DNA of 64,000 nucleotides from an uncultured Clostridia bacterium. GTDB lineage: Bacteria; Bacillota; Clostridia; UBA1381. This document shows positions 1 through 64,000 of the stretch, in pieces. The DNA is taken from positions 29,116 through 93,115 of the forward strand of contig CAKSRS010000002.1 of assembly GCA_934487205.1 (NCBI GenBank), written 5' to 3'. Below the pieces are notes generated by a model. That model was not told where the DNA came from, made no database searches, and saw only the letters and a list, made by a program, of their open reading frames with translations. How positions within the stretch are numbered: position 1 is the first letter of the stretch; each line of letters starts with the position of its first letter. A program made the translations under genes and the position numbers.

Positions 1-2982
1 TGTGCTTGTTACCATATCTTCCGGGAAGTCAAAAGTCTTACCGTTCACATAATAACGAAGTGCGCTGTTTGTATTTTTCATTTCTTCCGCTATCCAGCTT
101 GCAACTTTTTGCGCGCCCCATTCCGAAATATGAATTATGTCTTTCCCATTGACCGTGCTTTCATTTATGACCTTACCATTTTTATTAAAGTTAGCCTTCA
201 ATACATCTAAGTTGTGCATATGCATAGCCGCCTCGACATATTCATACCCTTCTTTATTCTGCAAATCCACGCTCTCTTGCCAAATATCAATACACGGAGC
301 ATTATATTCTTTAGCAACTTCCTTCATAAGGTCTTTATATCCGTTAAAATCATCTGACCCTGCTGTTTCGTTCAGATTCGCCGGTGAGGTTACGAATATA
401 ATCTCTGCGCCGTTTTCCTTTGCTATGTCGGCATAGAGTCTTAACATATTTTTATAATCATAGTTGCTGACATGTCTATAAGTATCGTTTTCTCTGCAGT
501 CGTTTTCCATAAAGGAAACTAAAAGTATATCGCCTGCCTGCATTTTAGATGCCAGTCTGTTAAAAATACTGAATCCGATAAATGTTCTTGTTGTGCTCCC
601 CGAAGTAGCTTCATTCTGTGCTGTTATACTATTATTAAAGTAATCAGCAGCGTATGCGCCCCAGCCTTGCATCGGATATTTTTTTTCATCAGTAGTTCCC
701 TCATATGTGTGAACTATCGAGTCGCCCGCAATACGAATTGTTCTTGCCGTTGTATTATCGGGAACATGCGCATTTGTTAACGGTGTAATGTTATCAATAG
801 TATCCAGCAGCATAACTTTTGTATAAACACCGTTGATATCCGCCGGCAATTGCATATCAATGGTTACATTTTTCGTTTCGCCTGCATTAACGCCATCAAA
901 TACTTTTTGAACAGGTTTAACTTTTATTAAATTCCCGTTCTTATCGTACAGTGCCAAAATCAAAACACCCAATTTATTATATTCGGCATTCTTTCTGACG
1001 GTAACAGATGCTATTTTGCCGCCGGCAGTCAGATACGGCGTGTACTTATCATCTTTGTCCGTAAAGTTTACGCCGCATATCTCATAGGCTTCGTCGGCAA
1101 AAATGAGTTTTGAATAGGCTTGGCAAAGCGCATCGTTTGCCGCATCTATCGCATCTTGAGTTGTTTCGCTTGCAATATATGCCGTCTTTGCTGTATCAAG
1201 AGCAGTTTTATAGTCGTTATAAATGTCTTGTCTGATGTTTGTACCGACAACTGCGCCGCTGAGAGCTTTCTCGCCTTTTCTTATGCTCGCCAGCAGTTGT
1301 CCGTAGTTAATGCCTTCCTCAGCATCATTGTAAAATCTTGTAACATTAATATTATCAATATAAACGGTTGCTCCGCCCGCATTAACATTAATACGATTCA
1401 TATATTCCGCATTAAGAAAATCTGCGCCTACTTTTGAACCCAAATCTTCCGCTATTACGGCTTGAACGTTATTTCCGTTAATATATAACTTTTTATTACG
1501 TCCTACATAAGTGTTGCCTTCTTTTGCAAATTCCGTTACAAGACGTATTCTGTTCCATTCGCCGTCTTTAAGCTTTATAAATGCTCTTTCTTTTGTATAT
1601 CCGCTGTCATTAACATACGTAAGCGTCACATAATTATCTTCAAAAGTCAAGGTGTTAACAGCCTTGCCGTCTTTACCCGCCCATGTTATCGTCGGATAAT
1701 TTGTGCTGTCCGTGCCAACCGTCTTTATATCAAATTCCGTCATTGTGCGGAACTCTCTGTTTGCATTTATATATGACGGACTCGTGAAATAAAAACGCTT
1801 GTTACCGGTCACTTCCAATGCCTTGCCGATGCCGTAGGTGCTATCATTAACAACGCCGTCATCTGTATCACTTTCAAAGTTTTTGCTTAAAACATTTACT
1901 GTTGTGGTTTCCGGAGTACCGGGGTCCTCGGGTTCTACAATCTCTGTTTCTATTTCACTTCTTCTTTGATAGATATTAAGGTTCGAAACAAGCAGCTGAC
2001 ATGACTTGGATGCAATGTAAAATCTTTTTTCTTTACCCTGTAAAGCCGAGATATTATAGCTGTTGATAAGTTTCCATGTATCTGTATCTTCGAACTTCAT
2101 ATAAAGACTCATTACGCCGCCGTCTGCTACAACCTTGCAGTTTATTACCTGGTTCAAATACGCTGTTGACTTATCAGCCTTTTGATAACTGTATATGTAT
2201 GTCTTTTTTGTCGTAGTATCAACATCAGTTTGCTCAGACTCCGATATGTAACTTCTTTTTGCCATATCTGCAGCAAACTGTTCAGCCGTTCTGTCATCAA
2301 TAACCGCTGAAATCGGTGCTATTCCGTCACTATTAAATTTTGACGGAATAACGGTTGTCATCATATTAACAGTATCACCCATTGATACATATTCACTGTC
2401 GGCATATTGAGTCAACCGAGTGTTTTTCGCTGCGGTCGAATTAATAAGTCCGATATCAAGGTACGGAACAGCCGTCTCGGTTGAGCACATATTAGGGAAC
2501 TGCAAATCAAATGTTATTCCGAAATTTTTGTATTCACCGCCCACATACTGTAAATGCTTGCCCTTATGATCTACTCGTATAGAATAAGATATCATGCCGG
2601 TTCTTCCGCGCGGATTTGCTCCCAGATAAATTGGGTTTGTAATATCTGCACCATTGTATTTCGTTGAAATACTGCCATAATAACCCTTACCTGATTTTTC
2701 AACAGTTATTTTATTGTTACAATCCGTATACGGTCCCCACCCGCCCGGGTCATTGTCACCGCCCGATGTAACAGTAAGAGTATCATACACCCATTTAGAT
2801 GAATCGCCCGATGCATTTTCCGCCACAACCTGCCACGGGTCGTCGGCGGTATCTACCATATCAACAGCCTGGCTGCTATCATCAATCACACTTGCGGTTG
2901 CAGCGCTGACCATAACATTCGGTACGGCAATCATACTCAAAATCATATTCAGAGCAATTGCCAAAGAAACTGTTTTTTTCAT
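1..2982 (-). CDS. Secreted multidomain carbohydrate-active protein with a C-terminal SGNH/GDSL esterase domain (rhamnogalacturonan acetylesterase-like); the 3' end runs off the window
   Basis: Absent from the ORF track because there is no stop in the window. The reverse frame is open from ATG 2982-2980 (AAGGAGG 7 nt upstream) to position 1. The N-terminus MKKTVSLAIALNMILSMIAVPNVMVSAATA is a signal peptide. Near the window start the frame reads IAGDSIVHTYEG..GWGAYAADYF..ILLVSFMENDC..IIFVTSPAN..DIIHISEWG, matching SGNH blocks I, II, III and V. Confidence 0.75.
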   Translation of the reverse strand, partial: MKKTVSLAIALNMILSMIAVPNVMVSAATASVIDDSSQAVDMVDTADDPWQVVAENASGDSSKWVYDTLTVTSGGDNDPGGWGPYTDCNNKITVEKSGKGYYGSISTKYNGADITNPIYLGANPRGRTGMISYSIRVDHKGKHLQYVGGEYKNFGITFDLQFPNMCSTETAVPYLDIGLINSTAAKNTRLTQYADSEYVSMGDTVNMMTTVIPSKFNSDGIAPISAVIDDRTAEQFAADMAKRSYISESEQTDVDTTTKKTYIYSYQKADKSTAYLNQVINCKVVADGGVMSLYMKFEDTDTWKLINSYNISALQGKEKRFYIASKSCQLLVSNLNIYQRRSEIETEIVEPEDPGTPETTTVNVLSKNFESDTDDGVVNDSTYGIGKALEVTGNKRFYFTSPSYINANREFRTMTEFDIKTVGTDSTNYPTITWAGKDGKAVNTLTFEDNYVTLTYVNDSGYTKERAFIKLKDGEWNRIRLVTEFAKEGNTYVGRNKKLYINGNNVQAVIAEDLGSKVGADFLNAEYMNRINVNAGGATVYIDNINVTRFYNDAEEGINYGQLLASIRKGEKALSGAVVGTNIRQDIYNDYKTALDTAKTAYIASETTQDAIDAANDALCQAYSKLIFADEAYEICGVNFTDKDDKYTPYLTAGGKIASVTVRKNAEYNKLGVLILALYDKNGNLIKVKPVQKVFDGVNAGETKNVTIDMQLPADINGVYTKVMLLDTIDNITPLTNAHVPDNTTARTIRIAGDSIVHTYEGTTDEKKYPMQGWGAYAADYFNNSITAQNEATSGSTTRTFIGFSIFNRLASKMQAGDILLVSFMENDCRENDTYRHVSNYDYKNMLRLYADIAKENGAEIIFVTSPANLNETAGSDDFNGYKDLMKEVAKEYNAPCIDIWQESVDLQNKEGYEYVEAAMHMHNLDVLKANFNKNGKVINESTVNGKDIIHISEWGAQKVASWIAEEMKNTNSALRYYVNGKTFDFPEDMVTST

Positions 2983-3359
2983 GTCATATCCTCCTTAATA
3001 ATCCGAATTATAAATACATGTATTTGTCAATCAGTCTCGCGAAATGCGAAACTTATACATTTACATTTTAACATTAACAACATGTTCTGTAAATACAATA
3101 TCTTTACCAAAATGTGCAATATTTTTACTATTTTTTGATTATTAACTATTTTCCACCCATATAAAACAGCGAAAATATGTTAATATTTCAATATCATTAT
3201 CAAATAAAAAAATATAACTTGGTTATATTTACCAAATTAAATTGCACATTTTGGTAAAGATATTGTATTTACAAAGCAGTTTACACATGTTAGAATAAAC
3301 TCAGGTAAAATTATTGCAAAAATGCAAACAAAATATGAAGAAAGCGGAGTGAAAACAAT

Positions 3360-4706
3360 ATGATTAAAAATTTCTATACACCGAATGATTTTTCCGGAAG
3401 TGACAGCGAACGTATCCAAGCAGCAATATACGAAGCAAAAAAAACAGGCGCGGACAGGGTAGTTATACCGAAATACAACAGCGGAACGGATTCCATGAAA
3501 TGGGTTATCGATAAAACCATATTGCTGCCGTCAGACATAACAATTGTTCTTGATAATTGTTATATGGTTATGGCAGATGATACATATTGCCAAATGTTTG
3601 CAAACGAGAATCTGTTTGATGAACGCGGCAGGGACAAAAGCAATGAGCAAAAGAATATCAATATTATCGGCTGCGGCAATGCCGAAATATCCGGCGGAAA
3701 AGAGAATAAACTTAATGAATTCACTTCCAAAAAGGACGGAAACCCGCACGTTTCCGCCAATGTATTGATTTATCTTTATAACGTCCGTGACTTTAAAATA
3801 GAAGGATTTCGGATTTCGGATCAGCGTTGGTGGTCTATTTTGTTGCTGTACGCAAGATACGGCAGCGTAAAAAATATTGATTTCAAAATCAATTTCAGAC
3901 ACAGCTACGGCGTGTGGAGAAATCAGGACGGAATTGATTTGCGCAGCGGCTGCAACAATATAAGCATAGAAAATATCACCGGCGAAACCGGCGATGACAT
4001 GATAGCTTTGACAACTCTTATAAGCAAAAATCATTTTGAACATTCTTTGAAAATAGAGGGCAGAGATACCGATATTCACGACTGCACAATCCGTAATGTA
4101 AAAGGATTTTCAAATATGTGTGCAATCGTCAGATTGCTGAATCAGCATGGAAACAAAATATACAACATATCAATAAGCGATATCTTTGATGTCGGAACGC
4201 CGAAGCTCGAATCAAAGGTTCAAATGGTTTTAAGAATAGGCGAAGACTCATATTATGAATCATTTGCCGAACGCGCAAAACCCGATGAATTGTATAATAT
4301 TTCAATTAATAATATCTATTCAAAAGCGCTCAGCGCCATACATCTGGAATTGGCAGCAAAGAATTTGCATGCAAGCAATATATTTGTAACCGAAAAGGGA
4401 CATCATGCCGTAACATTGGGAAGATTTTATATGAATAATGTATTTATGTATATTCCGGAACGTTACGAGGAATATGAAAAAGAACGGCTTATTCCCGATA
4501 AGGATCTTAACAAAAAGACTACTTTGAAAAATGTACAAATCGAAAATATTTATTATTCCGCAAAGCCGGATTATTACAAACCCGCTGTATGCGCGGTATC
4601 AAACGCTGAGTTGATTAATGTAAGCGTAAAAAATATTTATGCGGAAGACGATATCAAAAAAGAGGAATATTTTAATATGGAAGAAAAAAATATTGTTCTT
4701 AATTAA
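3360..4706 (+). CDS. Right-handed beta-helix (pectin-lyase fold) glycoside hydrolase, GH28-like
   Basis: 448-aa ORF with repetitive beta-helix rungs. NQDGIDLRSG..GETGDDMIALT resembles the GH28 Asp cluster. It sits next to esterase genes. Confidence 0.65.
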   Translation: MIKNFYTPNDFSGSDSERIQAAIYEAKKTGADRVVIPKYNSGTDSMKWVIDKTILLPSDITIVLDNCYMVMADDTYCQMFANENLFDERGRDKSNEQKNINIIGCGNAEISGGKENKLNEFTSKKDGNPHVSANVLIYLYNVRDFKIEGFRISDQRWWSILLLYARYGSVKNIDFKINFRHSYGVWRNQDGIDLRSGCNNISIENITGETGDDMIALTTLISKNHFEHSLKIEGRDTDIHDCTIRNVKGFSNMCAIVRLLNQHGNKIYNISISDIFDVGTPKLESKVQMVLRIGEDSYYESFAERAKPDELYNISINNIYSKALSAIHLELAAKNLHASNIFVTEKGHHAVTLGRFYMNNVFMYIPERYEEYEKERLIPDKDLNKKTTLKNVQIENIYYSAKPDYYKPAVCAVSNAELINVSVKNIYAEDDIKKEEYFNMEEKNIVLN

Positions 4707-4777
4707 TAGACTACAGGCTATAAAAAGTCTGTAAAAAAGATTCCATCTATGAGAATATAGATAATATCATAGATGGA

Positions 4778-5032
4778 TTGATTCAGGAGTATAGCATCAA
4801 GAGTGCAGAAGATATTCAAGAGGCATTAAAAGACCTGTTGGGTGGAACGATTCAAAAAATGATGGAAACTGAACTTGACGAACATTTGGGATATAGTGAA
4901 TATGAGCGCAGCGACAATCCCGATTACCGGAACGGCGTAAAAAAGAAGAAATTGCGCAGTTCATACGGCGAAATACCGATTGGTGTTCCGCAAGACCGTG
5001 ACGGTGATATTCAGCATTTAATTACATTTTAA
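4778..5032 (+). pseudogene. IS256-family transposase fragment (N-terminal about 80 aa only)
   Basis: LKDLLGGTIQKMMETELDEHLGYSEYERS..YRNGVKKKKLRSSYGEIPIGVPQDRDG is the conserved N-terminal region of IS256/mutator-type transposases. The ORF ends after 84 aa and no DDE domain follows. Confidence 0.7.
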
Positions 5033-5061
5033 AAACATTTTATATTTGCAAAAAAAACGTG

Positions 5062-5089
5062 TTGACAAGTGTTTTTTCAGTGATATAAT
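5062..5089 (+). promoter_or_regulatory. Sigma-A type promoter upstream of the esterase gene
   Basis: TTGACA (5062-5067), 16-nt spacer ending in TGA, TATAAT (5084-5089). Confidence 0.5.
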
Positions 5090-5193
5090 TGAAACTATAT
5101 GGAAAACCATGTGAATTTAAAACTGATAAAGCGCCAAGAAAATCGCTTAAACCCTATATGGTATGGCGGATATTTTGATAAAGGAGATTAATT

Positions 5194-5937
5194 ATGGAAC
5201 TGAAAGACATATATTACACACGAAATAACATACCGGAGCAGTCGCTTGATATATTTTTACCGGATAATGCAAAGGGTGAAATACCTGTGTTTATATATTT
5301 TCACGGCGGCGGGCTGGAGTCCGGCAGAAAAGAAGAAATCCCGCCGCAGCATTTTGTTGAAAAGAATGTGGGAGTAGTATCAGTTAACTACCGTATGTAT
5401 CCCGATTACAGGTATCCGGATTTTTTATGGGACTGCGCTGCAAGCGTAAAATGGGTAACAGACAACATCGGGAACTATGCGAATGTCTCAAAAATATATG
5501 TAGGCGGTTCATCGGCAGGTGCATACATTGCAATGATGCTTTATTTTGACAGCAGATATTTTTCGACATACGGTGTTGATATTAACAAAATATCCGGATT
5601 TGTTTTCAATGCCGGTCAGCCGACGACGCATTATAACGTGCTTAGAGAACGCGGCATCGACTCAAGAAGGTGTATTATTGATGAGGCGGCTCCGCTGTTT
5701 CATATTGAGGAATACAAAAACCAACCTCCTGTGTTGATTTTTTGTGCGGATAATGATATGACTAACCGATATGAGCAAACGCTGCTGTTAATCGGAACAT
5801 TAAAGCATATGAATTATCCAGAAGAAAATATACAGTTTGAATATTTACGTGGTCACTGCCATTGTGATTACATCCAAGACGCAAAAGTATTTGCTGACAG
5901 GATTCTTGATTTTATAAACCGAAATAAGAGAAACTAA
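5194..5937 (+). CDS. Alpha/beta-hydrolase esterase (carbohydrate esterase/lipase-like)
   Basis: 247 aa. HGGG oxyanion motif (FHGGGLESG), GxSxG nucleophile elbow (GGSSAGA), and a GGAG RBS upstream. Confidence 0.8.
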   Translation: MELKDIYYTRNNIPEQSLDIFLPDNAKGEIPVFIYFHGGGLESGRKEEIPPQHFVEKNVGVVSVNYRMYPDYRYPDFLWDCAASVKWVTDNIGNYANVSKIYVGGSSAGAYIAMMLYFDSRYFSTYGVDINKISGFVFNAGQPTTHYNVLRERGIDSRRCIIDEAAPLFHIEEYKNQPPVLIFCADNDMTNRYEQTLLLIGTLKHMNYPEENIQFEYLRGHCHCDYIQDAKVFADRILDFINRNKRN

Positions 5938-6045
5938 GGATAAGGTTATTTGCTTTGAATATCGGAATTATCCGATGTTGCTGTAAAAGCACTGTTCAAA
6001 GTTTCATTTTGAAGTCGAAATAATACTGCCTGTGGAGGATAATAT

Positions 6046-6750
6046 ATGAAAATTTTATCAATAGGAAACAGTTTTTCTGAAGATGCACAACGGTATCTGC
6101 ACGCAATAGCGGAAGCCAACGGTAAAAAACTGACGTGTGCCAATCTGTATATCGGGGGCTGTTCATTAAGACAGCATTACATAAATCTATCAGACAACGA
6201 AAAAAACTACATTTTTCAATTTAACGGTGAGAACACGAATATTAAAATTTCAATCAAAGATGCGGTAAAAAGCAATGAATGGGATTACATAACGCTTCAG
6301 CAGGCAAGCCATGAGAGTTTTGATATCAATAACTATACACCATACCTCGAGAGCATAACAAAATGGTTGAGATTAAGATGTCCGAACACGAAAATATTGC
6401 TGCACCAGACATGGGCATATCCGCAAGACAGGGAAAGACTTTCGGAAGTTGGTTTTAAAACTACTGAGGAGATGTTTGCGGCAGTTAAAGACGCGTATAA
6501 TAAAGCCGAAAAATTGATAAATGCGGATAATATGATAAAAAGCGGCGACGCTATGCTTAAAGCATACAGGCTTAATCCTGACATTGTTTACCGCGATGCG
6601 ATTCATGCAAGCTACGGTTTTGGCAGATACCTCGTAGGCTGCGTTTGGTATAAGGCATTATTCAATCAAAAACCAAAAATTCAAATCAGCAGCTTTGATG
6701 AAAATATAACCGATGAGGGTTTAAAATTGATAGACAATATTATGCAGTAA
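6046..6750 (+). CDS. DUF4886-like SGNH-fold hydrolase
   Basis: 234 aa. The N-terminal KILSIGNSFSED motif is typical of DUF4886/SGNH-like proteins. GGAGG-type RBS (tggaggataatat ATG). Confidence 0.6.
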   Translation: MKILSIGNSFSEDAQRYLHAIAEANGKKLTCANLYIGGCSLRQHYINLSDNEKNYIFQFNGENTNIKISIKDAVKSNEWDYITLQQASHESFDINNYTPYLESITKWLRLRCPNTKILLHQTWAYPQDRERLSEVGFKTTEEMFAAVKDAYNKAEKLINADNMIKSGDAMLKAYRLNPDIVYRDAIHASYGFGRYLVGCVWYKALFNQKPKIQISSFDENITDEGLKLIDNIMQ

Positions 6751-6791
6751 ACCTGCGGTCGTTACAAACATAAACAGAGGTGAAGCTAATT

Positions 6792-6953
6792 ATGTATAAA
6801 CAAAAACTCGGATTTTCCATGTTTGGATCATATGAACACGGTATGTCAAGCGCCGTTAAGCTCATCAAAGACTGTAAGTTTGACGCGATCTCTCCCGTAT
6901 GGACAAATGATTACAACATAGAAGAAATTGCAAATGTACGAGTTACTTGGTAG
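6792..6953 (+). pseudogene. 5' stub (53 codons) of a gene truncated at the left boundary of repeat module copy A
   Basis: ATG 6792 with an AGAGGTG RBS. It reads MYKQKLGFSMFGSYEHGMSSAVKLIKDCKFDAISPVW.. and stops at the TAG formed inside GGTAGG, exactly where the repeat begins. Identity is uncertain (sugar-phosphate isomerase/TIM-barrel-like N-terminus). Confidence 0.4.
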
Positions 6954-6969
6954 GTGTAACACAATTTTT

Positions 6970-7057
6970 TTATACAAACCAAACAGGCTGCCCGATACGA
7001 GCAGCCTGTTTAGTCCACAAAAATTCCCATAGGTCTTTTTGAGATAATCAACAACAT
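6970..7057 (-). ncRNA. Candidate about 85-nt small RNA driven by P1 and ending at an intrinsic terminator (copy A)
   Basis: The perfect consensus promoter P1 lies 5-7 nt upstream. The transcript would end at hairpin 7011-6981 followed by UUUGGUUUGU. The sequence is identical in all three copies. Confidence 0.4.
6981..7011 (-). terminator. Intrinsic terminator hairpin of the P1 RNA (11-bp stem)
   Basis: AAACAGGCUGC/GCAGCCUGUUU stem followed by a U-rich tail on the minus strand. Copy B carries one substitution, which gives G.U on the minus-strand RNA but A-C on the plus strand. Confidence 0.6.
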
Positions 7058-7061
7058 TTTT

Positions 7062-7090
7062 ATTATACTACTATATGTTGTATTTGTCAA
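7062..7090 (-). promoter_or_regulatory. P1: perfect consensus sigma-A promoter (copy A)
   Basis: Minus strand TTGACA (7090-7085), 17-nt spacer, TATAAT (7067-7062). Conserved in copies B and C. Confidence 0.65.
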
Positions 7091-7197
7091 TAGTTTTTTA
7101 CAAATATATTTCATTATTTTCATTTTTGTTGCAACATAATTACTGCACGTTTGCACATGTGCGATTTGGGGCTTTTGTCTTTTTTCGTAAAAAGGCA

Positions 7198-7226
7198 TTG
7201 ACAAAACTGTAAAACAGGCGTATAAT
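7198..7226 (+). promoter_or_regulatory. P2: perfect consensus sigma-A promoter (copy A)
   Basis: TTGACA (7198-7203), 17-nt spacer, TATAAT (7221-7226). Both hexamers are conserved in copy B although the spacer carries 3 substitutions. Confidence 0.65.
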
Positions 7227-7232
7227 TACAAT

Positions 7233-7376
7233 AGAAAAAGGCAAAACCTCAAACGGTTATGCCAAGAAATCAGTTATTTATGCAATAACCGTCTTGCCAG
7301 AGGCGGTTATTGTGCGTTTATGGGAAATATTATCATTAAGATAATAAATACAAAAAGCGCTATGAGCAGCTTTTTC
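7233..7376 (+). ncRNA. Candidate about 145-nt structured RNA from P2, with an 18-nt hypervariable single-stranded segment (copy A)
   Basis: Hairpin HP1 is 7240-7263, the variable segment is 7265-7282, HP2 is 7283-7312, HP3 is 7328-7346, and a terminator-like hairpin plus U5 is at 7352-7375. Substitutions in HP1 and HP2 between copies are compensatory or wobble only for plus-strand RNA. Confidence 0.45.
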
Positions 7377-7520
7377 GCCATAAGTACAATGCTTACTTTT
7401 CATAAGCATACCCCCTTTCATAGACTCGGCATTTCTGCCTGTGAATATAAAAGTGTGGGCATAACCGCCGGTGTGAACACCGTTAAGAAATCTCGCCTTT
7501 AACATCGGATTACTCCGACA
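7350..7520 (-). ncRNA. Candidate about 170-nt structured RNA from P3 (copy A)
   Basis: Minus-strand hairpins carry GNRA loops. UCGGA-GUAA-UCCGA (7518-7505) has loop GCAA in copy B. GGCA-GAAA-UGCC is at 7439-7428. CGGUG-UUCA-CACCG is also present. It contains an AAAGGGGG Shine-Dalgarno 7 nt before AUG 7403. Confidence 0.4.
7352..7375. terminator. Candidate bidirectional terminator between the convergent P2 and P3 transcripts
   Basis: AAAAAGCGCUAUGAGCAGCUUUUU: an A-tract, a short GC hairpin and a U-tract. The same architecture reads on both strands. Confidence 0.35.
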
Positions 7521-7526
7521 AATCCT

Positions 7527-7555
7527 ATTATACACTATTATACGATGTTTTTCAA
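7527..7555 (-). promoter_or_regulatory. P3: near-consensus sigma-A promoter (copy A)
   Basis: Minus strand TTGAAA (7555-7550), 17-nt spacer, TATAAT (7532-7527). Conserved in copy B. Confidence 0.55.
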
Positions 7556-7633
7556 GAGATTTTGCAGAGAGCAATCAAATTGGTTGATAATGACTTATGC
7601 CCGCGGCGGACATTTTGACAGAATATGATAAAA

Positions 7634-8209
7634 TCACTTCGTTTCAATCAACAATTTTCTTGTCATTCCCGACCATGCTTTTGTAATTTCGTCGGTCAGA
7701 ATGGCATACTCAATACCTTTTTTAACACCTCTGTTATCCCATTCGTCCGTGAGTTCTTTTCGTACTTGAATAGCCTGCAAGCGTTGATTTATCCATTCTC
7801 TTGTATAGCCCTTTTTCAAATATGTCTCAAGAGCTCTGTCTATCGTAAGTTCCGGGTCTATCGTTTCGTCAATTCTCTCGGCACCGACTTGCGCAAGCCA
7901 TTGTTTGAACGGCTCGGCTTTGGGCGATGGAATTGACTGTATAATACGCAAAACGCCTTTTGTGTCCGACGCTTGAATTTTTCTTTTTTTTCCGTCGTGT
8001 GCAATCATTTCAACAGGGGTACAAATTGTACCCCACTTCAAATTCAGTTCAGGATCACGCTGACGCATTTTTTTGATATATTGTTTAACATCTTTGCTGT
8101 CGGTAAGTATTTCAACTATATCATAAATTGAAAAATACCATTCCTCGTGTTCGCTGTCCCACGCAGTACGGATTTTTTTATTTTCGAATATCTGTATATT
8201 ATTTTCCAT
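7634..8209 (-). CDS. Bro-N domain / DinD-like (DNA-damage-inducible protein D family) protein with a non-homologous 3' end
   Basis: 191 aa. Contains IRTAWDSEHEEWYFSIYDIVEILTDS (Bro-N) and KAEPFKQWLAQVG..ILTDEITKAWSGMT. Homology to the second dinD-like fragment (9030-9137) breaks at about 7672, just before module copy A. Confidence 0.7.
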   Translation of the reverse strand: MENNIQIFENKKIRTAWDSEHEEWYFSIYDIVEILTDSKDVKQYIKKMRQRDPELNLKWGTICTPVEMIAHDGKKRKIQASDTKGVLRIIQSIPSPKAEPFKQWLAQVGAERIDETIDPELTIDRALETYLKKGYTREWINQRLQAIQVRKELTDEWDNRGVKKGIEYAILTDEITKAWSGMTRKLLIETK

Positions 8210-8419
8210 TATGTATACCTCGTCAAAAAGGTTATTTCTAATATATCATACGTTCGTATAAAATACAAAAATATTGATTACTTTTTTTAACCACTTCCGC
8301 CCCGAACGACACCAATATAGCGTTGCCGGCTCGAAATTCGTTTTGGGCGGCTGTTTGGAAAATTATCCTTGCAATCAACAGTATGATGGTTATTTTAATC
8401 ACATAGTCGGTCTTTGGTT

Positions 8420-8977
8420 TTACATCATTTCCATTACAGACGCTATGTTATCGACCAAGAACTGCTGAGCGTCGCGGTCATACACAATAACCGAATATTC
8501 ACGGTCATCTCTTCTGCTGCGCCTTAACTCTGTTGTAATACCGATTTCATTGCCCATTTTGGTAGGTTTTTTTGTTATTTTTCCGTCGGGCATAGTTCCC
8601 ACACACAGCATTTTAACACTGATTAACCAATCTGTGAGATGTTTGTATGAAATCTTTTTCATATTCTTTTCCGCGTTGATTTCATTGATTCTCCGCGCAA
8701 TTTCGCTCATCGTTATAGACGTATCGCAAAAGCGAAACTTTTGAATTTCCTCAAAAGAAATATAAAAATTTTCCTTTGCCGTTTTCTTTTTATTAACCGT
8801 TCCGCCGTTTTCCGCCACCTGTCTTAAAACATCAGATATATAAAATAAACATCTTGAAATTTTAACATTGTTTATAATATCATTTTCCGGGATAATGGTA
8901 TTATCAAGCGGATTAATGCCGTTTGCCAGCTTATCTGTATATATTTTTGCTCTTTGTATCATCTCTAAATCCGTCAT
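8420..8977 (-). CDS. Hypothetical protein (185 aa)
   Basis: GAGGTG RBS and a clean ORF. No family was recognised. It is transcribed from the R1 outward promoter through a dinD fragment. Confidence 0.55.
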   Translation of the reverse strand: MTDLEMIQRAKIYTDKLANGINPLDNTIIPENDIINNVKISRCLFYISDVLRQVAENGGTVNKKKTAKENFYISFEEIQKFRFCDTSITMSEIARRINEINAEKNMKKISYKHLTDWLISVKMLCVGTMPDGKITKKPTKMGNEIGITTELRRSRRDDREYSVIVYDRDAQQFLVDNIASVMEMM

Positions 8978-9029
8978 TTGTACACCTCATCTTGTTTTCG
9001 TAAGTCAATCATTCCGGCACCGATTGCTA

Positions 9030-9137
9030 ATATTATCGCGCAAGGTTTCTTTCGTCAACCCTTTTAACGCTTTATACTTGCGTGTTGTCAATTCCCGACC
9101 GTGCTTTTGTACCTTCATCGGTCAGGATAGCATAATT
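9030..9137 (-). pseudogene. DinD-like C-terminal fragment (frameshifted)
   Basis: The reverse strand reads NYAILTDEGTKARSG, then in a shifted frame ELTTRKYKALKGLTKETLRDNISN. This is homologous to YAILTDEITKAWSGMT of 7634..8209 and continues past where that gene breaks off. Confidence 0.5.
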
Positions 9138-9163
9138 TTACCATGCATTTTTGTATATGTCAA
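9135..9163 (-). promoter_or_regulatory. Outward-facing promoter at the R1 end (copy B)
   Basis: Minus strand TTGACA (9163-9158), 17-nt spacer ending in TGG, TAAAAT (9140-9135). It reads into the dinD fragment and the 185-aa gene. Confidence 0.5.
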
Positions 9164-9408
9164 TAAAATAAATGATTTTCGCCATAGGCGTCTATAATAC
9201 CTTGCAACAATTTAAAATGTTTCATCTTCTATAATATGCCGCAAGCTTAAAAAATCAATTTATGATTTTACACCTTTGTCACCCGTAAGGAAACGGTAGG
9301 TAGGACACAATTTTCTTATACAAACCAAACAAGCTGCCCGAATACGAGCAGCCTGTTTAGTCCACAAAAATTCCCATAGGTCTTTTTGAGATAATCAACA
9401 ACATTTTT

Positions 9409-9437
9409 ATTATACTACTATATGTTGTATTTGTCAA
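9409..9437 (-). promoter_or_regulatory. P1 (copy B)
   Basis: TTGACA (9437-9432), 17 nt, TATAAT (9414-9409) on the minus strand. Confidence 0.6.
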
Positions 9438-9544
9438 TGGTTTTTTACAAATATATTTCATTATTTTCATTTTTGTTGCAACGCGATTACTGCATGTTTG
9501 CATATGAGCGATTTGTGGCTTTTGTCCTTTTTCGCAAAAAGGCA

Positions 9545-9573
9545 TTGACAAAACTATGAAACGGGCGTATAAT
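9545..9573 (+). promoter_or_regulatory. P2 (copy B)
   Basis: TTGACA (9545-9550), 17 nt, TATAAT (9568-9573). Confidence 0.6.
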
Positions 9574-9579
9574 TATAAT

Positions 9580-9724
9580 AGAAAAGGGCAAGACCTCAAA
9601 CGGTTATGCCACAACGCAAACTATATTAACAATAGCTGCCTGTGCCAGAGGCGGCTATTGTGCGTTTATGGGAAATATTATCATTAAGATAATAAATACA
9701 AAAAGCGCTATGAGCAGCTTTTTC
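9580..9724 (+). ncRNA. Candidate P2 RNA (copy B), with a different 18-nt variable segment
   Basis: HP1 is 9587-9610, the variable segment is 9612-9629 (CAACGCAAACTATATTAA versus AGAAATCAGTTATTTATG in copy A), and HP2 is 9630-9660. The remainder is identical to copy A. Confidence 0.45.
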
Positions 9725-9868
9725 GCCATAAGTACAATGCTTACTTTTCATAAGCATACCCCCTTTCATAGACTCGGCATTTCTGCCTGTGAATATAAAA
9801 GTGTGGGCATAACCGCCGGTGTGAACACCGTTAAGAAATCTCGCCTTTAACATCGGATTGCTCCGACA
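9698..9868 (-). ncRNA. Candidate P3 RNA (copy B)
   Basis: Same structure as copy A. The first tetraloop is GCAA instead of GUAA, so both are GNRA. Confidence 0.4.
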
Positions 9869-9874
9869 AATCCT

Positions 9875-9903
9875 ATTATACACCATTATACAATGTTTTT
9901 CAA
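9875..9903 (-). promoter_or_regulatory. P3 (copy B)
   Basis: TTGAAA (9903-9898), 17 nt, TATAAT (9880-9875) on the minus strand. Confidence 0.55.
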
Positions 9904-9992
9904 GAGATTTTGCAGCGATCAATCAAATTTGTCGATAATGACTTATGCCCGCGGCGGACATTTTGACAGGATAGCATAATTGCACCCGTTTT

Positions 9993-10304
9993 TTATAATA
10001 GCCATTTATAGTCTTGTCTGCAATCCACAACATAATCGACATAAACTGTGTTATCTTTAATTTGATAAATTAACAAATACCTTTTTGCCGCAAGTTTTTT
10101 TCTATATTTATTTGCAGGAATCTCATCACAGTTAAGCCACGGATAACTTTCAGGCATAAACTCCAAAGCTCTTATTTCGGTAATAATATCCTTATGCAGC
10201 TTTTTAGCAGTTTCAGGTGAAACATTCGCCAAAAATCTGACATGATTTACAAGCATTGATACAGCCTTGTCAGAAACTATAACATTATACTTCTTATCCG
10301 ACAT
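9993..10304 (-). CDS. Type II toxin, RelE/ParE superfamily
   Basis: 103 aa. It overlaps the upstream antitoxin by 11 nt. KYRKKLAAKRYLLIYQIKDNTVYVDYVVDCRQDY is typical of the ParE/RelE fold. Confidence 0.8.
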   Translation of the reverse strand: MSDKKYNVIVSDKAVSMLVNHVRFLANVSPETAKKLHKDIITEIRALEFMPESYPWLNCDEIPANKYRKKLAAKRYLLIYQIKDNTVYVDYVVDCRQDYKWLL

Positions 10305-10572
10305 GACTCACCCCGGACGCTGCATCGCCAAGCATTTTGTCAAGTTCATCAACCGAATACCCTTTTTTGCCCATGAACCTTTCTTCCTCTGCGGCAATAA
10401 GTTCTTCTCTTAATTTAAGCATCTTTTCCCGTCTTGAAAAGCTTTCAATATCCATAACTACCAAATCGCCCTCGCCGTTTTTCGTAAGATACACGGGTTC
10501 CCCTGTTTCTTTGCAGTAGTTGGAAATGTCATTATAATTGTTTCTGATTGCTGCCGACGGTCTGATATTCAT
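10294..10572 (-). CDS. Type II antitoxin, Phd/YefM family
   Basis: The start is taken at ATG 10572 (GAGGAG RBS). MNIRPSAAIRNNYNDISNYCKETGEPVYLTKNGEGDLVVMDIESF is the Phd/YefM N-domain. Confidence 0.8.
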   Translation of the reverse strand: MNIRPSAAIRNNYNDISNYCKETGEPVYLTKNGEGDLVVMDIESFSRREKMLKLREELIAAEEERFMGKKGYSVDELDKMLGDAASGVSHVG

Positions 10573-10627
10573 AAAATCAACTCCTCGCATAAATATTATA
10601 TATTTATTATACATTTTTGTTACTATA

Positions 10628-10656
10628 ATTATACCATTCATATCCGTATATGTCAA
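10628..10656 (-). promoter_or_regulatory. Outward-facing R1 promoter driving phd-relE (copy C)
   Basis: Minus strand TTGACA (10656-10651), 17-nt spacer ending in TGG, TATAAT (10633-10628). Confidence 0.55.
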
Positions 10657-10902
10657 TAATATAGTTGATTTTCGTTACAAGCGTCTATAATACCTTGCGG
10701 CAATTTAAAATGTTTCATCTTCTATAATATGCCGCAAGCTTAAAAAATCAATTTATGATTTTACACCTTTGTCCCCCGTAAGGAAACGGTAGGTAGGGCA
10801 CAATTTTTCTTATACAAACCAAACAGGCTGCCCGAATACGAGCAGCCTGTTTAGTCCACAAAAATTCCCATAGGTCTTTTTGAGATAATCAACAACATTT
10901 TT

Positions 10903-10931
10903 ATTATACTACTATATGTTGTATTTGTCAA
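10903..10931 (-). promoter_or_regulatory. P1 (copy C)
   Basis: TTGACA (10931-10926), 17 nt, TATAAT (10908-10903). The downstream small-RNA sequence and the terminator hairpin at 10821-10852 are intact. Confidence 0.6.
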
Positions 10932-11020
10932 TGGTTTTTTACAAATATATTTCATTATTTTCATTTTTGTTGCAATATAATTACCACGTGTTTGCATTTG
11001 TGCAGTTTGTGGCTTTTGTC

Positions 11021-11181
11021 ATCAGCTCTGGACATCAAGGGGTGCGGACATATTCTTGGACAGTTTATACTGATAATCCAAGACTATGTCTGTACTCAAC
11101 CGGACTCATATATCCGAGGGACTGTTTTATTCGTTCTACATTATACCAATCAATGTATGTATTGATTTCTTTGTGTATTGC
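11021..11181 (-). mobile_element. IS3-family remnant: terminal repeat plus the last about 38 codons of the transposase
   Basis: The reverse strand reads ..AIHKEINTYIDWYNVERIKQSLGYMSPVEYRHSLGLSV*, the conserved IS3 integrase C-terminus. The end sequence is GATGTCCAGAGCTGAT. Confidence 0.65.
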
Positions 11182-11185
11182 TAAC

Positions 11186-11443
11186 CTATTTACCGTCTCT
11201 TTCAAGTCGTACTTCTTTCACCAAAACCACAACATCATCAATGGTATTTAGTCCCAGCCTGTCTGCCTCGCCCGTAAAATCTTTTTGTATTTTTTCAAAA
11301 GCATACACCGCTGCGTTTTCAATACGTACCCGACCGTCCTGCTCAATAAAGCAAATCTTATCCCCTGTTTTTAGATTCAGCCGTTTTCTTATCGCAGTAA
11401 GTATCGTTACTCGTCCGCCCGGCATTACACATACCGTTTCCAT
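11186..11443 (-). CDS. AbrB/MazE/SpoVT-family DNA-binding protein (antitoxin-like)
   Basis: 85 aa. GGRVTILTAIRKRLNLKTGDKICFIEQDGRVRIE is a swapped-hairpin (looped-hinge helix) motif. Confidence 0.7.
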   Translation of the reverse strand: METVCVMPGGRVTILTAIRKRLNLKTGDKICFIEQDGRVRIENAAVYAFEKIQKDFTGEADRLGLNTIDDVVVLVKEVRLERDGK

Positions 11444-11512
11444 AATTGAACCACCTCACGCAAATTTTTTGGTAAAATATATTTCCACCGGGTGGAACTA
11501 CCACAAATATAT

Positions 11513-12916
11513 TTACTGCATAACCTGCCAATAGCCCTTCTTATCCGAGCCTATACGGCAGATAATATTCTTCCTTTTGAGAGATTTTATCAATTCACCG
11601 ACGGTTTTTCGGCTTACATCTAATTTTCCGGATAAATCATCATATGTGTAAGCCGGATCTTCCAATAAGAGTGCAATGAGCCGATTTTCAGTTTCAGTCA
11701 CCTTTTCAGTCACCCTACCAGTCACCTTTTCAGTCACCCTACCAGTCACCTTTTCAGTCACCCTACCAGTCACCTTTTCAGTCACCCTATCGGCTGATGT
11801 ACGCACAATTCTATCCTCGGGTGCCGAAAACTTTATCATTATATCCTGCGGGTGAACCGTAAATTCCGGTTGAAAAACGCCATCATTTTTGCATACAGTA
11901 CAGATTTTTTCTATTCCGCGTCCCCAGCTTTCAATAAAGCCAGCAAGATAAAATACGTAAGCTATGTTGGGGTTGAACGGCTGTGATGCATGTTTCTCAA
12001 AAAGATTTTCAACTGTCCAGTTTTCCGGCAAATGACCACAATTTGCAATATACAGTTTATCATTGTAAACGCTTATTTGAATTGGAATCCCCCTTGAATA
12101 ATCCTTATGACAAAGAGCATTCAAAAGTGCTTCACGCAAAGCTTCTTCCGGAACAAAATACCGTTCAATGCGTTGCATACCGACATAGTATATCTTCGCT
12201 TTCATATATTTTAAATAAATAAGCTCAACTATTTTATCAATTTGATCCAATATAGAGCCGTGAATTTCATCTTGATATACAAGGTCTGCATCGGTTTCAA
12301 AAAAACCTATTTTTACATAAGCGCCCAACTGCCATTTTTCCGGATCATTACTGAAAAGCAGCATAGCCGCATTTGTTAAATACCCGTCCTTTACCAAGTG
12401 AAGTTTCTCAAGCATAACAAATTTATCTTCCGATAAAACCGATTTGTTTATTCGTCCTTTGTTAACTGCCCATTGCTTAAATCGCTTAACGACCCCATCG
12501 TCGACATCGTCTGCTGTAAACGTAGGCAATGGCATACTGTCCCAGGTGACTCCCCGCCGTCTCATAATAAAGGTTTCCAGTTCAGGACCGGATAGCTTTT
12601 GATTTGTGCTACCGCTTCTGTAATAGTATGAGCCTTTGCAGGAGATAGCAATAGGGTAAGGTGGCACGTCTATTTCAACGTACTCACAATTGCCGTCGGT
12701 AAGAGAATTTATGTTAACAATAATCCCCATTGCATCACGAATTTTGTTCGGAAGATCTTCAAGCAGTTTTTTCGCATTTTTCACCCCTACAACTTCGCCG
12801 GAATCATTCATACCAATATACAGTTTTCCCCCCTGTGCATTTGCAAATCCACATATCCATGCAAGATAATCGTCTTTCCAGACTTCTTTCCACTCAACAT
12901 TTTGTTTTTCACGCAT
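11513..12916 (-). CDS. AlbA_2 (Schlafen-like divergent AAA) plus HATPase_c_4-type putative transcriptional regulator with a C-terminal wHTH
   Basis: 467 aa. NVEWKEVWKDDYLAWICGFANAQGGKLYIG is an AlbA_2 N-domain. ALREALLNALCHKDYS is the ATPase-like domain. It contains the in-frame repeat (RVTEKVTG)x4. Confidence 0.7.
   Translation of the reverse strand: MREKQNVEWKEVWKDDYLAWICGFANAQGGKLYIGMNDSGEVVGVKNAKKLLEDLPNKIRDAMGIIVNINSLTDGNCEYVEIDVPPYPIAISCKGSYYYRSGSTNQKLSGPELETFIMRRRGVTWDSMPLPTFTADDVDDGVVKRFKQWAVNKGRINKSVLSEDKFVMLEKLHLVKDGYLTNAAMLLFSNDPEKWQLGAYVKIGFFETDADLVYQDEIHGSILDQIDKIVELIYLKYMKAKIYYVGMQRIERYFVPEEALREALLNALCHKDYSRGIPIQISVYNDKLYIANCGHLPENWTVENLFEKHASQPFNPNIAYVFYLAGFIESWGRGIEKICTVCKNDGVFQPEFTVHPQDIMIKFSAPEDRIVRTSADRVTEKVTGRVTEKVTGRVTEKVTGRVTEKVTETENRLIALLLEDPAYTYDDLSGKLDVSRKTVGELIKSLKRKNIICRIGSDKKGYWQVMQ
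11695..11790. repeat. Perfect 24-bp tandem repeat x4 inside the AlbA_2-type gene
   Basis: CAGTCACCTTTTCAGTCACCCTAC at 11695, 11719, 11743 and 11767 (the last unit ends in T). It encodes RVTEKVTG units. Confidence 0.9.
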
Positions 12917-13318
12917 TTTATCATCTCCGGCTCATTTTTCTATAGTATACCACAAACTGTTAAAAAAATCAATTCGTGATATTTGTATGTTGAATATTTG
13001 ATTTCCCAATCCTGAAGATTCTCATTATGAGTTCCTCGAAATAGGATATCTCAGTTTTGTAATATCTCTTATGCGTGATGCATCTCAAATTTCAAACTGT
13101 CCTCATATTCCTCCAACTCCCCCTATCACAGAACGTCCCCTAACCTTATCTCCTCTTTATCTTGGTTTCCCCCCGTTCCTGCCCGCGGTCCGTGCATGAT
13201 AAGACCGCGGGCGGTTCCTGTGCTTACAAAGTACGGTCAAATTCGGCTTTTGCATTTGCCGTCCCCCGTAAGCACATTAGTGCGACAAATTTGCAAATCG
13301 CCCGATTTTGCAAACCCC

Positions 13319-13345
13319 GCAAGCCGCATTACTGCTTGCTTTTTT
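13319..13345 (+). terminator. Intrinsic terminator-like hairpin in a non-coding tract
   Basis: GCAAGC-cgcattact-GCTTGC followed by TTTTTT. Confidence 0.45.
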
Positions 13346-13349
13346 GGGT

Positions 13350-13430
13350 GTTCCTTACGGGGGAAAGTGCGTGAATTTTTCACCCCTGTAGCCAACATTC
13401 ATTTTACACCTTTGTCACCCGTAAGGAAAC
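13350..13430. repeat. Imperfect about 80-bp palindrome made from two inverted copies of the R1-end motif
   Basis: GTTCCTTACGGGGGAAAGTGCGTGAA (13350-13375) against the reverse complement of TTTTACACCTTTGTCACCCGTAAGGAAAC (13402-13430). Confidence 0.6.
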
Positions 13431-13452
13431 GGTAGTATGACACAATTTTTTT
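13401..13452. repeat. Fourth, partial copy of the R1/R2 junction sequence
   Basis: ATTTTACACCTTTGTCACCCGTAAGGAAACGGTAG..GACACAATTTTT matches 9265-9315 and 10758-10810, then diverges. Confidence 0.75.
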
Positions 13453-13466
13453 GCGTATTTTTGTCA

Positions 13467-13489
13467 GCTCTGGACATGATGTCCAGAGC
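13467..13489. repeat. Abutted IS3-type terminal repeats (perfect 11-bp palindrome arms)
   Basis: GCTCTGGACAT-G-ATGTCCAGAGC. It is the same end sequence as the IS3 remnant at 11021-11040. Confidence 0.6.
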
Positions 13490-13496
13490 CCGCCAT

Positions 13497-13916
13497 TTAA
13501 GGTTTTAGCCTTTGCCGCATTAACTCAATCGCCATATGGTGATAGCAGTAATAGTTTGCGTAACTTGTAATTTTTACCTTTTCCCTCGTCTTTTCATAAC
13601 GCTCATTTGCCTTGTAAACTTTATCACAAAAATATGTATAATACAGAACCCAATAATATATCTCACCCGCTTCCTCATTTTCGCGTATATCTCGTACCGC
13701 TTTGTTTATCAGCTTTACCACTTTTATCGTGAGCTTACGTTCATTGCCGGTATAATTGATGTCATTGATGCCGGTTTCTTCTGCAAATTCTTCCGGTGAG
13801 CACAATATTTCCGGCTCATATCCAACCTCTTTTTCTACTTTTTGCAATTCTCTTGCAAGCTTCATATCGCGGTAGTTGTTTAGCAACAATACTACCCGTT
13901 TTTGTTCTTCTGTCAA
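13497..13916 (-). CDS. ArpU/sigma-70 region-4-like small transcriptional regulator (paralog 2)
   Basis: The start is taken at TTG 13916 (GGAGGAGG RBS, 7-nt spacing), directly after the upstream stop. The YYWVLYYTYF motif is shared with the neighbouring gene. Confidence 0.55.
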   Translation of the reverse strand: MTEEQKRVVLLLNNYRDMKLARELQKVEKEVGYEPEILCSPEEFAEETGINDINYTGNERKLTIKVVKLINKAVRDIRENEEAGEIYYWVLYYTYFCDKVYKANERYEKTREKVKITSYANYYCYHHMAIELMRQRLKP

Positions 13917-13918
13917 TT

Positions 13919-14449
13919 TTATACCTCCTCCGGCTTTACAAGCGTTTTCGTTATTTCCATACACTCTTTTGAGGTGTATCCCCACAGCATTGTGCTTAAT
14001 AGATTTATTGCCTGTCTGCGGTAGTTAAAGTACGTCTGCCACGATACATAGTACTGTTTTTGCGCAATCTTGTCCACAATCTGGTCGACGCTTTCTAAAG
14101 GCTTTTCGCACAGGTATGTATAATACAAAACCCAGTACATCATCTCGCCTTTTTGATGTTTTCTGCGGATAATTTCGACCGCACGGTCAATAAGCTGCAG
14201 CATCTTACGGTTACGTTCCATTGTTCGAACCTGTTCCTCAATTTTTGTATTCATCAAATCCGCTCCGGCAGCGTATGACATATCCAAAAATTCTGTCATT
14301 TTACAGCCCGTTTCAAATTCAAAATTGACCTCCGCCTGCATCGCCGATACCTCAATGCTCCACACGACATCGCGGTATTTTTTGAGCAGCAGCTCCGTGT
14401 TGTGATACAAAAATTCGTTGTTTTTCTCGATTGTGCTTTTCTTTTCCAT
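13919..14449 (-). CDS. ArpU/sigma-70 region-4-like small transcriptional regulator (paralog 1)
   Basis: 176 aa. It carries the MYWVLYYTYL motif. Its start overlaps the RepA_N stop by 1 nt. Confidence 0.55.
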   Translation of the reverse strand: MEKKSTIEKNNEFLYHNTELLLKKYRDVVWSIEVSAMQAEVNFEFETGCKMTEFLDMSYAAGADLMNTKIEEQVRTMERNRKMLQLIDRAVEIIRRKHQKGEMMYWVLYYTYLCEKPLESVDQIVDKIAQKQYYVSWQTYFNYRRQAINLLSTMLWGYTSKECMEITKTLVKPEEV

Positions 14450-15387
14450 TAGTTATCGTCCTTTCTGAAATAATTCTTGTTAAATTTTGATTGATAATAG
14501 TGATTCATTGTGTCCGGGGCGTTATACAGCATCGTCAAAATATAGCTTTTGTAATTGCGAATTTTTGTGCTGTTCTCGTCCAGACAGTCGATTACATACA
14601 CGATGTGCATATAATCGAGTTTTAAGAGCTTTCTTTTTACCACCTCCTTTGGCACTTGCATACTGTTGACATTGATTTTATCGTCAAAGCTGCATATTGC
14701 GTCGACTATGATATTTACAAAGCCGTCGATTTTCTCGGCAGCGTATTGCTGAATTAAGATGTCATACTCGATATTGGTTCTGATTACGTCCCTGTATTCC
14801 TCTCTTTCCCTCTCTAAGGCGGCAAATGAAATGCGTGAGGAAGAAGATATATCAGTTTTATTCAAATCTGTATTATTAATATCAGTATTATTAGAGTCGG
14901 ATATGCCGAAGTCAAGAGTTCGGTTTTTCAGAAGTGCAGACTTCGGTTTTTCAGAAGTCAAGACTTCGGCATTTTCGCCTGACTTCGGTTTTTCAGAAGT
15001 CTGGACTTCGGCTGAGTTATCAACACTTTGGATTGAATTTTGATTGTCCGTAAAATTTAAAACATAAATAATAACCGGCTTACCTAAGCCCTGCTTTTTG
15101 CGTTCTATCAAAATCCCGTCCAATTCTTTTAATAACTTCACACCTTTGTCCTTGCCGATTGATAAATAATCCGTGATTTCCTCAAGTGTGAAATATATGT
15201 AAACTCGGTTATCATCATCGACCCAGTTATTGCGAACCGACAAACTCATTCTGTCGAGCATTAAACCGTACAAAACTTTTGCCTCCACTGAAATTCCGGC
15301 ATACCGGCTGTCGGTAAACAATAATTTCGGTATTCGATAAAATGCGAACTGTTCCGATTCACTTTTGTAAAAAAAATTATTTTTCAT
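14449..15387 (-). CDS. RepA_N-family plasmid replication initiator
   Basis: The start is taken at ATG 15387 (GAGGAGG RBS). FYRIPKLLFTDSRYAGISVEAKVLYGLMLDRMSLS..YIYFTLEEI is the RepA_N N-terminal domain. The central linker is repetitive. Confidence 0.8.
   Translation of the reverse strand: MKNNFFYKSESEQFAFYRIPKLLFTDSRYAGISVEAKVLYGLMLDRMSLSVRNNWVDDDNRVYIYFTLEEITDYLSIGKDKGVKLLKELDGILIERKKQGLGKPVIIYVLNFTDNQNSIQSVDNSAEVQTSEKPKSGENAEVLTSEKPKSALLKNRTLDFGISDSNNTDINNTDLNKTDISSSSRISFAALEREREEYRDVIRTNIEYDILIQQYAAEKIDGFVNIIVDAICSFDDKINVNSMQVPKEVVKRKLLKLDYMHIVYVIDCLDENSTKIRNYKSYILTMLYNAPDTMNHYYQSKFNKNYFRKDDN
14908..15016. repeat. Five about 23-bp direct repeats inside repA (candidate iterons / internal origin)
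   Basis: The (A/T/G)GACTTCGG cores recur at 14916, 14939, 14962, 14981 and 15004, with GTTTTTCAGAAGT following three of them. Confidence 0.6.
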
Positions 15388-15413
15388 TGCCCATTCCTCC
15401 TCATTTTTGCACG

Positions 15414-15445
15414 AAAAAAGCAGACACACTTAATTGCATGTCTGC
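15414..15445 (-). terminator. Intrinsic terminator downstream of the cotJC 3' segment
   Basis: Minus strand GCAGACA-ugcaauuaagug-UGUCUGC followed by UUUUUU. Confidence 0.6.
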
Positions 15446-15483
15446 ATAACCAGAATTTGAAAACAGCCCGTTCCCGCCAAATG

Positions 15484-15731
15484 TTATTTATACAAATATG
15501 CAGCATCTGCTGCCAAATCCTCAAACAAATTAGTTATCGGGTCGCCCGTCGACGCAATAGATGCCGACGTGAACGGCGCGCCCTGTGCGCTCTGCGGGAA
15601 AACGCCGTTTCCGTTATCGGCATAATATTCGGGTGAGTGTCCGTTAAGCCAATCCTTTCCGGACGCTCCGTCCGACAGCTGATACACAAGCGTGCCCACC
15701 ATTTCCAGATGCCCCAACTCCTCAGTACCTA
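15484..15731 (-). pseudogene. cotJC: cotJC 3' segment (manganese-catalase-family spore coat protein, split gene)
   Basis: It reads (G)TEELGHLEMVGTLVYQL..GDPITNLFEDLAAD.., which continues the 5' segment at 24101-24285 in frame. Confidence 0.8.
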
Positions 15732-16021
15732 CCTGTTATCCAAAATTGGTATTCTGTCTTAAATGCCCTAAATACTGCACGAATGGGACAATCTGACAAG
15801 GCTATGTATAGTAATGTAAAGGTTACTGTTTTTCTTCCGGTATGATGAATTTAATATTACCTTTTAACAAAAGGTATCATTCCCAAAACTCCCACAAACC
15901 TAACTCTCGTAATGGTTTCAGGATTTTTGAGATTAAAAACTTAATAAAAACACAATTTGAATATTACCTTATGTTCAATAACTGAATGAAAGGTAATATT
16001 TTTCTTTTTGCAAAAAAACGG

Positions 16022-16050
16022 TGTACATTTCATCACAAGCGATATATAAT
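16022..16050 (+). promoter_or_regulatory. Promoter of the tyrosine recombinase gene
   Basis: TGTACA, 17 nt, TATAAT, preceded by AAAACGG. A 9-bp inverted repeat TAATTGTAA/TTACAATTA lies just downstream. Confidence 0.45.
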
Positions 16051-16088
16051 TGTAAAAAATAAAGTTACAATTAAAGGAGCATAAGCAT

Positions 16089-16664
16089 ATGGCTTTACAA
16101 AAAGAGGTTGAACCCATTAAGAACACAAGAGATATTAACAAAATCAAGCAGTATTTATACGGAAAAGAAAACAAGAGGGATTACTGTATATTTGTAGTCG
16201 GTATCAATGTCGGATTAAGGGCAGGGGACCTATTATCACTCAAAATAAAGGACATTACAGACGGAAACATAATATTTGATACTGTAACCATTAAAGAACA
16301 GAAAACGGGCAAAACAAGGAATTTTGCATTAAATAAAAACGCTAAGGAGTCAATAAAAATATATCTTAACTCTTTAACGGATTATGACTTTGAAGATTAT
16401 CTTTTTAAAAGCAGAAAAGGCGGTCATTTAGGGGTAAGACCGTTACATCATATAATTAAGACACTTACAAAGGATTTAGGGATTAAGGGTAATTTCGGGA
16501 CACATACATTAAGAAAAACTATGGCTTATCACAGATACATAAATAATGTGCCGTTAGAAACACTCCAAAAGCTCCTCAATCACTCGTCAAGTGCAATTAC
16601 ATTAAGATATATAGGCATTACTCAAAAAGTGATTATAGACTGCTATAATGCAGTAAATTTATGA
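16089..16664 (+). CDS. Small tyrosine site-specific recombinase (phage integrase family)
   Basis: 191 aa. GLRAGDLLSLK, HTLRKTMAYH and LNHSSSAITLRYI match the R..H-x-x-R..Y catalytic boxes. Confidence 0.75.
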   Translation: MALQKEVEPIKNTRDINKIKQYLYGKENKRDYCIFVVGINVGLRAGDLLSLKIKDITDGNIIFDTVTIKEQKTGKTRNFALNKNAKESIKIYLNSLTDYDFEDYLFKSRKGGHLGVRPLHHIIKTLTKDLGIKGNFGTHTLRKTMAYHRYINNVPLETLQKLLNHSSSAITLRYIGITQKVIIDCYNAVNL

Positions 16665-16665
16665 A

Positions 16666-17475
16666 ATGAGGTTTGGTATTATGTTATTTACAGTCAGAAA
16701 TAATGCGTTCGGTGAAAGTTTACCGAAGAACATAAAAATAGTTAAAAATAAAAAATACGGAATTATGAATGAATTAAACGGCATATATATTTTGCCCGAA
16801 GAATATGACAATATTTTTCTTTACGGTATCAATGTATTTGCCTTGCATAAAAACGGAAAAATCGGATTGTGCAGAATTGAAGATGAAAAGCTTGTTATCC
16901 TTTGTGAGTGTAAATATGATGTGATAGACAATTACAATCATGATTTATTTTTAAGCAATGATGGTGAAACTCTATATTTTAACTCAAATACAAAAGAAGT
17001 CAGAATATTTAAAGAAATTGTAACCGATATGATGTATTTATACGGATATGACAAAAATTATCAATATATCATTCATCAGGAGTCGGGAAAGGTTATCTAT
17101 AAGAAAGAGTTAAACAAATACAATAAATCCTATTATGTTTATTGCGGAGAAAGTGAAAAAGGTGCGGTATTTTACGATACATCATTCAGTACACTTATCT
17201 ATCCGACAGACAAGGGTTATATGCCGTATGAATATCCCTTAAATCACCCTGTAATCGTCAATAAGCATAACGTAATGAATATAATTGACGGCGAAAACGG
17301 TATTGGTATAATTGATTCCGAGGGCAACAGTATTATAGAAAATAATTATGATGAAATTACTGTCGAGCTAAAAATTACGGCGAAAAATAAAAATGAACGT
17401 GTAGAAAAAATAATAAAAATCCCCAATAACACCTTTACAAAAGATAAAGTATCGGATATCGGGGATTGGATTTAA
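16666..17475 (+). CDS. WG-repeat (KWG) containing protein
   Basis: 269 aa. The start is 2 nt after the integrase stop. Repeated KYGI.N..G..I.P.EYD units. Confidence 0.55.
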   Translation: MRFGIMLFTVRNNAFGESLPKNIKIVKNKKYGIMNELNGIYILPEEYDNIFLYGINVFALHKNGKIGLCRIEDEKLVILCECKYDVIDNYNHDLFLSNDGETLYFNSNTKEVRIFKEIVTDMMYLYGYDKNYQYIIHQESGKVIYKKELNKYNKSYYVYCGESEKGAVFYDTSFSTLIYPTDKGYMPYEYPLNHPVIVNKHNVMNIIDGENGIGIIDSEGNSIIENNYDEITVELKITAKNKNERVEKIIKIPNNTFTKDKVSDIGDWI

Positions 17476-17518
17476 TACACATAGAAGAAGCCGGTTATAT
17501 CGAAAAAAGAAACAGACT

Positions 17519-17704
17519 TTATTTATCTGTTTCCTTATTATTTGATTGTTCAAAATTTTCCATAGCATATTCACAGCATTGGATAACAAAGCTGTTTAAG
17601 GAAACCTTTTCGTTTTGTGCCACAACAGACATTTTATCAAGTAAGGATTTGGGAAATCTGAATGTTCTGTTAGCTGTTTCTTCTGTATGACGCACTTTAA
17701 ACAT
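17519..17704 (-). CDS. Ribbon-helix-helix (Arc/CopG-like) small DNA-binding protein
   Basis: 61 aa. AGAGGTGA RBS. RTFRFPKSLLDKMSVVAQNEKVSLNSFVIQCCEYAM fits an RHH fold. Confidence 0.55.
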   Translation of the reverse strand: MFKVRHTEETANRTFRFPKSLLDKMSVVAQNEKVSLNSFVIQCCEYAMENFEQSNNKETDK

Positions 17705-17793
17705 AGTATCACCTCTTACTAAATATTATAAATGCAGATAGTAATTTTATAAACACTATATTTATGCAATTTTATATTGTGTGCAATATGCAC

Positions 17794-17822
17794 TTGACTG
17801 TTTTGAGAAATTGTGATATAAT
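17794..17822 (+). promoter_or_regulatory. Strong promoter upstream of the LRR surface protein gene
   Basis: TTGACT, 17-nt spacer ending in TGA, TATAAT. Confidence 0.55.
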
Positions 17823-17871
17823 CATGACAGATTGGTAATTTCAAAATTTACTATACAAAGGAGTTTTCAAA

Positions 17872-19878
17872 ATGAAAAAAGTATTATCAACAATTATAGT
17901 GATTGTATTATTATTTCAATCACTATCGGCATATGCAGATATTATTGGAGTTGGATATGACATTGTTACAGGGAAAATAGAAAACGGATCAGAAGTATTG
18001 TATCCTACAGGAGACAGGTATTATGAGCCTGTTTGCCTTAAATATGGATATACCGACAAATTCAGTCTTGCTGCCGAAGATACAATGGCAAATAAAATTA
18101 TATGGGGTGTTGGAGATGAAAATATAATAGAAATTACCGAAACCAGCCCGCCCCAAAGTATAATAATTAAAGCTGTAGGCGTAGGTCATACCTCTTTGTA
18201 TGCCTATAAAATGTCTTATGCAGTAGCAACAGGGGAATATTCTTTAATAGGAATGTGTTCAATTCCCATAGACGTTATAGATTCAGGTACATGGGATATT
18301 GTAATACAACCTACTGAAACTGAAAAAGGAATAGCTGTTAAAACACTGGATTCGGGAAAACAAATTTTAGAGGAAATATCTCCGCTTTCAGATACGTCGG
18401 TTTGGACAAACGTTCAAACTGTAAAATCCACATGTACTGAATCTGGTTATGCTATATATTCGTCAAAATATGGTGAAGTAAAAGAAATTATACCCAATAC
18501 GGGTCATCAATGGAAAAAGATTTCCGAAACAGAATTATCGAACGGTGAAATTGATTTATGTTATAAATGCTCATTATGTCGGCTTACAAAAAATGAGAAA
18601 AAGTATAATTATTTGTATTATCTGCGGTCAGATTCAACTATAGGCATATATGGCTTTAATAATGGAAGTAATTTGAGTGGAGAAATTACATTTCCTGCGA
18701 CAATTGACGGCTATGAAGTAAAAGAAGTATCACTTGATTCATCGCGGACAGAATATGATTTAAGTAATGTTACAGGAATTGTCTTTGAAAATGGTATAGA
18801 AAAAATAAATACACCCTTTGCTGAACTGGGAAATTTAGAGTATGTTTTATTGCCCGACACGTTAAAATGTATAGATAGTTATACTTTTAAAAATTGTACT
18901 AAATTGCAGAATGTAGAAATCCCCCACAATGTAACTTCAATCGGAGAACAGGCTTTTGCAGGCTGTAATCATCTTAATTCTGTTATTATAAGTGAAGGAG
19001 TAGAAAAAATTGACAGTTATGCATTTTCTGAATGTCCTATAACAAGGCTTTCGTTGCCAAACTCAATTAAAAATTTAGCTAATGGTTCTTTTAAAGGGAG
19101 TAAAATAACAGAAATATTACTCCCTGAGGGATTAAAAACGTTTAGCATGGGAGCATTTTCAAACGTAGAATATTATTATATTCCTTCAAGTGTTACAAAG
19201 TTAAATGATTTATATGCTCTTAATTCATCGTGTAAGGGTATATATGTTTCAAATAATAATTCTACCTATTCGAGTGATGAATACGGAGTTTTATATAATA
19301 AAAATCAAACCGAATTATTAGTTTATCCTACCGAATTGGACAAGGCAATTTATAATGTTCCCAATGGGGTTGAAACAATAAGCTCAGTAGCATTTGGAAA
19401 CACTGAACAAAAATATTTGAAAACTATTTGTTTCCCTGAAACACTCATAAAAATTTCAAATTCTGCATTCTTTAATTGTCAGAATTTACACAGAGTAGTT
19501 TATGACGGAAGCAAGCAGAATTATTTAAAGATTAATATTGAACTTGGCAATGATGTTTTAAGTGGAGTCGAGGTGGTTTGTAAAAAAACGGGATCAAACA
19601 CATATGAGTCCCTTTCTGATTTAAACGTTGAATTTTCTAAAACTTCATCACGCTGGCACTTTGATATTTCTGATGATACCTATGAAGAAAATGCAATCAT
19701 ATATGTCGGAATATATGATGAAAATAACATATTATTAACAGCGAAATCAGAGAGTATGGTCAGGAATGATATTACCAGTATCTCTATTACAAAGATTAAT
19801 AATTCCAAATTTGCAAAGGTTTACGAATGGGTGAATATGAAACCTGTTGCAAATGTGAAAACCATTGATTTAAATTAA
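17872..19878 (+). CDS. Secreted leucine-rich-repeat (BspA-like) surface protein
   Basis: 668 aa. Signal peptide MKKVLSTIIVIVLLFQSLSAYA. Repeated ..I.IP..VTSIG..AF..C..L..V.. units. Confidence 0.75.
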   Translation: MKKVLSTIIVIVLLFQSLSAYADIIGVGYDIVTGKIENGSEVLYPTGDRYYEPVCLKYGYTDKFSLAAEDTMANKIIWGVGDENIIEITETSPPQSIIIKAVGVGHTSLYAYKMSYAVATGEYSLIGMCSIPIDVIDSGTWDIVIQPTETEKGIAVKTLDSGKQILEEISPLSDTSVWTNVQTVKSTCTESGYAIYSSKYGEVKEIIPNTGHQWKKISETELSNGEIDLCYKCSLCRLTKNEKKYNYLYYLRSDSTIGIYGFNNGSNLSGEITFPATIDGYEVKEVSLDSSRTEYDLSNVTGIVFENGIEKINTPFAELGNLEYVLLPDTLKCIDSYTFKNCTKLQNVEIPHNVTSIGEQAFAGCNHLNSVIISEGVEKIDSYAFSECPITRLSLPNSIKNLANGSFKGSKITEILLPEGLKTFSMGAFSNVEYYYIPSSVTKLNDLYALNSSCKGIYVSNNNSTYSSDEYGVLYNKNQTELLVYPTELDKAIYNVPNGVETISSVAFGNTEQKYLKTICFPETLIKISNSAFFNCQNLHRVVYDGSKQNYLKINIELGNDVLSGVEVVCKKTGSNTYESLSDLNVEFSKTSSRWHFDISDDTYEENAIIYVGIYDENNILLTAKSESMVRNDITSISITKINNSKFAKVYEWVNMKPVANVKTIDLN

Positions 19879-19950
19879 TAATAATTCTTATTTAATTATT
19901 ATGGACACAATTAACACATTACATAAATATTAGAATTAAATCTAATCACT

Positions 19951-20032
19951 CAAAACCACCTTAGAATGAACACGATAGTATAATAATGATTTATATACAA
20001 TATCGTGCAAAATCAATTCTAAGGTGGTTTTG
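19951..20032. terminator. Long hairpin between convergent genes (17-bp perfect stem)
   Basis: CAAAACCACCTTAGAAT (19951-19967) pairs with ATTCTAAGGTGGTTTTG (20016-20032), with an inner CACGATA/TATCGTG stem. Confidence 0.55.
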
Positions 20033-20035
20033 TGT

Positions 20036-20224
20036 TTAGTTATGTTTATTCAGTCTGTACAGAGTCAAGGCAATACTATCATATGCTTTATGAAGTAAAG
20101 GAAGTACATCATAATATTTTTTCGGATAGTACATATAAATGGAGTCCTCCAGGTCTTTAATTGAATTTTTTGTAAAAATAATATCTTGTATAAACTGATT
20201 GTTTGATTTATCCGAATAATCCAT
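20036..20224 (-). CDS. Small hypothetical protein (62 aa)
   Basis: The start is taken at ATG 20224 (AAGGAG RBS). It is the second gene of a two-gene operon. Confidence 0.4.
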   Translation of the reverse strand: MDYSDKSNNQFIQDIIFTKNSIKDLEDSIYMYYPKKYYDVLPLLHKAYDSIALTLYRLNKHN

Positions 20225-20240
20225 ACTGCAACAACTCCTT

Positions 20241-20447
20241 TTAATCATTTTCTGCCACAATGCAGAACTCACCGAAATCATCATACAGTTGAGATAAAAT
20301 ATCTACTAAGGTATCTAAGTCGTATTTGTCGGGGTTAAACTGTAAATCTTCTTTAACAGTCTTTAATCTGTTGATAACAGTTCCGATACTTTTGTCAATA
20401 CTTTTAATTCTGTCAGCCTGTAAATTGTCTTTAAGAATTTTTATCAT
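20241..20447 (-). CDS. Small hypothetical acidic helical protein (68 aa)
   Basis: Clean ORF lying upstream of the 62-aa ORF. Confidence 0.4.
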   Translation of the reverse strand: MIKILKDNLQADRIKSIDKSIGTVINRLKTVKEDLQFNPDKYDLDTLVDILSQLYDDFGEFCIVAEND

Positions 20448-20709
20448 AATATCATCTCCAAAATTGATTTTTATAATTTTATTTTAAAAAATATTCAACA
20501 AATTTTTTCTTGATATTATTCGTTTTGTTGTAGAAAATCAACAACACATTTTTTAATTCTTAAAAATAAATCTACAATCATACGTATTTTGTTTTTAATT
20601 AAAGGAAGTTGTCTTAATACTTTAAAAAAAAGATTTTTTAAAAGTATTAAAGTATAAGTATAAAGCAATATTTATTGTTGCTAAAAATTTATGAAAGGAG
20701 GAATTTGTT

Positions 20710-21240
20710 ATGAATACAAATTCCAATAAAATTTTATTTAAAAAGGTAATTACAAATAAGGTGGTGCTTGATTATCCACGGTTAATCAAGCCCAAGTCTA
20801 ACAAGAATTTTCCCGATTCCGAACCGAAGTATGGTACGACTATCATTATCCCCAAAGATGATGTTAAAACCATCGAAAAAATTAAACAGGCTATTAAAGC
20901 TGTGATTGATAGCGGGTGTTTTACAGATGTCAATGACATAAAATTGCCTTTAAAAGACGGAGATGAGATACATCCTGGGGAAACATTATATAAAAACAGT
21001 ATGTATTTATATGCTTCAAGTTCATTTAAACCTTATTTGGTAGACAGTAAGGTGCAAGAAATCAAATTCCGTATGAATGAGTTCCAAGGCGGCACATATG
21101 CCAAAGTTTGTATGCAGTTTGAACATTATAATTATAATGGTATAAAGGGCATTAAAGCAGAATTAATTAGTGTACAAATTTTAAGTGGCAATAAGCTATT
21201 GGAATCAAGGTCAAAACCCGAAGATGATTTTGAAGTATAG
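20710..21240 (+). CDS. DUF2815-family phage-type single-stranded-DNA-binding protein
   Basis: 176 aa. PKYGTTIIIPKDD..LPLKDGDE..YLYASSSFKP..GGTYAKV..YNYNGIKGIKAEL follows the DUF2815 pattern. AGGAGG RBS. Confidence 0.65.
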   Translation: MNTNSNKILFKKVITNKVVLDYPRLIKPKSNKNFPDSEPKYGTTIIIPKDDVKTIEKIKQAIKAVIDSGCFTDVNDIKLPLKDGDEIHPGETLYKNSMYLYASSSFKPYLVDSKVQEIKFRMNEFQGGTYAKVCMQFEHYNYNGIKGIKAELISVQILSGNKLLESRSKPEDDFEV

Positions 21241-21264
21241 GAAGACGAAGAAGATTAAGAATTT

Positions 21265-21299
21265 TTGTCTGCCGATATAAAAATTATATCGGCAGACAA
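21265..21299. other. 15-bp perfect hairpin immediately upstream of rep (terminator or candidate double-strand origin)
   Basis: TTGTCTGCCGATATA-aaaat-TATATCGGCAGACAA. Confidence 0.5.
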
Positions 21300-21355
21300 C
21301 CCCTTACTTCCATATTTAATTATTATTGATACTTTAGGTACACTTTGGGTGATAA

Positions 21356-22150
21356 GTGATGAAACAGGAAAACAGTAAATCAATCAATGAACACGATTAC
21401 GTTACCTTGTATAAATGCGGTAACTATAAAGAAATTGTATGTTGCAGACAAGATACAATACCGATTCAAATAACAAAACTTACTAAAAATCAATATATAG
21501 ACAATAATACTGGAGAAATTAAAGAATATCACTATACAGGAAATAAAACTCTTAACAATATAAGAAAACAATTTAAAAATATACCAAGACTTATAAAAGG
21601 ATATTTTGACGGAAATAACACAGAACGTTTTATTACTTTAACTTATTCATATATAATGAGTAATCCCTATTGTCTGTCATACGATTTTAAAAAATTTATA
21701 AGAAAGATAAACAGAAGATACGGAAAATGCAGATATATTTACATTAAAGAGCCTAACAGAAAAGGCTCGTGGCATATACACAGTCTTATAAAAAGATTAG
21801 ACGGAAAGCCCTTTACTATTACAGATGAAGTATTACGCAAATTATGGGGAAACGGTTATGCTGTATCGAATGAAATTCTATACAATATTTATACTTTACC
21901 GCAATACTTTGACGTTACAAGATATGATGATAAAAAATCAAGACTTATTTATTATCCGTCTTATTTAAACATTTATGGTTGCTCGGAAGATATGAAGATT
22001 GAAAAGATAAACGGAACATACAAAGACTTAAAACCCTCTGAAATGACAAAAATATATGATTCCGAAAATCAATATATTACGGTCAATAAAGAGGACGGAG
22101 AAATAACAGGACAATGGAAAACTGCATATGAGCAGTATAAGACACAATAA
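21356..22150 (+). CDS. Putative HUH-type rolling-circle replication initiator
   Basis: 264 aa. RFITLTY.., GSWHIHSLIK (an H-hydrophobic-H motif) and downstream Tyr-rich segments. It is adjacent to the SSB gene. Confidence 0.5.
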   Translation: MMKQENSKSINEHDYVTLYKCGNYKEIVCCRQDTIPIQITKLTKNQYIDNNTGEIKEYHYTGNKTLNNIRKQFKNIPRLIKGYFDGNNTERFITLTYSYIMSNPYCLSYDFKKFIRKINRRYGKCRYIYIKEPNRKGSWHIHSLIKRLDGKPFTITDEVLRKLWGNGYAVSNEILYNIYTLPQYFDVTRYDDKKSRLIYYPSYLNIYGCSEDMKIEKINGTYKDLKPSEMTKIYDSENQYITVNKEDGEITGQWKTAYEQYKTQ

Positions 22151-22333
22151 TTTTTTGATTGGGCAGTTAAAACCGACCGCCCGATAAATCCCTAAATCAC
22201 TTAACAAACAACTAATCATACAGATTTAGAGAAACAAAACGGTTTAATATCTTATGTTTGGAGTTGTTTGTTTTGTTTGAAATTTATGTAATAGGTCAAG
22301 CTCTCAATTTCATAAACATTTATATAAAAACGG

Positions 22334-22362
22334 TGTACTTTGTGTGTGAAATGGTATATAAT
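22334..22362 (+). promoter_or_regulatory. Promoter of the serine recombinase operon
   Basis: TGTACT, 17 nt, TATAAT, preceded by AAAACGG. The architecture and 12-mer match the tyrosine recombinase promoter. Confidence 0.45.
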
Positions 22363-22402
22363 TTAAAAGTTTATATCCACACATATTATTTGGTGATGTG
22401 CT

Positions 22403-22567
22403 ATGGAAAATGAGAAAAGTTTTGACACATTACTAATGACAGGTATTTTAAAGGCACTAAAAGAACGGGAATTATTGACCGAAGAAGAATTAAACGAATG
22501 TATCAGAAAAATAGAGAGTGATGAAGAAAATGTTAAAAGTTGCGGCATATTGCAGAGTATCGACTGA
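22403..22567 (+). CDS. Small helical protein (54 aa) overlapping the recombinase start
   Basis: MENEKSFDTLLMTGILKALKERELLTEEELNECIRKIES... It is below the ORF-track length cutoff. Small ORFs of this type often precede clostridial serine recombinase genes. Confidence 0.35.
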   Translation: MENEKSFDTLLMTGILKALKERELLTEEELNECIRKIESDEENVKSCGILQSID

Positions 22568-24128
22568 CAAGGACGACCAAAAAAATTCCCTTGAAAGCCA
22601 GAAATCATATTTTGAAGAATATATCAATAAAAATTCCGATTGGGAATTTGTTAAAATATATCCCGATGAGGGTATCAGCGGTACAAGCACAAAAAAACGC
22701 AAAGAGTTTAACTGTATGATTAAAGATGCCAAATGCGGAAAAATAGACCTTATTATAACAAAAGAGGTTTCGAGATTTGCAAGAAATACAGTTGATACAC
22801 TCCAATATACACGTGAATTAAAATCATTGGGAATCGGTGTATTATTCATAAATGACAATATAAACACATTAGACAGCGACGGAGAACTGCGTTTGACTAT
22901 AATGGCGAGTATCGCCCAGGAAGAAAGCCGAAAAACTTCCGAACGTGTTAAATGGGGACAAAAAAGACAAATGGAAAAGGGTGTTGTATTCGGTCGTAAT
23001 ATTTTAGGTTATAATTTAAAAAACGGAGTCTTAACAGTAAATGAAGATGAGGCTAAACTTGTACGGCATATATTCAGTAAATACTCAGAAGGCAAAGGAC
23101 TTCATATCATAGCAAAAGAATTAAGAGAAGAAGGTCATAAAACAAAAAACGGTAACAGCGAATGGACAAATAAGTCCATTCGTACCATTTTACAGAATGA
23201 AAAATATGCAGGCGATTTATTGCAGAAAAAAACAATTACACCCGATTATTTAACCCACGAAAAGAAATATAACAGGGGCGAGGAAGAAATGGTTTATATA
23301 AAAGACCACCACGAGCCTATTATAGACAGAGAAACATTTGATTTTGTTCAGGCAGAATTTAAAAGAAAATCGGTAGCATATAAAACCGATAATACCAAAC
23401 ATTCCAACAGATATGCCTTTTCGGGAAAAATCATATGCGGTCATTGCGGCAGAAGATACTCGGCTACATTCAGAAAACGCAAGGACGGAAGTAAACGAAA
23501 GGTATGGAATTGCTATAATAAATTTAAAAACGGTGCCTTGCACGAGGTCAACGGAGAAATTATAGGCTGTGATAATACGGCTGTCGGAAATGATATTTTA
23601 GAATGTGCGGTTTTGCAGGCACTAAATGATATATCAATCAACAAATCTGCAATTACAGATAAAATCACAAAAACAATAAATGAGGTTTTAAGGAATAAGG
23701 AAAAAGAAGAATATAACTTTGAAAAGGCAGAAAAAGCGATTGAGCGATTGGATTCAAAAAAATTAAAGGTCATAGACTCTTATTATGACAACGAAATAAG
23801 CAAGGACGAATTTATTAAGCTGAAAGAACAGTATCAAACCGAGATAGACGAATTAAAGAATAAAATCAAGACTGAACGTGAAAAATCTGTTTCCATTGAA
23901 AATAAAGACGGCTTTATAAATGAAATATGTAAAACCGTAAAACAACTCGTTTCGTTTGAAACCTTTAATGATTCTATTACAAAAGAGATTTTGGATAAGA
24001 TTATAATACACAGCAAATCCGATATAGATGTATATTTGAAAGGCTTTTCGGGGGAACATATTTTTTTTGCGGACGGAAGTAAAATTTTGGATAGTAATTT
24101 CCTATATCAGTTAAAAGGCCCTTACTGA
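22518..24128 (+). CDS. Large serine recombinase (resolvase domain, recombinase domain, zinc ribbon, coiled coil)
   Basis: AAYCRVSTDKDDQ..SLESQ (catalytic Ser), ITKEVSRFARN, and CGHCGRRY..WNCY zinc-ribbon cysteines. The last 8 codons and the stop lie beyond the CCTA junction. Confidence 0.9.
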   Translation: MMKKMLKVAAYCRVSTDKDDQKNSLESQKSYFEEYINKNSDWEFVKIYPDEGISGTSTKKRKEFNCMIKDAKCGKIDLIITKEVSRFARNTVDTLQYTRELKSLGIGVLFINDNINTLDSDGELRLTIMASIAQEESRKTSERVKWGQKRQMEKGVVFGRNILGYNLKNGVLTVNEDEAKLVRHIFSKYSEGKGLHIIAKELREEGHKTKNGNSEWTNKSIRTILQNEKYAGDLLQKKTITPDYLTHEKKYNRGEEEMVYIKDHHEPIIDRETFDFVQAEFKRKSVAYKTDNTKHSNRYAFSGKIICGHCGRRYSATFRKRKDGSKRKVWNCYNKFKNGALHEVNGEIIGCDNTAVGNDILECAVLQALNDISINKSAITDKITKTINEVLRNKEKEEYNFEKAEKAIERLDSKKLKVIDSYYDNEISKDEFIKLKEQYQTEIDELKNKIKTEREKSVSIENKDGFINEICKTVKQLVSFETFNDSITKEILDKIIIHSKSDIDVYLKGFSGEHIFFADGSKILDSNFLYQLKGPY

Positions 24129-24285
24129 TATCATCGGGCATAATGTACCGCTGCGACAGATACCTAAGCGACGCACCCAGTTCACCGTTCGGCCCGCCGT
24201 ACTGCGTCGCAATAATCGTTGCAAGCTGCGGATTTTTATTTTTCAGTTTTATCGGATATTGCAAAAACTTTTTATATGAAAACAT
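24101..24285 (-). pseudogene. cotJC: cotJC 5' segment (split gene)
   Basis: MFSYKKFLQYPIKLKNKNPQLATIIATQYGGPNGELGASLRYLSQRYIMPDDISKGLLTDIG matches the CotJC N-terminus. It then runs into element DNA. Confidence 0.8.
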
Positions 24286-24533
24286 TACGCATTACCTCCC
24301 TTTTCCCACGGCCACGGACTGTTAAGCCACATATCGCTCTCATCGCACGCCGACGCCGCGGCGTCAAGCGGACCGTATTTACTTTCAAATTCGTCCATCA
24401 GCTTTTCCGCAGTTTCGGTAAGCGTCCGGAAAATTGCAAATGCACGCGTATCACCCGGGTGGGTGTCCAAATATAACCGCATATCGTACGCGGCAAACGC
24501 ATACCGCTGAATTTCAAGCCTTAATTCATTCAT
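24285..24533 (-). CDS. cotJB: Spore coat protein CotJB
   Basis: 82 aa. YAFAAYDMRLYLDTHP..A...F and WPWE motifs. The ATGA overlap with cotJA and the 1-nt overlap with cotJC match cotJ operon architecture. Confidence 0.85.
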   Translation of the reverse strand: MNELRLEIQRYAFAAYDMRLYLDTHPGDTRAFAIFRTLTETAEKLMDEFESKYGPLDAAASACDESDMWLNSPWPWEKGGNA

Positions 24534-24703
24534 ACACTTTTCCCCTCACTTTTACAAACTTTTCCGTACTGTTCAATCGTCAGCACAAGTTCCGGGAACA
24601 GTGACCCGGCGGCAAGCGCCTCTTTTGCATTATATACAGTATTAAGCTGCTGAATCGGCACATATCCGTACCCGACACAGCCGCAGCTGTTCTGCATTTC
24701 CAT
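24530..24703 (-). CDS. cotJA: Spore coat-associated protein CotJA
   Basis: 57-aa ORF, below the track cutoff. It reads MEMQNSCGCVGYGYVPIQQLNTVYNAKEALAAGSLFPELVL.. with a GGAG RBS. Confidence 0.7.
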   Translation of the reverse strand: MEMQNSCGCVGYGYVPIQQLNTVYNAKEALAAGSLFPELVLTIEQYGKVCKSEGKSV

Positions 24704-24811
24704 ACAGTATTGCTCCTTTCATATTCCGATTTCGGCACAAATTTACACTTTTGCGCCTTATAAGACTTCCGTCTGTTTACATAATATGCCGAAAACATAA
24801 ATTTGTGTACA

Positions 24812-24842
24812 CAAAAAAAAGCTGCGGCAAAATTGCCGCAGC
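24812..24842 (-). terminator. Intrinsic terminator after the prsA-like gene
   Basis: Minus strand GCUGCGGCA-auuu-UGCCGCAGC followed by U8. Confidence 0.7.
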
Positions 24843-24853
24843 CGTAAAACAAA

Positions 24854-25831
24854 TCACTTTATCTCTTTTAACAGTTCGTCATTTTTCGTGACAACAAAAT
24901 TGTATTCCTTTTCCCATTCCGCCAATTTATTATCGACCATTTCATCTACGATTTTATCTTCCAGCTTATCGCGAACATCGTCCATCTCAAGCTGAAGGCG
25001 CTTTATGATATGATATCCGAAATCCGATTTACAGAACGTCACCTCGCCCGGCATGACTGCGTCAACAGCCTGTTCAAACTCCGCCACCATCTCGCCCGAG
25101 CCGAAAACATATCCGTCCGGATTTTGTGCAAGTCCCGGGTCTTGTGAAAATTCCTTCATAAGCGCATCAAAATCCTCACCCTTTTTAATGCGCTCATAAA
25201 CATCATTCGCCTGTTGCTCCGCCTTTTTTTGTTCTTCCTCCGAAAGCGGCTGACGCGTCGCCGAATCTACCGTTAAAAACAGTATATGCTTGGCTTTTCG
25301 GTATTCACCCTGCACCCCCGACGACTCAAACCGCGCCTTAAGCGCATCGTCCGTTATCGGCGTTTTCGCTTTAACCATATCGCCGATTTTGCTGTAATAG
25401 ACAGTGGATTCGCACATCATATCAATAAACGAATCGGTAATATTGTTATCCGACAGGAATTTTTTATATGAGTCCTTGCCGCCGTTATTGGCAATTATCT
25501 GCTCCTTCATACCATTGATTTTTGCTTTATCATCATCGGTCAGCCTGACGCCGGCAAGTTTCGCCAAATCGCGGTATTCCACATTTTTTGTCGCTATATC
25601 AAGCGCGCGCTGCTTGGCAACGTCAATCGCCTTTTTGCTCTCTATCTCTTTTGTTTCCCAATCCTCATCGGTTTGAATTTCCGTGCCCTTCATCTGACTT
25701 TTTATCGACGAAAGATAAAATTCAAATTCACCGCGCGTTATTTTCGTTTTACCCGCCGTTGCAACTGCGCTGCCGCCCGCACAGGACGCCAGCATCAGCA
25801 CCGACAGCGCCAATACAATAAATTTTTTCAT
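24854..25831 (-). CDS. PrsA/SurA-like peptidyl-prolyl isomerase lipoprotein
   Basis: The start is taken at ATG 25831 (GAGGTG RBS). It has an LMLASCAG lipobox and a parvulin-type core (AKHILF..FGYHIIK). Confidence 0.8.
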   Translation of the reverse strand: MKKFIVLALSVLMLASCAGGSAVATAGKTKITRGEFEFYLSSIKSQMKGTEIQTDEDWETKEIESKKAIDVAKQRALDIATKNVEYRDLAKLAGVRLTDDDKAKINGMKEQIIANNGGKDSYKKFLSDNNITDSFIDMMCESTVYYSKIGDMVKAKTPITDDALKARFESSGVQGEYRKAKHILFLTVDSATRQPLSEEEQKKAEQQANDVYERIKKGEDFDALMKEFSQDPGLAQNPDGYVFGSGEMVAEFEQAVDAVMPGEVTFCKSDFGYHIIKRLQLEMDDVRDKLEDKIVDEMVDNKLAEWEKEYNFVVTKNDELLKEIK

Positions 25832-25974
25832 ACCGTACACCTCGCTTAAGTATATTATACCACAAGCAAAAACGATTGCTTGCAAAGAAATGATACAATT
25901 TCACAGCTACGCACAGCGTAGGCGGCAAAAACCGCAAAACATTGCATTACAATGTTTTCTGTGATTATTATACC

Positions 25975-28900
25975 TTATTTCTCTGCGGTATGCAATTCAT
26001 TTAGCTGCTGTAATAAAAATTTAATATTGGCAATCATTTTTTTACCGTCGCGCACGCGGTATTTAACCGTTGGTTTTCCCTGCGCCGATATAACAATATC
26101 CTTTGAATAATTTTTTATAATAAACTGCACATATTCGGGCATGAAAAGCTTTTCGGAGAACACAAAATCAACCTCGCTGCCATTTTGCACCACATCGGTT
26201 ATGCCGATATTATGCGCCATAGCCTTAATCTGCGCGATTTCCAAAAGATTTCCGACCGACGAGGGCATATCGCCGAAACGGTCAATCAGCTCGTCGGTAA
26301 TTTCCGACGCGTCGTCCTCATTTTCCACCGCAGCGATGCGCTTATAGGTGTCAATCCGCACGCCGTTACTGCGGATATACCGCTCCGGAATAAATGCGTC
26401 CACGCTTAAATCCACCGAAGTGGCAAGTTCCTCCGCCTCCACATCATGCCCCTGGATTTCGCGCACGCTGTCGGCAAGAATCTTGCAGTACATGTCATAA
26501 CCCACCGAATCAATATGTCCGTGCTGTTCCGCGCCGAGAATATCCCCCGCGCCGCGGATTTCCAAATCACGCATGGCAATTTTAAATCCCGACCCGAATT
26601 CGGTAAATTCGCGTATCGCCGACAGCCGTTTTTCCGCCGTTTCCGAAAGCACGCCGTCACGCTTATACGTCAGATACGCATATGCGCTGCGCGACGAACG
26701 CCCCACTCTGCCGCGCAGCTGATAAAGCTGTGCGAGTCCCATTTTGTCGGCATTTTCTATAATAATCGTGTTGGCGTTAGGGATATCAAGCCCCGTTTCG
26801 ATAATGGTTGTGCAGACAAGTATATCTGTTCTGCCGTTCACCATGTCGTACATGATATCCTCCAGTTCGTCCTCCTTCATTTTTCCGTGCCCAACGGCGA
26901 CGTTTGCCTCCGGAATCATCGTCTTTATCCACTCCGCCACGCGGTATATCCTCGAAACTCGATTGTACAGATAAAAAATCTGTCCCCCGCGCGATAATTC
27001 CTTTTTCATCGCGTCGATAAGAATATTCGGGTCGTGTTCCAAAACATATGTCGATACCGGATAGCGGTTTTCGGGCGGTGTTTCCAAAAGACTCATATCG
27101 CGCACCGACACCATCGCCATGTGCAGTGTCCGCGGGATAGGCGTCGCGCTCATGGACAGTACATCGACGTTCTTTTTCAGTTCCTTCAGCCGCTCTTTAT
27201 GCGCAACACCGAACCTCTGTTCTTCATCAATAATCAAAAGTCCCAAATCGCGGAACTCCACGTCCTTGCTCAAAAGCCGATGTGTTCCGATAATAACATC
27301 AATTTCGCCCGTTTTCAGTTTTTTTATGATTTTCTTTTGCTCCGCCGCCGTGCGGAACCGTGAAAGCATTTCCACCTTCACCGGGAAATTTTTCATGCGG
27401 TTTACAAAAGTTTCATGATGCTGCATGGCAAGAATGGTTGTCGGGCAAAGATATGCCACCTGCTTTGAATCCATAACCGCCTTGAACGCGGCACGCAGCG
27501 CAACCTCCGTTTTGCCGTAGCCGACATCGCCGCACAGCAGTCTGTCCATCGGCCGCGCACTCTCCATATCGTGCTTTACTTCCTCAATAGAGCGCAGTTG
27601 GTCGTCCGTTTCGCGGTACGGGAAAGCGTCCTCAAAATCACGCTGCCACGGCGTATCGGCAGAATACTGATACCCCTTCGTATGCTCACGCTCGGCATAA
27701 AGCGCCGCAAGCTGTTTCGCCATATCCCGCGTCGACGCACGCACGCGCTGTTTCGCCTTGTTCCATTCTGTACCGCCCAGCTTGTTTAGCCGCAATTCTT
27801 TATCGGAATTTCCCGAATATTTATACAGCATATCCAGCTGGTCGACAGGAACATAAAGACTGTCGGTGCCGCGGTAGGCAATATGCAGATAATCCTTGGT
27901 GATTCCGCCCACCGTCATCTTCTTTATCCCTAAATATTTGCCTATTCCGTGCGCGCGGTGCACAACGTAATCGCCCGCATTTATATCGGTGTACGCCTTT
28001 ATCCGATTTGCATTTTCCGCCTTTCTGCGCGACTTTTTCTTCGCCGCGTCAAAAATTTCACGGTCGGAAATCAGCACAAATTTGAGCTCCGGATATTCAA
28101 ATCCTTTGCCCGTTTCGCCGCGCATTATTACAATTTCGCCTTTGTCAAACTCGCCGACATCATGCATATATCGGCATTTTATGCCCTTGTCATTGAGCGT
28201 TCCCGCAAGATTTTCCCCGCGCGAACGATTGGACGCAAGCACTATCACCGTTGCGCCGTCTTTTTGACGTTCGGTCAGGTCGCTGTACAGATAATCGATT
28301 TTGCCGTGCAGCGACACCGTCGTTTTGGTGGAAAAGTTAAATATCGCCTTGTAGGTATAAGTTATCGCGGAATGTGTAAGCGAGTTCATCGACACAAGCG
28401 GCAAATTCTGCAATCGCGCGGAAATTTCCGCATACGCCGCCCACATGCCCGCGAAATCGCGCGCTATAAGATTTTTCGCCGCCAAATCCTCTATTATTTC
28501 GCCCTGCTCCCACTCAAAACTTTTCGCACGCTCGGCAATGCGCTTGGGCTCCATCAAAAATATGAGCGAATTTTCATCATAGTAGTCAAGCAGCGTCGGA
28601 ATTTTGTCAAAAATTATACCGATATATTTGCAGATTGACGTCGGAATAATCCCCGATTTTATACTCTCAATGTCATTTTCAATATTTTCGATAACCGCGC
28701 TTTGGTCGGATTTTTTCCGCTTAAGTCTTTTTACCGCCGCCGAAAGTTTTTCGGCAAGCGCGCCCGTATCAACCCCGCACAGCTCACTGCACGGAATCAG
28801 ACGCACCGCCTCCAGCGTATCGACCGAGCGCTGCGTCATTACGTCAAATTCACGGATTGAGTCAATCTGAATATCAAAAAATTCAATTCGCACGGGATTT

Positions 28901-29436
28901 TCCGCCTGCGGCGAAAAAACGTCCAAAATACCGCCGCGCATGGCAAATTGTCCGCGCCCGGAAACCTCGTCCTCGCGGCTGTACCCCATTTTTATAAGCT
29001 TTTCGCAAATTTCCGACGGCTCACATTCACCGTCCTGAACCAAATCAAGCGTGTATTTTTGCATGATTTCCGGCGGAAGGGTAAACTGCAGCAAACTTTC
29101 AAGCGACGCAACCGTGATTTCGTCCGCCGCAAGCGCGGACAGCCGCCGAAATTCGCTGTGGCGGTCGCGCGCGTCTATGTCAAAAAACAGATACTCCTTC
29201 GACGGGAACACCTCCGTGCCCTCGGCAAACAGCCGCAAATCCGACACCAGCTGCGCCGCCTCCATGTCGCTGTATGTGATTACAAGCGTCTTTTTGCCGC
29301 GCGATGTTTCATATATAAAATGCGCCGCCGCAGAGTCTACAACACCGGCAACCGATATCGGCGTTTCGCCGTTTTTAAGAGCAGCACAAAAGCCGGAATA
29401 TTCCGTATATCCCGACAATAAATTCTCAAAATTCAT
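25975..29436 (-). CDS. mfd: Transcription-repair coupling factor Mfd
   Basis: DRLLCGDVGYGKTEVA (Walker A), DEEQRFGV (DEAD/H box) and QLRGRVGRS motifs. The start is taken at ATG 29436. Confidence 0.95.
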   Translation of the reverse strand: MNFENLLSGYTEYSGFCAALKNGETPISVAGVVDSAAAHFIYETSRGKKTLVITYSDMEAAQLVSDLRLFAEGTEVFPSKEYLFFDIDARDRHSEFRRLSALAADEITVASLESLLQFTLPPEIMQKYTLDLVQDGECEPSEICEKLIKMGYSREDEVSGRGQFAMRGGILDVFSPQAENPVRIEFFDIQIDSIREFDVMTQRSVDTLEAVRLIPCSELCGVDTGALAEKLSAAVKRLKRKKSDQSAVIENIENDIESIKSGIIPTSICKYIGIIFDKIPTLLDYYDENSLIFLMEPKRIAERAKSFEWEQGEIIEDLAAKNLIARDFAGMWAAYAEISARLQNLPLVSMNSLTHSAITYTYKAIFNFSTKTTVSLHGKIDYLYSDLTERQKDGATVIVLASNRSRGENLAGTLNDKGIKCRYMHDVGEFDKGEIVIMRGETGKGFEYPELKFVLISDREIFDAAKKKSRRKAENANRIKAYTDINAGDYVVHRAHGIGKYLGIKKMTVGGITKDYLHIAYRGTDSLYVPVDQLDMLYKYSGNSDKELRLNKLGGTEWNKAKQRVRASTRDMAKQLAALYAEREHTKGYQYSADTPWQRDFEDAFPYRETDDQLRSIEEVKHDMESARPMDRLLCGDVGYGKTEVALRAAFKAVMDSKQVAYLCPTTILAMQHHETFVNRMKNFPVKVEMLSRFRTAAEQKKIIKKLKTGEIDVIIGTHRLLSKDVEFRDLGLLIIDEEQRFGVAHKERLKELKKNVDVLSMSATPIPRTLHMAMVSVRDMSLLETPPENRYPVSTYVLEHDPNILIDAMKKELSRGGQIFYLYNRVSRIYRVAEWIKTMIPEANVAVGHGKMKEDELEDIMYDMVNGRTDILVCTTIIETGLDIPNANTIIIENADKMGLAQLYQLRGRVGRSSRSAYAYLTYKRDGVLSETAEKRLSAIREFTEFGSGFKIAMRDLEIRGAGDILGAEQHGHIDSVGYDMYCKILADSVREIQGHDVEAEELATSVDLSVDAFIPERYIRSNGVRIDTYKRIAAVENEDDASEITDELIDRFGDMPSSVGNLLEIAQIKAMAHNIGITDVVQNGSEVDFVFSEKLFMPEYVQFIIKNYSKDIVISAQGKPTVKYRVRDGKKMIANIKFLLQQLNELHTAEK

Positions 29437-29533
29437 AATTCTTCTCCGTTCTGCCGATAATTTAACCTTACACAGCTGCGACATTTTTATGAACATTTCC
29501 GACAAACACCGTCTGCACCGGGAATAGACGGCA

Positions 29534-29615
29534 CATTGCGCTTTTTGGTGCGGCGACGGCGTATATTCATACTCCGAGCCGTGAATACGCGTGAAATGCG
29601 ACGCATATCTTCCGC
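29534..29615. repeat. Diverged single copy of the about 111-bp intergenic repeat family
   Basis: GCGGCGACGGCGTATATTCATACTCCGAGCCGTGAATACGCGTGAAATGCG aligns with the units at 30301-30520. Confidence 0.6.
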
Positions 29616-29619
29616 ATTT

Positions 29620-30183
29620 TCAGTTGTTGTACTTGTTCATCGCACTATCTGTTCCGTGAGATATAATTTCTTCCACGGCTTTTGCGGCGCGGATAATCGA
29701 CTCCTCCAAAACAGGAATTTCCTCCTTGCCAAAACGCGCAAGCACAAAATCCGCCAAATCCATTTTTTCGCGCAGAGGTGAGTCAACACCTACGCGTATG
29801 CGCGGGAAATTGTCGGAATTAAGCTGATATATTATGGATTTTAACCCGTTGTGTCCGCCGGCGGAACCTTTGGCGCGTATGCGCAGTCTGCCCGCGGCAA
29901 GGTTTATGTCATCATTAATTACGATGATGTTTTCAACGGGAATTTTGTAAAACGCGGCAAATTCGCGTATACTCTCGCCAGATAAATTCATGAAGGTTGT
30001 CGGCTTTAGTAAAATTGCCTTTTCGCCGCCGATTACCGCGTCGGCATATAATCCCTTGAATTTCAGCTTTTTCACCTTTACATTATATTTATCCGCCATG
30101 TAATCTATGACCTCAAAGCCAATGTTATGGCGCGTCATTTCATATTGTCGTCCCGGATTGCCGAGACCTGCTATTAAATACAT
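29620..30183 (-). CDS. pth: Peptidyl-tRNA hydrolase
   Basis: 187 aa. MYLIAGLGNPG..Y..TRHN.GF and GGHNGLKS motifs. Confidence 0.95.
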   Translation of the reverse strand: MYLIAGLGNPGRQYEMTRHNIGFEVIDYMADKYNVKVKKLKFKGLYADAVIGGEKAILLKPTTFMNLSGESIREFAAFYKIPVENIIVINDDINLAAGRLRIRAKGSAGGHNGLKSIIYQLNSDNFPRIRVGVDSPLREKMDLADFVLARFGKEEIPVLEESIIRAAKAVEEIISHGTDSAMNKYNN

Positions 30184-30189
30184 TTTTCT

Positions 30190-30520
30190 CTCCGTTCCGC
30201 CGCGAAATCCGCGGTATAGTGATGTTTGCCGACCCGTAACGGCTCATGCCGGCACTCTAATTCGTGCGTATGCGTATAATACGCACGCACATTACGTCCA
30301 TTTTATTAGGGCACAACAAGAATCCAAGCAGTTTGCGCTTATGAGCGGCGACGGCGTACGTTGGTACTCCAAGTCATGAATATCCGTGAAACACACCGCA
30401 TATTGCGCCGCTTTTATTAGGACACGCAAGATGCAAGCAGTTTGCGCTTATGAGCGGCGACGGCGTACGTTGGTACTCCAAGTCGTGAATATGCGTAAAA
30501 TGCGCCGCATATTGCGCGTC
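30190..30520. repeat. Three tandem units (two clear about 111-bp units plus one degenerate) of a structured intergenic repeat
   Basis: Units 30301-30411 and 30412-30521 are near-identical, and 30190-30300 is a diverged third unit. Closing stems contain G.U pairs only in the minus-strand (gene-sense) RNA. Confidence 0.75.
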
Positions 30521-31225
30521 CTAATCGCGCTTGTCACGCCAGGCTGTCTTGTTCACCTGCCGTGCACGCGCGATTGCAAGCGATTTGTCGGGAACTTCAT
30601 CGGTTATGGTTGAACCCGCCGCCGTGTATGCCCCGTCCCCTACCGTTACCGGCGCAACAAGATTTGTATTGCAGCCGATAAAGCAATCGTCGCCGATTTT
30701 ACATCTATGCTTATTTTTTCCGTCATAATTAACCGTAACCGTACCGCAGCCGAAATTTACATTTTTGCCGACATCGCTGTCGCCGACATACGTCAGATGC
30801 GCAATTTTTGTGCCTTCGTCAATAACGGCATTTTTAACCTCAACAAAATCGCCGACTTTGACATCGTCCGCAATTTTGCTGCCCGGGCGGATATACGAGA
30901 ACGGCCCCGCAAGCACATTCTTACCCAATACCGCGTCCACCGACACGACTGACAACAGCTCCGAGCCGTCGCCGACTTTTGTGTCCACAAGCTTACAGCC
31001 CATGCCTATTACGCAATTCTCGCCGATTTCGGTATCACCTTGCAGCATAACATTCTGCTCCACAACAGTACCCTTGCCGATTTTTACATTTTCTTCCACA
31101 TAACAGCTCGCCGCATTGATAAACAGCACTCCGCTTTTTTCAAGCTTTTCAATCGTCTGCGCATTTTTTGCGAGATTTTCCTTCGCACGCGCATAAGTCA
31201 TTTCGGTAATCGTTCTCTTTGCCAT
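30521..31225 (-). CDS. Left-handed beta-helix acetyltransferase equivalent to the C-terminal half of GlmU (no uridyltransferase domain)
   Basis: 234 aa from ATG 31225 (GAAAGGAA RBS). It has hexapeptide repeats and NVNFGCGTVTVNYDGKNKH..T.IGD, as in the GlmU acetyltransferase domain. ribF ends 5 nt upstream, so no N-terminal domain is encoded here. Confidence 0.7.
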   Translation of the reverse strand: MAKRTITEMTYARAKENLAKNAQTIEKLEKSGVLFINAASCYVEENVKIGKGTVVEQNVMLQGDTEIGENCVIGMGCKLVDTKVGDGSELLSVVSVDAVLGKNVLAGPFSYIRPGSKIADDVKVGDFVEVKNAVIDEGTKIAHLTYVGDSDVGKNVNFGCGTVTVNYDGKNKHRCKIGDDCFIGCNTNLVAPVTVGDGAYTAAGSTITDEVPDKSLAIARARQVNKTAWRDKRD

Positions 31226-31229
31226 AATA

Positions 31230-32207
31230 TCATTCCTTTCCGTGCCGCACGGCACACACATCATTTTCTATCTGTTTTTTTAAATCTTCCGTATTTTCAA
31301 ACTTTATTTCACCGCGGATTTTTTCCGTAATCTCCGCCGTCAGCACCTTTCCGTACAAGTCGCCGTCAAAATCCAAAACATGCACTTCAAACGTACGCTT
31401 TTCCGCACCGAACGTCGGATTTTTTCCTATATTTATAACCGCGCGGCGATTTCCGACCTTTCCGCCGTAAACGCCGTCGGGCGGAAGGATTTTATTCTCC
31501 GCAATATCAAAATTTGCCGTCGGGAATCCCAATTTCCGACCGTTTTGCTTTCCGCGCACAATCTTTCCGCGCACACGGTAAGGTCTGCCCGCAAGCTGCG
31601 CCGCGTCCGCAAGCGCGCCCGCTTTCACCAATCCTCGGATTTTTGTACTCTTTACCGGTTCGCCGCCGGCGGTCACGGCGTCCGCGACAATTACCCGCGC
31701 TTTACCCGCGAGCAATTCTTTAAGCTGTGCCGCATCGCCCCACGCCTTATACCCAAACCGATAATCATAGCCGACAACAACCGCGTCCGGTTTCATTACT
31801 TCCGACAAAAGCCCCGCAAATTCCCGCGGCGATTTTGCCGCAAAACTTTCGGAAAATTCCGCGATTACAACATAATCCGCGCCGTATTCTTCCGCAATTT
31901 CCAGCTTTTCGGCAAGCGTCGTAAGCACGCCGTCGCGGGAATTATGCCCGCCGAGCAACAACACGCCCCATCTTCCGCAAGATTTTGCAAGCTCAAAAAG
32001 CCGCGCGTGCCCGAGGTGCACGCCGTCAAAATCGCCCAGGCATATCGCCGCGGCATGCAAATCCGCGCCGTTTTCGCCGATTATGCCGATACTTTGCGCA
32101 CAGCCGCCGACCCAATCGCGCAGCAAAACGCCGCCTTCCGTGACATCCTTCGAATCGCCTATGCGGATAACGCTGTTATTTTGTTCACAATATCCGTAAA
32201 TATCCAT
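31230..32207 (-). CDS. ribF: Bifunctional riboflavin kinase / FMN adenylyltransferase
   Basis: LGDFDGVHLGH, and PTANF..PPDGVYG in the kinase domain. The N-terminal start is uncertain because the leader is unusually long. Confidence 0.85.
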   Translation of the reverse strand: MDIYGYCEQNNSVIRIGDSKDVTEGGVLLRDWVGGCAQSIGIIGENGADLHAAAICLGDFDGVHLGHARLFELAKSCGRWGVLLLGGHNSRDGVLTTLAEKLEIAEEYGADYVVIAEFSESFAAKSPREFAGLLSEVMKPDAVVVGYDYRFGYKAWGDAAQLKELLAGKARVIVADAVTAGGEPVKSTKIRGLVKAGALADAAQLAGRPYRVRGKIVRGKQNGRKLGFPTANFDIAENKILPPDGVYGGKVGNRRAVINIGKNPTFGAEKRTFEVHVLDFDGDLYGKVLTAEITEKIRGEIKFENTEDLKKQIENDVCAVRHGKE

Positions 32208-32227
32208 TTAAGCCACCACTCAACCGA

Positions 32228-33109
32228 TTACACCGACCAAAACGCCTTCTCAAGCACAAGCGCGCCGCCGGTAAATTTCGACAGACACAAAAACTCGCCG
32301 TTTTCGGCATAAACACGATAAATTCCGCCCTCATTAAGTCCGCTGCAGCGGATTTTTACGCCGTTTTTCGCTTTTTCCGACAAAAATCCGTTCAGCGTAA
32401 CTGCCTTATATTCACTAAACAATTTATCCACGGGAATTACCGCGCTTTCAAGCGTTCCTTCTTCCTTCATTTCCGCAAGCCGCTCCGGCGTGTACGCCGT
32501 ATCAAGCGCAAATCCCCCACTTTTCGTGCGCACAAGCGAATTCATATACGCACCGCAGCCAAGCTTTATGCCGATATCCTCGCACAGCGTGCGGATATAC
32601 GTCCCCTTCGAACAGGACACATCTATCGTCGCGGTGTAATTTTCCGTATCAATTTCAATTATATCTATACCGTAAATCGTAACATGCCGCTTTTCGCGCT
32701 CAACGGTAACGCCGCGGCGCGCAAGTTCATACAGCTTTTTTCCGCCCTGTTTTATGGCAGAAAACATAGGCGGAATCTGGTCAATTTCGCCTATAAAACT
32801 ATTTATTGCATTTCTGATTTCCTCCGCCGACACCGCCACCGGCTGTTCGGTGAGAATTTCGCCCGACGCGTCCAGCGTATCCGTCGTCATGCCAAAAACA
32901 AGCTGCGCACGGTACGCCTTATCAGACGCTGTCAGCATATCCGCCGCCTTCGTCGCCCTGCCGATACATATCGGCAGAACGCCCGTTGCGTCAGGGTCAA
33001 GCGTTCCCGTATGCCCGACCTTTTTTATCCCGAAAAGCCGCCGCACAAAATACACCATATCATGCGATGTTTTGCCGGGCGGCTTATCTATCACTATCAG
33101 TCCGTCCAT
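32228..33109 (-). CDS. truB: tRNA pseudouridine(55) synthase
   Basis: GLIVIDKPPGKTSHD and GHTGTLDPDATGVL motifs. Confidence 0.95.
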   Translation of the reverse strand: MDGLIVIDKPPGKTSHDMVYFVRRLFGIKKVGHTGTLDPDATGVLPICIGRATKAADMLTASDKAYRAQLVFGMTTDTLDASGEILTEQPVAVSAEEIRNAINSFIGEIDQIPPMFSAIKQGGKKLYELARRGVTVEREKRHVTIYGIDIIEIDTENYTATIDVSCSKGTYIRTLCEDIGIKLGCGAYMNSLVRTKSGGFALDTAYTPERLAEMKEEGTLESAVIPVDKLFSEYKAVTLNGFLSEKAKNGVKIRCSGLNEGGIYRVYAENGEFLCLSKFTGGALVLEKAFWSV

Positions 33110-35743
33110 TTAGCCAAGCTGCGCCTCGATAACCTTCGCCGCCGCCGCAAGCGCCTCGTCAATCTTCGACGCGTCCTTGCCGCCGCCCTGCGCCATATCC
33201 GGCTTACCGCCGCCCGAACCGCCGGCAATCGCCGTCAGCTCTTTTATAACTTTTCCGGCATGAACGCCCGCCTTTACCGCGTCGCCCGTTGCCGTTGCCA
33301 AAAAGACAATCCGCCCGTCGGTCTGCGCCGCCAATACCGCAATTCCGCAACCGATTTTTTCTTTTATACTGTCGCCGAGCGTCCGCAAATCGTTCGCCGC
33401 AAGTCCGTCGACGCGCCCCGACACTATCGTTACACCCTTGATTTCCGCCGCATTTTTAAGCACATCATCAAGCTTGCCCGACGCCATCTTTGCATTCATG
33501 GACTCAATATTTTTCTTCAGTTCCTTCACTTCCGCCGCGGTTTGTTCCGCCTTGCGGTCGATTTCATTTACGTTATTCGCCTTCAGCGCCGCCGCACATC
33601 TTTCGATAAGTCCGTCCCTCGCGGCAATATAATCAAGCACACCCTCGCCCGTTACAGCCTCGATACGTCTTGTTCCCGCTGCAACGCCGCTTTCCGAAAT
33701 CAGCTTGAACAGTCCCGCATTTGCTGTGTTCGTAAGATGCGTTCCGCCGCAAAATTCTATCGAATAATCGCCCATCGAAACGACGCGCACAACATCACCG
33801 TACTTTTCGCCGAACTGCGCTTCGGCGCCCAGTTTTTTCGCCTCGTCAATCGGCAGTTCGTGCACCGTTATCGGCAATGCTGCAAGAATTGCGTCATTAA
33901 CCTTCTTCTCGGTGAGCGCAAGTTCCTCTTTCGTCATCGCCTCAAAGTGCGAAAAGTCGAACCGCAAATGCTTTGCGTTGACTTCGGAACCCGCCTGTGC
34001 AACGTGTCCGCCCAGAACCTCGCACAGCGCCTTATGCAAAAGGTGCGTCGCACTGTGGTTGCGCGCAATCGCCATTCTGTTCTTCTTGCAGACCGTCAGC
34101 TTTACCGTATCTCCCGCAGAAAAACTGCCCTTTATTACCTCGACAATATGCATATAAATTCCGTTGCCGTTCTTTTTGGTATCAATAACCTTCGCCTCGG
34201 CGCCGTCCTTCGTGATTTTTCCAATATCGCCTGCCTGACCGCCCATTTCCGCATAAAACGGCGTTTCTTCAGTCACGATAATGCCCTTTGCGCCTTCTTC
34301 AATTTCCGCGGAAACTTCCCCGGCTGCCGCTATTCCGACAATTTTCGACTCGCCCTCAAGCGACTCATAGCCGATAAATTTCGTCGCCGACGCGTCCTCA
34401 AACGTGTAGCTTTCGTTATCGTCCCAGCTGGAGCCGTCCTTACGCGCACTGCGCGCCGTCTCCTTCTGAACGGCAAGCTCTCTGTCATAGCCTTCGCGGT
34501 CAATCGCGATGCCCTGTTCCGCGCAGATTTCCACCGTCAAATCAATCGGGAAACCGTACGTATCATTCAATTTGAAGGACTTTTCGCCGCTCAGAACCGT
34601 TTCGCCGTTCTTTTTCAGCTCCGCTATATAGTCGCTCAGAATCGTCAGACCGTTATCGATAGTCTTTGCAAATCTGTCCTCTTCAATTCTGATAATTTTC
34701 TTAATATAATCACGCTTTTCGGCAAGTTCCGGATAGCCCTGCGCCGACTCGTTTATAACGGTATCGGCAACTTCATACAGAAATTCGCCCTGTATATTAA
34801 GAAGCTTTCCGTGACGTGCCGCGCGGCGCAAAAGGCGGCGCAGTACGTAACCTCTGCCCTCGTTCGACGGAATTACGCCGTCAGAAACCATCATAACCGT
34901 ACTTCTTATATGGTCGGTGATAACGCGCAGCGATACGTCGGTTTTTGCGTCCTCTTTATATTTAACGCCCGCAATTTTTGAAATATGATTCATTATATTC
35001 CGCACGGTGTCAACCTCAAAGAGGTTATCCACGCCCTGCATAACCGCTGCAAGACGCTCAAGTCCCATACCCGTATCAATATTCGGGTGCGACAGGCGGT
35101 TATAGTTGCCGTCCTCGTCCTTATCGAACTGCGTAAACACAAGATTCCACACTTCCATAAAGCGGTCGCAGTCGCAGCCCATATGGCAGTCCGGCCCGCA
35201 GCTGTATTCCTCGCCGCGGTCAACGTGAATTTCCGAGCACGGTCCGCACGGTCCCGTACCGTGTTCCCAGAAGTTGTCCTCTTTGCCCATTTTAAGCACG
35301 TGCTCCGGCTTTACTCCGATTTCATTTATCCAAATATCGCGCGCCTCATCGTCCTCCTCATAAACCGTTATCCACAGTTTATCGGCGGGGATTCCCATAA
35401 CTTCCGTCAGAAATTCCCATCCCCATGAAATTGCCTCGCGCTTGAAATAGTCGCCGAAGGAGAAATTTCCGAGCATCTCGAAAAATGTACCGTGGCGCGC
35501 CGTTTTGCCCACGCACTCAATATCCGGCGTTCTTATACATTTTTGACATGTCGTAACGCGCTTTCTCGGCGGAACTTCCGCACCCGTAAACCACTTTTTC
35601 ATCGGCGCCATGCCCGAATTTATCAAAAGAAGGCTCGCGTCGTTCTTCGGCACAAGCGAAAAACTCCCCAGGCGCAGACACCCTTTCGACTCAAAGAAAC
35701 TCAGGAACTTTTCCCTGATTTCATTTACTCCGTATTTTTCCAT
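33110..35743 (-). CDS. alaS: Alanine--tRNA ligase
   Basis: 877 aa. FFEMLGNFSFGDYFK, and HSATHLLH..GGTH in the editing domain. Confidence 0.97.
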   Translation of the reverse strand: MEKYGVNEIREKFLSFFESKGCLRLGSFSLVPKNDASLLLINSGMAPMKKWFTGAEVPPRKRVTTCQKCIRTPDIECVGKTARHGTFFEMLGNFSFGDYFKREAISWGWEFLTEVMGIPADKLWITVYEEDDEARDIWINEIGVKPEHVLKMGKEDNFWEHGTGPCGPCSEIHVDRGEEYSCGPDCHMGCDCDRFMEVWNLVFTQFDKDEDGNYNRLSHPNIDTGMGLERLAAVMQGVDNLFEVDTVRNIMNHISKIAGVKYKEDAKTDVSLRVITDHIRSTVMMVSDGVIPSNEGRGYVLRRLLRRAARHGKLLNIQGEFLYEVADTVINESAQGYPELAEKRDYIKKIIRIEEDRFAKTIDNGLTILSDYIAELKKNGETVLSGEKSFKLNDTYGFPIDLTVEICAEQGIAIDREGYDRELAVQKETARSARKDGSSWDDNESYTFEDASATKFIGYESLEGESKIVGIAAAGEVSAEIEEGAKGIIVTEETPFYAEMGGQAGDIGKITKDGAEAKVIDTKKNGNGIYMHIVEVIKGSFSAGDTVKLTVCKKNRMAIARNHSATHLLHKALCEVLGGHVAQAGSEVNAKHLRFDFSHFEAMTKEELALTEKKVNDAILAALPITVHELPIDEAKKLGAEAQFGEKYGDVVRVVSMGDYSIEFCGGTHLTNTANAGLFKLISESGVAAGTRRIEAVTGEGVLDYIAARDGLIERCAAALKANNVNEIDRKAEQTAAEVKELKKNIESMNAKMASGKLDDVLKNAAEIKGVTIVSGRVDGLAANDLRTLGDSIKEKIGCGIAVLAAQTDGRIVFLATATGDAVKAGVHAGKVIKELTAIAGGSGGGKPDMAQGGGKDASKIDEALAAAAKVIEAQLG

Positions 35744-35853
35744 ATTTATCCGTTTGCTCCTTTCAAAAGGTTCGTAAGCCGCATACGGCGCAAAGCCTTT
35801 TATGTATAAATTTTCATATTATTTTTCACAACAACCGCCATTTTATCCTCATT

Positions 35854-35882
35854 ATTATACAAAAAAAAAGCGTCATTGTCAA
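35854..35882 (-). promoter_or_regulatory. Consensus promoter for alaS
   Basis: Minus strand TTGACA (35882-35877), 17-nt spacer ending in TG, TATAAT (35859-35854). The leader is only about 95 nt. Confidence 0.55.
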
Positions 35883-35916
35883 TATTTAACCAAAAAAATC
35901 CCCGCATGTGCGTTTT

Positions 35917-36255
35917 TTACGGCTCCTGCAGATTACCCTCGTCCTGAAGTAATCGGAAATAACACTTATAAAGCTGCGCCAACCCTTTCGAATTAAGTTT
36001 TCGGAGGTCAATTTCGCAGTTTTCGCTTGCCAAATCACTGTCATCGGGATTTTCCATTTGAATTTGATTGATTTCCTCACTGCTGATGTCTAAAATCGCA
36101 AACAAGGTCCAAAGATGTACTACGCCCGGATGCCACTCGTCATTTTCCCATGCGGATATTGCAGTGCGTGAAACGCCCACTGATTTCGCCAGGCTTAACT
36201 GTGTTATATTTTTGCGTTCACGTGCGAATTTTATAAACATTCCGACCGTCACCAT
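35917..36255 (-). CDS. XRE-family helix-turn-helix transcriptional regulator
   Basis: 112 aa. ARERKNITQLSLAKSVGVSRTAISAWEN is an HTH_3 motif. Confidence 0.8.
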   Translation of the reverse strand: MVTVGMFIKFARERKNITQLSLAKSVGVSRTAISAWENDEWHPGVVHLWTLFAILDISSEEINQIQMENPDDSDLASENCEIDLRKLNSKGLAQLYKCYFRLLQDEGNLQEP

Positions 36256-36446
36256 ACATCACCCCATTATAATTATACATCCAATCTGTAAAAATGTCAA
36301 GACAGCGTTCACAGTTTGTTAACAAAATTTGTCATAGAAATTAATTTTTTATTCATACTGACGTAAAAACCGCGTGTTATTATATAGTTACAGAATAAAA
36401 AATAAGCAATCGGTAAAAACTGATTGCATAAAACGGAGGAGTTATT

Positions 36447-37664
36447 ATGAAGAAATATCCTTATACAGATTCTACGGAAATTATCATGTACGAACCGAAG
36501 AAAAAGAAACACCGCAATTTTAAAAAGTTTGTACCGTGCATTTTATCGGCAGTACTTGCAAGCGTAATTACGGCGGGCGCTGTCGGCGTAGGCGGTTACT
36601 ACTATCTTAAACCGCTCGCGGCACAAAGCGTAGCCTATACCGGCACGGCAAACGGCGGTACATCATCAAACGGCGCAAGCACTCTCGCCGCGGCAAACGG
36701 CAAAACCGAAATGTCGGTAACGGAAATTGCAAAAACCGTCGGCCCGTCCTGCGTAGGCGTTATCAACAAGGCTAAGGTTCAGCCGCAGAAATATTACGAC
36801 CCGTTTAGCGGCAGATATTTTTACTATCAGCAAAGCGACGAGGTTGTTGAACAGGGTTCCGGCTCGGGAATTATCATAAGCAGCGACGGCTATGTCGTAA
36901 CAAACCAGCACGTTATAGCCGACGCGACCGAAATAACGGTTATTCTGAACACCGGCGATGAATACAAAGCTACCCTCGTCGGCTCGGACGAAAAATCCGA
37001 CCTTGCAGTTCTGAAAATCGACGCAAAAGGCTTGCCGGTAGCGACGCTCGGCGATTCTTCAACCGTTGAAGTCGGCGAACTTGCCGTAGCAATCGGCAAT
37101 CCGCTCGGACAAGAGCTTGCCGGTTCCGTAACACAGGGCTGCATAAGCGCGGTTAACCGTAAAATGACGGTGGACGGCAGAACCTACAACCTTTTACAGA
37201 CAGACGCCGCTATCAACCCCGGTAACTCGGGCGGGGCGCTTGTTAACAGATATGGCGAAGTTATCGGCATTAACTCAATCAAAATGTCGCAGACAGGCGT
37301 TGAAGGTATCGGATTTGCAATCGCAATCTCCGAGGCAAAACCGATTATTGATGATCTGATGAACGAAGGATACGTTTCGGGCAGAAGTCTTATCGGTATC
37401 ACGGCAACCGAGTCGCGCAACGGTCTGACGGTTTATTCCGTAAGCCCCGGCAGCGGCGCCGAAGAAGCCGGAATTAAAAAAGATGATTTAATTGTCAAGG
37501 CAGACGGTCAGGTTATCAACACCGTTGACGCACTTAACGAAATCAAGGACAAAAAATCGCCCGGCGACTATATCACGCTGACGATTATCCGCAACGGCGG
37601 CTTGACCGACGTCAAGGTAAGGCTGCAGGAGGACAAACCGACAACCGATAAAAAAAATAACTAA
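36447..37664 (+). CDS. HtrA/DegP-family serine protease with a PDZ domain
   Basis: 405 aa. N-terminal TM segment, TNQHV (His), DLAVLK (Asp) and GNSGGAL (Ser) motifs. Confidence 0.9.
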   Translation: MKKYPYTDSTEIIMYEPKKKKHRNFKKFVPCILSAVLASVITAGAVGVGGYYYLKPLAAQSVAYTGTANGGTSSNGASTLAAANGKTEMSVTEIAKTVGPSCVGVINKAKVQPQKYYDPFSGRYFYYQQSDEVVEQGSGSGIIISSDGYVVTNQHVIADATEITVILNTGDEYKATLVGSDEKSDLAVLKIDAKGLPVATLGDSSTVEVGELAVAIGNPLGQELAGSVTQGCISAVNRKMTVDGRTYNLLQTDAAINPGNSGGALVNRYGEVIGINSIKMSQTGVEGIGFAIAISEAKPIIDDLMNEGYVSGRSLIGITATESRNGLTVYSVSPGSGAEEAGIKKDDLIVKADGQVINTVDALNEIKDKKSPGDYITLTIIRNGGLTDVKVRLQEDKPTTDKKNN

Positions 37665-37807
37665 CTAACCAAAATAACTTTTGCGAAAAAATTTCGCAAA
37701 AGTTATTTTTTCTGCAGCTTTTTGGGAGTTTAAAAAGTATTACTGTTGAAAAGGTCCGAAAAATAGTGTATAATATGTATAACAGCGAAACGAAGGAAGG
37801 TGAGTCG

Positions 37808-38284
37808 GTGGAGACGGAGGAAAAAAAATCGCTGATCGGCAAATATTATGACATGGTGTACAAACTGGCAGTTTCGCAGACAAAGGACTTGCAGCATGCG
37901 GAAGATGTCACTAACGATACGTTTTTGAAATTTATTGAGACCGACAAGCAGTTTGACAGTGAAGAACATGTTAAAGCATGGCTTATACGCGTCACCATAA
38001 ACCGCAGCAAAAGCGTCTTTCTCAGCGCATGGTACAGAAAAACCGTGCCTCTTGAAGAAAACATTCCCGTCGAAATGAGCGAGGGCGAAAGCGAAGTTTA
38101 CACCGCAGTTTTGAAACTTCCGCCGAAGTACCGCGCGGTTATACACTTATTCTATTACGAGGACTTATCGGTTGCGGAAATCGCAGACAGTCTGAAAATA
38201 CAGCCGTCTACGGTTCGCTCGCAGCTTACAAGAGGGAGAGCAATGCTTAAGGACGTTTTGAAGGGAGCTGAGGTTCTTGTTTAA
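37808..38284 (+). CDS. ECF-type RNA polymerase sigma factor
   Basis: The start is taken at GTG 37808 (AGGAAGG RBS, 7-nt spacing). The track start at 37766 overlaps a TTGAAA-17-TATAAT promoter (37746-37774). The region 4 HTH reads LSVAEIADSLKIQPSTVRSQLTRGR. Confidence 0.8.
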   Translation: METEEKKSLIGKYYDMVYKLAVSQTKDLQHAEDVTNDTFLKFIETDKQFDSEEHVKAWLIRVTINRSKSVFLSAWYRKTVPLEENIPVEMSEGESEVYTAVLKLPPKYRAVIHLFYYEDLSVAEIADSLKIQPSTVRSQLTRGRAMLKDVLKGAEVLV

Positions 38285-39257
38285 AAAGCTTTACAAAAGT
38301 GCTAATGATAAAATCTCGTCGGAAGACGCGTACGCGCGGTTTGCGGCAAGTCTCAACGGGCACAGAAAAAGAAGTATAAGACCGTATATTACATCTGCGG
38401 CAGCGCTTGCGGCATGCCTTACGGTGACGGTTTTCGGAATAAAACTGTATGACAGCCGTCCGAACGAAGCCGGCAGCGCCGTACGCGTATATGTTCCGCA
38501 GTCCACGGCGGTACCCGACGTTAAGGCGGACGATATAACCGATACACCCGACGGTGCAGCCGATGCAGACACTGCAGACATCGTGCAGACGCCTGCGCCG
38601 AAGGCGGAAGGCAGCACAAAAAAATCCGCAAAAACCCGTTCGGCGAAAAAGTCGGAACAAAAGGAAGCAGCCGTACCCGAAAATTCCGTGCAATCGGAAA
38701 CGGTGCACACCGACACCGCGGAGCCCGCTGTTTCGGAAAATATTTCGGCGGCGGAAACCGTGCCCGAACCAAACAATACGGCTGAGATGAAAAAAGCGGC
38801 TGACACAGCGGAAATATACGGAATTTCCGCGTTCAGCACCGATACCGCAGAAAGCGCCGACAGCGCCGATACCTTTATGGCAAAGTCGGACAGAATGAGC
38901 GGCGCGGCGGCAGTACGCACCCTTGATGAATACAACAGTTTTATCGGCAGAGATATCCGCGACGGCATATGCGTTCCGGACGGCATGGCGGACAACACCG
39001 CGCAGAGCGGCACGGACGGTGGCTGGACATATGTCTATGACGGCGGCGGAAAGCATGCCGAAATAAAAACTTCGCCCGCGGAAATTCCCGACGTGGACTG
39101 CGGCGAGGCAAACATGGCGGCGCAAGGCGCGGCATACTTAATCGGCGAAAATTCCGACACGGCACGCTTTTCGTGCGGCGGCATTGACTTTGAGGTAACA
39201 GCCCAAGGCTTTACCGATGAGGAATTTTCGGCATTGATTTCGTCATTACAGCAGTAA
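38277..39257 (+). CDS. Putative anti-sigma factor (single-pass membrane protein, low-complexity ectodomain)
   Basis: It overlaps the sigma gene by 8 nt. TM segment ITSAAALAACLTVTVFGI. The extracellular part is Ala/Asp/Thr-rich. Confidence 0.6.
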   Translation: MFKKLYKSANDKISSEDAYARFAASLNGHRKRSIRPYITSAAALAACLTVTVFGIKLYDSRPNEAGSAVRVYVPQSTAVPDVKADDITDTPDGAADADTADIVQTPAPKAEGSTKKSAKTRSAKKSEQKEAAVPENSVQSETVHTDTAEPAVSENISAAETVPEPNNTAEMKKAADTAEIYGISAFSTDTAESADSADTFMAKSDRMSGAAAVRTLDEYNSFIGRDIRDGICVPDGMADNTAQSGTDGGWTYVYDGGGKHAEIKTSPAEIPDVDCGEANMAAQGAAYLIGENSDTARFSCGGIDFEVTAQGFTDEEFSALISSLQQ

Positions 39258-39383
39258 AAAAGATTGCTTATAAGCAGTCACAGACTGTCGAAAAAGTCTG
39301 TCAGTACATTTTTCCATCTCCGAAAAATGCCGGTTAAAAGTCAATTGACTTTTAACCGGCATTTTAATTTTCGCGTAACATAT

Positions 39384-40295
39384 TTAATTTCCCGTTACAT
39401 GGATTGTCGTTTTAAGCGGAACATAGCTTACCAGCCAATTCATATCGACGGGGCGAACGCGAACGCAACCGTGCGACAGCTTTTTCCCGACCGTCGCATT
39501 ATAATCCGTTCCGTCATACTTCAAAAGCGTCGAATGAATGGCATAGCCGCCGTAAAAACGCATAATCGGCCCTACATAAAACTTGTCATACGTCCAGCGC
39601 TCCTCGCGCGAAAAATATTTGAAAGTTCCCGTAACCGTCGGCGTATCGCTTGCGCCGATTGCACATGCGCATGAATACACCTGTTTCCAGCGCCCGTTTT
39701 CGCGCAGAAATGTATAAACGGTGTATCGGCTTTTGTTCACCCACACAAGGTACGGCGTCTGCGAAGTAAGTCCGGCGGAATTTACATAGTCTTCCGCGGA
39801 AAATTTATCTGTTTTTTCATGCGGGAGGTCGGCATAAACCGAGAGAATCCCGCCGTTATCCGCCGCGTCCACCGTAAATCCGAGACCTTCCGAAACAAAC
39901 CGCATCGGCGCATACACCGTATCGCCCACAAAAAACGGCGCCGCGGCAAGGGTTGTCTGCTCGCCGTTTTGCATCGCGTCGGTACTGCCCGTATGCATGG
40001 CAATTATCTTCTTGCCGTACGTCGCGGTAATCTGATTATCCTCATCAACCGAAAAATCGAATGCACCCAAATTCGACAGATACTCGCGTATCGGCAAAAA
40101 CAGTGTGCCGTTTTCGATTATCGGAAAGCCGTTAAGCGCAACGCCCTGTCCGTATATGTATAAATCAACCTGTTTCGGCGCCGCGGTTTCCGCCGTATCA
40201 TTTGCGGTGATTTCCGGCTCCGCCGCCAACTCCTCCGCAAACACACACGGCTGAAGTACAAGTATCGCTATGAGTACATATAAAAACTTTTTCAT
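39384..40295 (-). CDS. L,D-transpeptidase (YkuD) with a copper-amine-oxidase-N-like domain
   Basis: The start is taken at ATG 40295 (AAGGAG RBS). It has a signal peptide and the YkuD catalytic motif SHGCVRV. Confidence 0.85.
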   Translation of the reverse strand: MKKFLYVLIAILVLQPCVFAEELAAEPEITANDTAETAAPKQVDLYIYGQGVALNGFPIIENGTLFLPIREYLSNLGAFDFSVDEDNQITATYGKKIIAMHTGSTDAMQNGEQTTLAAAPFFVGDTVYAPMRFVSEGLGFTVDAADNGGILSVYADLPHEKTDKFSAEDYVNSAGLTSQTPYLVWVNKSRYTVYTFLRENGRWKQVYSCACAIGASDTPTVTGTFKYFSREERWTYDKFYVGPIMRFYGGYAIHSTLLKYDGTDYNATVGKKLSHGCVRVRPVDMNWLVSYVPLKTTIHVTGN

Positions 40296-40392
40296 ATCGT
40301 TTCTCCTTAATATCAATTAGGAAGATTATAGCATTTTTTCCGCACATATGCAATAGTTTTTTTTGTAATTTTTTAAGAACTTTGCGACATTA

Positions 40393-41328
40393 TCACAATT
40401 TATCCGCCGCCGATTGCAGCAGTTCGACCATCTCCGACAGCGCCGTCGTTTTAAAGACTTTATTTTTAAGTTCCGCATTTTGCGGAATACCCTTAACGTA
40501 CCACGCAATGTGCTTGCGCGCCTCCATCATTCCGCGCTTTTCGCCCTTATCGGCACACAGCATCTCGGCATGCCGCAGTGCCTGCATTATTTTTTCGCGG
40601 TTCGTCGGGAAATAGGTGACCCTGCCCGTCTCGAAATATTCCTTAATCTGACGGAATATAAACGGATTCCCCTGTGCTCCGCGACCGACCATGACGCCGT
40701 CGCAGCCTGTATATTCAATCATGCGGCGCGCATCCTCCGCCGAAAAAATATCTCCGTTGCCGATTACCGGGATTTTCACGGCGGCTTTAACCGCGCGGAT
40801 TGTATCCCAATCGGCGCTGCCGCGGTACAGCTGTTCGCGCGTGCGCCCGTGCACGGTAATCGCCGCCGCGCCGTTTGCCTCCAGCACTTTCGCAAATTCG
40901 GCGGCGGTATCGCTATCCCACCCTTTACGGATTTTTACCGTAACCGGAACGCTCGACGCGCGTACCGCCTTGCGCACAATTTCGCCCGCAAGCGGCGGAT
41001 TTTTCATCAGCGCGCTGCCGTCGCCGTTATTCACGATTTTCGGCATCGGACAACCCATATTTATATCAACCGCCGCCGCACCGAACCCGATAATTTCCGG
41101 TATCACTTCCGCAATAATATCCGCATCGGAGCCGAAAATCTGAATTGACGCGGGTTTTTCGCGCTCGTCCAGCTGCATGAGTTCGGCGGTTTTTTTATTT
41201 TTAAAGTACAGTCCCTTGGCGCTTACCATCTCGGTCGTAAGCCCGTCCGCGCCGTAATTTTTGCAAATCAGGCGGAACGTAAGGTCTGTCACGCCTGCCA
41301 TCGGTGCAAGGTGAATTTTATTAATCAA
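40393..41328 (-). CDS. dusB: tRNA-dihydrouridine synthase
   Basis: LAPMAGVTD, DINMGCP and VHGRTR motifs. The start is taken at TTG 41328 (GGAGG 9 nt upstream, TTGA overlap with the feoB stop). The longest ORF would start at 41373. Confidence 0.85.
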   Translation of the reverse strand: MINKIHLAPMAGVTDLTFRLICKNYGADGLTTEMVSAKGLYFKNKKTAELMQLDEREKPASIQIFGSDADIIAEVIPEIIGFGAAAVDINMGCPMPKIVNNGDGSALMKNPPLAGEIVRKAVRASSVPVTVKIRKGWDSDTAAEFAKVLEANGAAAITVHGRTREQLYRGSADWDTIRAVKAAVKIPVIGNGDIFSAEDARRMIEYTGCDGVMVGRGAQGNPFIFRQIKEYFETGRVTYFPTNREKIMQALRHAEMLCADKGEKRGMMEARKHIAWYVKGIPQNAELKNKVFKTTALSEMVELLQSAADKL

Positions 41329-43418
41329 AAGAACAGTCCTCCGATTTGATAGAATAATGCAGAAACCGTCCATGCTATTCCGAGCTGCAGCACTATGGCA
41401 AAAACGGTAAGCTTTGCCGAATTAAGTTCACGTTTCATTGTTGCAAGGCTTGCAATACATGGTATGTACAAAAGGCAAAACAACATCATTGAGTATGCGT
41501 TAAGAGCCGTAAATCCGCTCTTTACAAGCGTTTGGGAAAGCGCTGACATTCCCTCGGCAGATGAAATATTGCCAATCCCGTACAGCACAGCCATACTCGA
41601 AACAACAACCTCTTTCGCCGCTATACCTGAAATCAGCGCGACGATAATCTGCCAATATCCCAATCCCGCAGCCGACATTACCGGCACCAAAAATCTGCCG
41701 ATATTCGCGCCGAAACTTTGCGACATATCCGTTACACGTCCGGATATGCCGAAATTCAGAATAAACCAAAGGATTATAGACGCAAGAAAAATCGTTGTAC
41801 CCGCCTTGGTGAGATAATCTTTAATCTTATCCCAAACATAAATCGCAATCGTATGCGGATTAGGTGTTTTATATTCCGGCAATTCGATAAGCAAATCGTT
41901 TACGTTATGCTTTTTATCCGCCTTGGACATAACAAATGCAAGGAACAAAGCCATTCCAAACCCGATTAAATACATCGAATACGCCGCCCACATCGCATGT
42001 TTTGCAAAAAACATCTGCGACATCATAACATAAATCGGCAGACGTGCGCTGCATGACATAAACGGCGTTATCAAAACGGTGCGGACTCTGTCATGATGAT
42101 TTTCAAGCGCGCGCGACGCCATTACCGCCGGAACGGTGCAGCCGAATCCCAAAAGCATGGGGATAAACGCTCTGCCCGAAAGTCCGAGCCTGCCCATAAT
42201 CCCGTCCATAACATACGCCACACGCGACATGTATCCGCTGTCCTCTAAAAAAGCCAATGCCAAAAACAATATGAATATATTCGGCAAAAACGTCAGTATT
42301 CCGCCCACTCCCGCGATTATTCCGTCAACAATAAGCGATTTAACCGTTTCATGCACGGAAATTGCCGTCAAAAGCGACGTCACCCCCGCGGAAAAGCTTT
42401 CAAGCCAATTTTCAAAAAATCCTTTAAGCCAATCGCCTACGGTAAATGTCAGAAAGAATACCAGCGCCATTATTGCAAGGAAAATCGGAACGCCCCATAT
42501 ACGATGCGTCAAAACCGCATCAACTTTATCGGTAAAGGCGCTTTTTTCGTCCTTATTTACAAGCACCTCATCAATAATTTCCTGAATAAAATCATATTTT
42601 TCGCCGATTATCTGCGGCTCATAACTTTTATCCGCAATACCCGACAAATCGACCGGGTATTTTTCCATTATTTCCGCGTCTTGCTCCAAAAGCTTTATGG
42701 CATGCCAGCGGTAATTTTTCATCCCCGGATATTTTCGTTTTAGTATCGCCACAATATAATCAAGTTTTTCCTCAATTTCATCGGAGTAAACCATAACATA
42801 CCGGTGGTGCTTTGAGTGCAGTTTTATGCTTGAGTTAAAGCTGCGCTCCGCCGCCTCCGCATCATCCGCCGATTCGTAGCGCGGCATCTCATGATGGTGG
42901 TGCTCCGTTAAATCATGCGGACGCCCCGCATGATGCTCCGCCGCATGCATCAGGATATCAAGCCCCGTGCGCTTGCGGGCGCTTACCGGAACAACCGGTA
43001 TCCCGAGCATTTCCGGCAGACGGTGCATATCGATTTCCATTCCGCGCTCCTCTACAATATCCATCATGTTCAGCGCAAGCACAACCGGCTTGCCCAGCTC
43101 AATCAACTGCAGCGTAAGATACAGATTTCGCTCAAGACTCGACGCGTCCGCCACGTCGATTATTACGTCCACATCTTCCCCCATGACATATTCGCGCGAT
43201 AATTTTTCTTCCATAGTATACGATGTCAGCGAATATATCCCCGGCAAATCCACCAGCTTAAAGGTATTACCCTTATACTTCATATGTCCTTCAATTTTCT
43301 CTACAGTAACGCCCGGCCAGTTAGCAACCTTCAGATTTGCCCCTGTATATGCGTTAAAAAGCGTCGTCTTTCCGCAATTCGGATTGCCGATAAACGCTAT
43401 GTTCAAATCTTTCATCAT
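41325..43418 (-). CDS. feoB: Ferrous iron transporter FeoB
   Basis: 697 aa. The G-domain reads GNPNCGKTTLFN..DLPG.YSL, followed by a polytopic membrane domain. Confidence 0.95.
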   Translation of the reverse strand: MMKDLNIAFIGNPNCGKTTLFNAYTGANLKVANWPGVTVEKIEGHMKYKGNTFKLVDLPGIYSLTSYTMEEKLSREYVMGEDVDVIIDVADASSLERNLYLTLQLIELGKPVVLALNMMDIVEERGMEIDMHRLPEMLGIPVVPVSARKRTGLDILMHAAEHHAGRPHDLTEHHHHEMPRYESADDAEAAERSFNSSIKLHSKHHRYVMVYSDEIEEKLDYIVAILKRKYPGMKNYRWHAIKLLEQDAEIMEKYPVDLSGIADKSYEPQIIGEKYDFIQEIIDEVLVNKDEKSAFTDKVDAVLTHRIWGVPIFLAIMALVFFLTFTVGDWLKGFFENWLESFSAGVTSLLTAISVHETVKSLIVDGIIAGVGGILTFLPNIFILFLALAFLEDSGYMSRVAYVMDGIMGRLGLSGRAFIPMLLGFGCTVPAVMASRALENHHDRVRTVLITPFMSCSARLPIYVMMSQMFFAKHAMWAAYSMYLIGFGMALFLAFVMSKADKKHNVNDLLIELPEYKTPNPHTIAIYVWDKIKDYLTKAGTTIFLASIILWFILNFGISGRVTDMSQSFGANIGRFLVPVMSAAGLGYWQIIVALISGIAAKEVVVSSMAVLYGIGNISSAEGMSALSQTLVKSGFTALNAYSMMLFCLLYIPCIASLATMKRELNSAKLTVFAIVLQLGIAWTVSALFYQIGGLFF

Positions 43419-43639
43419 TTACCTTCCTTCACAAAAATTCCGTCACAAAAACCGCGCCCCAATGCAAACCTTGTGCCGCGTATTTTTATAATCATCGGAC
43501 CGCTGCGCTTTTTATTCAGCACGCAAATCGGAGTGCCGTGCGTCATACCGAGCATCTGAAGCCGGCGCGCTGTCTTTTCATTCAACTCTATACTGTCCGT
43601 AATATATGTATTTCCCTTAATTCCTTCCGATAATTTCAT
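43415..43639 (-). CDS. feoA: FeoA-family iron transport protein
   Basis: The start is taken at ATG 43639 (GGAAGGGA RBS). RRLQMLGMTHGTPICVL..GPMIIKIRGTRFALGR is a FeoA SH3-like domain. Confidence 0.85.
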   Translation of the reverse strand: MKLSEGIKGNTYITDSIELNEKTARRLQMLGMTHGTPICVLNKKRSGPMIIKIRGTRFALGRGFCDGIFVKEGK

Positions 43640-43822
43640 ACTTTCATTCCCTTCCGTATATACTCTACCATTATTCCGATAAAATGTCAATGAAAAATTG
43701 TTTATATGATTATTAAAATTTATGTTTAATTTTGGTATAAATGACAAATCATAAAATCGGCAATATAATTGACAAAACCGCAAATTTGTTGTAATATATA
43801 AGATAGGAAAGGTGGTATCGGT

Positions 43823-45547
43823 ATGAAAATTTTGTATGTCGCATCAGAGGCCGCGCCCTTTGTCAAAACGGGCGGATTGGGTGATGTAGCCGGGTCGCTG
43901 CCCGTTACGCTGAAGGAAAAAGGCGCGGACTGCCGCGTAATTCTTCCGCTTTATCGCTGCATCGACCAAAAATACAGGGATATGATGACTTATATCAATC
44001 ATATCTACATTGACGTCGGCTGGCGCAAGCAGTATTGCGGCGTGTTTTCTATGGAGTACAGAGGTACTACATACTATTTTGTAGACAATGAATATTATTT
44101 CGGCGGCGACAAGCCGTATGACTACATTCATCTTGACTGTGAAAAATTTATATTTTTCTCGAAGGCGGTTCTGTCGCTTTTGCCTACGCTGGACTTCCGT
44201 CCCGACGTAATCAACTGCAACGACTGGCAGACAGCGCCCGTTCCTGTCTTTTTGGATACGTTTTACGACAACCCCTTCTACCGTGGAATAAAAACTGTTA
44301 TGACTATCCACAATCTGAAATTCCAGGGACGCTGGAATTTGGATAAAATCAAGGACGCCATGGGTATCGGCAACTACTACTTTACCGATGATAAGCTTGA
44401 ATATTACAAGGACGCAAACCTCTTAAAGGGCGGACTTGTATATGCAAACAAAATTACAACCGTTTCGGAACGCTACGCACAGGAAATCACCACCCCCGAC
44501 TACGGCGAGGGTCTTGACGGACTTTTATCCGCCCGCCGCGGCGATTTATGTGGCATAGTCAACGGAATTTCCGACGACTGGAATCCCGAAACCGACAAAA
44601 TGATAAGCAAAAATTATTCTGCAAAGACTCTTGCCGACAAAAAAATAAACAAAACCGAACTGCAAAAGGAATTAAATCTGCCCGTCGATGAAAATAAATT
44701 CATGGTGGGAATTGTGTCGCGCCTGACCGACCAAAAGGGTTTTGACCTCATTGCATACGCAATGGAGCGCCTTTGCGAGGGCGGATATCAGGTGGTTGTT
44801 CTCGGCACGGGCGAGGAAAATTACGAGAATATGTTCCGCCACTATGCGTGGAAATATCCCGACCGCGTTTCGGCGAACATCTACTTCTCAAACGAGCTGT
44901 CGCACAAGATTTATGCGGCATGCGACGCATTTTTGATGCCGTCGCGGTTTGAACCGTGCGGTCTTTCGCAGCTGATTTCCATGCGCTACGGCACTCTGCC
45001 AATCGTACGCGAGACGGGCGGCCTTGCCGACACCGTTGCGCCGTACAACGAATACACAGGCGAAGGAACGGGATTTTCCTTCTCTGCATATAATGCAGAG
45101 GATATGATGCATGTCGTCGACTACGCAATGCGCACTTTTTACGACAACCGCGCAGCTTGGGATAAGCTGGTTCAAAGCGCCATGAGCAGGGATTTCTCCT
45201 GGGGCGTATCGGCGGACAAATATCTTGCATTATATGAAGAGATAACCGGTATTCCGGCAAAAAAGCCGGCGGAAACACCTGCGGCAGCACCGAAAAGTGT
45301 ACCGCGCCGCAAAAAGTCAGAAAATTTCGCCAAAAAAATCGCGCGCGACACCGCCGCGGCGGAAAGCACATGGGCGGCGGAAACTGCGTCCAAAGACGGG
45401 AAGGTTCTCTCCGAGCAGACCGACGCTCAGCGCGCCGAAAAGCTTGAACGAACAAAAGCGGAAATTGAAAAATCCGCGCCCAAACCCGCAAAAACGGCAA
45501 AAAAACCGGCAAAAAAATCACAAAAGAAACCGAAAAAAAATAAATAA
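43823..45547 (+). CDS. glgA: Glycogen synthase with an about 100-aa Lys/Ala/Pro-rich C-terminal extension
   Basis: MKILYVASEAAPFVKTGGLGDV and PSRFEPCGLSQL motifs. The tail from about 45239 reads PAKKPAETPAAAPK...KPAKTAKKPAKKSQKKPKKNK. Confidence 0.93.
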   Translation: MKILYVASEAAPFVKTGGLGDVAGSLPVTLKEKGADCRVILPLYRCIDQKYRDMMTYINHIYIDVGWRKQYCGVFSMEYRGTTYYFVDNEYYFGGDKPYDYIHLDCEKFIFFSKAVLSLLPTLDFRPDVINCNDWQTAPVPVFLDTFYDNPFYRGIKTVMTIHNLKFQGRWNLDKIKDAMGIGNYYFTDDKLEYYKDANLLKGGLVYANKITTVSERYAQEITTPDYGEGLDGLLSARRGDLCGIVNGISDDWNPETDKMISKNYSAKTLADKKINKTELQKELNLPVDENKFMVGIVSRLTDQKGFDLIAYAMERLCEGGYQVVVLGTGEENYENMFRHYAWKYPDRVSANIYFSNELSHKIYAACDAFLMPSRFEPCGLSQLISMRYGTLPIVRETGGLADTVAPYNEYTGEGTGFSFSAYNAEDMMHVVDYAMRTFYDNRAAWDKLVQSAMSRDFSWGVSADKYLALYEEITGIPAKKPAETPAAAPKSVPRRKKSENFAKKIARDTAAAESTWAAETASKDGKVLSEQTDAQRAEKLERTKAEIEKSAPKPAKTAKKPAKKSQKKPKKNK

Positions 45548-45568
45548 TGCGAAAGGAATTATTCGTAA

Positions 45569-48025
45569 ATGGAAAAAGTCAAATTAAATTCTAAAGAAAC
45601 GGAATTAAGGAACGAGATTGAGGGAAAAATTGCCCGCCATTTCGGAAAAACCCTTGAGGACGCAACCCCGAAAATGGTGTACACCGCATGCGCACTGACC
45701 GCGCGCGACCAGATTATGGCGCGCTGGGCGGTTTCGCACAAGGAAGTTAAAAAGGAAAGCTCAAAAAAGCTTTACTATCTGTCATTCGAATTTTTGATGG
45801 GCAGACTGCTCGCCACAAACATACTTAACCTTATGCAGACAAAAACATATGTAAATGCGCTTAAATCCTTAGGTTATGAGCTATCCGACATAGTGGAGCT
45901 CGAAAACGACGCAGGTCTCGGCAACGGCGGTCTCGGACGTTTGGCGGCATGCTTTATGGACTCGCTCACAACAATGGATTTGCCCGCATACGGCTGTACA
46001 ATCCGCTATGAATACGGACTTTTCCGCCAGAAAATCGTTGACGGATACCAGACGGAACTCCCCGACACATGGCTGGAAAACGGCAACGCATGGGAAATCG
46101 CACGCCCCGAGGAATCGGTGACTGTAAGTTTCGGCGGCGAAATCCACACCGACTGGAGCGACGGACATTTTTCCTTCCGCTGCGAAAATGCACGCACAAT
46201 CATCGCTATGCCGTACGATGTGCCGCTTGTTGGTTATGATTCAAAAATCGTAAATAAGCTGCGCCTTTGGTCGGCAAAAGCGCCCGATGTTATGAACATG
46301 CAGGAGTTTAACAGCGGAAATTATATCCGCTCGACCGAGGAAAAGCAGCTCGCCGAGCTGATTTCCAAGGTGCTTTATCCCGAAGACAACCACACCGAGG
46401 GTAAAGAGCTGCGCTTAAAGCAGCAGTATTTCCTCGTTTCGGCAACGCTGCAGTGGATTTTGAAGGAATACGAAACCCGCTACGGCTATGATTGGCATAA
46501 TCTGCCCGAAAAGGCGGTTATTCACATCAACGACACACACCCGACCCTCGCAATCCCCGAACTTATGCGCATTTTGCTTGACGAGAAGGGGCTCGGCTGG
46601 GACGAGGCGTGGGACATTACAAGAAGAACCTTCGCTTACACCAACCACACCGTAATGAGCGAAGCTCTCGAAAAATGGCCGCTTGACATGTTTAAGCGTA
46701 TTCTGCCGCGTATTTCCATGATTGTTGAGGAAATCAACCGCAGACTTATGGAAAATCTGCAGATGGTTTACCCCGACGACTACGGCAAGCAGAAATGGAT
46801 GGCGGTTATTTCGGATAATCAGGTATTTATGGCGAACCTGTGTCTTGCCACATGCTTTGCCGTAAACGGCGTTTCCAAGCTGCACACAAAAATTCTTACA
46901 AGCGATATTTTCGCTGACTATTACAGACTCGACAAATCGCGTTTCCATGCGATTACGAACGGAATTACCTTCCGCCGCTGGATTGCAAACTGCAACCCCG
47001 CGCTGACTGAATTGATTTCGACCAAAATCGGCAAGGACTGGATTAAGGATTACACGCAGCTGGCACGCCTTAAAGACTTCGCAGACGACAAGGAGTTTCA
47101 GGAAAAATTCGCAAAAATCAAGCACGAAAACAAGGTTAAGCTTGCCGAATATATTAAAGTTCACAACGGCATAGACATCGACCCGAACTCGATTTTTGAC
47201 GTTCAGGCAAAGCGTCTGCACGAATACAAGCGTCAGCTTTTGAACATTCTGCACATTCTTGCCGATTACAATATGCTCGTTGACAATCCAAACACCGAAT
47301 ATACGCCGAAAACCTACATCTTCGGCGCAAAGGCGGCGCCCGGATACAAGCGTGCAAAGCTTATCATCAAGCTGATAAATTCTGTCGGCAACATGATTAA
47401 CAACGACCCGCGCATTGAGGGCAAAATCAAGGTAGTATTCCTCGAAAACTACGGCGTTTCCATTGCGGAAAAGCTTGTCGTTGCGGCGGACGTTTCGGAG
47501 CAGATTTCAACGGCGGGCAAGGAGGCATCGGGCACGGGCAACATGAAATTCATGTTAAACGGCGCGGTTACATGCGGAACTCTTGACGGCGCAAACGTGG
47601 AAATGCTCGAACAGGTCGGCGAGGACAACATCTACATCTTCGGACTCAAAGCGGACGAAGTTGCGGCAAGACTTAAATACAACAATTCCGACGAGGTAAA
47701 GACGATTTACTCGACGAACAGCGTTTTAAGACGTGCGCTTGACCAGCTTATCTCGGGCGAGATTGAGCCGGAAAACACGCAAATCTTCCGCGACCTCTAT
47801 CAAACCCTTCTGTTCGGTGATTACGGATATCCCGACACATACATGGTTCTGCGCGATTTCGAGGCATACTGCCTGACGCAGGACAGAATTTCAAAGGACT
47901 ACAACAACAAGGCAAAATGGTGGCACATGGCTATTATGAACACCGCGTCATGCGGATACTTCTCGTCCGACCGCACAATTGCCGATTACAACAAGGAAAT
48001 CTGGCATCTTAAACCGATTAAATAA
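45569..48025 (+). CDS. glgP: Glycogen/maltodextrin phosphorylase
   Basis: 818 aa. It contains the EASGTGNMKFMLNG pyridoxal-phosphate site. Confidence 0.95.
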   Translation: MEKVKLNSKETELRNEIEGKIARHFGKTLEDATPKMVYTACALTARDQIMARWAVSHKEVKKESSKKLYYLSFEFLMGRLLATNILNLMQTKTYVNALKSLGYELSDIVELENDAGLGNGGLGRLAACFMDSLTTMDLPAYGCTIRYEYGLFRQKIVDGYQTELPDTWLENGNAWEIARPEESVTVSFGGEIHTDWSDGHFSFRCENARTIIAMPYDVPLVGYDSKIVNKLRLWSAKAPDVMNMQEFNSGNYIRSTEEKQLAELISKVLYPEDNHTEGKELRLKQQYFLVSATLQWILKEYETRYGYDWHNLPEKAVIHINDTHPTLAIPELMRILLDEKGLGWDEAWDITRRTFAYTNHTVMSEALEKWPLDMFKRILPRISMIVEEINRRLMENLQMVYPDDYGKQKWMAVISDNQVFMANLCLATCFAVNGVSKLHTKILTSDIFADYYRLDKSRFHAITNGITFRRWIANCNPALTELISTKIGKDWIKDYTQLARLKDFADDKEFQEKFAKIKHENKVKLAEYIKVHNGIDIDPNSIFDVQAKRLHEYKRQLLNILHILADYNMLVDNPNTEYTPKTYIFGAKAAPGYKRAKLIIKLINSVGNMINNDPRIEGKIKVVFLENYGVSIAEKLVVAADVSEQISTAGKEASGTGNMKFMLNGAVTCGTLDGANVEMLEQVGEDNIYIFGLKADEVAARLKYNNSDEVKTIYSTNSVLRRALDQLISGEIEPENTQIFRDLYQTLLFGDYGYPDTYMVLRDFEAYCLTQDRISKDYNNKAKWWHMAIMNTASCGYFSSDRTIADYNKEIWHLKPIK

Positions 48026-48111
48026 AAAAAACAGGGGTTGCGGCAAAATCAATTTTTTGCCGCAGCTCCTTACATTTTGCGGCTCTTTGCTGCGAAAAAC
48101 GGAGGAAGTAT

Positions 48112-50007
48112 ATGAAAATCGAGCATAATTCAAGAGAACTGCTCTACCGCAAGCCGTTCGGCGCGGTTACATGCGGTACGACGGTGCGGCTGAGGCTTGC
48201 GCTCACCGATTTCGGCATACCGTCGCACATACGCGTTGTGTATGAATCCGGCGACGTTTGCGAAACGGCGAACATGGCGTATGTTTTTGAAATTTCCGGC
48301 ACTTATGTGTATGAGGCGTCGCTTAAGATGCCGCACACCGCGGGACTTTTCTTTTATTACTTCGATATCGGCACGCACGCGGGCAGGGTATTTTACGGCA
48401 ATAACGCAAAATCCCTTGGCGGCGCAGGCGAAGTTTATGACGACGCGCCGGACAAAAAATTTCAGATAACCGTCTACGACAAGGCGTATGAAACGCCCGA
48501 ATGGTGGCGGACGGGCGTATGCTATCAGATATTCCCCGACCGCTTTGCGCGCGGGCAAAACGGCGGTTTTTTATCGGACAGAACCGATATTATCCGCCGC
48601 GAATGGGGCGACGAGCCGTTCTATAAAGCGGAGCAGTTCGGCGGGAAATACCTCGCCAACGATTTTTTCGGAGGCACTCTTGAAGGCATAAGCGAAAAAC
48701 TTCCTTATTTAAAGGATTTGGGGATTTCATGCATATATTTAAATCCGATTTTCAAGGCGTATTCGAACCACCGCTACGACACGGGCGATTACAAGGAAAT
48801 TGACCCCATGCTCGGCGATGAGGACGCATTTAAAAAGCTGTGTAAGTCGGCGGAAAAACTGGGTATACGCATAATTTTGGACGGCGTATTCAACCACACC
48901 GGCAGCGACAGCCGATACTTCAACAAGTACGGAAATTATGACAGCACGGGCGCGTATCAGTCGCAGCAATCGCCGTACTACGGCTGGTATCGGTTTAGCA
49001 AATTTCCCGACAAGTACGAAAGCTGGTGGGGAATCGACACCCTCCCGCAGGTTGAGGAGCATTGCGAGGATTTTCAAAACTACATTTTAAAAGACGACGA
49101 CGCAGTTATAAAAAAATGGCTTAAAAACGGCGCGTCCGGTTGGCGGCTTGACGTCGTGGACGAACTTCCGGACTTTTTCGTGAAAATTCTGCGCCGCGAA
49201 GTCAAGGCGGAAAATCCCGACGCGGTTATAATCGGCGAGGTTTGGGAGGACGCGTCCAACAAGGTTGCATACGGCGAACAGCGGCAGTATTTCATGGGCG
49301 CGGAACTGGATTCCGTCATGAACTACCCCCTCCGCAATGCGCTTATTGATTTTGTATGCGGAAACATCGGCGCGGCGGAGTTTGACAGCTGCATTATGAG
49401 CCTTAAGGAAAACTATCCGCACCCGTCGTTTTACGCGGCGATGAACTTTTTGTCAAGCCACGATGTTGAGCGCATTCTGACGGTAATGGGCGGCGAGAAC
49501 AAAACCGTCAAAGACGAGCAATCGGGCGCGCGTATTCCGTGGGAACACAGGCAGACGGCGGTTGACAAGCTCAAATGCATAATCACGATGCAGATGCTGC
49601 TGCCCGGTGTGCCGACGATTTTCTACGGCGACGAGGCGGGCGTCGAAGGCTATGCCGACCCGTTCTGCCGCTCATGCTACCCATGGGGGCACGAGGACGC
49701 CGAAATACTTGAATACTACAAAAAAAACATAGCCTTGCGCAATGAACACGACGAGTTCAAAATCGGCGAATTTGAAACCGTGTATAAAATCAACGGCGGT
49801 TACGGATTTGTGCGTACGACCAAAAACGGCGGATATGTTGTGCTTGTGAATACCGGCGGCGAAGACGTGTTCCGCCTGGACGCGGCGCGGTTCGGCATGT
49901 TCCGCCTTTGCGGCGTTTTCCACAACGAAAGCTATTCCTCCGACGACGGAATTTACTATATAAAAATGGAACAATATTCCGTGAAGGTCTTTGAAAGCGT
50001 AAAATAG
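48112..50007 (+). CDS. GH13 alpha-glycosidase (neopullulanase/cyclomaltodextrinase-like)
   Basis: DGVFNH, GWRLDVVDE, EVWE and FLSSHD match conserved GH13 regions I-IV. Confidence 0.88.
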   Translation: MKIEHNSRELLYRKPFGAVTCGTTVRLRLALTDFGIPSHIRVVYESGDVCETANMAYVFEISGTYVYEASLKMPHTAGLFFYYFDIGTHAGRVFYGNNAKSLGGAGEVYDDAPDKKFQITVYDKAYETPEWWRTGVCYQIFPDRFARGQNGGFLSDRTDIIRREWGDEPFYKAEQFGGKYLANDFFGGTLEGISEKLPYLKDLGISCIYLNPIFKAYSNHRYDTGDYKEIDPMLGDEDAFKKLCKSAEKLGIRIILDGVFNHTGSDSRYFNKYGNYDSTGAYQSQQSPYYGWYRFSKFPDKYESWWGIDTLPQVEEHCEDFQNYILKDDDAVIKKWLKNGASGWRLDVVDELPDFFVKILRREVKAENPDAVIIGEVWEDASNKVAYGEQRQYFMGAELDSVMNYPLRNALIDFVCGNIGAAEFDSCIMSLKENYPHPSFYAAMNFLSSHDVERILTVMGGENKTVKDEQSGARIPWEHRQTAVDKLKCIITMQMLLPGVPTIFYGDEAGVEGYADPFCRSCYPWGHEDAEILEYYKKNIALRNEHDEFKIGEFETVYKINGGYGFVRTTKNGGYVVLVNTGGEDVFRLDAARFGMFRLCGVFHNESYSSDDGIYYIKMEQYSVKVFESVK

Positions 50008-50382
50008 CGGCACATATCCGATAATTTTACCGACTGTTCAAAGCGGCGCTGTATGCGCCGCTCAGCGTGTCGATAAACTTATAGACACGCTGACAGACTT
50101 TGAAAAAGGAAGGTAAATCTGTTCGGCGTGTACTCGTCGGCGTACGATGGTACGTTAGAGTGCACGCCGGACGGAAACAAGCAATTACTTCCATACTATG
50201 AAAAAGCTTAAGAATATGGTTTGCTTGTGTTTGACCGACTTTTTCTACAGTCTGAGCGGCGCTGTATGCGCCGCTATTTTTTATTTCTGTCCTTATTTGG
50301 CTTTATTTTGTTTTATTATTGACTTTTTTATAGCGTTGTGATATCATGATTATAACATTTTTTACAAAAAGGAGCGAAACAA

Positions 50383-53091
50383 ATGGACTTTAAAAATGTA
50401 CCGAAAAAATACCGTCCGATTCCGTTTTGGAGCTGGAATGAAAAGCTCGACACGGCGGAAACGGCGGAACAGATACATATTATGAACGACGCCGGAATAG
50501 GCGGATTTTTCATGCATGCGCGCGGCGGTCTGCAAACCGAATACATGGGCGACGAATGGTTTGAAAATGTGCAGACAGGCATCGACACGGCAAAAGAGTG
50601 CGGCATGGGCGCATGGGCGTACGATGAAAACGGCTGGCCGAGCGGATTCGGCGGCGGGTTGGTCAACGGCATGGGCGTTGACTATCAGCAGAAATATCTG
50701 CGCATGAGCGACACCGAGCCGTCGGAAAACGTAATCGGCAAACACGGCGAGCACTGGTTTTATTATGAAGTGAACCCGTTCTACGTTGACACACTGGACG
50801 AAAAAGTTATAAAAAAATTCATTGAGTTGATTTATGAGCCGTACTATGAGCGTTTCGGCAAAAGTTTCGAGGGATTTTTCTCGGACGAACCGCAGATTTC
50901 CCGTTCCGGATATCCGTGGAGTTTTGTTTTCGAAAAGGAATACAAAGAGCGCTACGGCGAGGATATTTTAGACAGCCTTGAATCGCTGTTCCTTCCCGCG
51001 GGCGACTACAAAGCGGTGCGCGTAAAGTTTTGGCGCATGGTTGTCGACCTGTTTTCAAACGCATACATGAAACAAATCCATGACAGCTGCGCCGCGCACG
51101 GCGTACGTTTTACGGGACATCTTCTTTGCGAGGAAACCTTTGAAAGCCAGCTTGTAACAAATGGCGCATGCATGCCGCATTACGAGTATTTCGACATGCC
51201 CGGCATGGATTGGCTCGGCAGACAAACCTTCGACTGCCTGACCGCACGCCAGCTTACATCGGCGGCGGAGCAAATGGGGAAATCCGACGTTTTAAGCGAG
51301 ACCTTCGCGTTGTGCGGACACGGCGTGAGCCTTACGGAACTTAAAGGAATATATGAGTGGCAGATGGTTCGCGGCGTGAATCGGCTTTGCCAACACCTTG
51401 AGGGATATTCGCTGCGCGGTCTGCGCAAGCGCGATTATCCGCCGGCTATGTACAAACAGCAGCCGTGGTGGAGCGAGTACAAAAAATTCAACGACGCCGT
51501 GTCGCGCACAGGTATGCTCATATCGCAATCAACCGTGGCGCCGGATATCCTCGTTCTGCACCCGCAGACGACCGCATGGACGATGTATCATTACGGCAGT
51601 CTGGACGAAATCAATGCCCTCTGCGACGAATTTTTAAAGGTAATCAAAACCCTTGAGCAAAAGCACGTAATGTTCCACTTAGGCGACGAAACCGTTATGG
51701 CGCGCCACGCACGCGTAGAAAACGGCAAAATTATAATCGGAAAGCAGAGCTACTCAACCGTTATCACCGACTGCTGTCACTACATGTTCGACGATACCGA
51801 GCGCCTTCTCGGCGAATTTACCGCACAGGGCGGAAAAATCGTATCCGCAGCGGAAATCGCGGATAACCCCGTGACAGACAACGTGGACATCACATACTCA
51901 ACACGCCAGCTTGACGGCGCTGTTCTCCACTATTTCGTGAACAGTTCATACGAGCCGAAACACGCAAAAATCAATGTTCAGGGGAAAAAGCTTGACGTTT
52001 TGACGGGTGAACTTTTGGATTTCTGCGGCGAATATGACTTCGAACCGTGGGACAGCCTGATAATTATCGAGGACGGCAGCAAGAACGCCGGCAGTCCGAA
52101 ACAGCAAAACATCATCGTGCCCAACGGCGAATTTGAAGTAATCGCGGCAGAAAATGCGCTCACCCTCGACAAATGCGACTACTATTTTGACGGCGAATTA
52201 CAGGAAAAAGACGGATACGTTCTGAACATCGCAAACCGCGCAAACGCCTTGCAAAGAGCGGTTAAAATCCACCAGGACTACCACGTAAAGGCGGATTATG
52301 TTCCGGAAAAACTCTATCTTGTATGCGAAACGCCGGAGATGTTCAAAATTTCGATAAACGGGACGGAGGTTGAAAAAGAGCCGTGCGGCCGGTATCGCGA
52401 CAAGAGCTTTAAAAAGACCGATATTTCGGGACTTTTGCACAAAGGCGAAAACGTAATCTCCTTTGACTGCGATTTTGCGCAATCGGTGAAAACCTACGAA
52501 AATCTTGAAAAAGCCACGCATTTCGAAACCGAAATGAACAAACTATGCTACGACATGGAAATCGAGGCGATATATCTTTTGGGTGATTTTTCCGTCAAGA
52601 CCGACGGTGAATGGACGGAAACGGACAAAACCGACCCAATCGGCAGAAACGGCGTACGCTACCGCGGCGATTTTGTCATAGCAGAGCCGAAAAAGACGGT
52701 AACGCCGAAACATATCGAAAAGCAAGGTTTTCCGTTCTTCTGCGGTGAGATGACTCTGCGCGGAAAAATCAACATTACGGGCGAAAACCCCGTTTTGAAG
52801 TTCAATAAGTGCGGAATTAACGCTATCCGCGCGGAAATCAACGGAATTGAAAAAACAGTTCTGTGGAGCGACTTACTCCCTCTTGCCGACTTCGGCGCGG
52901 AAGGCGAAACCGAAATCAAGCTGACGCTTATAAATAATCTGCGCAATCTCCTCGGCCCGCATCATCTGCAAAGCGGCGAGTCCGGGCTCGTTTCGCCGTC
53001 AAGCTTTTTCAAAGAAGCATGCGTATGGAAGGGCAACTTCGGCGACGGCGATTGGAATGACGATTACTGCTTTATTAATACGGGATTTTAA
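50383..53091 (+). CDS. Large intracellular glycoside hydrolase of unassigned family (jelly-roll/GH-like)
   Basis: 902 aa. The N-terminal YRPIPFWSWNEKLD..GIGGFFMHARGG motif is typical of a widespread family of uncharacterised glycosyl hydrolases. Confidence 0.6.
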   Translation: MDFKNVPKKYRPIPFWSWNEKLDTAETAEQIHIMNDAGIGGFFMHARGGLQTEYMGDEWFENVQTGIDTAKECGMGAWAYDENGWPSGFGGGLVNGMGVDYQQKYLRMSDTEPSENVIGKHGEHWFYYEVNPFYVDTLDEKVIKKFIELIYEPYYERFGKSFEGFFSDEPQISRSGYPWSFVFEKEYKERYGEDILDSLESLFLPAGDYKAVRVKFWRMVVDLFSNAYMKQIHDSCAAHGVRFTGHLLCEETFESQLVTNGACMPHYEYFDMPGMDWLGRQTFDCLTARQLTSAAEQMGKSDVLSETFALCGHGVSLTELKGIYEWQMVRGVNRLCQHLEGYSLRGLRKRDYPPAMYKQQPWWSEYKKFNDAVSRTGMLISQSTVAPDILVLHPQTTAWTMYHYGSLDEINALCDEFLKVIKTLEQKHVMFHLGDETVMARHARVENGKIIIGKQSYSTVITDCCHYMFDDTERLLGEFTAQGGKIVSAAEIADNPVTDNVDITYSTRQLDGAVLHYFVNSSYEPKHAKINVQGKKLDVLTGELLDFCGEYDFEPWDSLIIIEDGSKNAGSPKQQNIIVPNGEFEVIAAENALTLDKCDYYFDGELQEKDGYVLNIANRANALQRAVKIHQDYHVKADYVPEKLYLVCETPEMFKISINGTEVEKEPCGRYRDKSFKKTDISGLLHKGENVISFDCDFAQSVKTYENLEKATHFETEMNKLCYDMEIEAIYLLGDFSVKTDGEWTETDKTDPIGRNGVRYRGDFVIAEPKKTVTPKHIEKQGFPFFCGEMTLRGKINITGENPVLKFNKCGINAIRAEINGIEKTVLWSDLLPLADFGAEGETEIKLTLINNLRNLLGPHHLQSGESGLVSPSSFFKEACVWKGNFGDGDWNDDYCFINTGF

Positions 53092-53093
53092 AT

Positions 53094-53183
53094 AAAAAAA
53101 CTGTCCCCCAACCGGGAACATCTGCCACGGCGCCGATACACCTATCGGCGCCGCGGCTTTAATCAATCGGGACAGTTTTTTTT
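53094..53183. terminator. Nested bidirectional terminator between the GH gene and rpsR
   Basis: The outer stem is AAAAAAACTGTCCC / GGGACAGTTTTTTT. The inner 10-bp stem is GGCGCCGATA / TATCGGCGCC. Confidence 0.7.
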
Positions 53184-53246
53184 ACCACGCACACAAAAAG
53201 ACTGCGGCAAAATGAAATCATTCTGCTGCAGTCTCTTAAATTTACA

Positions 53247-53492
53247 TTATTCAGCAACGAAAGGCAAAAGAGCGATTTGTCTTGCTCTCTTAACAGCAAT
53301 TGTAAGCTGTCTCTGATGCTTTGCACAGTTACCGCTAATTCTTCTCGGAACGATTTTACCGCGTTCGGTAATATATCTTCTGAGCTTTGCAGTATCCTTG
53401 TAATCAATGTTTTCTACCTTATCAACACAGAAAACGCAAACCTTTTTCTTTGCACGTCTTGCCTTGAAAGGTCTTTCTGTCTTTTCAGCCAT
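53247..53492 (-). CDS. rpsR: 30S ribosomal protein S18
   Basis: The start is taken at ATG 53492 (AGGAGG RBS). KKVCVFC..IDYKD...LRRYI.ERGKI.PRR..G.C motif. Confidence 0.95.
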
Positions 53493-53520
53493 GATTAATC
53501 CTCCTATCAATTTTTATCGT

Positions 53521-53970
53521 TTAGAACGGCAAATCGTCTTCCGAGCCGTCTATCGCCTGAAATCCCATATTATCGATATCGCCCCCGCCGAAGGAGTTAT
53601 CCTGTCTCGGCTGAGCAGCGGCATGACCAAAGTCACCGCCCTGTGTATGAGATTCATTTCTTGAGCCGGTAAAGTAAACCTCGTCAACCATAACTTCGGT
53701 TGAATACTGGCGCTTTCCCTCCTGATTTTCCCATGAACGCGACTGCAATTGACCGACAATTGCAATCATTGAGCCCTTTTGGAAATATTTGCAGATAAAT
53801 TCCGCTTGCTGACGCCATGCCGTGCAGTTGATGAAATCAGCCGCCTGCTGACCTTCCTTCGCGAAACGTCTGTTTACTGCAATGGAAAATCCGCATACCG
53901 CAACGCCGTTCGGCGTTTGGCGCATTTCCGGATCACGGGTGAGTCTGCCCATTAAAATTACTTTGTTCAT
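53521..53970 (-). CDS. ssb: Single-stranded DNA-binding protein
   Basis: MNKVILMGRLTRDPE OB-fold N-terminus and the acidic tail DDLPF. Confidence 0.95.
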   Translation of the reverse strand: MNKVILMGRLTRDPEMRQTPNGVAVCGFSIAVNRRFAKEGQQAADFINCTAWRQQAEFICKYFQKGSMIAIVGQLQSRSWENQEGKRQYSTEVMVDEVYFTGSRNESHTQGGDFGHAAAQPRQDNSFGGGDIDNMGFQAIDGSEDDLPF

Positions 53971-53985
53971 AATGACACCTCTTGA

Positions 53986-54285
53986 TTATTTGTCCTTACG
54001 AATAATGATTGTTCTTACGATGCCGTCTGTAATTCTGTACTGTCTGTCAAGCTCCTTCGGGAAATCTCCGTCTGAAGTGAAGTCAGCAAGAACATAGTAG
54101 CCTTCCGTTTTATCATCAATTTCGTAAGCAAATCTTCTCTTTCCCCATTCCTCAACGTTTTCAAGCGTTCCGTTTTTTGAAATAAGGTTTGTGAACTTCT
54201 CTGTTAAAGCCTTAACAGCGTCCTCTTCAAGACCTGCATCAATGATAAAAATTGTTTCATAGCTGTAGATTAATTTTTCAGCCAT
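53986..54285 (-). CDS. rpsF: 30S ribosomal protein S6
   Basis: 99 aa. YETIFII, WGKRRFAY and GYYV motifs. Confidence 0.95.
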   Translation of the reverse strand: MAEKLIYSYETIFIIDAGLEEDAVKALTEKFTNLISKNGTLENVEEWGKRRFAYEIDDKTEGYYVLADFTSDGDFPKELDRQYRITDGIVRTIIIRKDK

Positions 54286-54512
54286 TTTCGCACCTCCTTA
54301 TGGACTTATGTCCCAAGAACTATCCCTTGGGCAAGGATTTTGCTCATCATGAGCCTTTTTATTATACACCATTTTATTCCGATTGTCAAGTATTTTTATA
54401 AATTACCGTTGTAACATTTTTATTTTACGGCATAATCTATATTGAAGAAACTCCTTCGGCGTGTAATTTTTGCGGCGAATTTAATAAATTTGCAAAAATT
54501 TGCAATAATCTA

Positions 54513-54541
54513 TTGACATCCGCGGTAAATTGGTATATAAT
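54513..54541 (+). promoter_or_regulatory. Consensus promoter for the ylxM-ffh operon
   Basis: TTGACA (54513-54518), 17 nt, TATAAT (54536-54541). Confidence 0.55.
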
Positions 54542-54597
54542 ATCACCTGTAAAGTTTTTTTGGTTTACACCCGCGCAGGTGTTAAGGAGCGGATTTC

Positions 54598-54933
54598 ATG
54601 GCAAAGGATTTGACCGTGAGCATGCTTGCGGATTTCTACGGCGAGCTGCTTACCGAAAAGCAACAGACGGCGCTTGACGGATACTACAACCGCGACTTAT
54701 CCCTTGCGGAAATTGCGGAAGAAATGCAGGTATCGCGCCAGGGCGTGCGCGCCATTATCAAGCAGGGCGAGGCTCACCTTGCCGAATTTGAAGATAAGCT
54801 GCACATGGCGGAGCGCTTTTCCGAAATAAACCGCCTGACGCGCGGCATGCGGGAAATTATCGCGGCGATGCCGCAAGATGAATTTACGAAAAAATTATCC
54901 GAAAAAATAGATGATATAACCGATAAACTGTAA
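54598..54933 (+). CDS. ylxM: YlxM/UPF0122 putative DNA-binding protein
   Basis: 111 aa. LTEKQ......YY..DLSLAEIAEE..VSRQ.V motif. It lies immediately upstream of ffh. Confidence 0.85.
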   Translation: MAKDLTVSMLADFYGELLTEKQQTALDGYYNRDLSLAEIAEEMQVSRQGVRAIIKQGEAHLAEFEDKLHMAERFSEINRLTRGMREIIAAMPQDEFTKKLSEKIDDITDKL

Positions 54934-54947
54934 AGGGCGGTGAGAAC

Positions 54948-56300
54948 ATGGCATTTGAAAATCTTGGCGAAAAGCTATCCGGCGTATTCAAAAAGCTGAA
55001 GGGCACTACAAAAATTACCGAAAAAGACGTGAAGGACGCAATGCGCGAAGTTAAGCTTGCGCTTTTGGAGGCGGACGTTAACTTTAAAGTAGTTAAAGAT
55101 TTCGTTAAGTCGGTATCGGAAAAGGCTATGGGCACCGAGGTTCTGGAAAGTCTGACGCCGTCGCAGAACATATTGAAAATCGTTCGCGACGAGCTGACAG
55201 AGCTTATGGGCGCGGAAAACACACGCCTTGAATTTGCGAAAAATCCGCCGACCGTCATCATGATGTGCGGTCTGCAGGGTGCCGGCAAAACGACGGCAAC
55301 GGCAAAGCTTGCGCTGAATCTTCGCAAAACTTTGGACAAACGCCCGCTTATGGTTGCCTGTGACGTATACCGTCCCGCTGCCGTAAAGCAGCTGCAGGTT
55401 CTCGGCGACCAAATCGGCGTTTCGGTTTTCTCGATGGGTACCGATGAAAATCCTGTGAACATCGCAAAAGCCGCAATCGAACACGCAAAAAAACACGGGA
55501 ACGATCCCGTTATCATAGATACCGCCGGACGCCTTCATATAGACGAGACGCTGATGGAAGAACTCGAAAACATAAAAGGCACGGTTAATCCGTCCGAAAT
55601 ACTGCTTGTTGTCGACGCGATGACCGGTCAGGACGCGGTCAACGTTGCCGAAAGCTTTAATTCGCAGCTTGAAATATCCGGCGTAATCCTGTCCAAGCTG
55701 GACGGCGACACTCGCGGCGGTGCGGCGCTTTCCGTCCGCGCGGTTACAGGCAAACCGATAAAATATGCGTCGGTCGGCGAAAAGCTGTCCGAGCTCGAAC
55801 CCTTCCACCCCGACAGAATGGCAAGCCGTATCCTCGGCATGGGCGACGTTATGACGCTTATCGACAAGGCGCAGGAAGTCGTCGACGAAAAAGAGGCGGC
55901 GGAACTCGAGCGCAAAATGCGGCAGCAGACCTTCGATTTGGAGGACTTTTTGAACCAGCTGCAGCAAATAAAGAAAATGGGTTCGATAACCCAGCTTGTC
56001 GGCATGATGCCCGGTGTGGACAAATCCATGTTGGACAAAATCGACGCCGCCGACGGCGAGAAAAAAATGAAACGCACCGAGGCGATTATTCAATCCATGA
56101 CGCCCAAAGAACGTGCAAATCCGAAAATTATCGCCGCAAGCCGCAAAGTGCGGATTGCAAAGGGCAGCGGAACCCGCGTCCAGGACGTCAACGAACTTTT
56201 AAAACAGTTTGAACAGATGAAACAGATGATGAAACAGCTGTCGGGCGGAAAACAGGCGCGAATGTTAAAACGGCTTAAAAAAATGGGCGGCAGATATTAA
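54948..56300 (+). CDS. ffh: Signal recognition particle protein Ffh
   Basis: GLQGAGKTT, DTAGRL and the Met-rich M-domain. Confidence 0.97.
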   Translation: MAFENLGEKLSGVFKKLKGTTKITEKDVKDAMREVKLALLEADVNFKVVKDFVKSVSEKAMGTEVLESLTPSQNILKIVRDELTELMGAENTRLEFAKNPPTVIMMCGLQGAGKTTATAKLALNLRKTLDKRPLMVACDVYRPAAVKQLQVLGDQIGVSVFSMGTDENPVNIAKAAIEHAKKHGNDPVIIDTAGRLHIDETLMEELENIKGTVNPSEILLVVDAMTGQDAVNVAESFNSQLEISGVILSKLDGDTRGGAALSVRAVTGKPIKYASVGEKLSELEPFHPDRMASRILGMGDVMTLIDKAQEVVDEKEAAELERKMRQQTFDLEDFLNQLQQIKKMGSITQLVGMMPGVDKSMLDKIDAADGEKKMKRTEAIIQSMTPKERANPKIIAASRKVRIAKGSGTRVQDVNELLKQFEQMKQMMKQLSGGKQARMLKRLKKMGGRY

Positions 56301-56350
56301 TGTCGAAAGACTTTGATATACAAAAGATTCACTTTAGGGAGGTGACATAA

Positions 56351-56593
56351 ATGGCAGTAAAAATCAGACTTAGAAGAATGGGTGCAAAAAAGGCTCCGTT
56401 TTACAGAGTAGTTGTTGCTGATTCAAGATACCCCAGAGACGGAAGATTTATCGAAGAAATCGGAACATATAACCCATTGACAGACCCTGCAACAGTTAAC
56501 ATTGACGCAGATATGGCAAAGAAATGGATTGCTAACGGCGCTCAGCCTACAGATACTGTAAAGGCTCTTTTGAAGAAGCAGGGTATTATGTAA
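56351..56593 (+). CDS. rpsP: 30S ribosomal protein S16
   Basis: [26 protein letters not shown]. Confidence 0.95.
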
Positions 56594-56606
56594 GGAGATT
56601 ACCGTA

Positions 56607-56837
56607 ATGAAAGAAGTTTTGGAAATCATTGCAAAAGCATTGACGGAACACCCCGACCAAGTTTCCGTAACGGAAATCGAGTCGGGCGACTCGGTGACGC
56701 TTGAACTCCGCGTTGCGGACAGCGACATGGGCAAGGTTATCGGCAAACAGGGTAAGATTGCCAAAGCAATCCGCACCGTTGTCAAGGCAGCCGCAAGCAT
56801 TGAAAACAAGCGTGTATCTGTCGATATAGTTCAATAA
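56607..56837 (+). CDS. khpA: KH-domain RNA-binding protein (YlqC/KhpA family)
   Basis: 76 aa. It has the GKVIGKQGKIAKAIRT GXXG loop and the conserved position between rpsP and rimM. Confidence 0.85.
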   Translation: MKEVLEIIAKALTEHPDQVSVTEIESGDSVTLELRVADSDMGKVIGKQGKIAKAIRTVVKAAASIENKRVSVDIVQ

Positions 56838-56909
56838 GCATTAAAATGAGTGTCTTAAACTTTTGAGGACACTTATTTTATTTAATGTGACTTTAAAGGA
56901 GAAACTTTT

Positions 56910-57416
56910 ATGGACTTGCTTGAAGTAGGAAAAATCATTAACACTCACGGTCTTAAAGGCGAGGTCAAGGTTGTTTCGTGGACCGATTCGCCCGACACAT
57001 TCGAAAATCTGGATTATGTTTTTGCGCGCATGCGCGGCGGCGATGTGCGGCTTGACATCAAAAACATCAAGTATCAGAAAAACAACATAATCGTACTTTT
57101 TGCGCAGATTGACTCCATCGACGAGGCGGAAAAATATAAAAACGCCGTGCTTTTCGCCAACAAGGACATGCTTGGCGACCTCCCCGAAAACGTATACTAT
57201 ATCGCCGACTTAATCGGCTGTACCGTTTCAGACGAGAACGGCGAAATCGGCGTACTTGCCGACGTTTTCGCGACGGGCTCCAACGATATTTACGATATAA
57301 AGCGCGACGGCAGAAAAAATTTGCTCGTTCCGATAATCGACGGCGTCGTGCAGTCGGTGGATATCGAAAACAAGAAAATTACAATAAAAATACCGGAAGG
57401 TTTGGAAGATGATTAA
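56910..57416 (+). CDS. rimM: 16S rRNA processing protein RimM
   Basis: VGKIINTHGLKGEVKV and a PRC barrel C-terminus. Confidence 0.9.
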   Translation: MDLLEVGKIINTHGLKGEVKVVSWTDSPDTFENLDYVFARMRGGDVRLDIKNIKYQKNNIIVLFAQIDSIDEAEKYKNAVLFANKDMLGDLPENVYYIADLIGCTVSDENGEIGVLADVFATGSNDIYDIKRDGRKNLLVPIIDGVVQSVDIENKKITIKIPEGLEDD

Positions 57417-58146
57417 ATTTGACGTTTTGACCCTGTTCCCCGAAATGTTCGAGTCGGTTCTCGGCGAGAGCATAACGGGGCGCGCACGCGACGCGGGACT
57501 TATAGAAATGAATTTCACCAATATCCGTGATTTTTCCGCCAACAAGCACAAAAAAACCGACGACTACCCATACTCCGGCGGCGGCGGAATGATTATGACG
57601 CCCCAGCCGATTTATGACGCATACATGCACATCACCAACGATTGCAAATCCAAACCACACACGGTTTTTATGTCGCCGCAAGGCGCGGTTTTTAACCAAA
57701 AAAAGGCGGTGGAACTTTCCCGCCTTGACCATATCGTTTTTTTGTGCGGACATTACGAGGGCGTCGACCAGCGCATTATCGACATGCTTGTCGACGAGGA
57801 AATTTCAATCGGCGACTTTGTTTTAACCGGCGGCGAATTGCCGGCAATGACGGTTATCGACGCCGTCAGCCGCATGATTCCCGGCGTTTTGGCGAGCGAG
57901 GACTCATACAAAAACGAAAGCCACTTTTCCGGACTTTTGGAATATCCGCAGTACACCCACCCGCAAGAGTTCATGGGCGTGAAAATTCCGGATATACTTA
58001 TTTCCGGCCACCACAAAAATATCGAACAATGGAAACGCCGTCAGGCGCTCATTAACACCTTGAAAAAACGCCCCGATATGCTTGAAAACGCCCCGCTTAC
58101 CGATGAAGATAAGAAGTTTTTAAAAGAATTTTGCGAAATAAGTTGA
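57409..58146 (+). CDS. trmD: tRNA (guanine37-N1)-methyltransferase
   Basis: DVLTLFPEMF, CGHYEG.DQR and GDFVLTGGE motifs. Confidence 0.95.
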   Translation: MIKFDVLTLFPEMFESVLGESITGRARDAGLIEMNFTNIRDFSANKHKKTDDYPYSGGGGMIMTPQPIYDAYMHITNDCKSKPHTVFMSPQGAVFNQKKAVELSRLDHIVFLCGHYEGVDQRIIDMLVDEEISIGDFVLTGGELPAMTVIDAVSRMIPGVLASEDSYKNESHFSGLLEYPQYTHPQEFMGVKIPDILISGHHKNIEQWKRRQALINTLKKRPDMLENAPLTDEDKKFLKEFCEIS

Positions 58147-58245
58147 TTTTATGCCGCTAATTTGGTATAATAAAGTGATACAGGAACACTCCCCGCCGTT
58201 TTACATATTATACAGTATGTAAATAATAGATTGGGAGGTGTTTCC

Positions 58246-59499
58246 GTGAGTAAGCTGGAAATTTCCGGCGGCAGAAAAATGGAGGGCGAAATTGACGTCC
58301 GCGGTGCAAAAAACGCGGTTCTTCCGATACTTGCCGCCGCGATTTTAAGCGACGGAAAAAATATAATTTACAACTGTCCGCGGCTGCGCGACGTCGAAAT
58401 GACGATTGAGGTTCTTAAAAACCTCGGCTGCCGCGTAAAGTGGGAGAAAAATTGTCTGGAGGTCGATTCCTCCGATATTTCGGGTTATACTATCCCCGAC
58501 GAGCTGATGCGGCAGATGCGTTCATCAATAATATTTTTGGGCGCGATAATCTCTAAATTCGGCAAAGCCGAGGTTTCCATGCCCGGCGGCTGCGAAATCG
58601 GCAACAGACCGATTGACCTGCATCTTAAGGCGCTGCGGCAGCTCGGCATCGAAATTACCGAGTCGCACGGATTTATCCACTGCATTGCAGACAAACCCGA
58701 GGCGGCGCAAATTCACCTTGATTTCCCAAGCGTCGGCGCAACCGAAAATACCATGCTTGCCGCATGCATGATTGACGGCATCACGGTTATCGAAAATGCC
58801 GCGCGCGAGCCCGAAATCGTGGATTTACAGAACTTTTTAAACCGCATGGGCGCAAAAATAAATGGCGCCGGCAGCGATATAATTACCATCGAGGGCGTAC
58901 ATAAGCTCTACGGCGTTGAATATTCTATTATTCCCGACCGCATCGCCGCCGCTACATATCTTGCATGCGCGGCTGCGTCGGACGGAACGGTTATTCTTAA
59001 AAACGCCGACAGCACCCACATGGGCGCGATGATTAACACCCTCAAGGATATGGGCTGCCGCATTTATACCGAAAAATCGAAAATTATTCTTCAGCCGGCG
59101 CGCGTTTTAAAAAGCGTCGGAACACTGAAGACCATGCCGTACCCCGGTTTTCCGACCGATATCCAGTCGCCGTTCACCGCGCTTGCGACGCAGTGCCGCG
59201 GCACAACCGTTTTCGTTGAAAATATCTTCGAAAACCGTTACCAGCATATCGAGGAACTCGTGCGCATGGGCGCAAACATACAAACCGACGGCAGAGTTGC
59301 GGTTGTTATCGGCAAAAGCAATCTCACCGGCGCGCATGTTGTCGCAAAGGAACTCCGCGGCGGCGCGGCGCTCGTTGTGGCAGCGCTTGCGGCAGAGGGT
59401 ACAACCGAAATTGACAATGTAAAATTTATCGACAGGGGTTATGAGTCTATCGAAAGAGTCTTATCCGCCTGCGGTATTGATATAAAACGAAAAGAGTGA
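58246..59499 (+). CDS. murA: UDP-N-acetylglucosamine 1-carboxyvinyltransferase
   Basis: The start is taken at GTG 58246 (GGGAGG 7 nt upstream). GAKNA.LPILAA and GGCEIG.RPIDLH motifs. Confidence 0.93.
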   Translation: MSKLEISGGRKMEGEIDVRGAKNAVLPILAAAILSDGKNIIYNCPRLRDVEMTIEVLKNLGCRVKWEKNCLEVDSSDISGYTIPDELMRQMRSSIIFLGAIISKFGKAEVSMPGGCEIGNRPIDLHLKALRQLGIEITESHGFIHCIADKPEAAQIHLDFPSVGATENTMLAACMIDGITVIENAAREPEIVDLQNFLNRMGAKINGAGSDIITIEGVHKLYGVEYSIIPDRIAAATYLACAAASDGTVILKNADSTHMGAMINTLKDMGCRIYTEKSKIILQPARVLKSVGTLKTMPYPGFPTDIQSPFTALATQCRGTTVFVENIFENRYQHIEELVRMGANIQTDGRVAVVIGKSNLTGAHVVAKELRGGAALVVAALAAEGTTEIDNVKFIDRGYESIERVLSACGIDIKRKE

Positions 59500-59508
59500 A
59501 AATCGCTT

Positions 59509-60297
59509 ATGGCTACAAGGAAAGCAACCGAGGAGAGCTTTAAGGCTCGCCACAATAAGCGGCGTCAGAAACGGATACGTGAGCAAAAAATCAGAAGATA
59601 CACCTTCTTTACCGTTCTGGCGCTTATTGCAGTGCTTTCCGTAATGTTTTTCACGCCGATTTTCAACATAAAAACAATTAATATAACAGGAAATTCAAAA
59701 CTCTCGTCGGAACAGATTATGGCTCAGGTTGACTACGCAAACGGCAAAAATCTGTTCCGCACGAGCAAGCGCGGTTTACGCCGCAAGCTTGCCGAGCTCG
59801 CATATACCGACACGGCGGTGATTAAAAAACGACCCTTCCCGCCGTCAATCACCATCGAAATTACCGAATGTCAGCCGGTATGTCAGGTTAATTTTTCCGA
59901 GTCATTTATAGTAATTGACAAAAATGCCAAAGTTTTGGAAAAATCACCCGAAAAGCAGGAAAGCGTGCCCGTTTTGGAAGGAATTTCCGTAATTTCCGCA
60001 AACGAGGGCGAGCTCATCGCTTTTAAAGATGAAGAAACGCAAAAAATTGTTATGTCATGCATAGGAAATATGGAAAAAGCGGATATAATAAAAGATATAA
60101 CAACAATGTCTTTTGAGGATATGACAAATATTACTTTCAACTATCAGAACCGTCTGGACGTTATCTGCGGAACGCATATCGACTTCCAGCGCAAGCTTGC
60201 CTTGCTGAAAGAAGCGGTAAATTCCAACAAGCTTAACGAAAATTCGCGCGGGACAATTAACCTTTCGACAACAGGAAAGGCTATTTATACGCCGTAA
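59509..60297 (+). CDS. ftsQ: Cell division protein FtsQ/DivIB (POTRA domain)
   Basis: 262 aa. It has a basic N-terminus, a TM segment and a POTRA motif (IKTINITGN). It lies upstream of ftsZ. Confidence 0.8.
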   Translation: MATRKATEESFKARHNKRRQKRIREQKIRRYTFFTVLALIAVLSVMFFTPIFNIKTINITGNSKLSSEQIMAQVDYANGKNLFRTSKRGLRRKLAELAYTDTAVIKKRPFPPSITIEITECQPVCQVNFSESFIVIDKNAKVLEKSPEKQESVPVLEGISVISANEGELIAFKDEETQKIVMSCIGNMEKADIIKDITTMSFEDMTNITFNYQNRLDVICGTHIDFQRKLALLKEAVNSNKLNENSRGTINLSTTGKAIYTP

Positions 60298-60422
60298 TTG
60301 TTAAAAAAAAGTAAAATTTTTGGTATTTTTTAATATTTTTTTGGATTTCCTATTGAAATAATTATAAAAACATAGTACAATAAAAATGTATAATCAGATA
60401 ATAGACTAAGGAGGATATATAT

Positions 60423-61577
60423 ATGGGTAACAATATGGATTTTGCAGCCGATAATGCAGCCGCTCAGCCAACCGACGGCGCAAGAATTAAAGTAATCGGC
60501 ATAGGCGGTGGCGGAAACAACGCCGTCGACAGAATGATTGACGCAAATGTTTCCAAAGCAGAATTTATTGCCGTAAACACGGATTTGCAGCAGCTTAAAA
60601 CAGTTAAGGCTCCCGTTGCGCTTCAAATCGGGACAAGACTGACGCAGGGACTCGGCGCGGGCGCTAAACCGGAAATCGGTCAGAAAGCGGCGGAAGAAAC
60701 AGAAAGCGCCATCAAAGAACTTTTGGAAAACACCGAAATGGTATTTATTACAGCCGGCATGGGCGGCGGAACAGGTACGGGCGCAGCCCCCGTTATCGCC
60801 AAGCTTGCCAAAGACATGGGTATACTTACCGTTGCCGTTGTTACAAAGCCGTTCTTCTTTGAAGGCCCGCAAAGAGCAAGAAATGCGGAACTGGGCATCG
60901 AACAGCTTTCGACGAATGTTGACGCTATCGTTACTATCCCCAATGACTTGCTTTTGAAAACTGCGGACAAGAAAATTTCAATAAAGGATTCCTTCAAGCT
61001 GGCGGACGAAGTTCTCCGTCAGGGCGTTGCGGGTATCATTGAAGTTATCGCTCAGAACGGTATTATCAGCTGTGACTTTGCGGACGTAAGCACAATTATG
61101 CGTGATTCCGGCGTTGCACACATGGGTATCGGTATCGGCAAGGGCGAAAACGCCGCACAAGACGCAGTTCGCGCCGCTATCGAATCGCCGCTGCTTGAGA
61201 CAAGCATCTCCGGCGCACACAATGTTCTCCTTAACATCACCGGCGGAACGGAATTCTCGCTTGTTGACATGGGCGAAGTTTCTTCAATCGTACGCGAAAT
61301 GGTTTCTCAGGACGCAAACATTATCGTCGGTACTGCTGTTGATGAAAACATGAAGGACGAAATTAAGGTAACATTGATCGCAACCGGTCTTAACGCTAAA
61401 AACAAAAGAGGTATAAAGACTGATACGATTACGCCGAGCGCGCCGAAAACAACCGATTTCGGTTCGCATATTCCGACGTTTTCGGCATCGAATGATGATG
61501 ACGCAATCTTCTCGAGAACATTAAAGACAGGCATGGACAATGTAAACGTTCCTTCCTTCTTTAAACCGAAAAACTAA
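60423..61577 (+). CDS. ftsZ: Cell division GTPase FtsZ
   Basis: GIGGGGNNAV and GMGGGTGTGAAPV tubulin signatures. Confidence 0.97.
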   Translation: MGNNMDFAADNAAAQPTDGARIKVIGIGGGGNNAVDRMIDANVSKAEFIAVNTDLQQLKTVKAPVALQIGTRLTQGLGAGAKPEIGQKAAEETESAIKELLENTEMVFITAGMGGGTGTGAAPVIAKLAKDMGILTVAVVTKPFFFEGPQRARNAELGIEQLSTNVDAIVTIPNDLLLKTADKKISIKDSFKLADEVLRQGVAGIIEVIAQNGIISCDFADVSTIMRDSGVAHMGIGIGKGENAAQDAVRAAIESPLLETSISGAHNVLLNITGGTEFSLVDMGEVSSIVREMVSQDANIIVGTAVDENMKDEIKVTLIATGLNAKNKRGIKTDTITPSAPKTTDFGSHIPTFSASNDDDAIFSRTLKTGMDNVNVPSFFKPKN

Positions 61578-61704
61578 AACCACAATAAATATCCACCCGC
61601 ATAGTGCAGTTGTCAAGTAAAAGTAGACACATGGAAAACCACCGTGTATCTACTTTTATTTTACTGCTTCAAACTATCGCGCGGTTTTCTTTATATAAAA
61701 AATG

Positions 61705-61731
61705 ACCGCTGACTTTGACTTTGTCAGCGGT
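61705..61731 (-). terminator. Intrinsic terminator after the anti-sigma gene
   Basis: Minus strand ACCGCUGAC-aaagucaaa-GUCAGCGGU followed by CAUUUUUUAU. Confidence 0.6.
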
Positions 61732-61801
61732 CTGACATCGGCTATAAAGCCAATGTTTTTAATGGCAAAATGAAATTCTTCTACCACTGTATTTTTTATG
61801 T

Positions 61802-62686
61802 TCACGGAACCAATTTCCCGTTTTCCGCTTTTCCGACGGTAAATTCACATACGCCCATTGCACCCGGCGCAATTTCGTATTTGTCAAAAATCATCACGAT
61901 TTTCCCGTCATCGTTTAGATAGAAATTCGCTCTGTCGATAAGCTCCGCATACGGCATGTCAAAATCCGACCCGTCTATAAAATACATCTGCATTTCGTCA
62001 TCTTCCATACGCTTACGCGCCTGTGCGGCAACCTCATCATAAATCGCTTTTCTGTAATCATATCCGTCCTCAAACAGGTCGCCCAGTCCGATTATTTTTT
62101 CATTCTTTTTATCAACAGTGAAACATTTGTTGAACTCCTGCGTGCTCGCCATCGAAATCGTCGTCCAAACCTTTATCGTGAAATAATTGTCATTGTCCGC
62201 AAGAACATCATACTTCGTATTCATCGCAAACTTCGCCGACATGCTGTCCGGCGCATCTTCGTCCGGCGCAAAGGAGTCGCGGTCCTTCTCATATGCCGCA
62301 ATAATTCCGCCGACATATTCATCAATCCGCTTATTCAATTCCTCGCCCACACTGCCGAGATTTTTTATCTCCGGCACTTCAACGTCTGCGCTTATAAACC
62401 CGTGTTTGTCCTCATATGTTCTGAATGTCACGACCCGCACTAAGCCGCCGATTACCGGCATATCCTGCATCGCGTACGCAATTCCGGAATTTATGTTCGG
62501 CAGTATCACAAGTATCCCGAGCGCCGCCGCAAGCGCGCCCGTCGTTATTCTTAATCCCGCAAGACGTCTGTTTTTCTTGAATTTTTCAGCAATTTTCGTT
62601 TTCAATTCCCTGTTCATCTCCTCCGTCGGCTCACCGCTGTATTTCAGTGCCGACCTTATCTCGCTGTCCAGTCTGATTTCCGTCAT
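61802..62686 (-). CDS. RsiV-like anti-sigma factor (DUF4163/DUF3298 ectodomain)
   Basis: It has a TM segment (ALAAALGILVILP). The C-terminus FYLNDDGKIVMIFDKYEIAPGAMGVCEFTV is typical of DUF3298. The start is either ATG 62686 or ATG 62692. Confidence 0.7.
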   Translation of the reverse strand: MTEIRLDSEIRSALKYSGEPTEEMNRELKTKIAEKFKKNRRLAGLRITTGALAAALGILVILPNINSGIAYAMQDMPVIGGLVRVVTFRTYEDKHGFISADVEVPEIKNLGSVGEELNKRIDEYVGGIIAAYEKDRDSFAPDEDAPDSMSAKFAMNTKYDVLADNDNYFTIKVWTTISMASTQEFNKCFTVDKKNEKIIGLGDLFEDGYDYRKAIYDEVAAQARKRMEDDEMQMYFIDGSDFDMPYAELIDRANFYLNDDGKIVMIFDKYEIAPGAMGVCEFTVGKAENGKLVP

Positions 62687-63194
62687 ATTCATATTCCTCC
62701 AATCTTTGCTTTATCTCGGCGCGCGCCGAAAATAATCTGCTTTTTACCGTCCCTTCGGATATCTTTTCCGCCTCGGCAATCTCCCGAACCGACATTCCCG
62801 CATTATAATACATCAGCACAACCACGCGATGTTTTTCACCCAGTGCCGCAACCGCCTTCCGGATAACCTCGCGCCGCTCCTTTTCTATTATTTCCTCCTG
62901 CAAATCGGACGATGAATGTACGCTCCTGAGTTCTTCTTCATCGGCACGCGGCGCTATTCTGCTGCGTACCGCATGCTTTTTTCTTCCGTTTTTCCATACC
63001 GAAACAGCTATCGACATTAAAAATGCTTTCGGATTTTTGTCCTTATCAATGCGTTGCGCCATCTCTGCTGCCTTTAAAAATGTGTCTTGATACAACTCCG
63101 CAAGCTCCTCCGCGTCATGCGCAAGCCCGGCGCAAAATCCGTACACATCATTTCCGTAATCGTCGGTAAGCTTTGCAAATTCCGACATGTTCAT
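62631..63194 (-). CDS. ECF sigma factor (SigV-like)
   Basis: The start is taken at ATG 63194 (GGGAGG RBS). The region 4 HTH reads MSVREIAEAEKISEGTVKSRL. Confidence 0.8.
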   Translation of the reverse strand: MNMSEFAKLTDDYGNDVYGFCAGLAHDAEELAELYQDTFLKAAEMAQRIDKDKNPKAFLMSIAVSVWKNGRKKHAVRSRIAPRADEEELRSVHSSSDLQEEIIEKERREVIRKAVAALGEKHRVVVLMYYNAGMSVREIAEAEKISEGTVKSRLFSARAEIKQRLEEYEYDGNQTGQRDKVGTEIQR

Positions 63195-63321
63195 ACGCTT
63201 TCCGCCTCCCTTCATCTATATATTTTCCCGTAATGCGACATGGTTCATTTTGATCTTGTTTTCGGCTAAAAAAAACAGACGGAATCCTCAACGTACCCCC
63301 GTCTGTTATATAAAATTTCAT

Positions 63322-63510
63322 TTAATACTGCGGACCGTCCGGCATAATAAGCGCCGCCACGATATAAATAAGAAGTCCCGAACCGAACCCCAAAATCAGC
63401 AGCACCGCTATCAGGCGCACTATCGTGGAATCCATATCGAAATATTCCGCAATTCCGCCGCACACCCCCGCAATTTTTTTATCTGTTTGTGATTTATATA
63501 ACTTTTTCAT
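63322..63510 (-). CDS. PspC-domain membrane protein
   Basis: 62 aa. [36 protein letters not shown] is a PspC domain. Confidence 0.85.
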
Positions 63511-63539
63511 GCTCCCGCACTCCTATTTCCGCCGTATAA

Positions 63540-64000
63540 TTACAATTTTTCTATCTTATCCGCCACGCCGTCAAGCCAATCGCCGTCGAACAGCTCAATC
63601 ATGCCGCTGTCGCACGCCGCCGCCAGTTTCGGATTTATCGGCAGTTTTGCAACCGTATCAACGCTATACTGTTTCGCCAGCTCATCAATATGGCTCTCGC
63701 CGAATATGCTGTGCTTTTCATGACACGACGGACACTCAAAATATGACATATTTTCGACCAGTCCGAGCACCGGGATATCAAGCATTTCCGCCATCTTTAC
63801 CGCTTTTTCCACAATCATGCCGACAAGCTCCTGCGGTGACGCCACAACGATTATTCCGTCAAGCGGAAGGGATTGGAACACCGTCAGCGGTACGTCGCCC
63901 GTTCCCGGCGGCATATCCACGAACATGAAGTCTACGTCCTTCCAGATAACCTCCGTCCAGAACTGCTTTACCGTTCCCGCAATCACCGGCCCGCGCCATA
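63540..64000 (-). CDS. Mrp/NBP35-family Fe-S cluster carrier ATPase; the 5' end runs off the window
   Basis: DMPPGTGDVPLTV and the CPSC motif. The frame stays open to position 64000. Confidence 0.85.
   Translation of the reverse strand, partial: WRGPVIAGTVKQFWTEVIWKDVDFMFVDMPPGTGDVPLTVFQSLPLDGIIVVASPQELVGMIVEKAVKMAEMLDIPVLGLVENMSYFECPSCHEKHSIFGESHIDELAKQYSVDTVAKLPINPKLAAACDSGMIELFDGDWLDGVADKIEKL

Follow-up and report, generated by a model that had tools for sequence, protein, structure and literature searches.

Each full repeat analyzed here carries, with a probability that we put at roughly three in four, a type I toxin–antitoxin-like locus of a previously unannotated family. Its core is the gene of a 24-amino acid membrane peptide that had never been annotated before. 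The window, a 64,000-nucleotide stretch of DNA from an uncultured gut Clostridia bacterium, contains three direct repeats inside a larger integrated mobile element, where they stand between defence and toxin–antitoxin cargo genes. All three were found at the positions given in the initial annotation:

6949–7621: copy A of the repeat module
9132–9969: copy B of the repeat module
10625–11020, minus strand: copy C, with only the P1 unit and the P4 extension
11065–11205, minus strand: IS3-family integrase-core remnant (rve_2, 1.3e-10) that truncates copy C

The overall identity is 92.5% between copies A and B and 92.4% between copies B and C, in agreement with the ~93% claimed earlier; segment identities are 94%, 97%, and 91%. 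Positions 7313–7511 equal 9661–9859 without a mismatch, and the actual identical run is 204 nt, not 199. This block includes the 24-codon ORF and terminates where the ORF stops, with TAA in copy A and TAG in copy B. Copy C ends at 11020 next to the integrase-core fragment, confirming the proposed truncation by an IS3 remnant, and its toxin–antitoxin core was lost at that junction. The copies recombine with each other, and recombinants were found. The module is a composite, and conservation in other genomes is limited to its ~390-bp core, which extends from P3 to P2.

The module had been described as non-coding, with no ORF that looks like a real gene. Both statements proved wrong, as a conserved hydrophobic ORF lies between P3 and P2:

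7381–7307, minus strand: 24-codon ORF including its stop codon, copy A (MAKKLLIALFVFIILMIIFPINAQ), putative membrane toxin
9729–9655, minus strand: 24-codon ORF of copy B, encoding an identical peptide and ending in TAG

The peptide has a basic N-terminus, 17 consecutive apolar residues, and a polar tail. Metagenomes of the gut and rumen, together with MAGs of uncultured Clostridia, yielded ~80 copies of the core, and the ORF has exactly 24 codons in 78 of the 79 complete copies from other genomes. Among the recovered copies there are 23 distinct hydrophobic peptides, all composed of M-x-K-K and a hydrophobic stretch. The minimum numbers of substitutions at the three codon positions of this frame are 35/19/36, and the synonymous fraction of codon differences is 0.35, compared with 0.06 and 0.10 for the two alternative frames. 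The conservation of position 2 together with the high synonymous fraction indicates that the 24-codon frame is coding. The peptide was absent from a collection of 15 billion proteins. When ten of the peptides were compared with the Pfam and NCBIfam profile HMMs, no family matched (Ibs, Fst/Ldr, TxpA, and Hok included), and the sole matches were chance hits to signal-peptide-like N-termini with E ≥ 0.1.

Two promoters face each other across the ORF:

7527–7555, minus strand: P3, toxin mRNA promoter, copy A (TTGAAA-17-TATAAT)
9875–9903, minus strand: P3, copy B
7198–7226, plus strand: P2, antisense RNA promoter, copy A (TTGACA-17-TATAAT, 12/12)
9545–9573, plus strand: P2, copy B (12/12)

P1, P2, and P3 do exist with the 17-nt spacers reported, matching the consensus at 12/12, 12/12, and 11/12 positions, respectively. 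The region holds 35 promoter-like sites, six of them perfect (12/12), compared with 18.9 ± 5.1 in shuffled sequences. The suggestion that the promoters are under selection is borne out for P3 and P2, which were kept in all 13 divergent homologs examined while their spacers drift; the −35 and −10 boxes of P3 are conserved, and the P2 hexamers are invariant and of perfect consensus. In other genomes, homology stops exactly at the −35 boxes of these two promoters.

Outside the core, the repeat carries further transcription signals:

7062–7090, minus strand: P1 promoter, copy A (12/12)
6968–7055, minus strand: predicted P1 transcript of ~88 nt, copy A, ending in an 18-bp terminator hairpin (6978–7014)
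9314–9437, minus strand: P1 unit, copy B (promoter 9437>9409, RNA 9402>9314)
10931>10903, minus strand: P1 promoter, copy C
9132–9314, minus strand: 183-nt extension with P4, copy B (P4 at 9163>9135, TTGACA-17-TAAAAT, with an upstream TG)
10656>10628, minus strand: P4, copy C, facing Phd/ParE

P4 is a fourth promoter, overlooked initially; in copy B it is directed at two downstream cargo genes, the 184-aa and the Bro-N/PDC-S13 gene. The hairpin of the predicted P1 RNA has a ΔG of −35 and a z-score of −6.4. The P1 unit was absent outside the source species, and our search for targets of its RNA returned none. P1 and P4 are additions specific to the source lineage.

The transcript predicted from P3 is highly structured, and its elements in copy A are as follows:

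7233–7521, minus strand: predicted toxin mRNA, copy A, ~289 nt, with ends placed from promoter and terminator
9580–9869, minus strand: predicted toxin mRNA, copy B
7458–7497, minus strand: 5'-UTR pairing segments, GGCGAGATTTC (7487–7497) and GGCGGTTATGCC (7458–7469)
7411–7418, minus strand: Shine–Dalgarno (SD) sequence AAAGGGGG, partly paired with an anti-SD at 7445–7454
7389–7409, minus strand: conserved hairpin separating the SD from the toxin AUG
7283–7312, minus strand: stop-codon hairpin, CAATAACCG...CGGTTATTG
7233–7263, minus strand: terminator hairpin GGCATAACC/GGTTTTGCC with a T tract, conserved in homologs

The predicted layout comprises a 5' hairpin, long-range pairing segments, an anti-SD/SD helix, the ORF, the stop-codon hairpin, and the terminator. 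The minimum free energy (MFE) of the copy A mRNA is −104.6 kcal/mol (z = −7.67). In consensus structures from 12 and 34 homologs, 97% of the alignment cells are paired, compared with ~40% when the partners are slid. The 3' end of the mRNA (7240–7263) is the partner of both 5'-UTR segments, in helices of 11 and 12 pairs with 99–100% of cells paired. These long-range helices include many G-U pairs, making them specific to the mRNA strand, and are also found in the single-sequence MFE fold. The alignments are shallow and most of their sequences come from a narrow clade, so the covariation counts are modest: two compensatory double changes in the 5'-3' pairing (L019 and L039), and, for the stop-codon hairpin, double compensatory changes at four to five pairs in alignment A1 and changes on both sides in up to 13 of 34 sequences in alignment A3. 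Helices 78–95/100–118 and 123–130/136–143 of alignment A1 support the structure around the SD. The hairpins noted initially were recovered, as the 18-bp stem of the P1 RNA and the terminator and stop-codon hairpins of the toxin mRNA.

On the opposite strand, P2 would direct a convergent RNA:

7233–7375, plus strand: predicted cis-antisense (antitoxin) RNA of copy A, ~143 nt long and spanning the ORF completely; the 3' end is a prediction
9580–9723, plus strand: predicted antisense RNA, copy B

The predicted antisense RNA has a z-score of −5.06, and its 5' hairpin and 12-bp central hairpin show compensatory changes. A terminator-like hairpin with a U tract lies over toxin codons 2–9 in most homologs and is weak in 4 of 13. 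The highly structured mRNA and the predicted cis-antisense RNA are in agreement with the earlier view that RNA is central to this module.

Scanning the whole window against Rfam 15 gave no match at the gathering threshold (Sok, Sib, RatA, RNAII/par, and SprA1as among the families); the best sub-threshold matches, with E ≥ 1.4, fall on the P1 terminator hairpin. We likewise agree that no IS, MITE, CRISPR array, attC site, retron, or intron fits. The conclusion that the architecture lies outside known categories was mistaken, as the layout is that of a standard type I toxin–antitoxin locus, a class that had not been considered. [quoted passage not shown] Published type I loci have mRNAs of 150–400 nt, peptides of 20–60 aa, and antisense RNAs of 60–200 nt, and Gram-positive families overlap at the 3' side (PMC8594479). 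The sizes and the 3'-side overlap of our module fall within these ranges: a hydrophobic peptide of 24 aa, a structured mRNA with a ribosome-binding site predicted to be sequestered, and an antisense RNA predicted at ~145 nt from its own promoter, the convergent P2 present in 13/13 homologs. Tandem repetition is a search criterion for type I loci (PMC2887945); the unannotated module is present in 2.3 copies in the window and in at least four head-to-tail copies, spaced by 416 nt, in the homologous locus L047.

Individual features recur in well-studied systems. The Ibs/Sib loci of Enterobacteria, intergenic tandem repeats that were first noticed as repeats (PMC2887945), encode almost wholly hydrophobic peptides of 18–19 aa with an antisense RNA spanning the entire ORF (PMC8594479). 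Our module shares the very short hydrophobic peptide and the tandem repetition, and its antisense RNA is predicted to lie over the whole ORF, but its peptide has 24 aa and a KK N-terminus, its predicted mRNA combines a long structured 5' UTR with 5'-3' closure, its host is a Gram-positive anaerobe, and no Ibs/Sib profile or covariance model matched it. [quoted passage not shown] As is predicted for the module, hok/Sok of Enterobacteria has a toxin mRNA of a few hundred nt with a small membrane peptide as its product and is used in stabilizing mobile DNA; pairing of the 5' and 3' ends locks the hok mRNA, so that the full-length transcript is inert (PMC6733600). Sok, however, pairs with the 5' leader, whereas the module's antisense RNA would cover the ORF and 3' end; Hok has ~50 aa compared with 24, the host phylum differs, and Rfam, Pfam, and NCBIfam comparisons revealed no sequence similarity. 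The aapA/IsoA systems of Helicobacter resemble the predicted structure of the module in the 5'-3' interaction, SD-sequestering hairpins, and an antisense RNA overlapping the ORF, and comprise several paralogous loci with module-specific pairing regions and peptides of ~30 aa (PMC6733600, PMC8594479). IsoA lies opposite the 5' part of its mRNA, whereas the module's antisense RNA would start convergently at the mRNA 3' end, and the sequences and hosts are unrelated. Convergent genes with 3'-side and ORF overlap are found in txpA/RatA, bsrG/SR4, and C. difficile CD2517.1/RCd8 and their relatives (PMC8594479), which are likewise located in prophages and mobile elements and near defence loci; in Clostridia, characterized type I systems come from C. 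difficile only (PMC6563280). These toxins have 34–59 aa and lysine-rich C-terminal tails, compared with 24 aa for the module peptide, whose size and strong 5'-3' fold-back are unusual among Gram-positive families; we detected no sequence or Rfam similarity to them.

The evidence for the ORF and the antisense RNA would apply equally to an antisense-regulated small membrane peptide that is not a toxin, for example a subunit with a regulatory or accessory role in a membrane complex, in which case the locus would not be an addiction module. Some copies are indeed flanked by core genes on both sides (pyrG and ispG in L031; ppx and an ABC transporter in L036), and some predicted candidates of Fozo et al. 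proved non-toxic (PMC2887945). We nevertheless consider this unlikely. Our search of the homologs' neighborhoods revealed no conserved partner gene; peptides and pairing regions diverge within tandem arrays; other copies adjoin AbiEii, HicAB, MazE, or resolvase genes, an association with mobile elements and with other toxin–antitoxin or defence genes; and the mRNA is predicted to be elaborately self-silenced. These features are typical of toxins rather than of housekeeping small proteins.

A non-autonomous MITE-like element or a site-specific recombination cassette junction, with promoters as incidental passengers, could account for multiple copies in varied contexts, cargo cassettes between copies, and the 15-nt direct repeat CAGGATAGCATAATT on both sides of copy B. 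This explanation is very improbable: the 15-mer belongs to a recurring "YAIL" coding remnant of a PDC-S13-like gene, no inverted repeats ≥30 nt were found in 5000–13000, homology elsewhere ends at two promoters, and head-to-tail arrays at a fixed spacing do not suit transposition. The rearrangements switch inside the long identical block, indicating homologous recombination. Of the "mobile module" proposed initially, the many unrelated contexts and the tandem arrays stood, whereas no transposition features were found, and mobility of the module itself is a tentative reading at best.

Slighter still is the chance that the true product is the overlapping 41-codon frame (MKSKHCTYGEK...), which gene callers choose, in this or longer versions (P0001–P0032). 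This frame is open (41–50 codons) in all homologs, and the strong SD lies 7 nt upstream of its AUG, an optimal spacing, compared with 29 nt for the 24-codon AUG. However, past the first ~10 codons its sequence and C-terminal length change non-conservatively, and synonymous changes make up only 6% of its codon differences. For a stop to arise here, the next codon in the hydrophobic frame would have to be charged or polar (AAx, AGx, or GAx); the hydrophobic core of the peptide seldom contains such codons, and the frame is thus open as a by-product. In hok/Sok, mok is an SD-proximal frame that lies upstream of and across the overlapping toxin ORF. The module's SD-proximal frame is analogous and may be translated as a mok-like leader. 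We infer that the peptide can be translated only if the intervening hairpin reduces the distance to the SD or if its translation is coupled to that of the upstream frame.

Least credible of all is the initial view of a purely non-coding, RNA-encoding mobile module with incidental small ORFs, which the strongly conserved promoters and RNA structure, the resemblance of the P1 unit to a stand-alone small-RNA gene, and the lack of Pfam/NCBIfam matches would suit, but which is contradicted by the near-constant 24-codon length with start and stop kept, a 3-nt substitution period, a synonymous fraction six times that of the overlapping frame, and an identical A/B block ending exactly at the stop codon.

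Under the type I toxin–antitoxin reading, P3 would drive an mRNA of ~290 nt encoding the peptide. At full length this mRNA is predicted not to be translated: its two 5'-UTR segments would pair with its own 3' end, a fold-back also seen in hok and aapA mRNAs, and the upstream anti-SD would cover part of the ribosome-binding site. P2, a perfect-consensus promoter presumably stronger than P3, would produce the convergent antisense RNA. Complementary to the mRNA over its 3' half, entire ORF included, this RNA would block translation and/or trigger mRNA degradation. In the source lineage, this core has been joined to P1, a small-RNA unit, and to P4, an outward promoter that would drive the next cargo operon. 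The composite repeat probably stabilizes the mobile element, and it is also a substrate for homologous recombination.

A repeat search recovered the three repeat copies described in the initial annotation (copy A, 6949-7621; copy B, 9132-9969; copy C, 10625-11020), with segment identities of 94%, 97%, and 91%; in global alignments, copies A and B are 92.5% identical and copies B and C 92.4%. The identical block shared by 7313-7511 and 9661-9859 was confirmed and runs 5 nt further, to 204 nt, and the truncation of copy C was borne out, with homology stopping at 11020 and adjoining an rve_2 integrase-core fragment (11065-11205, minus strand). A promoter scan of 6700-11300 returned 35 sigma-70-like sites compared with 18.9 ± 5.1 in shuffled sequences. 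Six sites matched at 12/12 positions, namely the minus-strand promoter P1 in three copies, the plus-strand promoter P2 in two, and one further site; the minus-strand promoter P3, convergent to P2, is an 11/12 match in both full copies. A fourth promoter, P4, sits within a 183-nt extension common to copies B and C. No Rfam family reached the gathering threshold anywhere in the window, and at E ≤ 10 Rfam gave only chance matches (E ≥ 1.4), on the P1 hairpin.

The initial annotation had also held that no ORF in the module looks like a real gene. This claim fails, as an ORF listing down to 20 codons revealed a 24-codon ORF in both full copies. The ORF is located within the identical block, whose end is the ORF stop codon (TAA in copy A, TAG in copy B); it lies downstream of P3 and is wholly overlapped by the transcript predicted from P2.

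Features of the repeat copies
7381-7307 (copy A) and 9729-9655 (copy B), minus strand: 24-codon ORF, encoding MAKKLLIALFVFIILMIIFPINAQ
10656>10628 and 9163>9135, minus strand: fourth promoter, P4 (one site 12/12, its partner 11/12)
7487-7497 and 7458-7469 with 7240-7263, minus strand: long-range helices of the consensus structure

Relatives were found by a protein search with a 75-aa translation called in a related locus (L009) in a frame overlapping the ORF, and further loci by the conserved pattern of the ribosome-binding site region. The 75-aa query yielded 32 proteins (54-96% identity), with divergent module copies on their contigs. The invariant motif around the ribosome-binding site, TGCCGAGTCTATGAAAGGNGG, occurs at 41 metagenome loci and at 6 loci in species-representative genomes, all of them uncultured Clostridia/Clostridiales metagenome-assembled genomes and one from Acutalibacteraceae. 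Carriers of the locus include the Hadza and the ERZ272xxxxx/ERZ286xxxxx gut cohorts. No match was obtained with copy B in blastn searches of plasmids and phages, with exact 24-25-mers from the leader and P1 RNA in viral contigs, or with an exact 21-mer from the ORF in GTDB genomes. Across the alignment, P3 is kept as TTGAAA/TTGAAT, 17 nt, TATAAT, and P2 is invariant (TTGACA-17-TATAAT); the ~140-nt leader, the Shine-Dalgarno (SD) sequence, the 24-codon ORF, a stop-codon hairpin, and the terminator are also conserved. Homology between loci ends at the -35 boxes of P3 and P2, which delimit a core of ~390 bp. Loci from other genomes contain nothing that corresponds to the P1 part (7197-6949) or the P4 extension (9314-9132), and both were rejected as members of the conserved family. 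One metagenome contig (L047, Ga0256406_1019771) carries, at 2498-4015, at least four cores in a tandem head-to-tail array that repeats every 415-416 nt. Each core has its own P3 and P2; the peptides have diverged and the stop-codon hairpins are compensated. Elsewhere, the module neighbors AbiEii, HicAB, MazE-like, and resolvase genes and occasionally lies between core genes; downstream genes and their orientations vary in every context, and a riboswitch or leader of a downstream gene was rejected for this reason.

The ORF is exactly 24 codons long in 78 of 79 complete copies, the exception being a 1-nt frameshift (L049). These copies comprise 28 distinct nucleotide versions and 23 distinct peptides, all with an M-(A/V/T/R/K)-K-K start, a hydrophobic stretch, and a short polar tail at the end. 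Minimum substitutions by codon position are 35/19/36, so that position 2, which sets hydrophobicity, is protected. The synonymous share of pairwise codon differences is 35% in the 24-codon frame, whereas it is 6% in a 41-codon frame that overlaps it and 10% in the remaining frame, a pattern that recurs with 12 sequences. Judged by these substitutions, the 24-codon frame is the coding frame. Ten of the 24-aa peptides were tested against a collection of 15 billion proteins and none is on record; the peptides matched no Pfam or NCBIfam family, and a literature search for the peptide strings returned no paper containing them.

Two other ORFs were considered. A 45-codon hydrophobic ORF (7075-7212, plus strand), compared by hand between copies A and B, differs by eight non-synonymous changes, V>E and G>V among them, and three synonymous ones, and was rejected. 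The 41-codon frame has the start codon with the best spacing from the strong SD. Beyond about codon 10, changes in this frame are non-conservative and its length varies, and its substitution pattern led us to reject it as a true gene. The frame remains open incidentally: for a stop to arise, the next codon of the hydrophobic frame must be AAx, AGx, or GAx (charged or polar), and such codons are seldom found in the peptide's hydrophobic core. Gene callers consistently annotate a spurious 41-112-aa frame over the leader and ORF (7278-7574 and 9626-9922, minus strand; called proteins P0001-P0032), never the 24-aa peptide. Two further spurious ORFs of the window, of 98 aa and 60 aa, were looked up by exact sequence, and neither is on record. 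In one called protein, P0012, a natural frameshift joins the two frames.

The transcript predicted from P3 in copy A (7521>7233, 289 nt) folds at -104.6 kcal/mol (z = -7.67), and RNAalifold gave the same mRNA structure on 12 and then 34 distinct homologs. In the consensus, a 5' hairpin (swapped entirely for a different hairpin in L031, L041, L066, and L084) is accompanied by two long-range helices, in which GGCAAGACUUC and GGCGGUUAUGCC of the 5'-UTR pair with the 3'-terminal GGCAUAACCGUU...GAGGUCUUGCC. An anti-SD helix pairs CUUUUAUAU with AUGAAAGG, an 8-bp hairpin separates the SD from the toxin AUG, two hairpins form within the ORF, and another takes in the stop codon. With 12 sequences, the structure pairs 97.1% of alignment cells, compared with 35-48% when partners are slid by 1-3 columns, and none of 500 shuffles matched the observed covariation score. 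The long-range helices are 99-100% paired, with one double compensatory change each (L019, L039), and are rich in G-U pairs, where the opposite strand would have mismatches; in the stop-codon hairpin, as many as 13 of 34 sequences have a given pair altered on both sides, and the region of this hairpin differs between copies A and B. From this model we infer that formation of the SD-AUG hairpin would bring the GGGGG core to ~8 nt from the toxin AUG, down from 29. Alternatively, by analogy with mok, translation of the toxin might be coupled to the overlapping frame.

The predicted P2 transcript (7233>~7375) has z = -5.06; both of its ends are inferred. Compensatory changes occur in its 5' hairpin and in a central hairpin of 12 bp. 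In most homologs, the complement of toxin codons 2-9 forms a hairpin followed by a U tract that derives from the KK codons; the hairpin is weak in four homologs, and in nine its energy ranges from -5 to -11 kcal/mol.

Together, a 24-aa membrane-type peptide, a predicted self-silenced mRNA of ~290 nt, and a predicted convergent antisense RNA of ~145 nt lead us to read the core as a candidate new family of the type I toxin-antitoxin kind, a class defined by architecture. The P3 mRNA would be silenced by its own predicted fold, and P2, the stronger promoter, would direct the antisense RNA across the ORF. Fold-back of the 5' and 3' ends, as in hok and aapA, is mainly known from Gram-negative systems. 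Type I toxin-antitoxin peptides fall below gene-calling limits, and their RNAs evolve fast. The 5'-3' lock of the hok and aapA mRNAs parallels the fold-back predicted here (PMC6733600). The core as predicted fits the definition and size ranges of type I loci, down to the overlap on the 3' side that is typical of Gram-positive families (PMC8594479); multi-copy or tandem arrangement, as in the L047 array, is a recognized hallmark (PMC2887945). The genomic neighborhoods of the copies are likewise typical. Among Clostridia, only C. difficile systems have been characterized, with toxins of 34-53 aa (PMC6563280). At 24 aa, the putative toxin would be among the shortest known. The module is not a new category of element. 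The initial annotation was largely correct in what it observed and half right in its interpretation: selection on RNA genes and an undescribed family both stand; the peptide gene and the obvious class were overlooked.

The P1 unit is predicted to yield an RNA of ~88 nt ending in an 18-bp terminal hairpin followed by UUUGU (z = -6.4). It is identical across the three copies, confined to this species, and has no match in Rfam. Complementarity to the toxin mRNA or antisense RNA does not exceed that of shuffled controls, and no match longer than 12 nt occurs elsewhere in the window; a role as a second antitoxin or a trans-regulator was rejected on these two results. The P1 RNA may shield the toxin-antitoxin core from the cargo promoter, work by attenuation, or be a small RNA in its own right.

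The repeats are located in an integrated element that also encodes a tyrosine recombinase (16089-16664) and, on the minus strand, a RepA_N/DUF6017 protein (14449-15429). The left end of the element, at 6949, truncates a chromosomal ORF. This 53-codon ORF (6792-6950, plus strand) stops exactly at the left end of copy A, and gene calls in L001 and L009 include the same truncated form; it seems that the element was inserted into this gene or recombined with it. Along the minus strand, the features run from the IS3 remnant through copy C (P1, P4), Phd/ParE, copy B (core, P1, P4), a 184-aa gene, a Bro-N protein, and copy A (core, P1) to the chromosome. The Bro-N protein (7634-8209, minus strand) matches the PADLOC candidate defense family PDC-S13 (1.3e-90), with 187 of 286 profile positions covered. 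P4 is likely the cargo promoter, given its position ~50-150 nt upstream of each cargo operon.

Comparison of 6900-10010 with other contigs shows that the copies recombine in nature. In two contigs (L001 and L002), the ParE flank is joined to a hybrid module, B-type at its head and A-type at its tail, and the chromosomal gene follows; the 184-aa/Bro-N cassette is deleted. A third (L016) carries the reciprocal junction of Bro-N flank, A-type head, B-type tail, and P4 extension, which means a duplication or an excised circle. The A/B switch point falls inside the 204-nt identical block, and both reciprocal junctions come from human gut metagenomes. A broader reading, which we consider improbable, is that the composite repeat of core, P1 RNA, and outward promoter P4 is a portable cassette junction: an addiction module would bracket each defense or toxin-antitoxin cargo cassette and supply its promoter, and the identical blocks would drive deletion, duplication, or circular excision by homologous recombination, in an integron-like arrangement without an integrase. 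The P1 RNA could be a regulator of such an arrangement.

The stretch coding for EYAILTDE at the C-terminus of Bro-N is found again as a remnant, NYAILTDEGTKARSG, at 9087-9137, and degenerate versions of it lie where copies A and B have their heads (7617-7636, 9962-9985); a 15-nt direct repeat, CAGGATAGCATAATT (9123-9137, 9966-9980), flanks copy B on both sides. These remnants and the 15-nt repeat suggest that recombination within PDC-S13-like genes gave rise to the composite repeat. A 50-nt piece at 13401-13449, downstream of an ORF at 13497-13985 (minus strand), is 96% identical to the start of the P4 extension and may be a relic of a fourth junction.

Other features of the window were recorded. 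An 84-aa AbrB/PrlF-like antitoxin-type ORF (11186-11443, minus strand; weak PrlF_antitoxin match, E = 0.0023) adjoins the IS3 remnant, with no obvious partner toxin. A Schlafen/AlbA_2-HATPase_c_4-HTH gene (11513-12916, minus strand) contains an in-frame tandem repeat with a 12/24-nt period (11671-11813); its product is 467 aa in the window and L009 and 459 aa in L010, the 8-aa difference being one 24-nt repeat unit in size. Finally, three copies of an 87-nt direct-repeat family, 64-92% identical, occupy 29527-30517, close to two minus-strand ORFs (29620-30183 and 30521-31264).

The core, with its defined predicted promoters, mRNA fold, peptide, and antisense RNA, is a complete and conserved candidate family of uncultured gut and rumen Clostridia. 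It illustrates how annotation pipelines mishandle such loci, calling a spurious frame and missing the real peptide, and is moderately interesting for specialists in RNA and toxin-antitoxin systems and for those who annotate gut Clostridia. The junctions document that cargo cassettes are lost and gained in natural populations through candidate toxin-antitoxin modules in direct repeat, and the family offers a compact putative kill-and-rescue pair and strong promoters for the genetics of poorly tractable gut Clostridia.

What the first reader, a model, noticed from the sequence alone, without database searches (positions are those of the whole stretch)
6949..13500. Mosaic cassette region with recurrent breakpoints at a GGTAG(G) / GACACAATTTT junction motif
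Between a truncated gene (6792-6953) and the RepA_N module the DNA is a patchwork. It runs: module A; a dinD-like gene with a foreign 3' end; a 185-aa gene; a dinD fragment; module B; a 23-bp dinD scrap (9970-9992); relE-phd; module C; an IS3 remnant; the AbrB-like and AlbA_2-type genes; and finally a solitary R1-end motif (13401-13452). Homology starts or stops within a few bases of ..AACGGTAG|GTAGGACACAATTTT.. at 6949, 9295, 10789 and 13431. That would be expected for a recombination site. All cassette genes point the same way (minus strand), as in integron-like arrays. No integrase is adjacent, and the repeats are far longer than attC sites.
Basis: partly seen in the sequence, partly recalled or inferred. 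Interest (0 to 1): 0.6.

Follow-up and report, generated by a model that had tools for sequence, protein, structure and literature searches.

The report
Patchwork island of repeated toxin-antitoxin modules
This stretch is the decayed cargo end of an integrated plasmid-like element, in which a promoter-dense module carrying a tiny membrane-toxin gene with its antisense RNA was copied three times between defence genes. The copies look like products of ordinary sloppy recombination, not of an integron-like cassette system.

Summary
The repeats and the patchwork are real. The recurrent breakpoint is not.

Only copy A (6949) truly breaks at GGTAG. Positions 9295 and 10789 lie inside continuous repeats. 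At 13431 the homology runs on for another 18 nt.

The shared junction is a 57-nt patch. In eight other loci it is an uninterrupted part of the non-coding tail of a 2.4-kb RepA_N backbone block.

The repeat is a composite of four units:
- (a) A 445-nt type I toxin-antitoxin-like unit encoding the 24-aa peptide MAKKLLIALFVFIILMIIFPINAQ. It is present in 113 of 164 genomes of the family. This scan had already flagged the same family on another genome.
- (b) A small-RNA gene.
- (c) The 57-nt patch.
- (d) A double outward promoter.

Copies B and C share a scar of dinD-derived DNA inside promoter P2, so the block was copied whole rather than captured twice. Three other metagenome assemblies carry the identical arrangement. 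No recombinase belongs to the island, and the patch does not fold like attC.

Best reading: a mosaic defence and addiction island built by segmental duplication and microhomology-mediated recombination. Interest is modest.

The parts
6755..6948 (+). Left-most island DNA, holding a 53-57-codon ORF (6780-6953) of unknown origin. Homology to the sister genome G152 stops at the DUF4886 stop codon (about 6752).
   Evidence: synteny ends at 6752. (no family and no real homologue).
6949..6971 (.). Copy A, the cut half of the 57-nt patch (unit c). This is the only true breakpoint at GGTAG.
6972..7177 (-). Copy A, unit b, a small-RNA gene. It has a 12/12 consensus promoter (7062-7090), an RNA of about 85 nt and a terminator hairpin (6981-7011).
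7165..7665 (.). Copy A, unit a, a type I TA-like unit. Features: plus-strand promoter 7198-7226; minus-strand promoter 7527-7555; Shine-Dalgarno 7410-7419; SD-led ORF0 7278-7403(-); 24-aa hydrophobic peptide ORF 7307-7381(-). The flank up to about 7665 is shared with L009.
7634..8209 (-). Bro-N / PDC-S13-like (dinD-like) gene. It is truncated, and its last ~10 codons come from the flank of the TA unit.
8420..8977 (-). 185-aa ORF with no family hit.
9000..9158 (-). dinD-like 3' pseudogene fragment. Its upstream end supplies the -10 box and spacer of promoter P2.
9159..9264 (-). Copy B, unit d, two outward promoters: P2 (9135-9163, 11/12 match) and P1 (9231-9258).
9265..9321 (.). Copy B, the 57-nt patch (unit c), homologous to the RepA_N backbone tail.
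9322..9524 (-). Copy B, unit b, a small-RNA gene. Promoter 9409-9437, RNA from about 9403 to 9318, 18-bp terminator 9327-9358.
   Evidence: (fold z -6.3).
9512..9966 (.). Copy B, unit a, the type I TA-like unit. Features: plus-strand promoter 9545-9573; minus-strand promoter 9875-9903; SD 9758-9767; ORF0 9626-9751(-); toxin ORF 9655-9729(-); 5' and 3' pairing boxes at 9804-9819 and 9594-9610.
9967..9995 (-). dinD scrap. It is a second, diverged copy of the dinD segment at 9123-9158; the first 15 nt are identical.
9993..10581 (-). ParE/RelE-type toxin (9993-10304) and Phd/YefM antitoxin (10294-10581).
10625..11018 (-). Copy C, units d, c and b only. It includes P2 (10628-10656, 12/12 match, containing the same dinD-derived scar as copy B), the patch (10758-10814) and the small-RNA gene (10815-11018). 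There is no TA unit.
11020..11205 (-). A half palindrome (11020-11036), identical to the backbone palindrome, followed by an IS3-type transposase C-terminal remnant.
   Evidence: (D20).
11186..12916 (-). AbrB-like gene (11186-11443) and AlbA_2/Schlafen-HATPase_c_4-wHTH gene (11513-12916). The latter contains a 24-nt VNTR at 11695-11790.
12925..13400 (-). Backbone non-coding tail ('nc400'). It is a conserved multi-hairpin region ending in the outward promoter P1' (12944-12972).
13401..13489 (.). The 57-nt patch in its native backbone context (13401-13456), followed by a perfect palindrome (13464-13489).
13497..15429 (-). Backbone genes: two small unannotated proteins (13497-13985 and 13919-14449) and a RepA_N+DUF6017 initiator (14449-15429). 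The initiator carries internal 23-nt repeats.
   Evidence: (D5).

Best explanation
Window 6755-15505 is a degenerate, integrase-less island derived from RepA_N-type mobile elements. It lies between a DUF4886 gene and a truncated cotJC.

Its cargo end (6949-13456) is a mosaic built from four small self-contained units:
- (a) A 445-nt type I toxin-antitoxin-like unit. It has a 24-aa membrane peptide, an overlapping Shine-Dalgarno-led ORF and a convergent antisense RNA.
- (b) A 200-nt small-RNA gene with a consensus promoter and a strong terminator.
- (c) A 57-nt patch copied from the non-coding tail of the RepA_N backbone.
- (d) A double outward promoter.

The composite d-c-b(-a) was duplicated locally as a block. 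Copies B and C share the same junction scar. The mosaic then arose by homologous and microhomology-mediated (illegitimate) recombination among related elements, whose native cargo included dinD-like and AlbA_2-type genes.

Functionally (inferred):
- Each module ends transcription from upstream and restarts it into the next defence or addiction gene.
- The toxin-antitoxin units make the island hard to lose.
- GGTAG|G is only where copy A happens to be cut.
For: SHOWN
- The repeat copies are 93-94% identical.
- The TA unit alone recurs. It is found in 113 of 164 genomes of the family, in at least 120 loci of gut Clostridia MAGs and in 5 viral contigs.
- None of 125 loci fetched from outside the family's genome set (120 MAG contigs and 5 viral contigs carrying the TA box) has units b, c or d next to the TA unit. 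The composite is also found nowhere else in the window's own genome.
- The toxin frame has pN/pS 0.41, against 1.34 for the SD-led ORF. The peptide is intact in 19 of 21 homologues.
- The convergent promoters match consensus at 11-12 of 12 positions.
- The 5' and 3' boxes form 13-14 base pairs in 19 of 19 sequences.
- The patch is continuous backbone DNA in L006/L058, L059, L061, L062, L040, L069, L074 and L076.
- L069 shows the order backbone, nc400, P1', Bro-N gene. L062 shows the backbone followed by an AlbA_2 remnant. These cargo genes are therefore native to related backbones.
- B and C share dinD-derived DNA inside P2.
- The junctions of copy B carry CTG and AATTAT microhomology.
- The locus is identical in three other assemblies.

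FROM THE LITERATURE
- Type I TA loci stabilise mobile elements (PMC7699646).
- The par type I TA locus (Fst toxin) is carried on plasmid pAD1 (PMC7472228); that pAD1 is a RepA_N-family replicon is my own knowledge, not checked in that paper.
Against: - The patch is conserved at about 90% in three different flank contexts, with sharp edges. A functional site could also explain this.
- Module B is flanked by a 15-bp perfect direct repeat.
- The three comparison assemblies are near-identical strains (99.7-100%), so invariance among them is a weak test.
- No transcription, toxicity or read-level data could be obtained.
- The order of events is inferred, not shown.
Confidence: 0.6

Rival explanations
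1. The 57-nt patch is a site-specific recombination (att-like) site. An unlinked recombinase uses it to stack promoter-equipped cassettes behind RepA_N backbones. This would be either an integron-like array or an accretion of integrase-less elements.
For: - The patch occurs with three different flank sets: the backbone, the module, and a solo copy 15 nt behind intact cotJC in G152.
- All cassettes are co-oriented.
- Copy A is cut inside the patch at CCTACC. The neighbouring serine-recombinase element joins cotJC at TACCTACC.
Against: - Only one breakpoint lies inside the patch.
- The B and C edges are one event, and they share the dinD scar in P2.
- No recombinase lies in the island or in any of the six backbone copies examined.
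- The tyrosine recombinase at 16089 scores 30 bits against a 265-bit cut-off for integron integrases, and it sits in a different element.
- The patch does not fold.
- There is no structural variation in three other assemblies.
- Apart from the 8-mer, the patch does not resemble attP or attB of the cotJC element.
Confidence: 0.1
2. The 829-nt composite (d-c-b-a) is itself a non-autonomous mobile element. It inserted into a dinD-like gene and duplicated its target.
For: - Module B lies between two copies of one dinD segment. The first 15 nt are identical (9123-9137 and 9967-9981) and a further ~12 nt are similar.
- Removing the module restores a continuous dinD reading frame.
Against: - There are no terminal inverted repeats.
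- There is no other copy in the genome, in the family or next to 125 TA units elsewhere.
- Copies A and C have different ends.
- A target duplication of about 30 bp fits no common transposase.
- Both junctions show microhomology, as expected for template switching.
Confidence: 0.1
3. The patch is kept because it works as a regulatory site. It could be a promoter or operator recognised by the two small backbone proteins, or the 5' arm of the structured nc400 RNA. It would then be selected in every recombinant rather than being a relic.
For: - It is about 90% conserved in all contexts.
- It always sits between an upstream hairpin and downstream outward promoters.
- In the backbone it pairs with downstream nc400 sequence in a fold rich in G-U pairs on the gene-sense strand.
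Against: - In copies B and C the pairing partners in nc400 are absent.
- There is no convincing sigma-70-type promoter in the patch.
- The two small proteins have no recognisable DNA-binding family.
- Only 2 of 75 predicted pairs covary.
Confidence: 0.15
4. Assembly artefact: the repeats reflect a mis-assembled or chimeric MAG contig.
For: The genome is a 113-contig assembly. One independent contig (L073) ends inside copy C.
Against: - Two independent assemblies from other samples (L072, L075) span the whole array with the same order at 99.7-99.98% identity.
- The copies differ by about 6%, so they can be assembled unambiguously.
Confidence: 0.02

Closest known systems
Type I toxin-antitoxin loci with cis-antisense RNA: hok/mok/sok of plasmid R1, par (Fst/RNA II) of the RepA_N plasmid pAD1, and the prophage type I TAs of C. 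difficile (PMC7472228, PMC7699646, PMC2887945)
   Same: - A tiny hydrophobic peptide (24-28 aa, with a basic N-terminus).
- Convergent promoters giving fully or partly overlapping RNAs.
- 5'-3' long-range pairing in the toxin mRNA.
- Multicopy, and located on mobile elements.
- An SD-led ORF overlaps the toxin ORF out of frame, as mok overlaps hok.
   Different: - There is no sequence family match. Pfam returns nothing even at E up to 10.
- The toxin ORF has no Shine-Dalgarno of its own.
- The antisense RNA appears to span the whole unit.
- A roughly 35-nt hypervariable loop differs between copies A and B.
- Toxicity and transcription are untested.
Integron cassette arrays (IntI, attI, attC)
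   Same: A co-oriented array of short gene units separated by a repeated junction sequence.
   Different: - No integron integrase.
- The repeats are 0.4-0.83 kb and full of promoters and RNA genes.
- The 57-nt patch has no attC-like hairpin.
- The cassettes carry their own promoters.
- No cassette variation is seen.
Accretion arrays of integrative elements sharing att sites (ICE/CIME tandem arrays in streptococci; from my own knowledge, not checked in a paper here)
   Same: Integrase-less pieces of related elements lie side by side and share a short conserved sequence.
   Different: - The shared sequence is internal backbone DNA in all intact relatives.
- The boundaries of the pieces do not coincide with it, except once.
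Defence/addiction islands and moron-like units of plasmids and prophages
   Same: Cargo consists of defence-candidate and TA genes (PDC-S13-like, ParE-Phd, AlbA_2/Schlafen-type). Each sits between a terminator and its own promoter, and the whole is mosaic through recombination between related elements.
   Different: The insulating module is itself a long composite of two RNA genes plus a type I TA unit, repeated three times.

Membership tests
Integron | An IntI-type tyrosine recombinase next to the array | tested here: not met
   The nearest tyrosine recombinase (16089-16664) scores 30.3 bits against a cut-off of 265 (TIGR02249). It lies inside the separate element that splits cotJC.
Integron | attC sites: imperfect palindromes that fold as hairpins at each cassette end | tested here: not met
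   The patch folds no better than shuffled sequence (z -1.1 and -0.1).
Integron | Mostly promoterless cassettes read from a common Pc promoter | tested here: not met
   Nine promoters with 11-12 of 12 matches to consensus lie inside the modules.
Integron | Cassette content varies between strains | tested here: inconclusive
   The order is identical in three other assemblies, but these are 99.7-100% identical strains.
Type I toxin-antitoxin system | A small (<60 aa) hydrophobic toxin ORF under purifying selection | tested here: met
   The peptide is MAKKLLIALFVFIILMIIFPINAQ, with pN/pS 0.41. It is intact in 19 of 21 homologues.
Type I toxin-antitoxin system | An antisense RNA gene overlapping the toxin mRNA | tested here: met
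   A conserved consensus promoter on the opposite strand, followed by structured RNA. Transcription itself was not tested.
Type I toxin-antitoxin system | Toxin is toxic and is neutralised by the RNA | not testable with these tools
   This needs expression tests in a laboratory strain.
Fst/Ldr toxin family | Sequence membership | tested here: not met
   No Pfam hit at E up to 10.
RepA_N replicon | An initiator with a RepA_N domain | tested here: met
   PF06970 at 1.6e-29 and DUF6017 at 1.5e-31.
RepA_N replicon | Repeats (origin) inside the rep gene | tested here: met
   Four copies of a 23-nt-spaced repeat at 14893-15012 (family D5). Function was not tested.
Transposon / MITE (for the 829-nt composite) | Terminal inverted repeats and further copies with target duplications | tested here: not met
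   No inverted repeats at the ends by inspection of the sequence. No other composite copy was found. The single flanking repeat has microhomology at both junctions.
PDC-S13 defence candidate (Bro-N protein) | A full-length match to the profile | tested here: not met
   E-value 6e-91, but only positions 2-187 of 286 are covered. The gene is truncated.

The most novel reading that the evidence does not exclude
The 57-nt patch is a crossover site for an unlinked recombinase that stacks promoter-equipped defence and addiction cassettes behind small RepA_N backbone blocks. That would be a Gram-positive functional analogue of an integron. The solo patch behind cotJC in the sister genome would be its empty landing site.
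Probability: 0.07. Interest if true: 0.8.

Novelty: new member of a known kind. Interest (0 to 1): 0.3.

Why it matters
- The analysis removes an attractive but unsupported integron-like reading. It shows how a defence and addiction island in an uncultured gut Clostridia bacterium was assembled from reusable RNA and promoter units.
- The most useful by-product is a clean definition of an abundant, unannotated type I toxin-antitoxin-like family. It has a 24-aa peptide, a mok-like overlapping ORF and a swappable hypervariable loop. It is present in most genomes of this family and in some viral contigs, and gene callers currently mis-annotate it as a 75-98-aa ORF.
- The small integrase-less RepA_N block, found in several copies per genome, also deserves a look of its own.

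Tried and rejected
- Rfam scan of 5000-17000 at E up to 1: nothing relevant.
- The module and the backbone tail against PLSDB plasmids: no match.
- Exact junction pattern in metagenome contigs: 0 hits. A looser core pattern gave 1 hit there and 3 in genome contigs. Wide comparative sampling of the patch was therefore impossible.
- Search for a full-length relative of the ORF at 6792-6950: only a spurious TonB-receptor match.
- Search for an empty site at the second backbone copy next to tsf: all contigs carry the insertion.
- The SD-led 41-codon ORF and the plus-strand 60-codon ORF as the coding frame: rejected. The first has pN/pS 1.34. The second lacks a start codon in several homologues and has a stop in one.
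- The patch as a pseudo-att site of the cotJC serine-recombinase element: only an 8-mer is shared.
- The closest annotated RepA_N context, a Monoglobus pectinilyticus replicon at 38.8% identity: unrelated surroundings.
As a result there was no read-level test, no genome-wide recombinase search, and no definition of the true end of the IS3 element.

Full report
THE OBSERVATION

The repeats are real. There are three copies: A (6949 to about 7620), B (9132-9966) and C (10625-11018). They are 93-94% identical to each other. A 57-nt piece recurs alone at 13401-13456.

The listed genes are also real:
- A Bro-N/dinD-like gene that matches the defence candidate PDC-S13 but covers only 187 of its 286 profile positions.
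- A 185-aa ORF without any family.
- ParE-Phd.
- An IS3-type rve_2 remnant.
- An AbrB-like gene.
- An AlbA_2/HATPase_c_4/wHTH gene.

All are on the minus strand.

The claim of four breakpoints at GGTAG|G does not hold.
- B and C are homologous on both sides of the motif.
- At 13431 there is only a 1-nt indel, and 15 of the next 17 bases still match.
- Copy A at 6949 is the only repeat that truly ends at the motif.

CONTEXT

The window holds two separate insertions around the spore-coat gene cotJC.
- An 8.4-kb element (about 15732-24104) splits cotJC. It carries a large serine recombinase, a 191-aa tyrosine recombinase, a rolling-circle Rep and an SSB.
- The 3' end of cotJC is cut a second time, at about 15505, by the RepA_N block.
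- A sister genome (G152) has cotJC intact.

The island under study runs from just after the DUF4886 gene (about 6755; synteny with G152 ends there) to 15505. It contains no recombinase.

WHAT THE JUNCTION MOTIF IS

The motif lies in a 57-nt patch. In eight other loci this patch is uninterrupted DNA. Those loci are:
- a second copy in the window's own genome, next to tsf;
- three copies in G152;
- one copy in G032;
- three metagenome contigs.

In all of them the patch lies inside the non-coding tail of a conserved 2.4-kb block. The block reads: RepA_N+DUF6017 initiator, two small unannotated proteins, a palindrome, the patch, about 400 nt of hairpin-rich DNA, and an outward promoter.

In G152 a shortened copy of the patch also sits 15 nt behind the intact cotJC.

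The patch itself has no significant fold. In the backbone it is predicted to pair with downstream tail sequence, and that partner sequence is absent from copies B and C.

WHAT THE REPEAT IS

The repeat is a composite of four units. Reading in the direction of the genes, they come in the order a, b, c, d.

Unit a (445 nt) is a type I toxin-antitoxin-like locus.
- It has two convergent promoters matching consensus at 11-12 of 12 positions.
- It has a strong Shine-Dalgarno and ATG leading a 41-codon ORF.
- In the +1 frame 22 nt further on it encodes the 24-aa peptide MAKKLLIALFVFIILMIIFPINAQ.
- Across 21 homologues the peptide frame has pN/pS 0.41, and the SD-led frame has 1.34.
- The peptide is intact in 19 of 21. 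The plus-strand ORF that shadows it lacks a start codon in several homologues.
- A box in the 5' leader and a box at the 3' end can form 13-14 base pairs in all 19 sequences where both were found.
- The layout recalls hok/mok/sok. That the SD-led ORF acts like mok is my inference.

Unit a alone is abundant.
- It is in 113 of 164 genomes of the family.
- It is in at least 120 loci of gut Clostridia MAGs from humans and ruminants.
- It is in five viral contigs.
- An earlier follow-up in this scan described the same family on another genome.
- Copies A and B differ in a roughly 35-nt loop. B's loop is one mismatch away from that of a genome in another genus, while the rest of the unit is only 89% identical.

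Unit b is a small-RNA gene. It has a perfect consensus promoter, an RNA of about 85 nt and an 18-bp terminator (fold z -6.3). A 76%-identical copy in G152 shows compensatory changes in the terminator stem.

Unit c is the 57-nt patch.

Unit d carries two outward promoters that read into the next cargo gene.

HOW THE MOSAIC AROSE

Several observations point to duplication and illegitimate recombination rather than site-specific capture.

1. The composite occurs nowhere else. It is absent from the rest of the genome, from the family, and from 125 other loci that carry unit a.

2. Copies B and C share a scar. The -10 box and spacer of promoter P2 are dinD-derived coding sequence. The d-c-b block was therefore copied as a whole after that junction had formed.

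3. Module B sits between two diverged copies of one roughly 30-nt dinD segment, of which the first 15 nt are identical.
   - Both junctions show microhomology (CTG and AATTAT).
   - This fits template switching better than transposition or att-site integration.

4. Copy C never had unit a. Its unit b abuts half of the backbone palindrome and then the IS3 remnant.

5. The 'foreign' 3' end of the Bro-N gene is the flank that accompanies unit a in another genome.

6. Related backbones carry a Bro-N gene (L069) or an AlbA_2 remnant (L062) directly behind their tails. The cargo of this island therefore looks like the pooled cargo of several related elements.

7. Three other metagenome assemblies carry the same arrangement at 99.7-100% identity.
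   - They differ only in the copy number of a 24-nt repeat inside the AlbA_2 gene.
   - These strains are very close, so this is weak evidence of stability. It does exclude an assembly artefact.

LIKELY FUNCTION (INFERRED)

- Each module ends upstream transcription and restarts it from strong promoters into the next defence or addiction gene.
- The type I TA units, together with ParE-Phd, would penalise loss of the island. This has been shown for type I TAs in C. difficile mobile elements (PMC7699646) and for par of pAD1 (PMC7472228).

WHAT REMAINS OPEN

- The patch is conserved in three flank contexts, and its role is unknown. It could be a regulatory site, the 5' arm of a structured RNA, or a crossover site.
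- Copy A is cut at CCTACC. The neighbouring serine-recombinase element joins cotJC at TACCTACC. I regard this as probably chance.

VERDICT

This is an ordinary kind of object, a mosaic island of a decayed mobile element, with an interesting and abundant unannotated type I TA-like family inside it. The integron-like reading is not supported.

Noticed in passing
window 13030-15429; L058 (own genome contig C3), L059, L061, L062 (G152), L074: A 2.4-kb block occurs in 2 copies in this genome and 3 in a sister genome, at unrelated chromosomal sites. It holds a RepA_N+DUF6017 gene, two small genes and a structured tail. Its 5' boundary is sharp, about 25 nt before the rep start codon, and it has no integrase. 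How it moves is unexplained.
   Followed up: partly
window 13030-13400, minus strand: The backbone tail folds into a conserved set of long hairpins with many G-U pairs on the gene-sense strand only (75 predicted pairs, 2 covarying). There is no Rfam match. It could be a structured RNA, or a single-strand origin or transfer site.
   Followed up: partly
L060 10017-10190 (G152 contig C5): In the sister genome, intact cotJC is followed 15 nt later by a solo copy of the patch with about 50 nt of tail. After that comes a terminator resembling the terminator of unit b. This could be a footprint or a landing site.
   Followed up: partly
window 15484-15731 and 24105-24285: cotJC is split by an 8.4-kb serine-recombinase element and is also truncated at about 15505 by the RepA_N block. 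Excision of the first element alone cannot restore the gene.
   Followed up: partly
window 11695-11790: The 24-nt tandem repeat (VTEKVTGR units) in the linker of the AlbA_2/HATPase_c_4 gene differs in copy number between samples. The products are 467, 459 and 451 aa.
   Followed up: partly
window 7262-7295 versus 9609-9645: The loop between the two 5' hairpins of the antisense RNA is unrelated in copies A and B. B's version is nearly identical to that of a genome in another genus, which suggests exchange of a specificity determinant between TA units.
   Followed up: partly
window 11020-11036 and 13464-13489: The DNA abutting the IS3 remnant is an exact half of the backbone palindrome GCTCTGGACATGATGTCCAGAGC. 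Either the IS targets this palindrome or the palindrome derives from IS ends.
   Followed up: no
window 15728-15735 and 9295-9304: The left junction of the cotJC element (TACCTACC) shares an 8-mer with the minus strand of the GGTAGGTAGG motif. This is probably chance.
   Followed up: partly
window 9626-9922 and 7278-7574: Gene callers on the public contigs annotate a 75-aa protein across each TA unit (L072 and L075 gene tables; the ORF listing on the window gives 98 aa for the same frame). The conserved product is instead the 24-aa peptide in another frame.
   Followed up: yes
window 4778-5032: A fragment of a Mutator/IS256-type transposase (PF00872, 2.6e-14) lies among the carbohydrate-esterase genes to the left of the island.
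   Followed up: no
window 14893-15012: Four repeats spaced 23 nt apart lie inside the RepA_N gene, as expected for the internal origin of RepA_N replicons.
   Followed up: no

Follow-up and report, generated by a model that had tools for sequence, protein, structure and literature searches.

A probable type I toxin–antitoxin module with a variable antitoxin segment, present in two copies in an uncultured Clostridia bacterium

Two repeat copies and the predicted plus-strand RNA

The window, that is, the whole 64-kb stretch of DNA analysed here, contains two repeat copies of about 670 bp each, located at 6955-7625 (copy A) and 9300-9970 (copy B). The copies show 93% identity over the whole length. 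In each copy, a plus-strand promoter (P2) agrees with the consensus at 12 of 12 positions. P2 of copy A (7198..7226) is composed of TTGACA (7198-7203), a 17-nt spacer and TATAAT (7221-7226), and P2 of copy B (9545..9573) has the same hexamers at the same spacing. The P2 hexamers are conserved family-wide, and the spacer varies freely.

The antitoxin RNA predicted from P2 is about 85–90 nt long in copy A (7233..7322, plus strand, with a presumed 3′ end). It consists of a 5′ leader, the hairpin HP1 (7240..7263), a variable linker (7264..7282) and the hairpin HP2 (7283..7312). In copy B the corresponding RNA is predicted at 9580..9670 (plus strand), with HP1 at 9587-9610, the linker at 9611-9629 and HP2 at 9630-9660. 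For both copies, the first-pass annotation had given the hairpins and the linker correctly in position and sequence. Folding of the plus-strand RNA as a single sequence gave HP1, an unpaired linker and HP2 with a z-score of −5.0, and the RNAalifold consensus agrees in all three elements. The predicted unpaired probability of the linker is about 0.9.

A plus-strand P2 RNA with two real hairpins finds support in strand-specific G.U pairs and in covariation. Among 21 distinct copies, 94.7% of cells are paired and changes on both sides are observed in 8 of the 11 HP2 pairs; these values were reached in none of 500 shuffles. HP2 thus keeps its support in a larger alignment. In all 23 copies the plus sense gives the more stable HP2 (mean −19.3 versus −14.0 kcal/mol), and G.U pairs account for 44/320 in the plus sense versus 3/278 in the minus sense. 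HP1 is nearly invariant (entropy 0.04–0.57), and its changes are solely one-sided (A-U/G.U and C-G/U.G). HP2, the 3′ hairpin, is the probable terminator of the antitoxin, and HP2 followed by UUAUUGUGCGUUUAU was flagged as terminator-like. HP2 is followed by only a weak U-tract, so the actual antitoxin may exceed the predicted length, and read-through to about 7372 is possible in this model. Another hairpin, HP3 (in ORF codons 3–10), was rejected as a family-wide antitoxin terminator, since it lacks conservation in the plus sense and folds more stably in the toxin sense.

The predicted minus-strand mRNA and its 24-codon ORF

A second promoter (TTGAAA-17-TATAAT, 11/12) is located on the minus strand at 7527..7555 in copy A and, with the same elements, at 9875..9903 in copy B. 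It is convergent with P2 and is conserved across the family. From this promoter (7555..7527), a toxin mRNA of about 293 nt would be produced (7229..7521, minus strand), extending to the terminator that is formed by the complement of HP1 and a T-run. The mRNA contains an ORF of 24 codons plus stop at 7307..7381 (minus strand), encoding the peptide MAKKLLIALFVFIILMIIFPINAQ and ending with TAA. Copy B encodes the identical 24-aa peptide at 9655..9729 (minus strand) with the stop codon TAG. The stop codon of copy A (7309-7307, minus strand) lies within HP2. The first-pass annotation had proposed to look elsewhere for a target of the variable stretch; its complement is the convergent transcript of the same locus, encoding this hydrophobic peptide, which had been missed.

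The conservation of the ORF is directly supported. In the family, 17 distinct DNAs encode 13 distinct peptides, every one of 24 codons, and three different stop codons are used at one position. The differences by codon position are 915/295/1117, the second position being conserved, and the synonymous share of differing codons is 34% in the toxin frame versus 10% and 6% in the other frames. The mean Kyte–Doolittle hydropathy of the peptide is 1.91. From these sequence features, we infer that the 24-residue hydrophobic peptide is a membrane toxin. Two other frames were rejected as coding: the overlapping ORF reported by gene callers (41–75 aa) and a plus-strand ORF of 60 aa, both showing radical substitutions, variable ends and 6–10% synonymous changes. 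The 41-codon overlapping frame begins at a well-spaced ATG.

The toxin mRNA is predicted to be highly structured (fold z-score −7.45). An anti-SD stretch further upstream pairs with the RBS (7411-7418, minus strand). The SD of this subfamily is located 31 nt upstream of the toxin ATG, and a conserved hairpin (7389-7409) lies between them. As regards translation of the peptide, this arrangement and the overlapping 41-codon frame weigh against the toxin model. Further elements are a 5′ hairpin, a hairpin in codons 3–10 and a 5′–3′ lock. The RNAalifold consensus contains 82 pairs, 11 of them with compensatory changes, and includes the anti-SD helix. On the minus strand, the HP1 region pairs with 7488-7500 and 7458-7469. 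These long-range 5′–3′ helices comprise 25 pairs with 98% of cells paired, and their G.U pairs are in the toxin sense. The entropy of the toxin 5′UTR in the family is 0.04–0.5. In addition, the toxin sense alone gives rise to an alternative hairpin (HP2′), which covaries. In HP2′ the HP2-proximal half of the linker pairs with an HP2 arm, at −5.7 kcal/mol versus −1.7 for shuffled linkers. The earlier claim that the base changes require the plus strand to be the RNA was too strong. The minus strand is also structured and folds the same DNA in another way, with HP2′ and the long-range helices carrying their own G.U pairs.

T1TAdb defines type I systems by an mRNA of 150–400 nt, a peptide of 20–60 aa and an antisense RNA of 60–200 nt, and in Gram-positive systems the antisense RNA is usually on the 3′ side (PMC8594479). 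At this locus the toxin mRNA is about 293 nt, the peptide is 24 aa and the antisense RNA is predicted to be 85–140 nt, all within those sizes, and the modelled layout follows the order usual in Gram-positive systems. Most likely, the P2 RNA is a small cis-antisense antitoxin of an uncatalogued type I toxin–antitoxin module with the toxin gene on the opposite strand. Recognition of the toxin mRNA of the module itself is the most likely role of its variable stretch, rather than guidance of a nuclease. Judging from sequence and modelling, such a module, present in two copies within the 64-kb window, is the best explanation of the locus, in which we have good confidence.

Searches of known families gave no counterpart. 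No Rfam match was obtained at gathering scores in the whole 64-kb window, and at E ≤ 10 the positions 6900-7700 gave chance-level miRNA, snoRNA and STnc70 matches only. Six toxin peptides had no match in Pfam and NCBIfam at E ≤ 10, and no significant match was found to the Rfam type I antitoxins or to the toxin models of Fst, Ldr, Hok and TxpA. A blastn search with the 681-bp module found nothing in phage or plasmid collections, and a literature search with the peptide sequences found no paper.

Relatives, genomic setting and clustered divergence

The family sample comprises 23 related copies from gut Clostridia and viral contigs. Many loci were located via the spuriously called overlapping ORF, so the sample is biased. 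DNA patterns derived from the peptide gave no match in viral sequences, four true relatives among eight matches in genomes (L001, L004, L007 and L008, the remainder being chance matches) and three among 35 in metagenomes (L012, L016 and L042). Nearly all the other metagenome matches correspond to one unrelated, abundant gene with 26 nt in common. A 5′UTR pattern gave no match in viral contigs, and a 17-mer pattern of HP1 gave six true but divergent copies there. In a distant subfamily from viral contigs, the canonical SD GGAGGTG is located 6–7 nt upstream of the ATG of the same hydrophobic ORF, here of 20–24 aa.

The module occupies a low-GC island that also carries ParE/Phd, an integrase, a serine recombinase and RepA_N, and its neighbours in the window are Bro-N, an unknown protein and ParE/Phd. 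Relatives adjoin HicAB, AbiEii, integrases and resolvases, and some copies lie between housekeeping genes. The neighbours vary at every related locus, and no effector is in common. Degraded copies are also present: L007 has a frameshift, and L042 and L001 have replaced 5′ parts. The left part of the repeat (6949-7195) was rejected as a component of the module, since it is found only in the window, three times, and once without the toxin–antitoxin module. The RNA predicted from 6949-7195 shows no significant complementarity to either toxin–antitoxin RNA.

The differences between copies A and B are clustered (Fisher p = 3e-12). By segment, the matches are 138/139 in the toxin 5′UTR, 72/72 in the ORF, 23/24 in HP1, 25/31 in HP2 and 7/19 in the linker. 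The linkers, 18–19 nt long, read AGAAATCAGTTATTTATG in copy A and CAACGCAAACTATATTAA in copy B. They had been described as essentially unrelated, with 5 of 18 positions matching; on recounting, 6 of 18 match. In HP2, A7288-U7307 of copy A is replaced by G9635-C9655 of copy B together with two C-G/U.G switches, and HP1 has one A-to-G change; all of these had been reported, and all are present.

Three independent close pairs have their differences gathered in the linker and the HP2 apex (Fisher p about 1e-11 to 1e-12). In the close pair L064/L069, 14 nt of the linker tail and the HP2 loop hold 9 of the 13 differences, and the clustered differences coincide exactly with the predicted unpaired parts of the antitoxin. 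These results uphold the earlier view of a variable single-stranded stretch between the hairpins. They do not confine the variability to the linker: it is clustered there, but the patch of high variability reaches into the upper stem and loop of HP2, and the untranscribed promoter spacers are even more variable than the linker. Likewise, the linker is predicted to be unpaired in the antitoxin, as had been proposed for a free stretch, but its HP2-proximal half covaries with an HP2 arm. In nearly all copies of the family, the linker is rich in A and free of structure, and its length is mostly 17–21 nt.

The linker-plus-HP2 segment is not private to a single copy. Identical cassettes are found again in other genomes, beside different ORF or promoter variants, and they are therefore exchangeable alleles, which recombine independently of the ORF and the 5′UTR. 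Co-resident pairs carry different cassettes in 5/5 cases, a count that is statistically uninformative as the sample holds about ten alleles.

Proposed pairing mechanism, rival readings and known systems

According to the proposed mechanism, the RBS of the toxin mRNA would be held by the anti-SD stretch, and the 5′UTR would be paired over about 25 bp with the 3′ end of the same mRNA. The perfect-consensus P2, directly downstream of the toxin terminator, would yield an RNA of about 85 nt that is the full complement of the last codons and the 3′UTR of the toxin mRNA. Pairing would be nucleated by the accessible linker (the proposed toehold), and probably also by the apical loop of HP2, at the matching loop and tail in the toxin 3′UTR. 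Spreading of the duplex would lead to RNase III-type decay and/or to refolding that keeps the RBS closed, as with SR4 and bsrG. Transcription, the RNA ends, the pairing pathway and cognate specificity, as well as toxicity, are parts of the model that we infer.

Since the same DNA encodes both RNAs, any change in the linker leaves the cognate pair matched, which gives the linker and the HP2 apex freedom to diverge. Within the antitoxin, the linker tail and the HP2 apex are the two stretches that are predicted to lack base pairing. By analogy with known antisense systems, the exchangeable linker-plus-HP2 alleles probably make co-resident copies blind to each other, and, as in Sib/Ibs, it is plausible that the choice of toxin mRNA by an antitoxin depends on its cassette. 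We tentatively suggest that the linker tail and the HP2 apex together act as an exchangeable 'address' cassette by which the family is divided into specificity groups, like the incompatibility determinants of plasmid antisense RNAs. This is an idea on which we place somewhat less than even weight. Apart from the A-to-G change in HP1, the two copies do not differ in HP1, in its loop (UCAAAC) or at the base of HP2. Because of this identity, a non-cognate antitoxin could still pair over more than 50 nt, and discrimination, if any, would have to be kinetic. If the proposal is true, recombination and diversifying selection on the cassette would let several orthogonal copies share one genome, and would also protect the addiction module of an arriving mobile element or phage from being disarmed by a copy already resident. 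Three overlapping codes would then lie on one DNA segment, namely the plus-strand antitoxin fold, the minus-strand mRNA folds and the end of the toxin ORF, with the alternative folds of the minus strand encoded through G.U/A.C asymmetry.

The first-pass annotation saw in the variable stretch the layout of a guide or seed. As the linker is predicted to be unpaired and the differences are concentrated there, it is reasonable to call it a recognition or 'seed-like' segment, but the comparison with crRNA, bridge RNA and omega RNA is unsupported. That the P2 RNA acts in trans, its variable linker programming the recognition of DNA or RNA outside the locus (for instance in phages, in plasmids or among host mRNAs), maybe with a protein encoded elsewhere, is very improbable. 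A conserved scaffold does surround a variable, A-rich stretch that is predicted to be single-stranded in nearly all copies, and variation clusters in it. However, the opposite strand of every copy gives a perfect complement and a conserved toxin-like ORF, and neither 19-mer of the linkers matches any place in the 64-kb window but its own locus at up to three mismatches. Covariation of half of the linker with an HP2 arm on the other strand is not expected of a free guide. The loci have no repeat array, no Rfam match and no Cas, TnpB or IS110-type gene in common. The annotation had rightly noted that no nuclease or recombinase gene is attached, and none travels with the module across related loci. 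If the target is the locus's own convergent transcript, no effector protein is needed.

It is also conceivable, though unlikely, that the variable patch is functionless, an unconstrained 3′UTR spacer and recombination junction of diverged alleles, with hairpins that matter only as terminators. HP1 and HP2 resemble terminators for the two strands, the cassettes are common to several genomes and recombine apart from the ORF and the 5′UTR, and the still greater variation of untranscribed promoter spacers fits the same reading. Against it, the length of the linker, its A-rich unpaired character and its complementarity to the HP2 arm are kept across very different sequences, and in L064/L069 the 9/13 differences fall in 14 nt of unpaired antitoxin parts.

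We regard it as scarcely credible that the product of the minus-strand ORF is a small, harmless membrane protein or a leader peptide with a regulatory role, in which case the P2 RNA would be its ordinary cis-antisense regulator and no part of an addiction or defence module. The mRNA is heavily locked, with a sequestered SD and a 25-bp 5′–3′ closure, and the antisense promoter is nearer to the consensus than the ORF's own. The tandem paralogs, the pseudogenised copies, the occurrence in mobile elements and viral contigs and the TA and Abi neighbours point the same way. By analogy, a locked mRNA, a strong antisense promoter, paralogs, pseudogenes and a mobile setting are typical of type I toxins. 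The flanking of certain copies by housekeeping genes would suit a harmless peptide, as would the lack of the charged C-terminal tail of Clostridioides difficile and Bacillus toxins (PMC6563280).

As a type I toxin–antitoxin module, the locus most closely recalls bsrG/SR4 and txpA/RatA of Bacillus subtilis in its convergent promoters, a 3′-overlapping antitoxin covering the ORF end, a small hydrophobic peptide, an SD in a helix and a location in a prophage or mobile element. SR4/bsrG is the precedent for 3′-overlap antitoxins, and the bsrG mRNA is about 294 nt, compared with about 290 nt here (PMC3834814). The module differs from both in that it shows no sequence or profile similarity to them, the peptide has 24 aa instead of 38–59, the antitoxin has about 85 nt instead of about 180–220, and the whole toxin terminator region also partners the 25-bp 5′–3′ lock.

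Very short hydrophobic toxins (Ibs, 18–19 aa) and several paralogs per genome are shared with Ibs/Sib of Escherichia coli. The Sib RNAs have variable target recognition domains, and each represses only its cognate mRNA (PMC2943612). In the three close pairs here, the differences lie mainly in the putative recognition regions. However, the sequence is unrelated, the phylum is different, and Sib covers the whole ibs ORF and translation start, whereas the overlap here is 3′-sided. The long-range 5′–3′ mRNA lock, the sequestered SD and the mutually exclusive helices are found in hok/Sok and AapA1/IsoA1, and the overlapping upstream reading frame recalls mok. Sok and IsoA target the 5′ part of their mRNAs, whereas the antitoxin here would pair with the 3′ end, which is itself the locking element, and the family is not known to undergo 3′ processing. 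Fst/RNAII (par of Enterococcus pAD1) is likewise found in Firmicutes and mobile elements, with a small hydrophobic peptide and transcripts converging at a terminator; no Rfam or Pfam match was obtained at permissive thresholds. The par RNAs have one bidirectional terminator in common and interact via 5′ direct repeats, whereas the antitoxin here begins on the far side of the toxin terminator and is equipped with a separate hairpin, HP2. In RNAI/RNAII and CopA/CopT, the loop and single-stranded nucleotides of a cis-antisense RNA set specificity. Small changes there create new incompatibility groups, and reading from the same DNA keeps the cognate complementarity; those RNAs govern replication, not a toxin.

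The module appears to represent an uncatalogued type I toxin–antitoxin family carried by uncultured Clostridia of the human gut and by their phages. Curated type I systems come mostly from Proteobacteria, Bacillus, Staphylococcus, Enterococcus and C. difficile, and the family would fill a gap in the catalogue for gut Clostridia. The putative toxin, with 24 aa, falls below the 28–60 aa ranges reported for toxins from B. subtilis and C. difficile. A coding frame and the RNA structures of either strand together shape one DNA segment. The clustered divergence in the unpaired parts of the antitoxin, which is observed directly, offers testable natural variants for orthogonal antisense specificity and useful starting parts for synthetic RNA regulators. 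In public gene calls, the family is covered by a spurious wrong-frame ORF of 41–112 aa in 32 protein clusters, and this annotation can now be corrected.

Convergent promoters and the putative toxin reading frame

The P2 RNA is judged most likely to belong to a type I toxin-antitoxin family, rather than to represent a novel class of guide RNA; the first-pass annotation had seen in it the layout of a guide or seed region. That annotation overlooked the opposite strand, on which a convergent promoter and a 24-codon ORF are present. The toxin promoter (TTGAAA-17-TATAAT, 7555..7527, minus strand, 11/12 consensus) faces the P2 promoter, which is a perfect TTGACA-17-TATAAT (12/12). The predicted minus-strand transcript extends from 7521 to 7229 (about 293 nt; fold z = -7.45), and its 5' end is paired with its 3' end. 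The complement of HP1 (7240-7263), followed by TTTTTCTATT, forms an intrinsic terminator on this strand. The ORF, MAKKLLIALFVFIILMIIFPINAQ, is located at 7381..7307 on the minus strand and is the same in copy B; HP2 (7283-7312) starts at its stop codon.

Degenerate DNA patterns derived from the peptide yielded chance matches and the true copies L001, L004, L007, L008, L012, L016 and L042, which come from Clostridia MAGs and gut metagenomes. Across the family, public gene calls contain an overlapping wrong-frame ORF of 41-112 aa (window 7278-7574 and 9626-9922, minus strand). The exact 75-aa sequence of the window was found in the protein collection, where the sequences related to it fall into 32 clusters at 90% identity (P0001-P0046), 0/32 with a name or Pfam match; 20 more loci were obtained via these clusters. 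Conservation of the overlapping ORF is limited to the N-terminal 'AESMKGGMLMKSKHCTYG', because in the RNA these nucleotides make up the SD, the hairpin and the start region. The gene calls are probably spurious; otherwise the frame may be a leader of the mok type. An HP1 17-mer pattern gave six divergent copies in IMG/VR viral contigs. The alignment comprises 25 distinct copies, plus the viral subfamily.

The family comparison marks the 24-codon ORF as a real coding sequence. The intact ORFs (17 distinct DNAs, 13 distinct peptides) are each exactly 24 codons long, and the L001 ORF, in addition to these, has 23 codons. The peptides follow M[AV]KK[LI][LI]..., a hydrophobic core and [PST][IV][KN][AV][QE], with a mean hydropathy of 1.91. 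The stop is at one position across the family, and TAA, TAG and TGA each occur; the copy B A-to-G change previously scored as a compensated HP2 pair also turns the stop from TAA to TAG. Pairwise differences at codon positions 1/2/3 are 915/295/1117, and the synonymous share of differing codons is 34% in the toxin frame versus 10% and 6% in the other two frames.

The SD of the window subfamily (7411-7418) and the toxin ATG are 31 nt apart, a conserved hairpin (7389-7409) lies between them, and the overlapping 41-codon frame has a well-spaced ATG as its start. The SD may be brought near the toxin start by the hairpin, or the toxin may be translated by coupling to the overlapping frame, in the manner of hok/mok. 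Codons 3-10 (KKLLxAxF; 7352-7375 in the window) form a covarying hairpin in every family member, for example AAAAUUGC...GCAAUUUU or AACUGAU...AUCAGUU, and in most copies the toxin sense gives the more stable form; thus the N-terminal peptide sequence and an RNA helix just past the start codon are co-encoded.

The divergent subfamily is found on the predicted viral contigs L064, L065 and L067-L070. Its 5'UTR is shorter, HP1 and the 5'-3' lock are kept, and a hydrophobic ORF of 20-24 aa, such as MKKYIIRILILVIVFLLTLTKKVR, MRKYILRIFFLILILLIAFTIKVK and MEQYIIFMILLLLLIISIKK, has a canonical SD, GGAGGTG, 6-7 nt before its ATG. Two partial copies, L044:698-860 and L061:17-166, are similar to this subfamily. 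Degenerate copies also occur: L007 has a frameshift and has lost the SD, and the 5' parts of L042 and L001 are replaced.

Two predicted folds of the same DNA

Both strands are predicted to be structured RNAs, in which the same DNA is folded differently. The plus-strand RNA folds into HP1, an unpaired linker and HP2 (z = -5.0), and the RNAalifold consensus of the antitoxin is the same. In this structure 94.7% of cells are paired, compared with 32-43% in slid controls. Two-sided changes are found in 8/11 pairs of HP2, and the observed values were reached by 0/500 shuffles. The plus sense of HP2 is favoured in 23/23 copies (-19.3 vs -14.0 kcal/mol), G.U pairs number 44 in the plus sense vs 3 in the minus sense, and the whole 95-nt antitoxin region shows the same preference. 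The stability and the G.U asymmetry, together with the covariation, therefore bear out the earlier assignment of the RNA to the plus strand.

On the toxin strand, the HP2 3' arm is paired with the HP2-proximal half of the linker (HP2') instead of forming HP2. HP2' has a mean energy of -5.7 kcal/mol when folded in the toxin sense, against -1.9 for the plus sense and -1.7 for shuffled linkers, and its arms covary (GGTTATT/AATAACT, GCTAT/ATAGT, CGATTA/TAATCG, GGTCAT/ATGATT). The HP1 region of the toxin mRNA pairs with two 5'UTR segments (25 pairs; 98.1% paired, slid controls 34-56%), with double changes in 4/25 pairs and several G.U pairs specific to the toxin sense. The viral copies add a compensation from C-G to U.G to U-A in this minus-strand pairing, and inspection of L047 and L061_3001 revealed a compensatory anti-SD helix (CCCAC...GGGGG to CCCUC...GAGGG). 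HP1 is almost invariant (entropy 0.04-0.57) because it is used twice, as the plus-strand hairpin and in the 5'UTR pairing.

Local divergence and allelic cassettes

A unit of about 670 bp occurs twice in the window (6955-7625 and 9300-9970; 93% identity). The positions of HP1, the 18-19-nt linker and HP2 in the first-pass annotation agree with the window sequence, and the changes it described are all present, namely the compensated HP2 pair, the switches between C-G and U.G, and the A-to-G change in HP1. Divergence between the copies is sharply local: identity is 138/139 in the toxin 5'UTR, 72/72 in the toxin ORF, 23/24 in HP1, 25/31 in HP2 and 7/19 in the linker (Fisher p = 3e-12 for clustering). 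The L052 tandem pair has 139/139 in the 5'UTR, 21/34 in HP2 and 11/20 in the linker (p = 1e-11), and between the viral contigs L064 and L069, 9/13 differences lie within 14 nt that belong to the linker tail and the HP2 loop (p = 2e-11).

The linker, mostly 17-21 nt and A-rich in the plus sense, is unpaired in nearly every predicted antitoxin fold. It has a freely varying HP1-side tail, a short HP2'-loop stretch and a proximal part tracking the HP2 arm. Its family-wide variability (about 1.1 bits) equals that of the HP2 loop and is among the highest of transcribed segments; untranscribed promoter spacers are more variable (1.6-1.8 bits). The linker plus HP2 of copy A also occurs in L001, L008 and L053, and that of copy B in L012, L016 and L042; L047 and L007 have a common cassette with unrelated 5' parts. 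ORF variants assort independently of cassettes. Judging from these shared alleles and the independent assortment, the linker plus HP2 apex behaves as a recombining allelic cassette.

Known systems and genomic setting

Gram-positive type I systems usually combine a short toxin mRNA and its hydrophobic peptide of 20-60 aa with an antisense RNA of 60-200 nt that overlaps on the 3' side (PMC8594479). The module has this usual layout at the sequence level, with transcripts, RNA ends and toxicity predicted. In the way they work, bsrG/SR4 and txpA/RatA, where the overlap is likewise 3', are among its nearest counterparts; SR4 promotes decay by way of RNase III and also tightens an SD helix (PMC3834814). 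The antitoxin promoter of bsrG/SR4 is stronger than the toxin promoter, and P2 is likewise closer to consensus (12/12 vs 11/12). Sib/Ibs is comparable for its variable recognition domains, which separate cognate from non-cognate mRNAs (PMC2943612). In the module, the linker, and probably also the HP2 loop, would act as a toehold pairing with the HP2' loop and the tail of the toxin 3'UTR; both sides are predicted to be accessible. The linker would be free to diverge because its cis-encoded partner in the toxin mRNA changes with it. Every copy has an identical HP1 with an identical loop, and antitoxin-toxin pairing could start there as well, so cognate specificity remains a proposal.

No matching model for the module was found in Rfam, Pfam or NCBIfam, blastn against phage and plasmid collections gave no match, and the toxin peptide strings had none in the searchable literature. 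Known clostridial type I toxins have 34-59 aa and charged C-termini (PMC6563280). Set against the Rfam, Pfam and NCBIfam models, the module appears to represent a new family within a well-known kind of system.

The module lies in a low-GC island (window 1-24 kb, 29-40% GC; about 48% beyond a step near 24 kb). The island carries RepA_N/DUF6017 (14449-15429), an integrase fragment (16089-16664), a large serine recombinase (22518-24128), a Rep ORF2/G2P-like protein, an Enc34-type ssDNA-binding protein, a BspA-type LRR protein, Bro-N, a Schlafen/AlbA_2 protein and a ParE/Phd pair. By its appearance, the island consists of at least one mobile element that integrated beside mfd (25975-29505). Related loci adjoin HicAB, AbiEii, integrases and resolvases, and others lie between housekeeping genes.

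The left part of the repeat (about 230 bp) is a separate unit, present three times in the window (6949-7195, 9295-9542 and 10788-11020), once without the toxin-antitoxin module, and absent from all related loci collected. A perfect minus-strand TTGACA-17-TATAAT promoter (7090..7062) is followed about 50 nt downstream by a strong 11-bp hairpin (about 6975-7005) and GGTTTGTAT, predicting a candidate small RNA of about 90 nt with a possible 15-codon ORF (MLLIISKRPMGIFVD). Complementarity between this candidate and the toxin-antitoxin RNAs is not significant, and its sole Rfam match is weak (STnc70, E = 0.24). Directly left of unit copies 2 and 3, a 183-bp direct repeat (9132-9314 and 10625-10807; 91% identical) carries a TG-extended TTGACA-17-TAAAAT promoter (9163..9135). 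This promoter faces the minus-strand genes at 8420-8977; that of the second repeat copy faces Phd/ParE (10294-10656 and 9993-10304). The island's accessory genes seem to have a modular upstream region in common. A tandem array of 12-nt units (CAGTCACCTTTT / CAGTCACCCTAC; about 9-12 copies, 11671-11813) sits within the minus-strand ORF 11513-12916, in its 3' part; the encoded protein has Schlafen/AlbA_2, HATPase_c_4 and HTH domains. In the core-genome part of the window, an 87-nt direct repeat occurs three times (29527-29613, 30322-30408 and 30431-30517; 64-92% identical).
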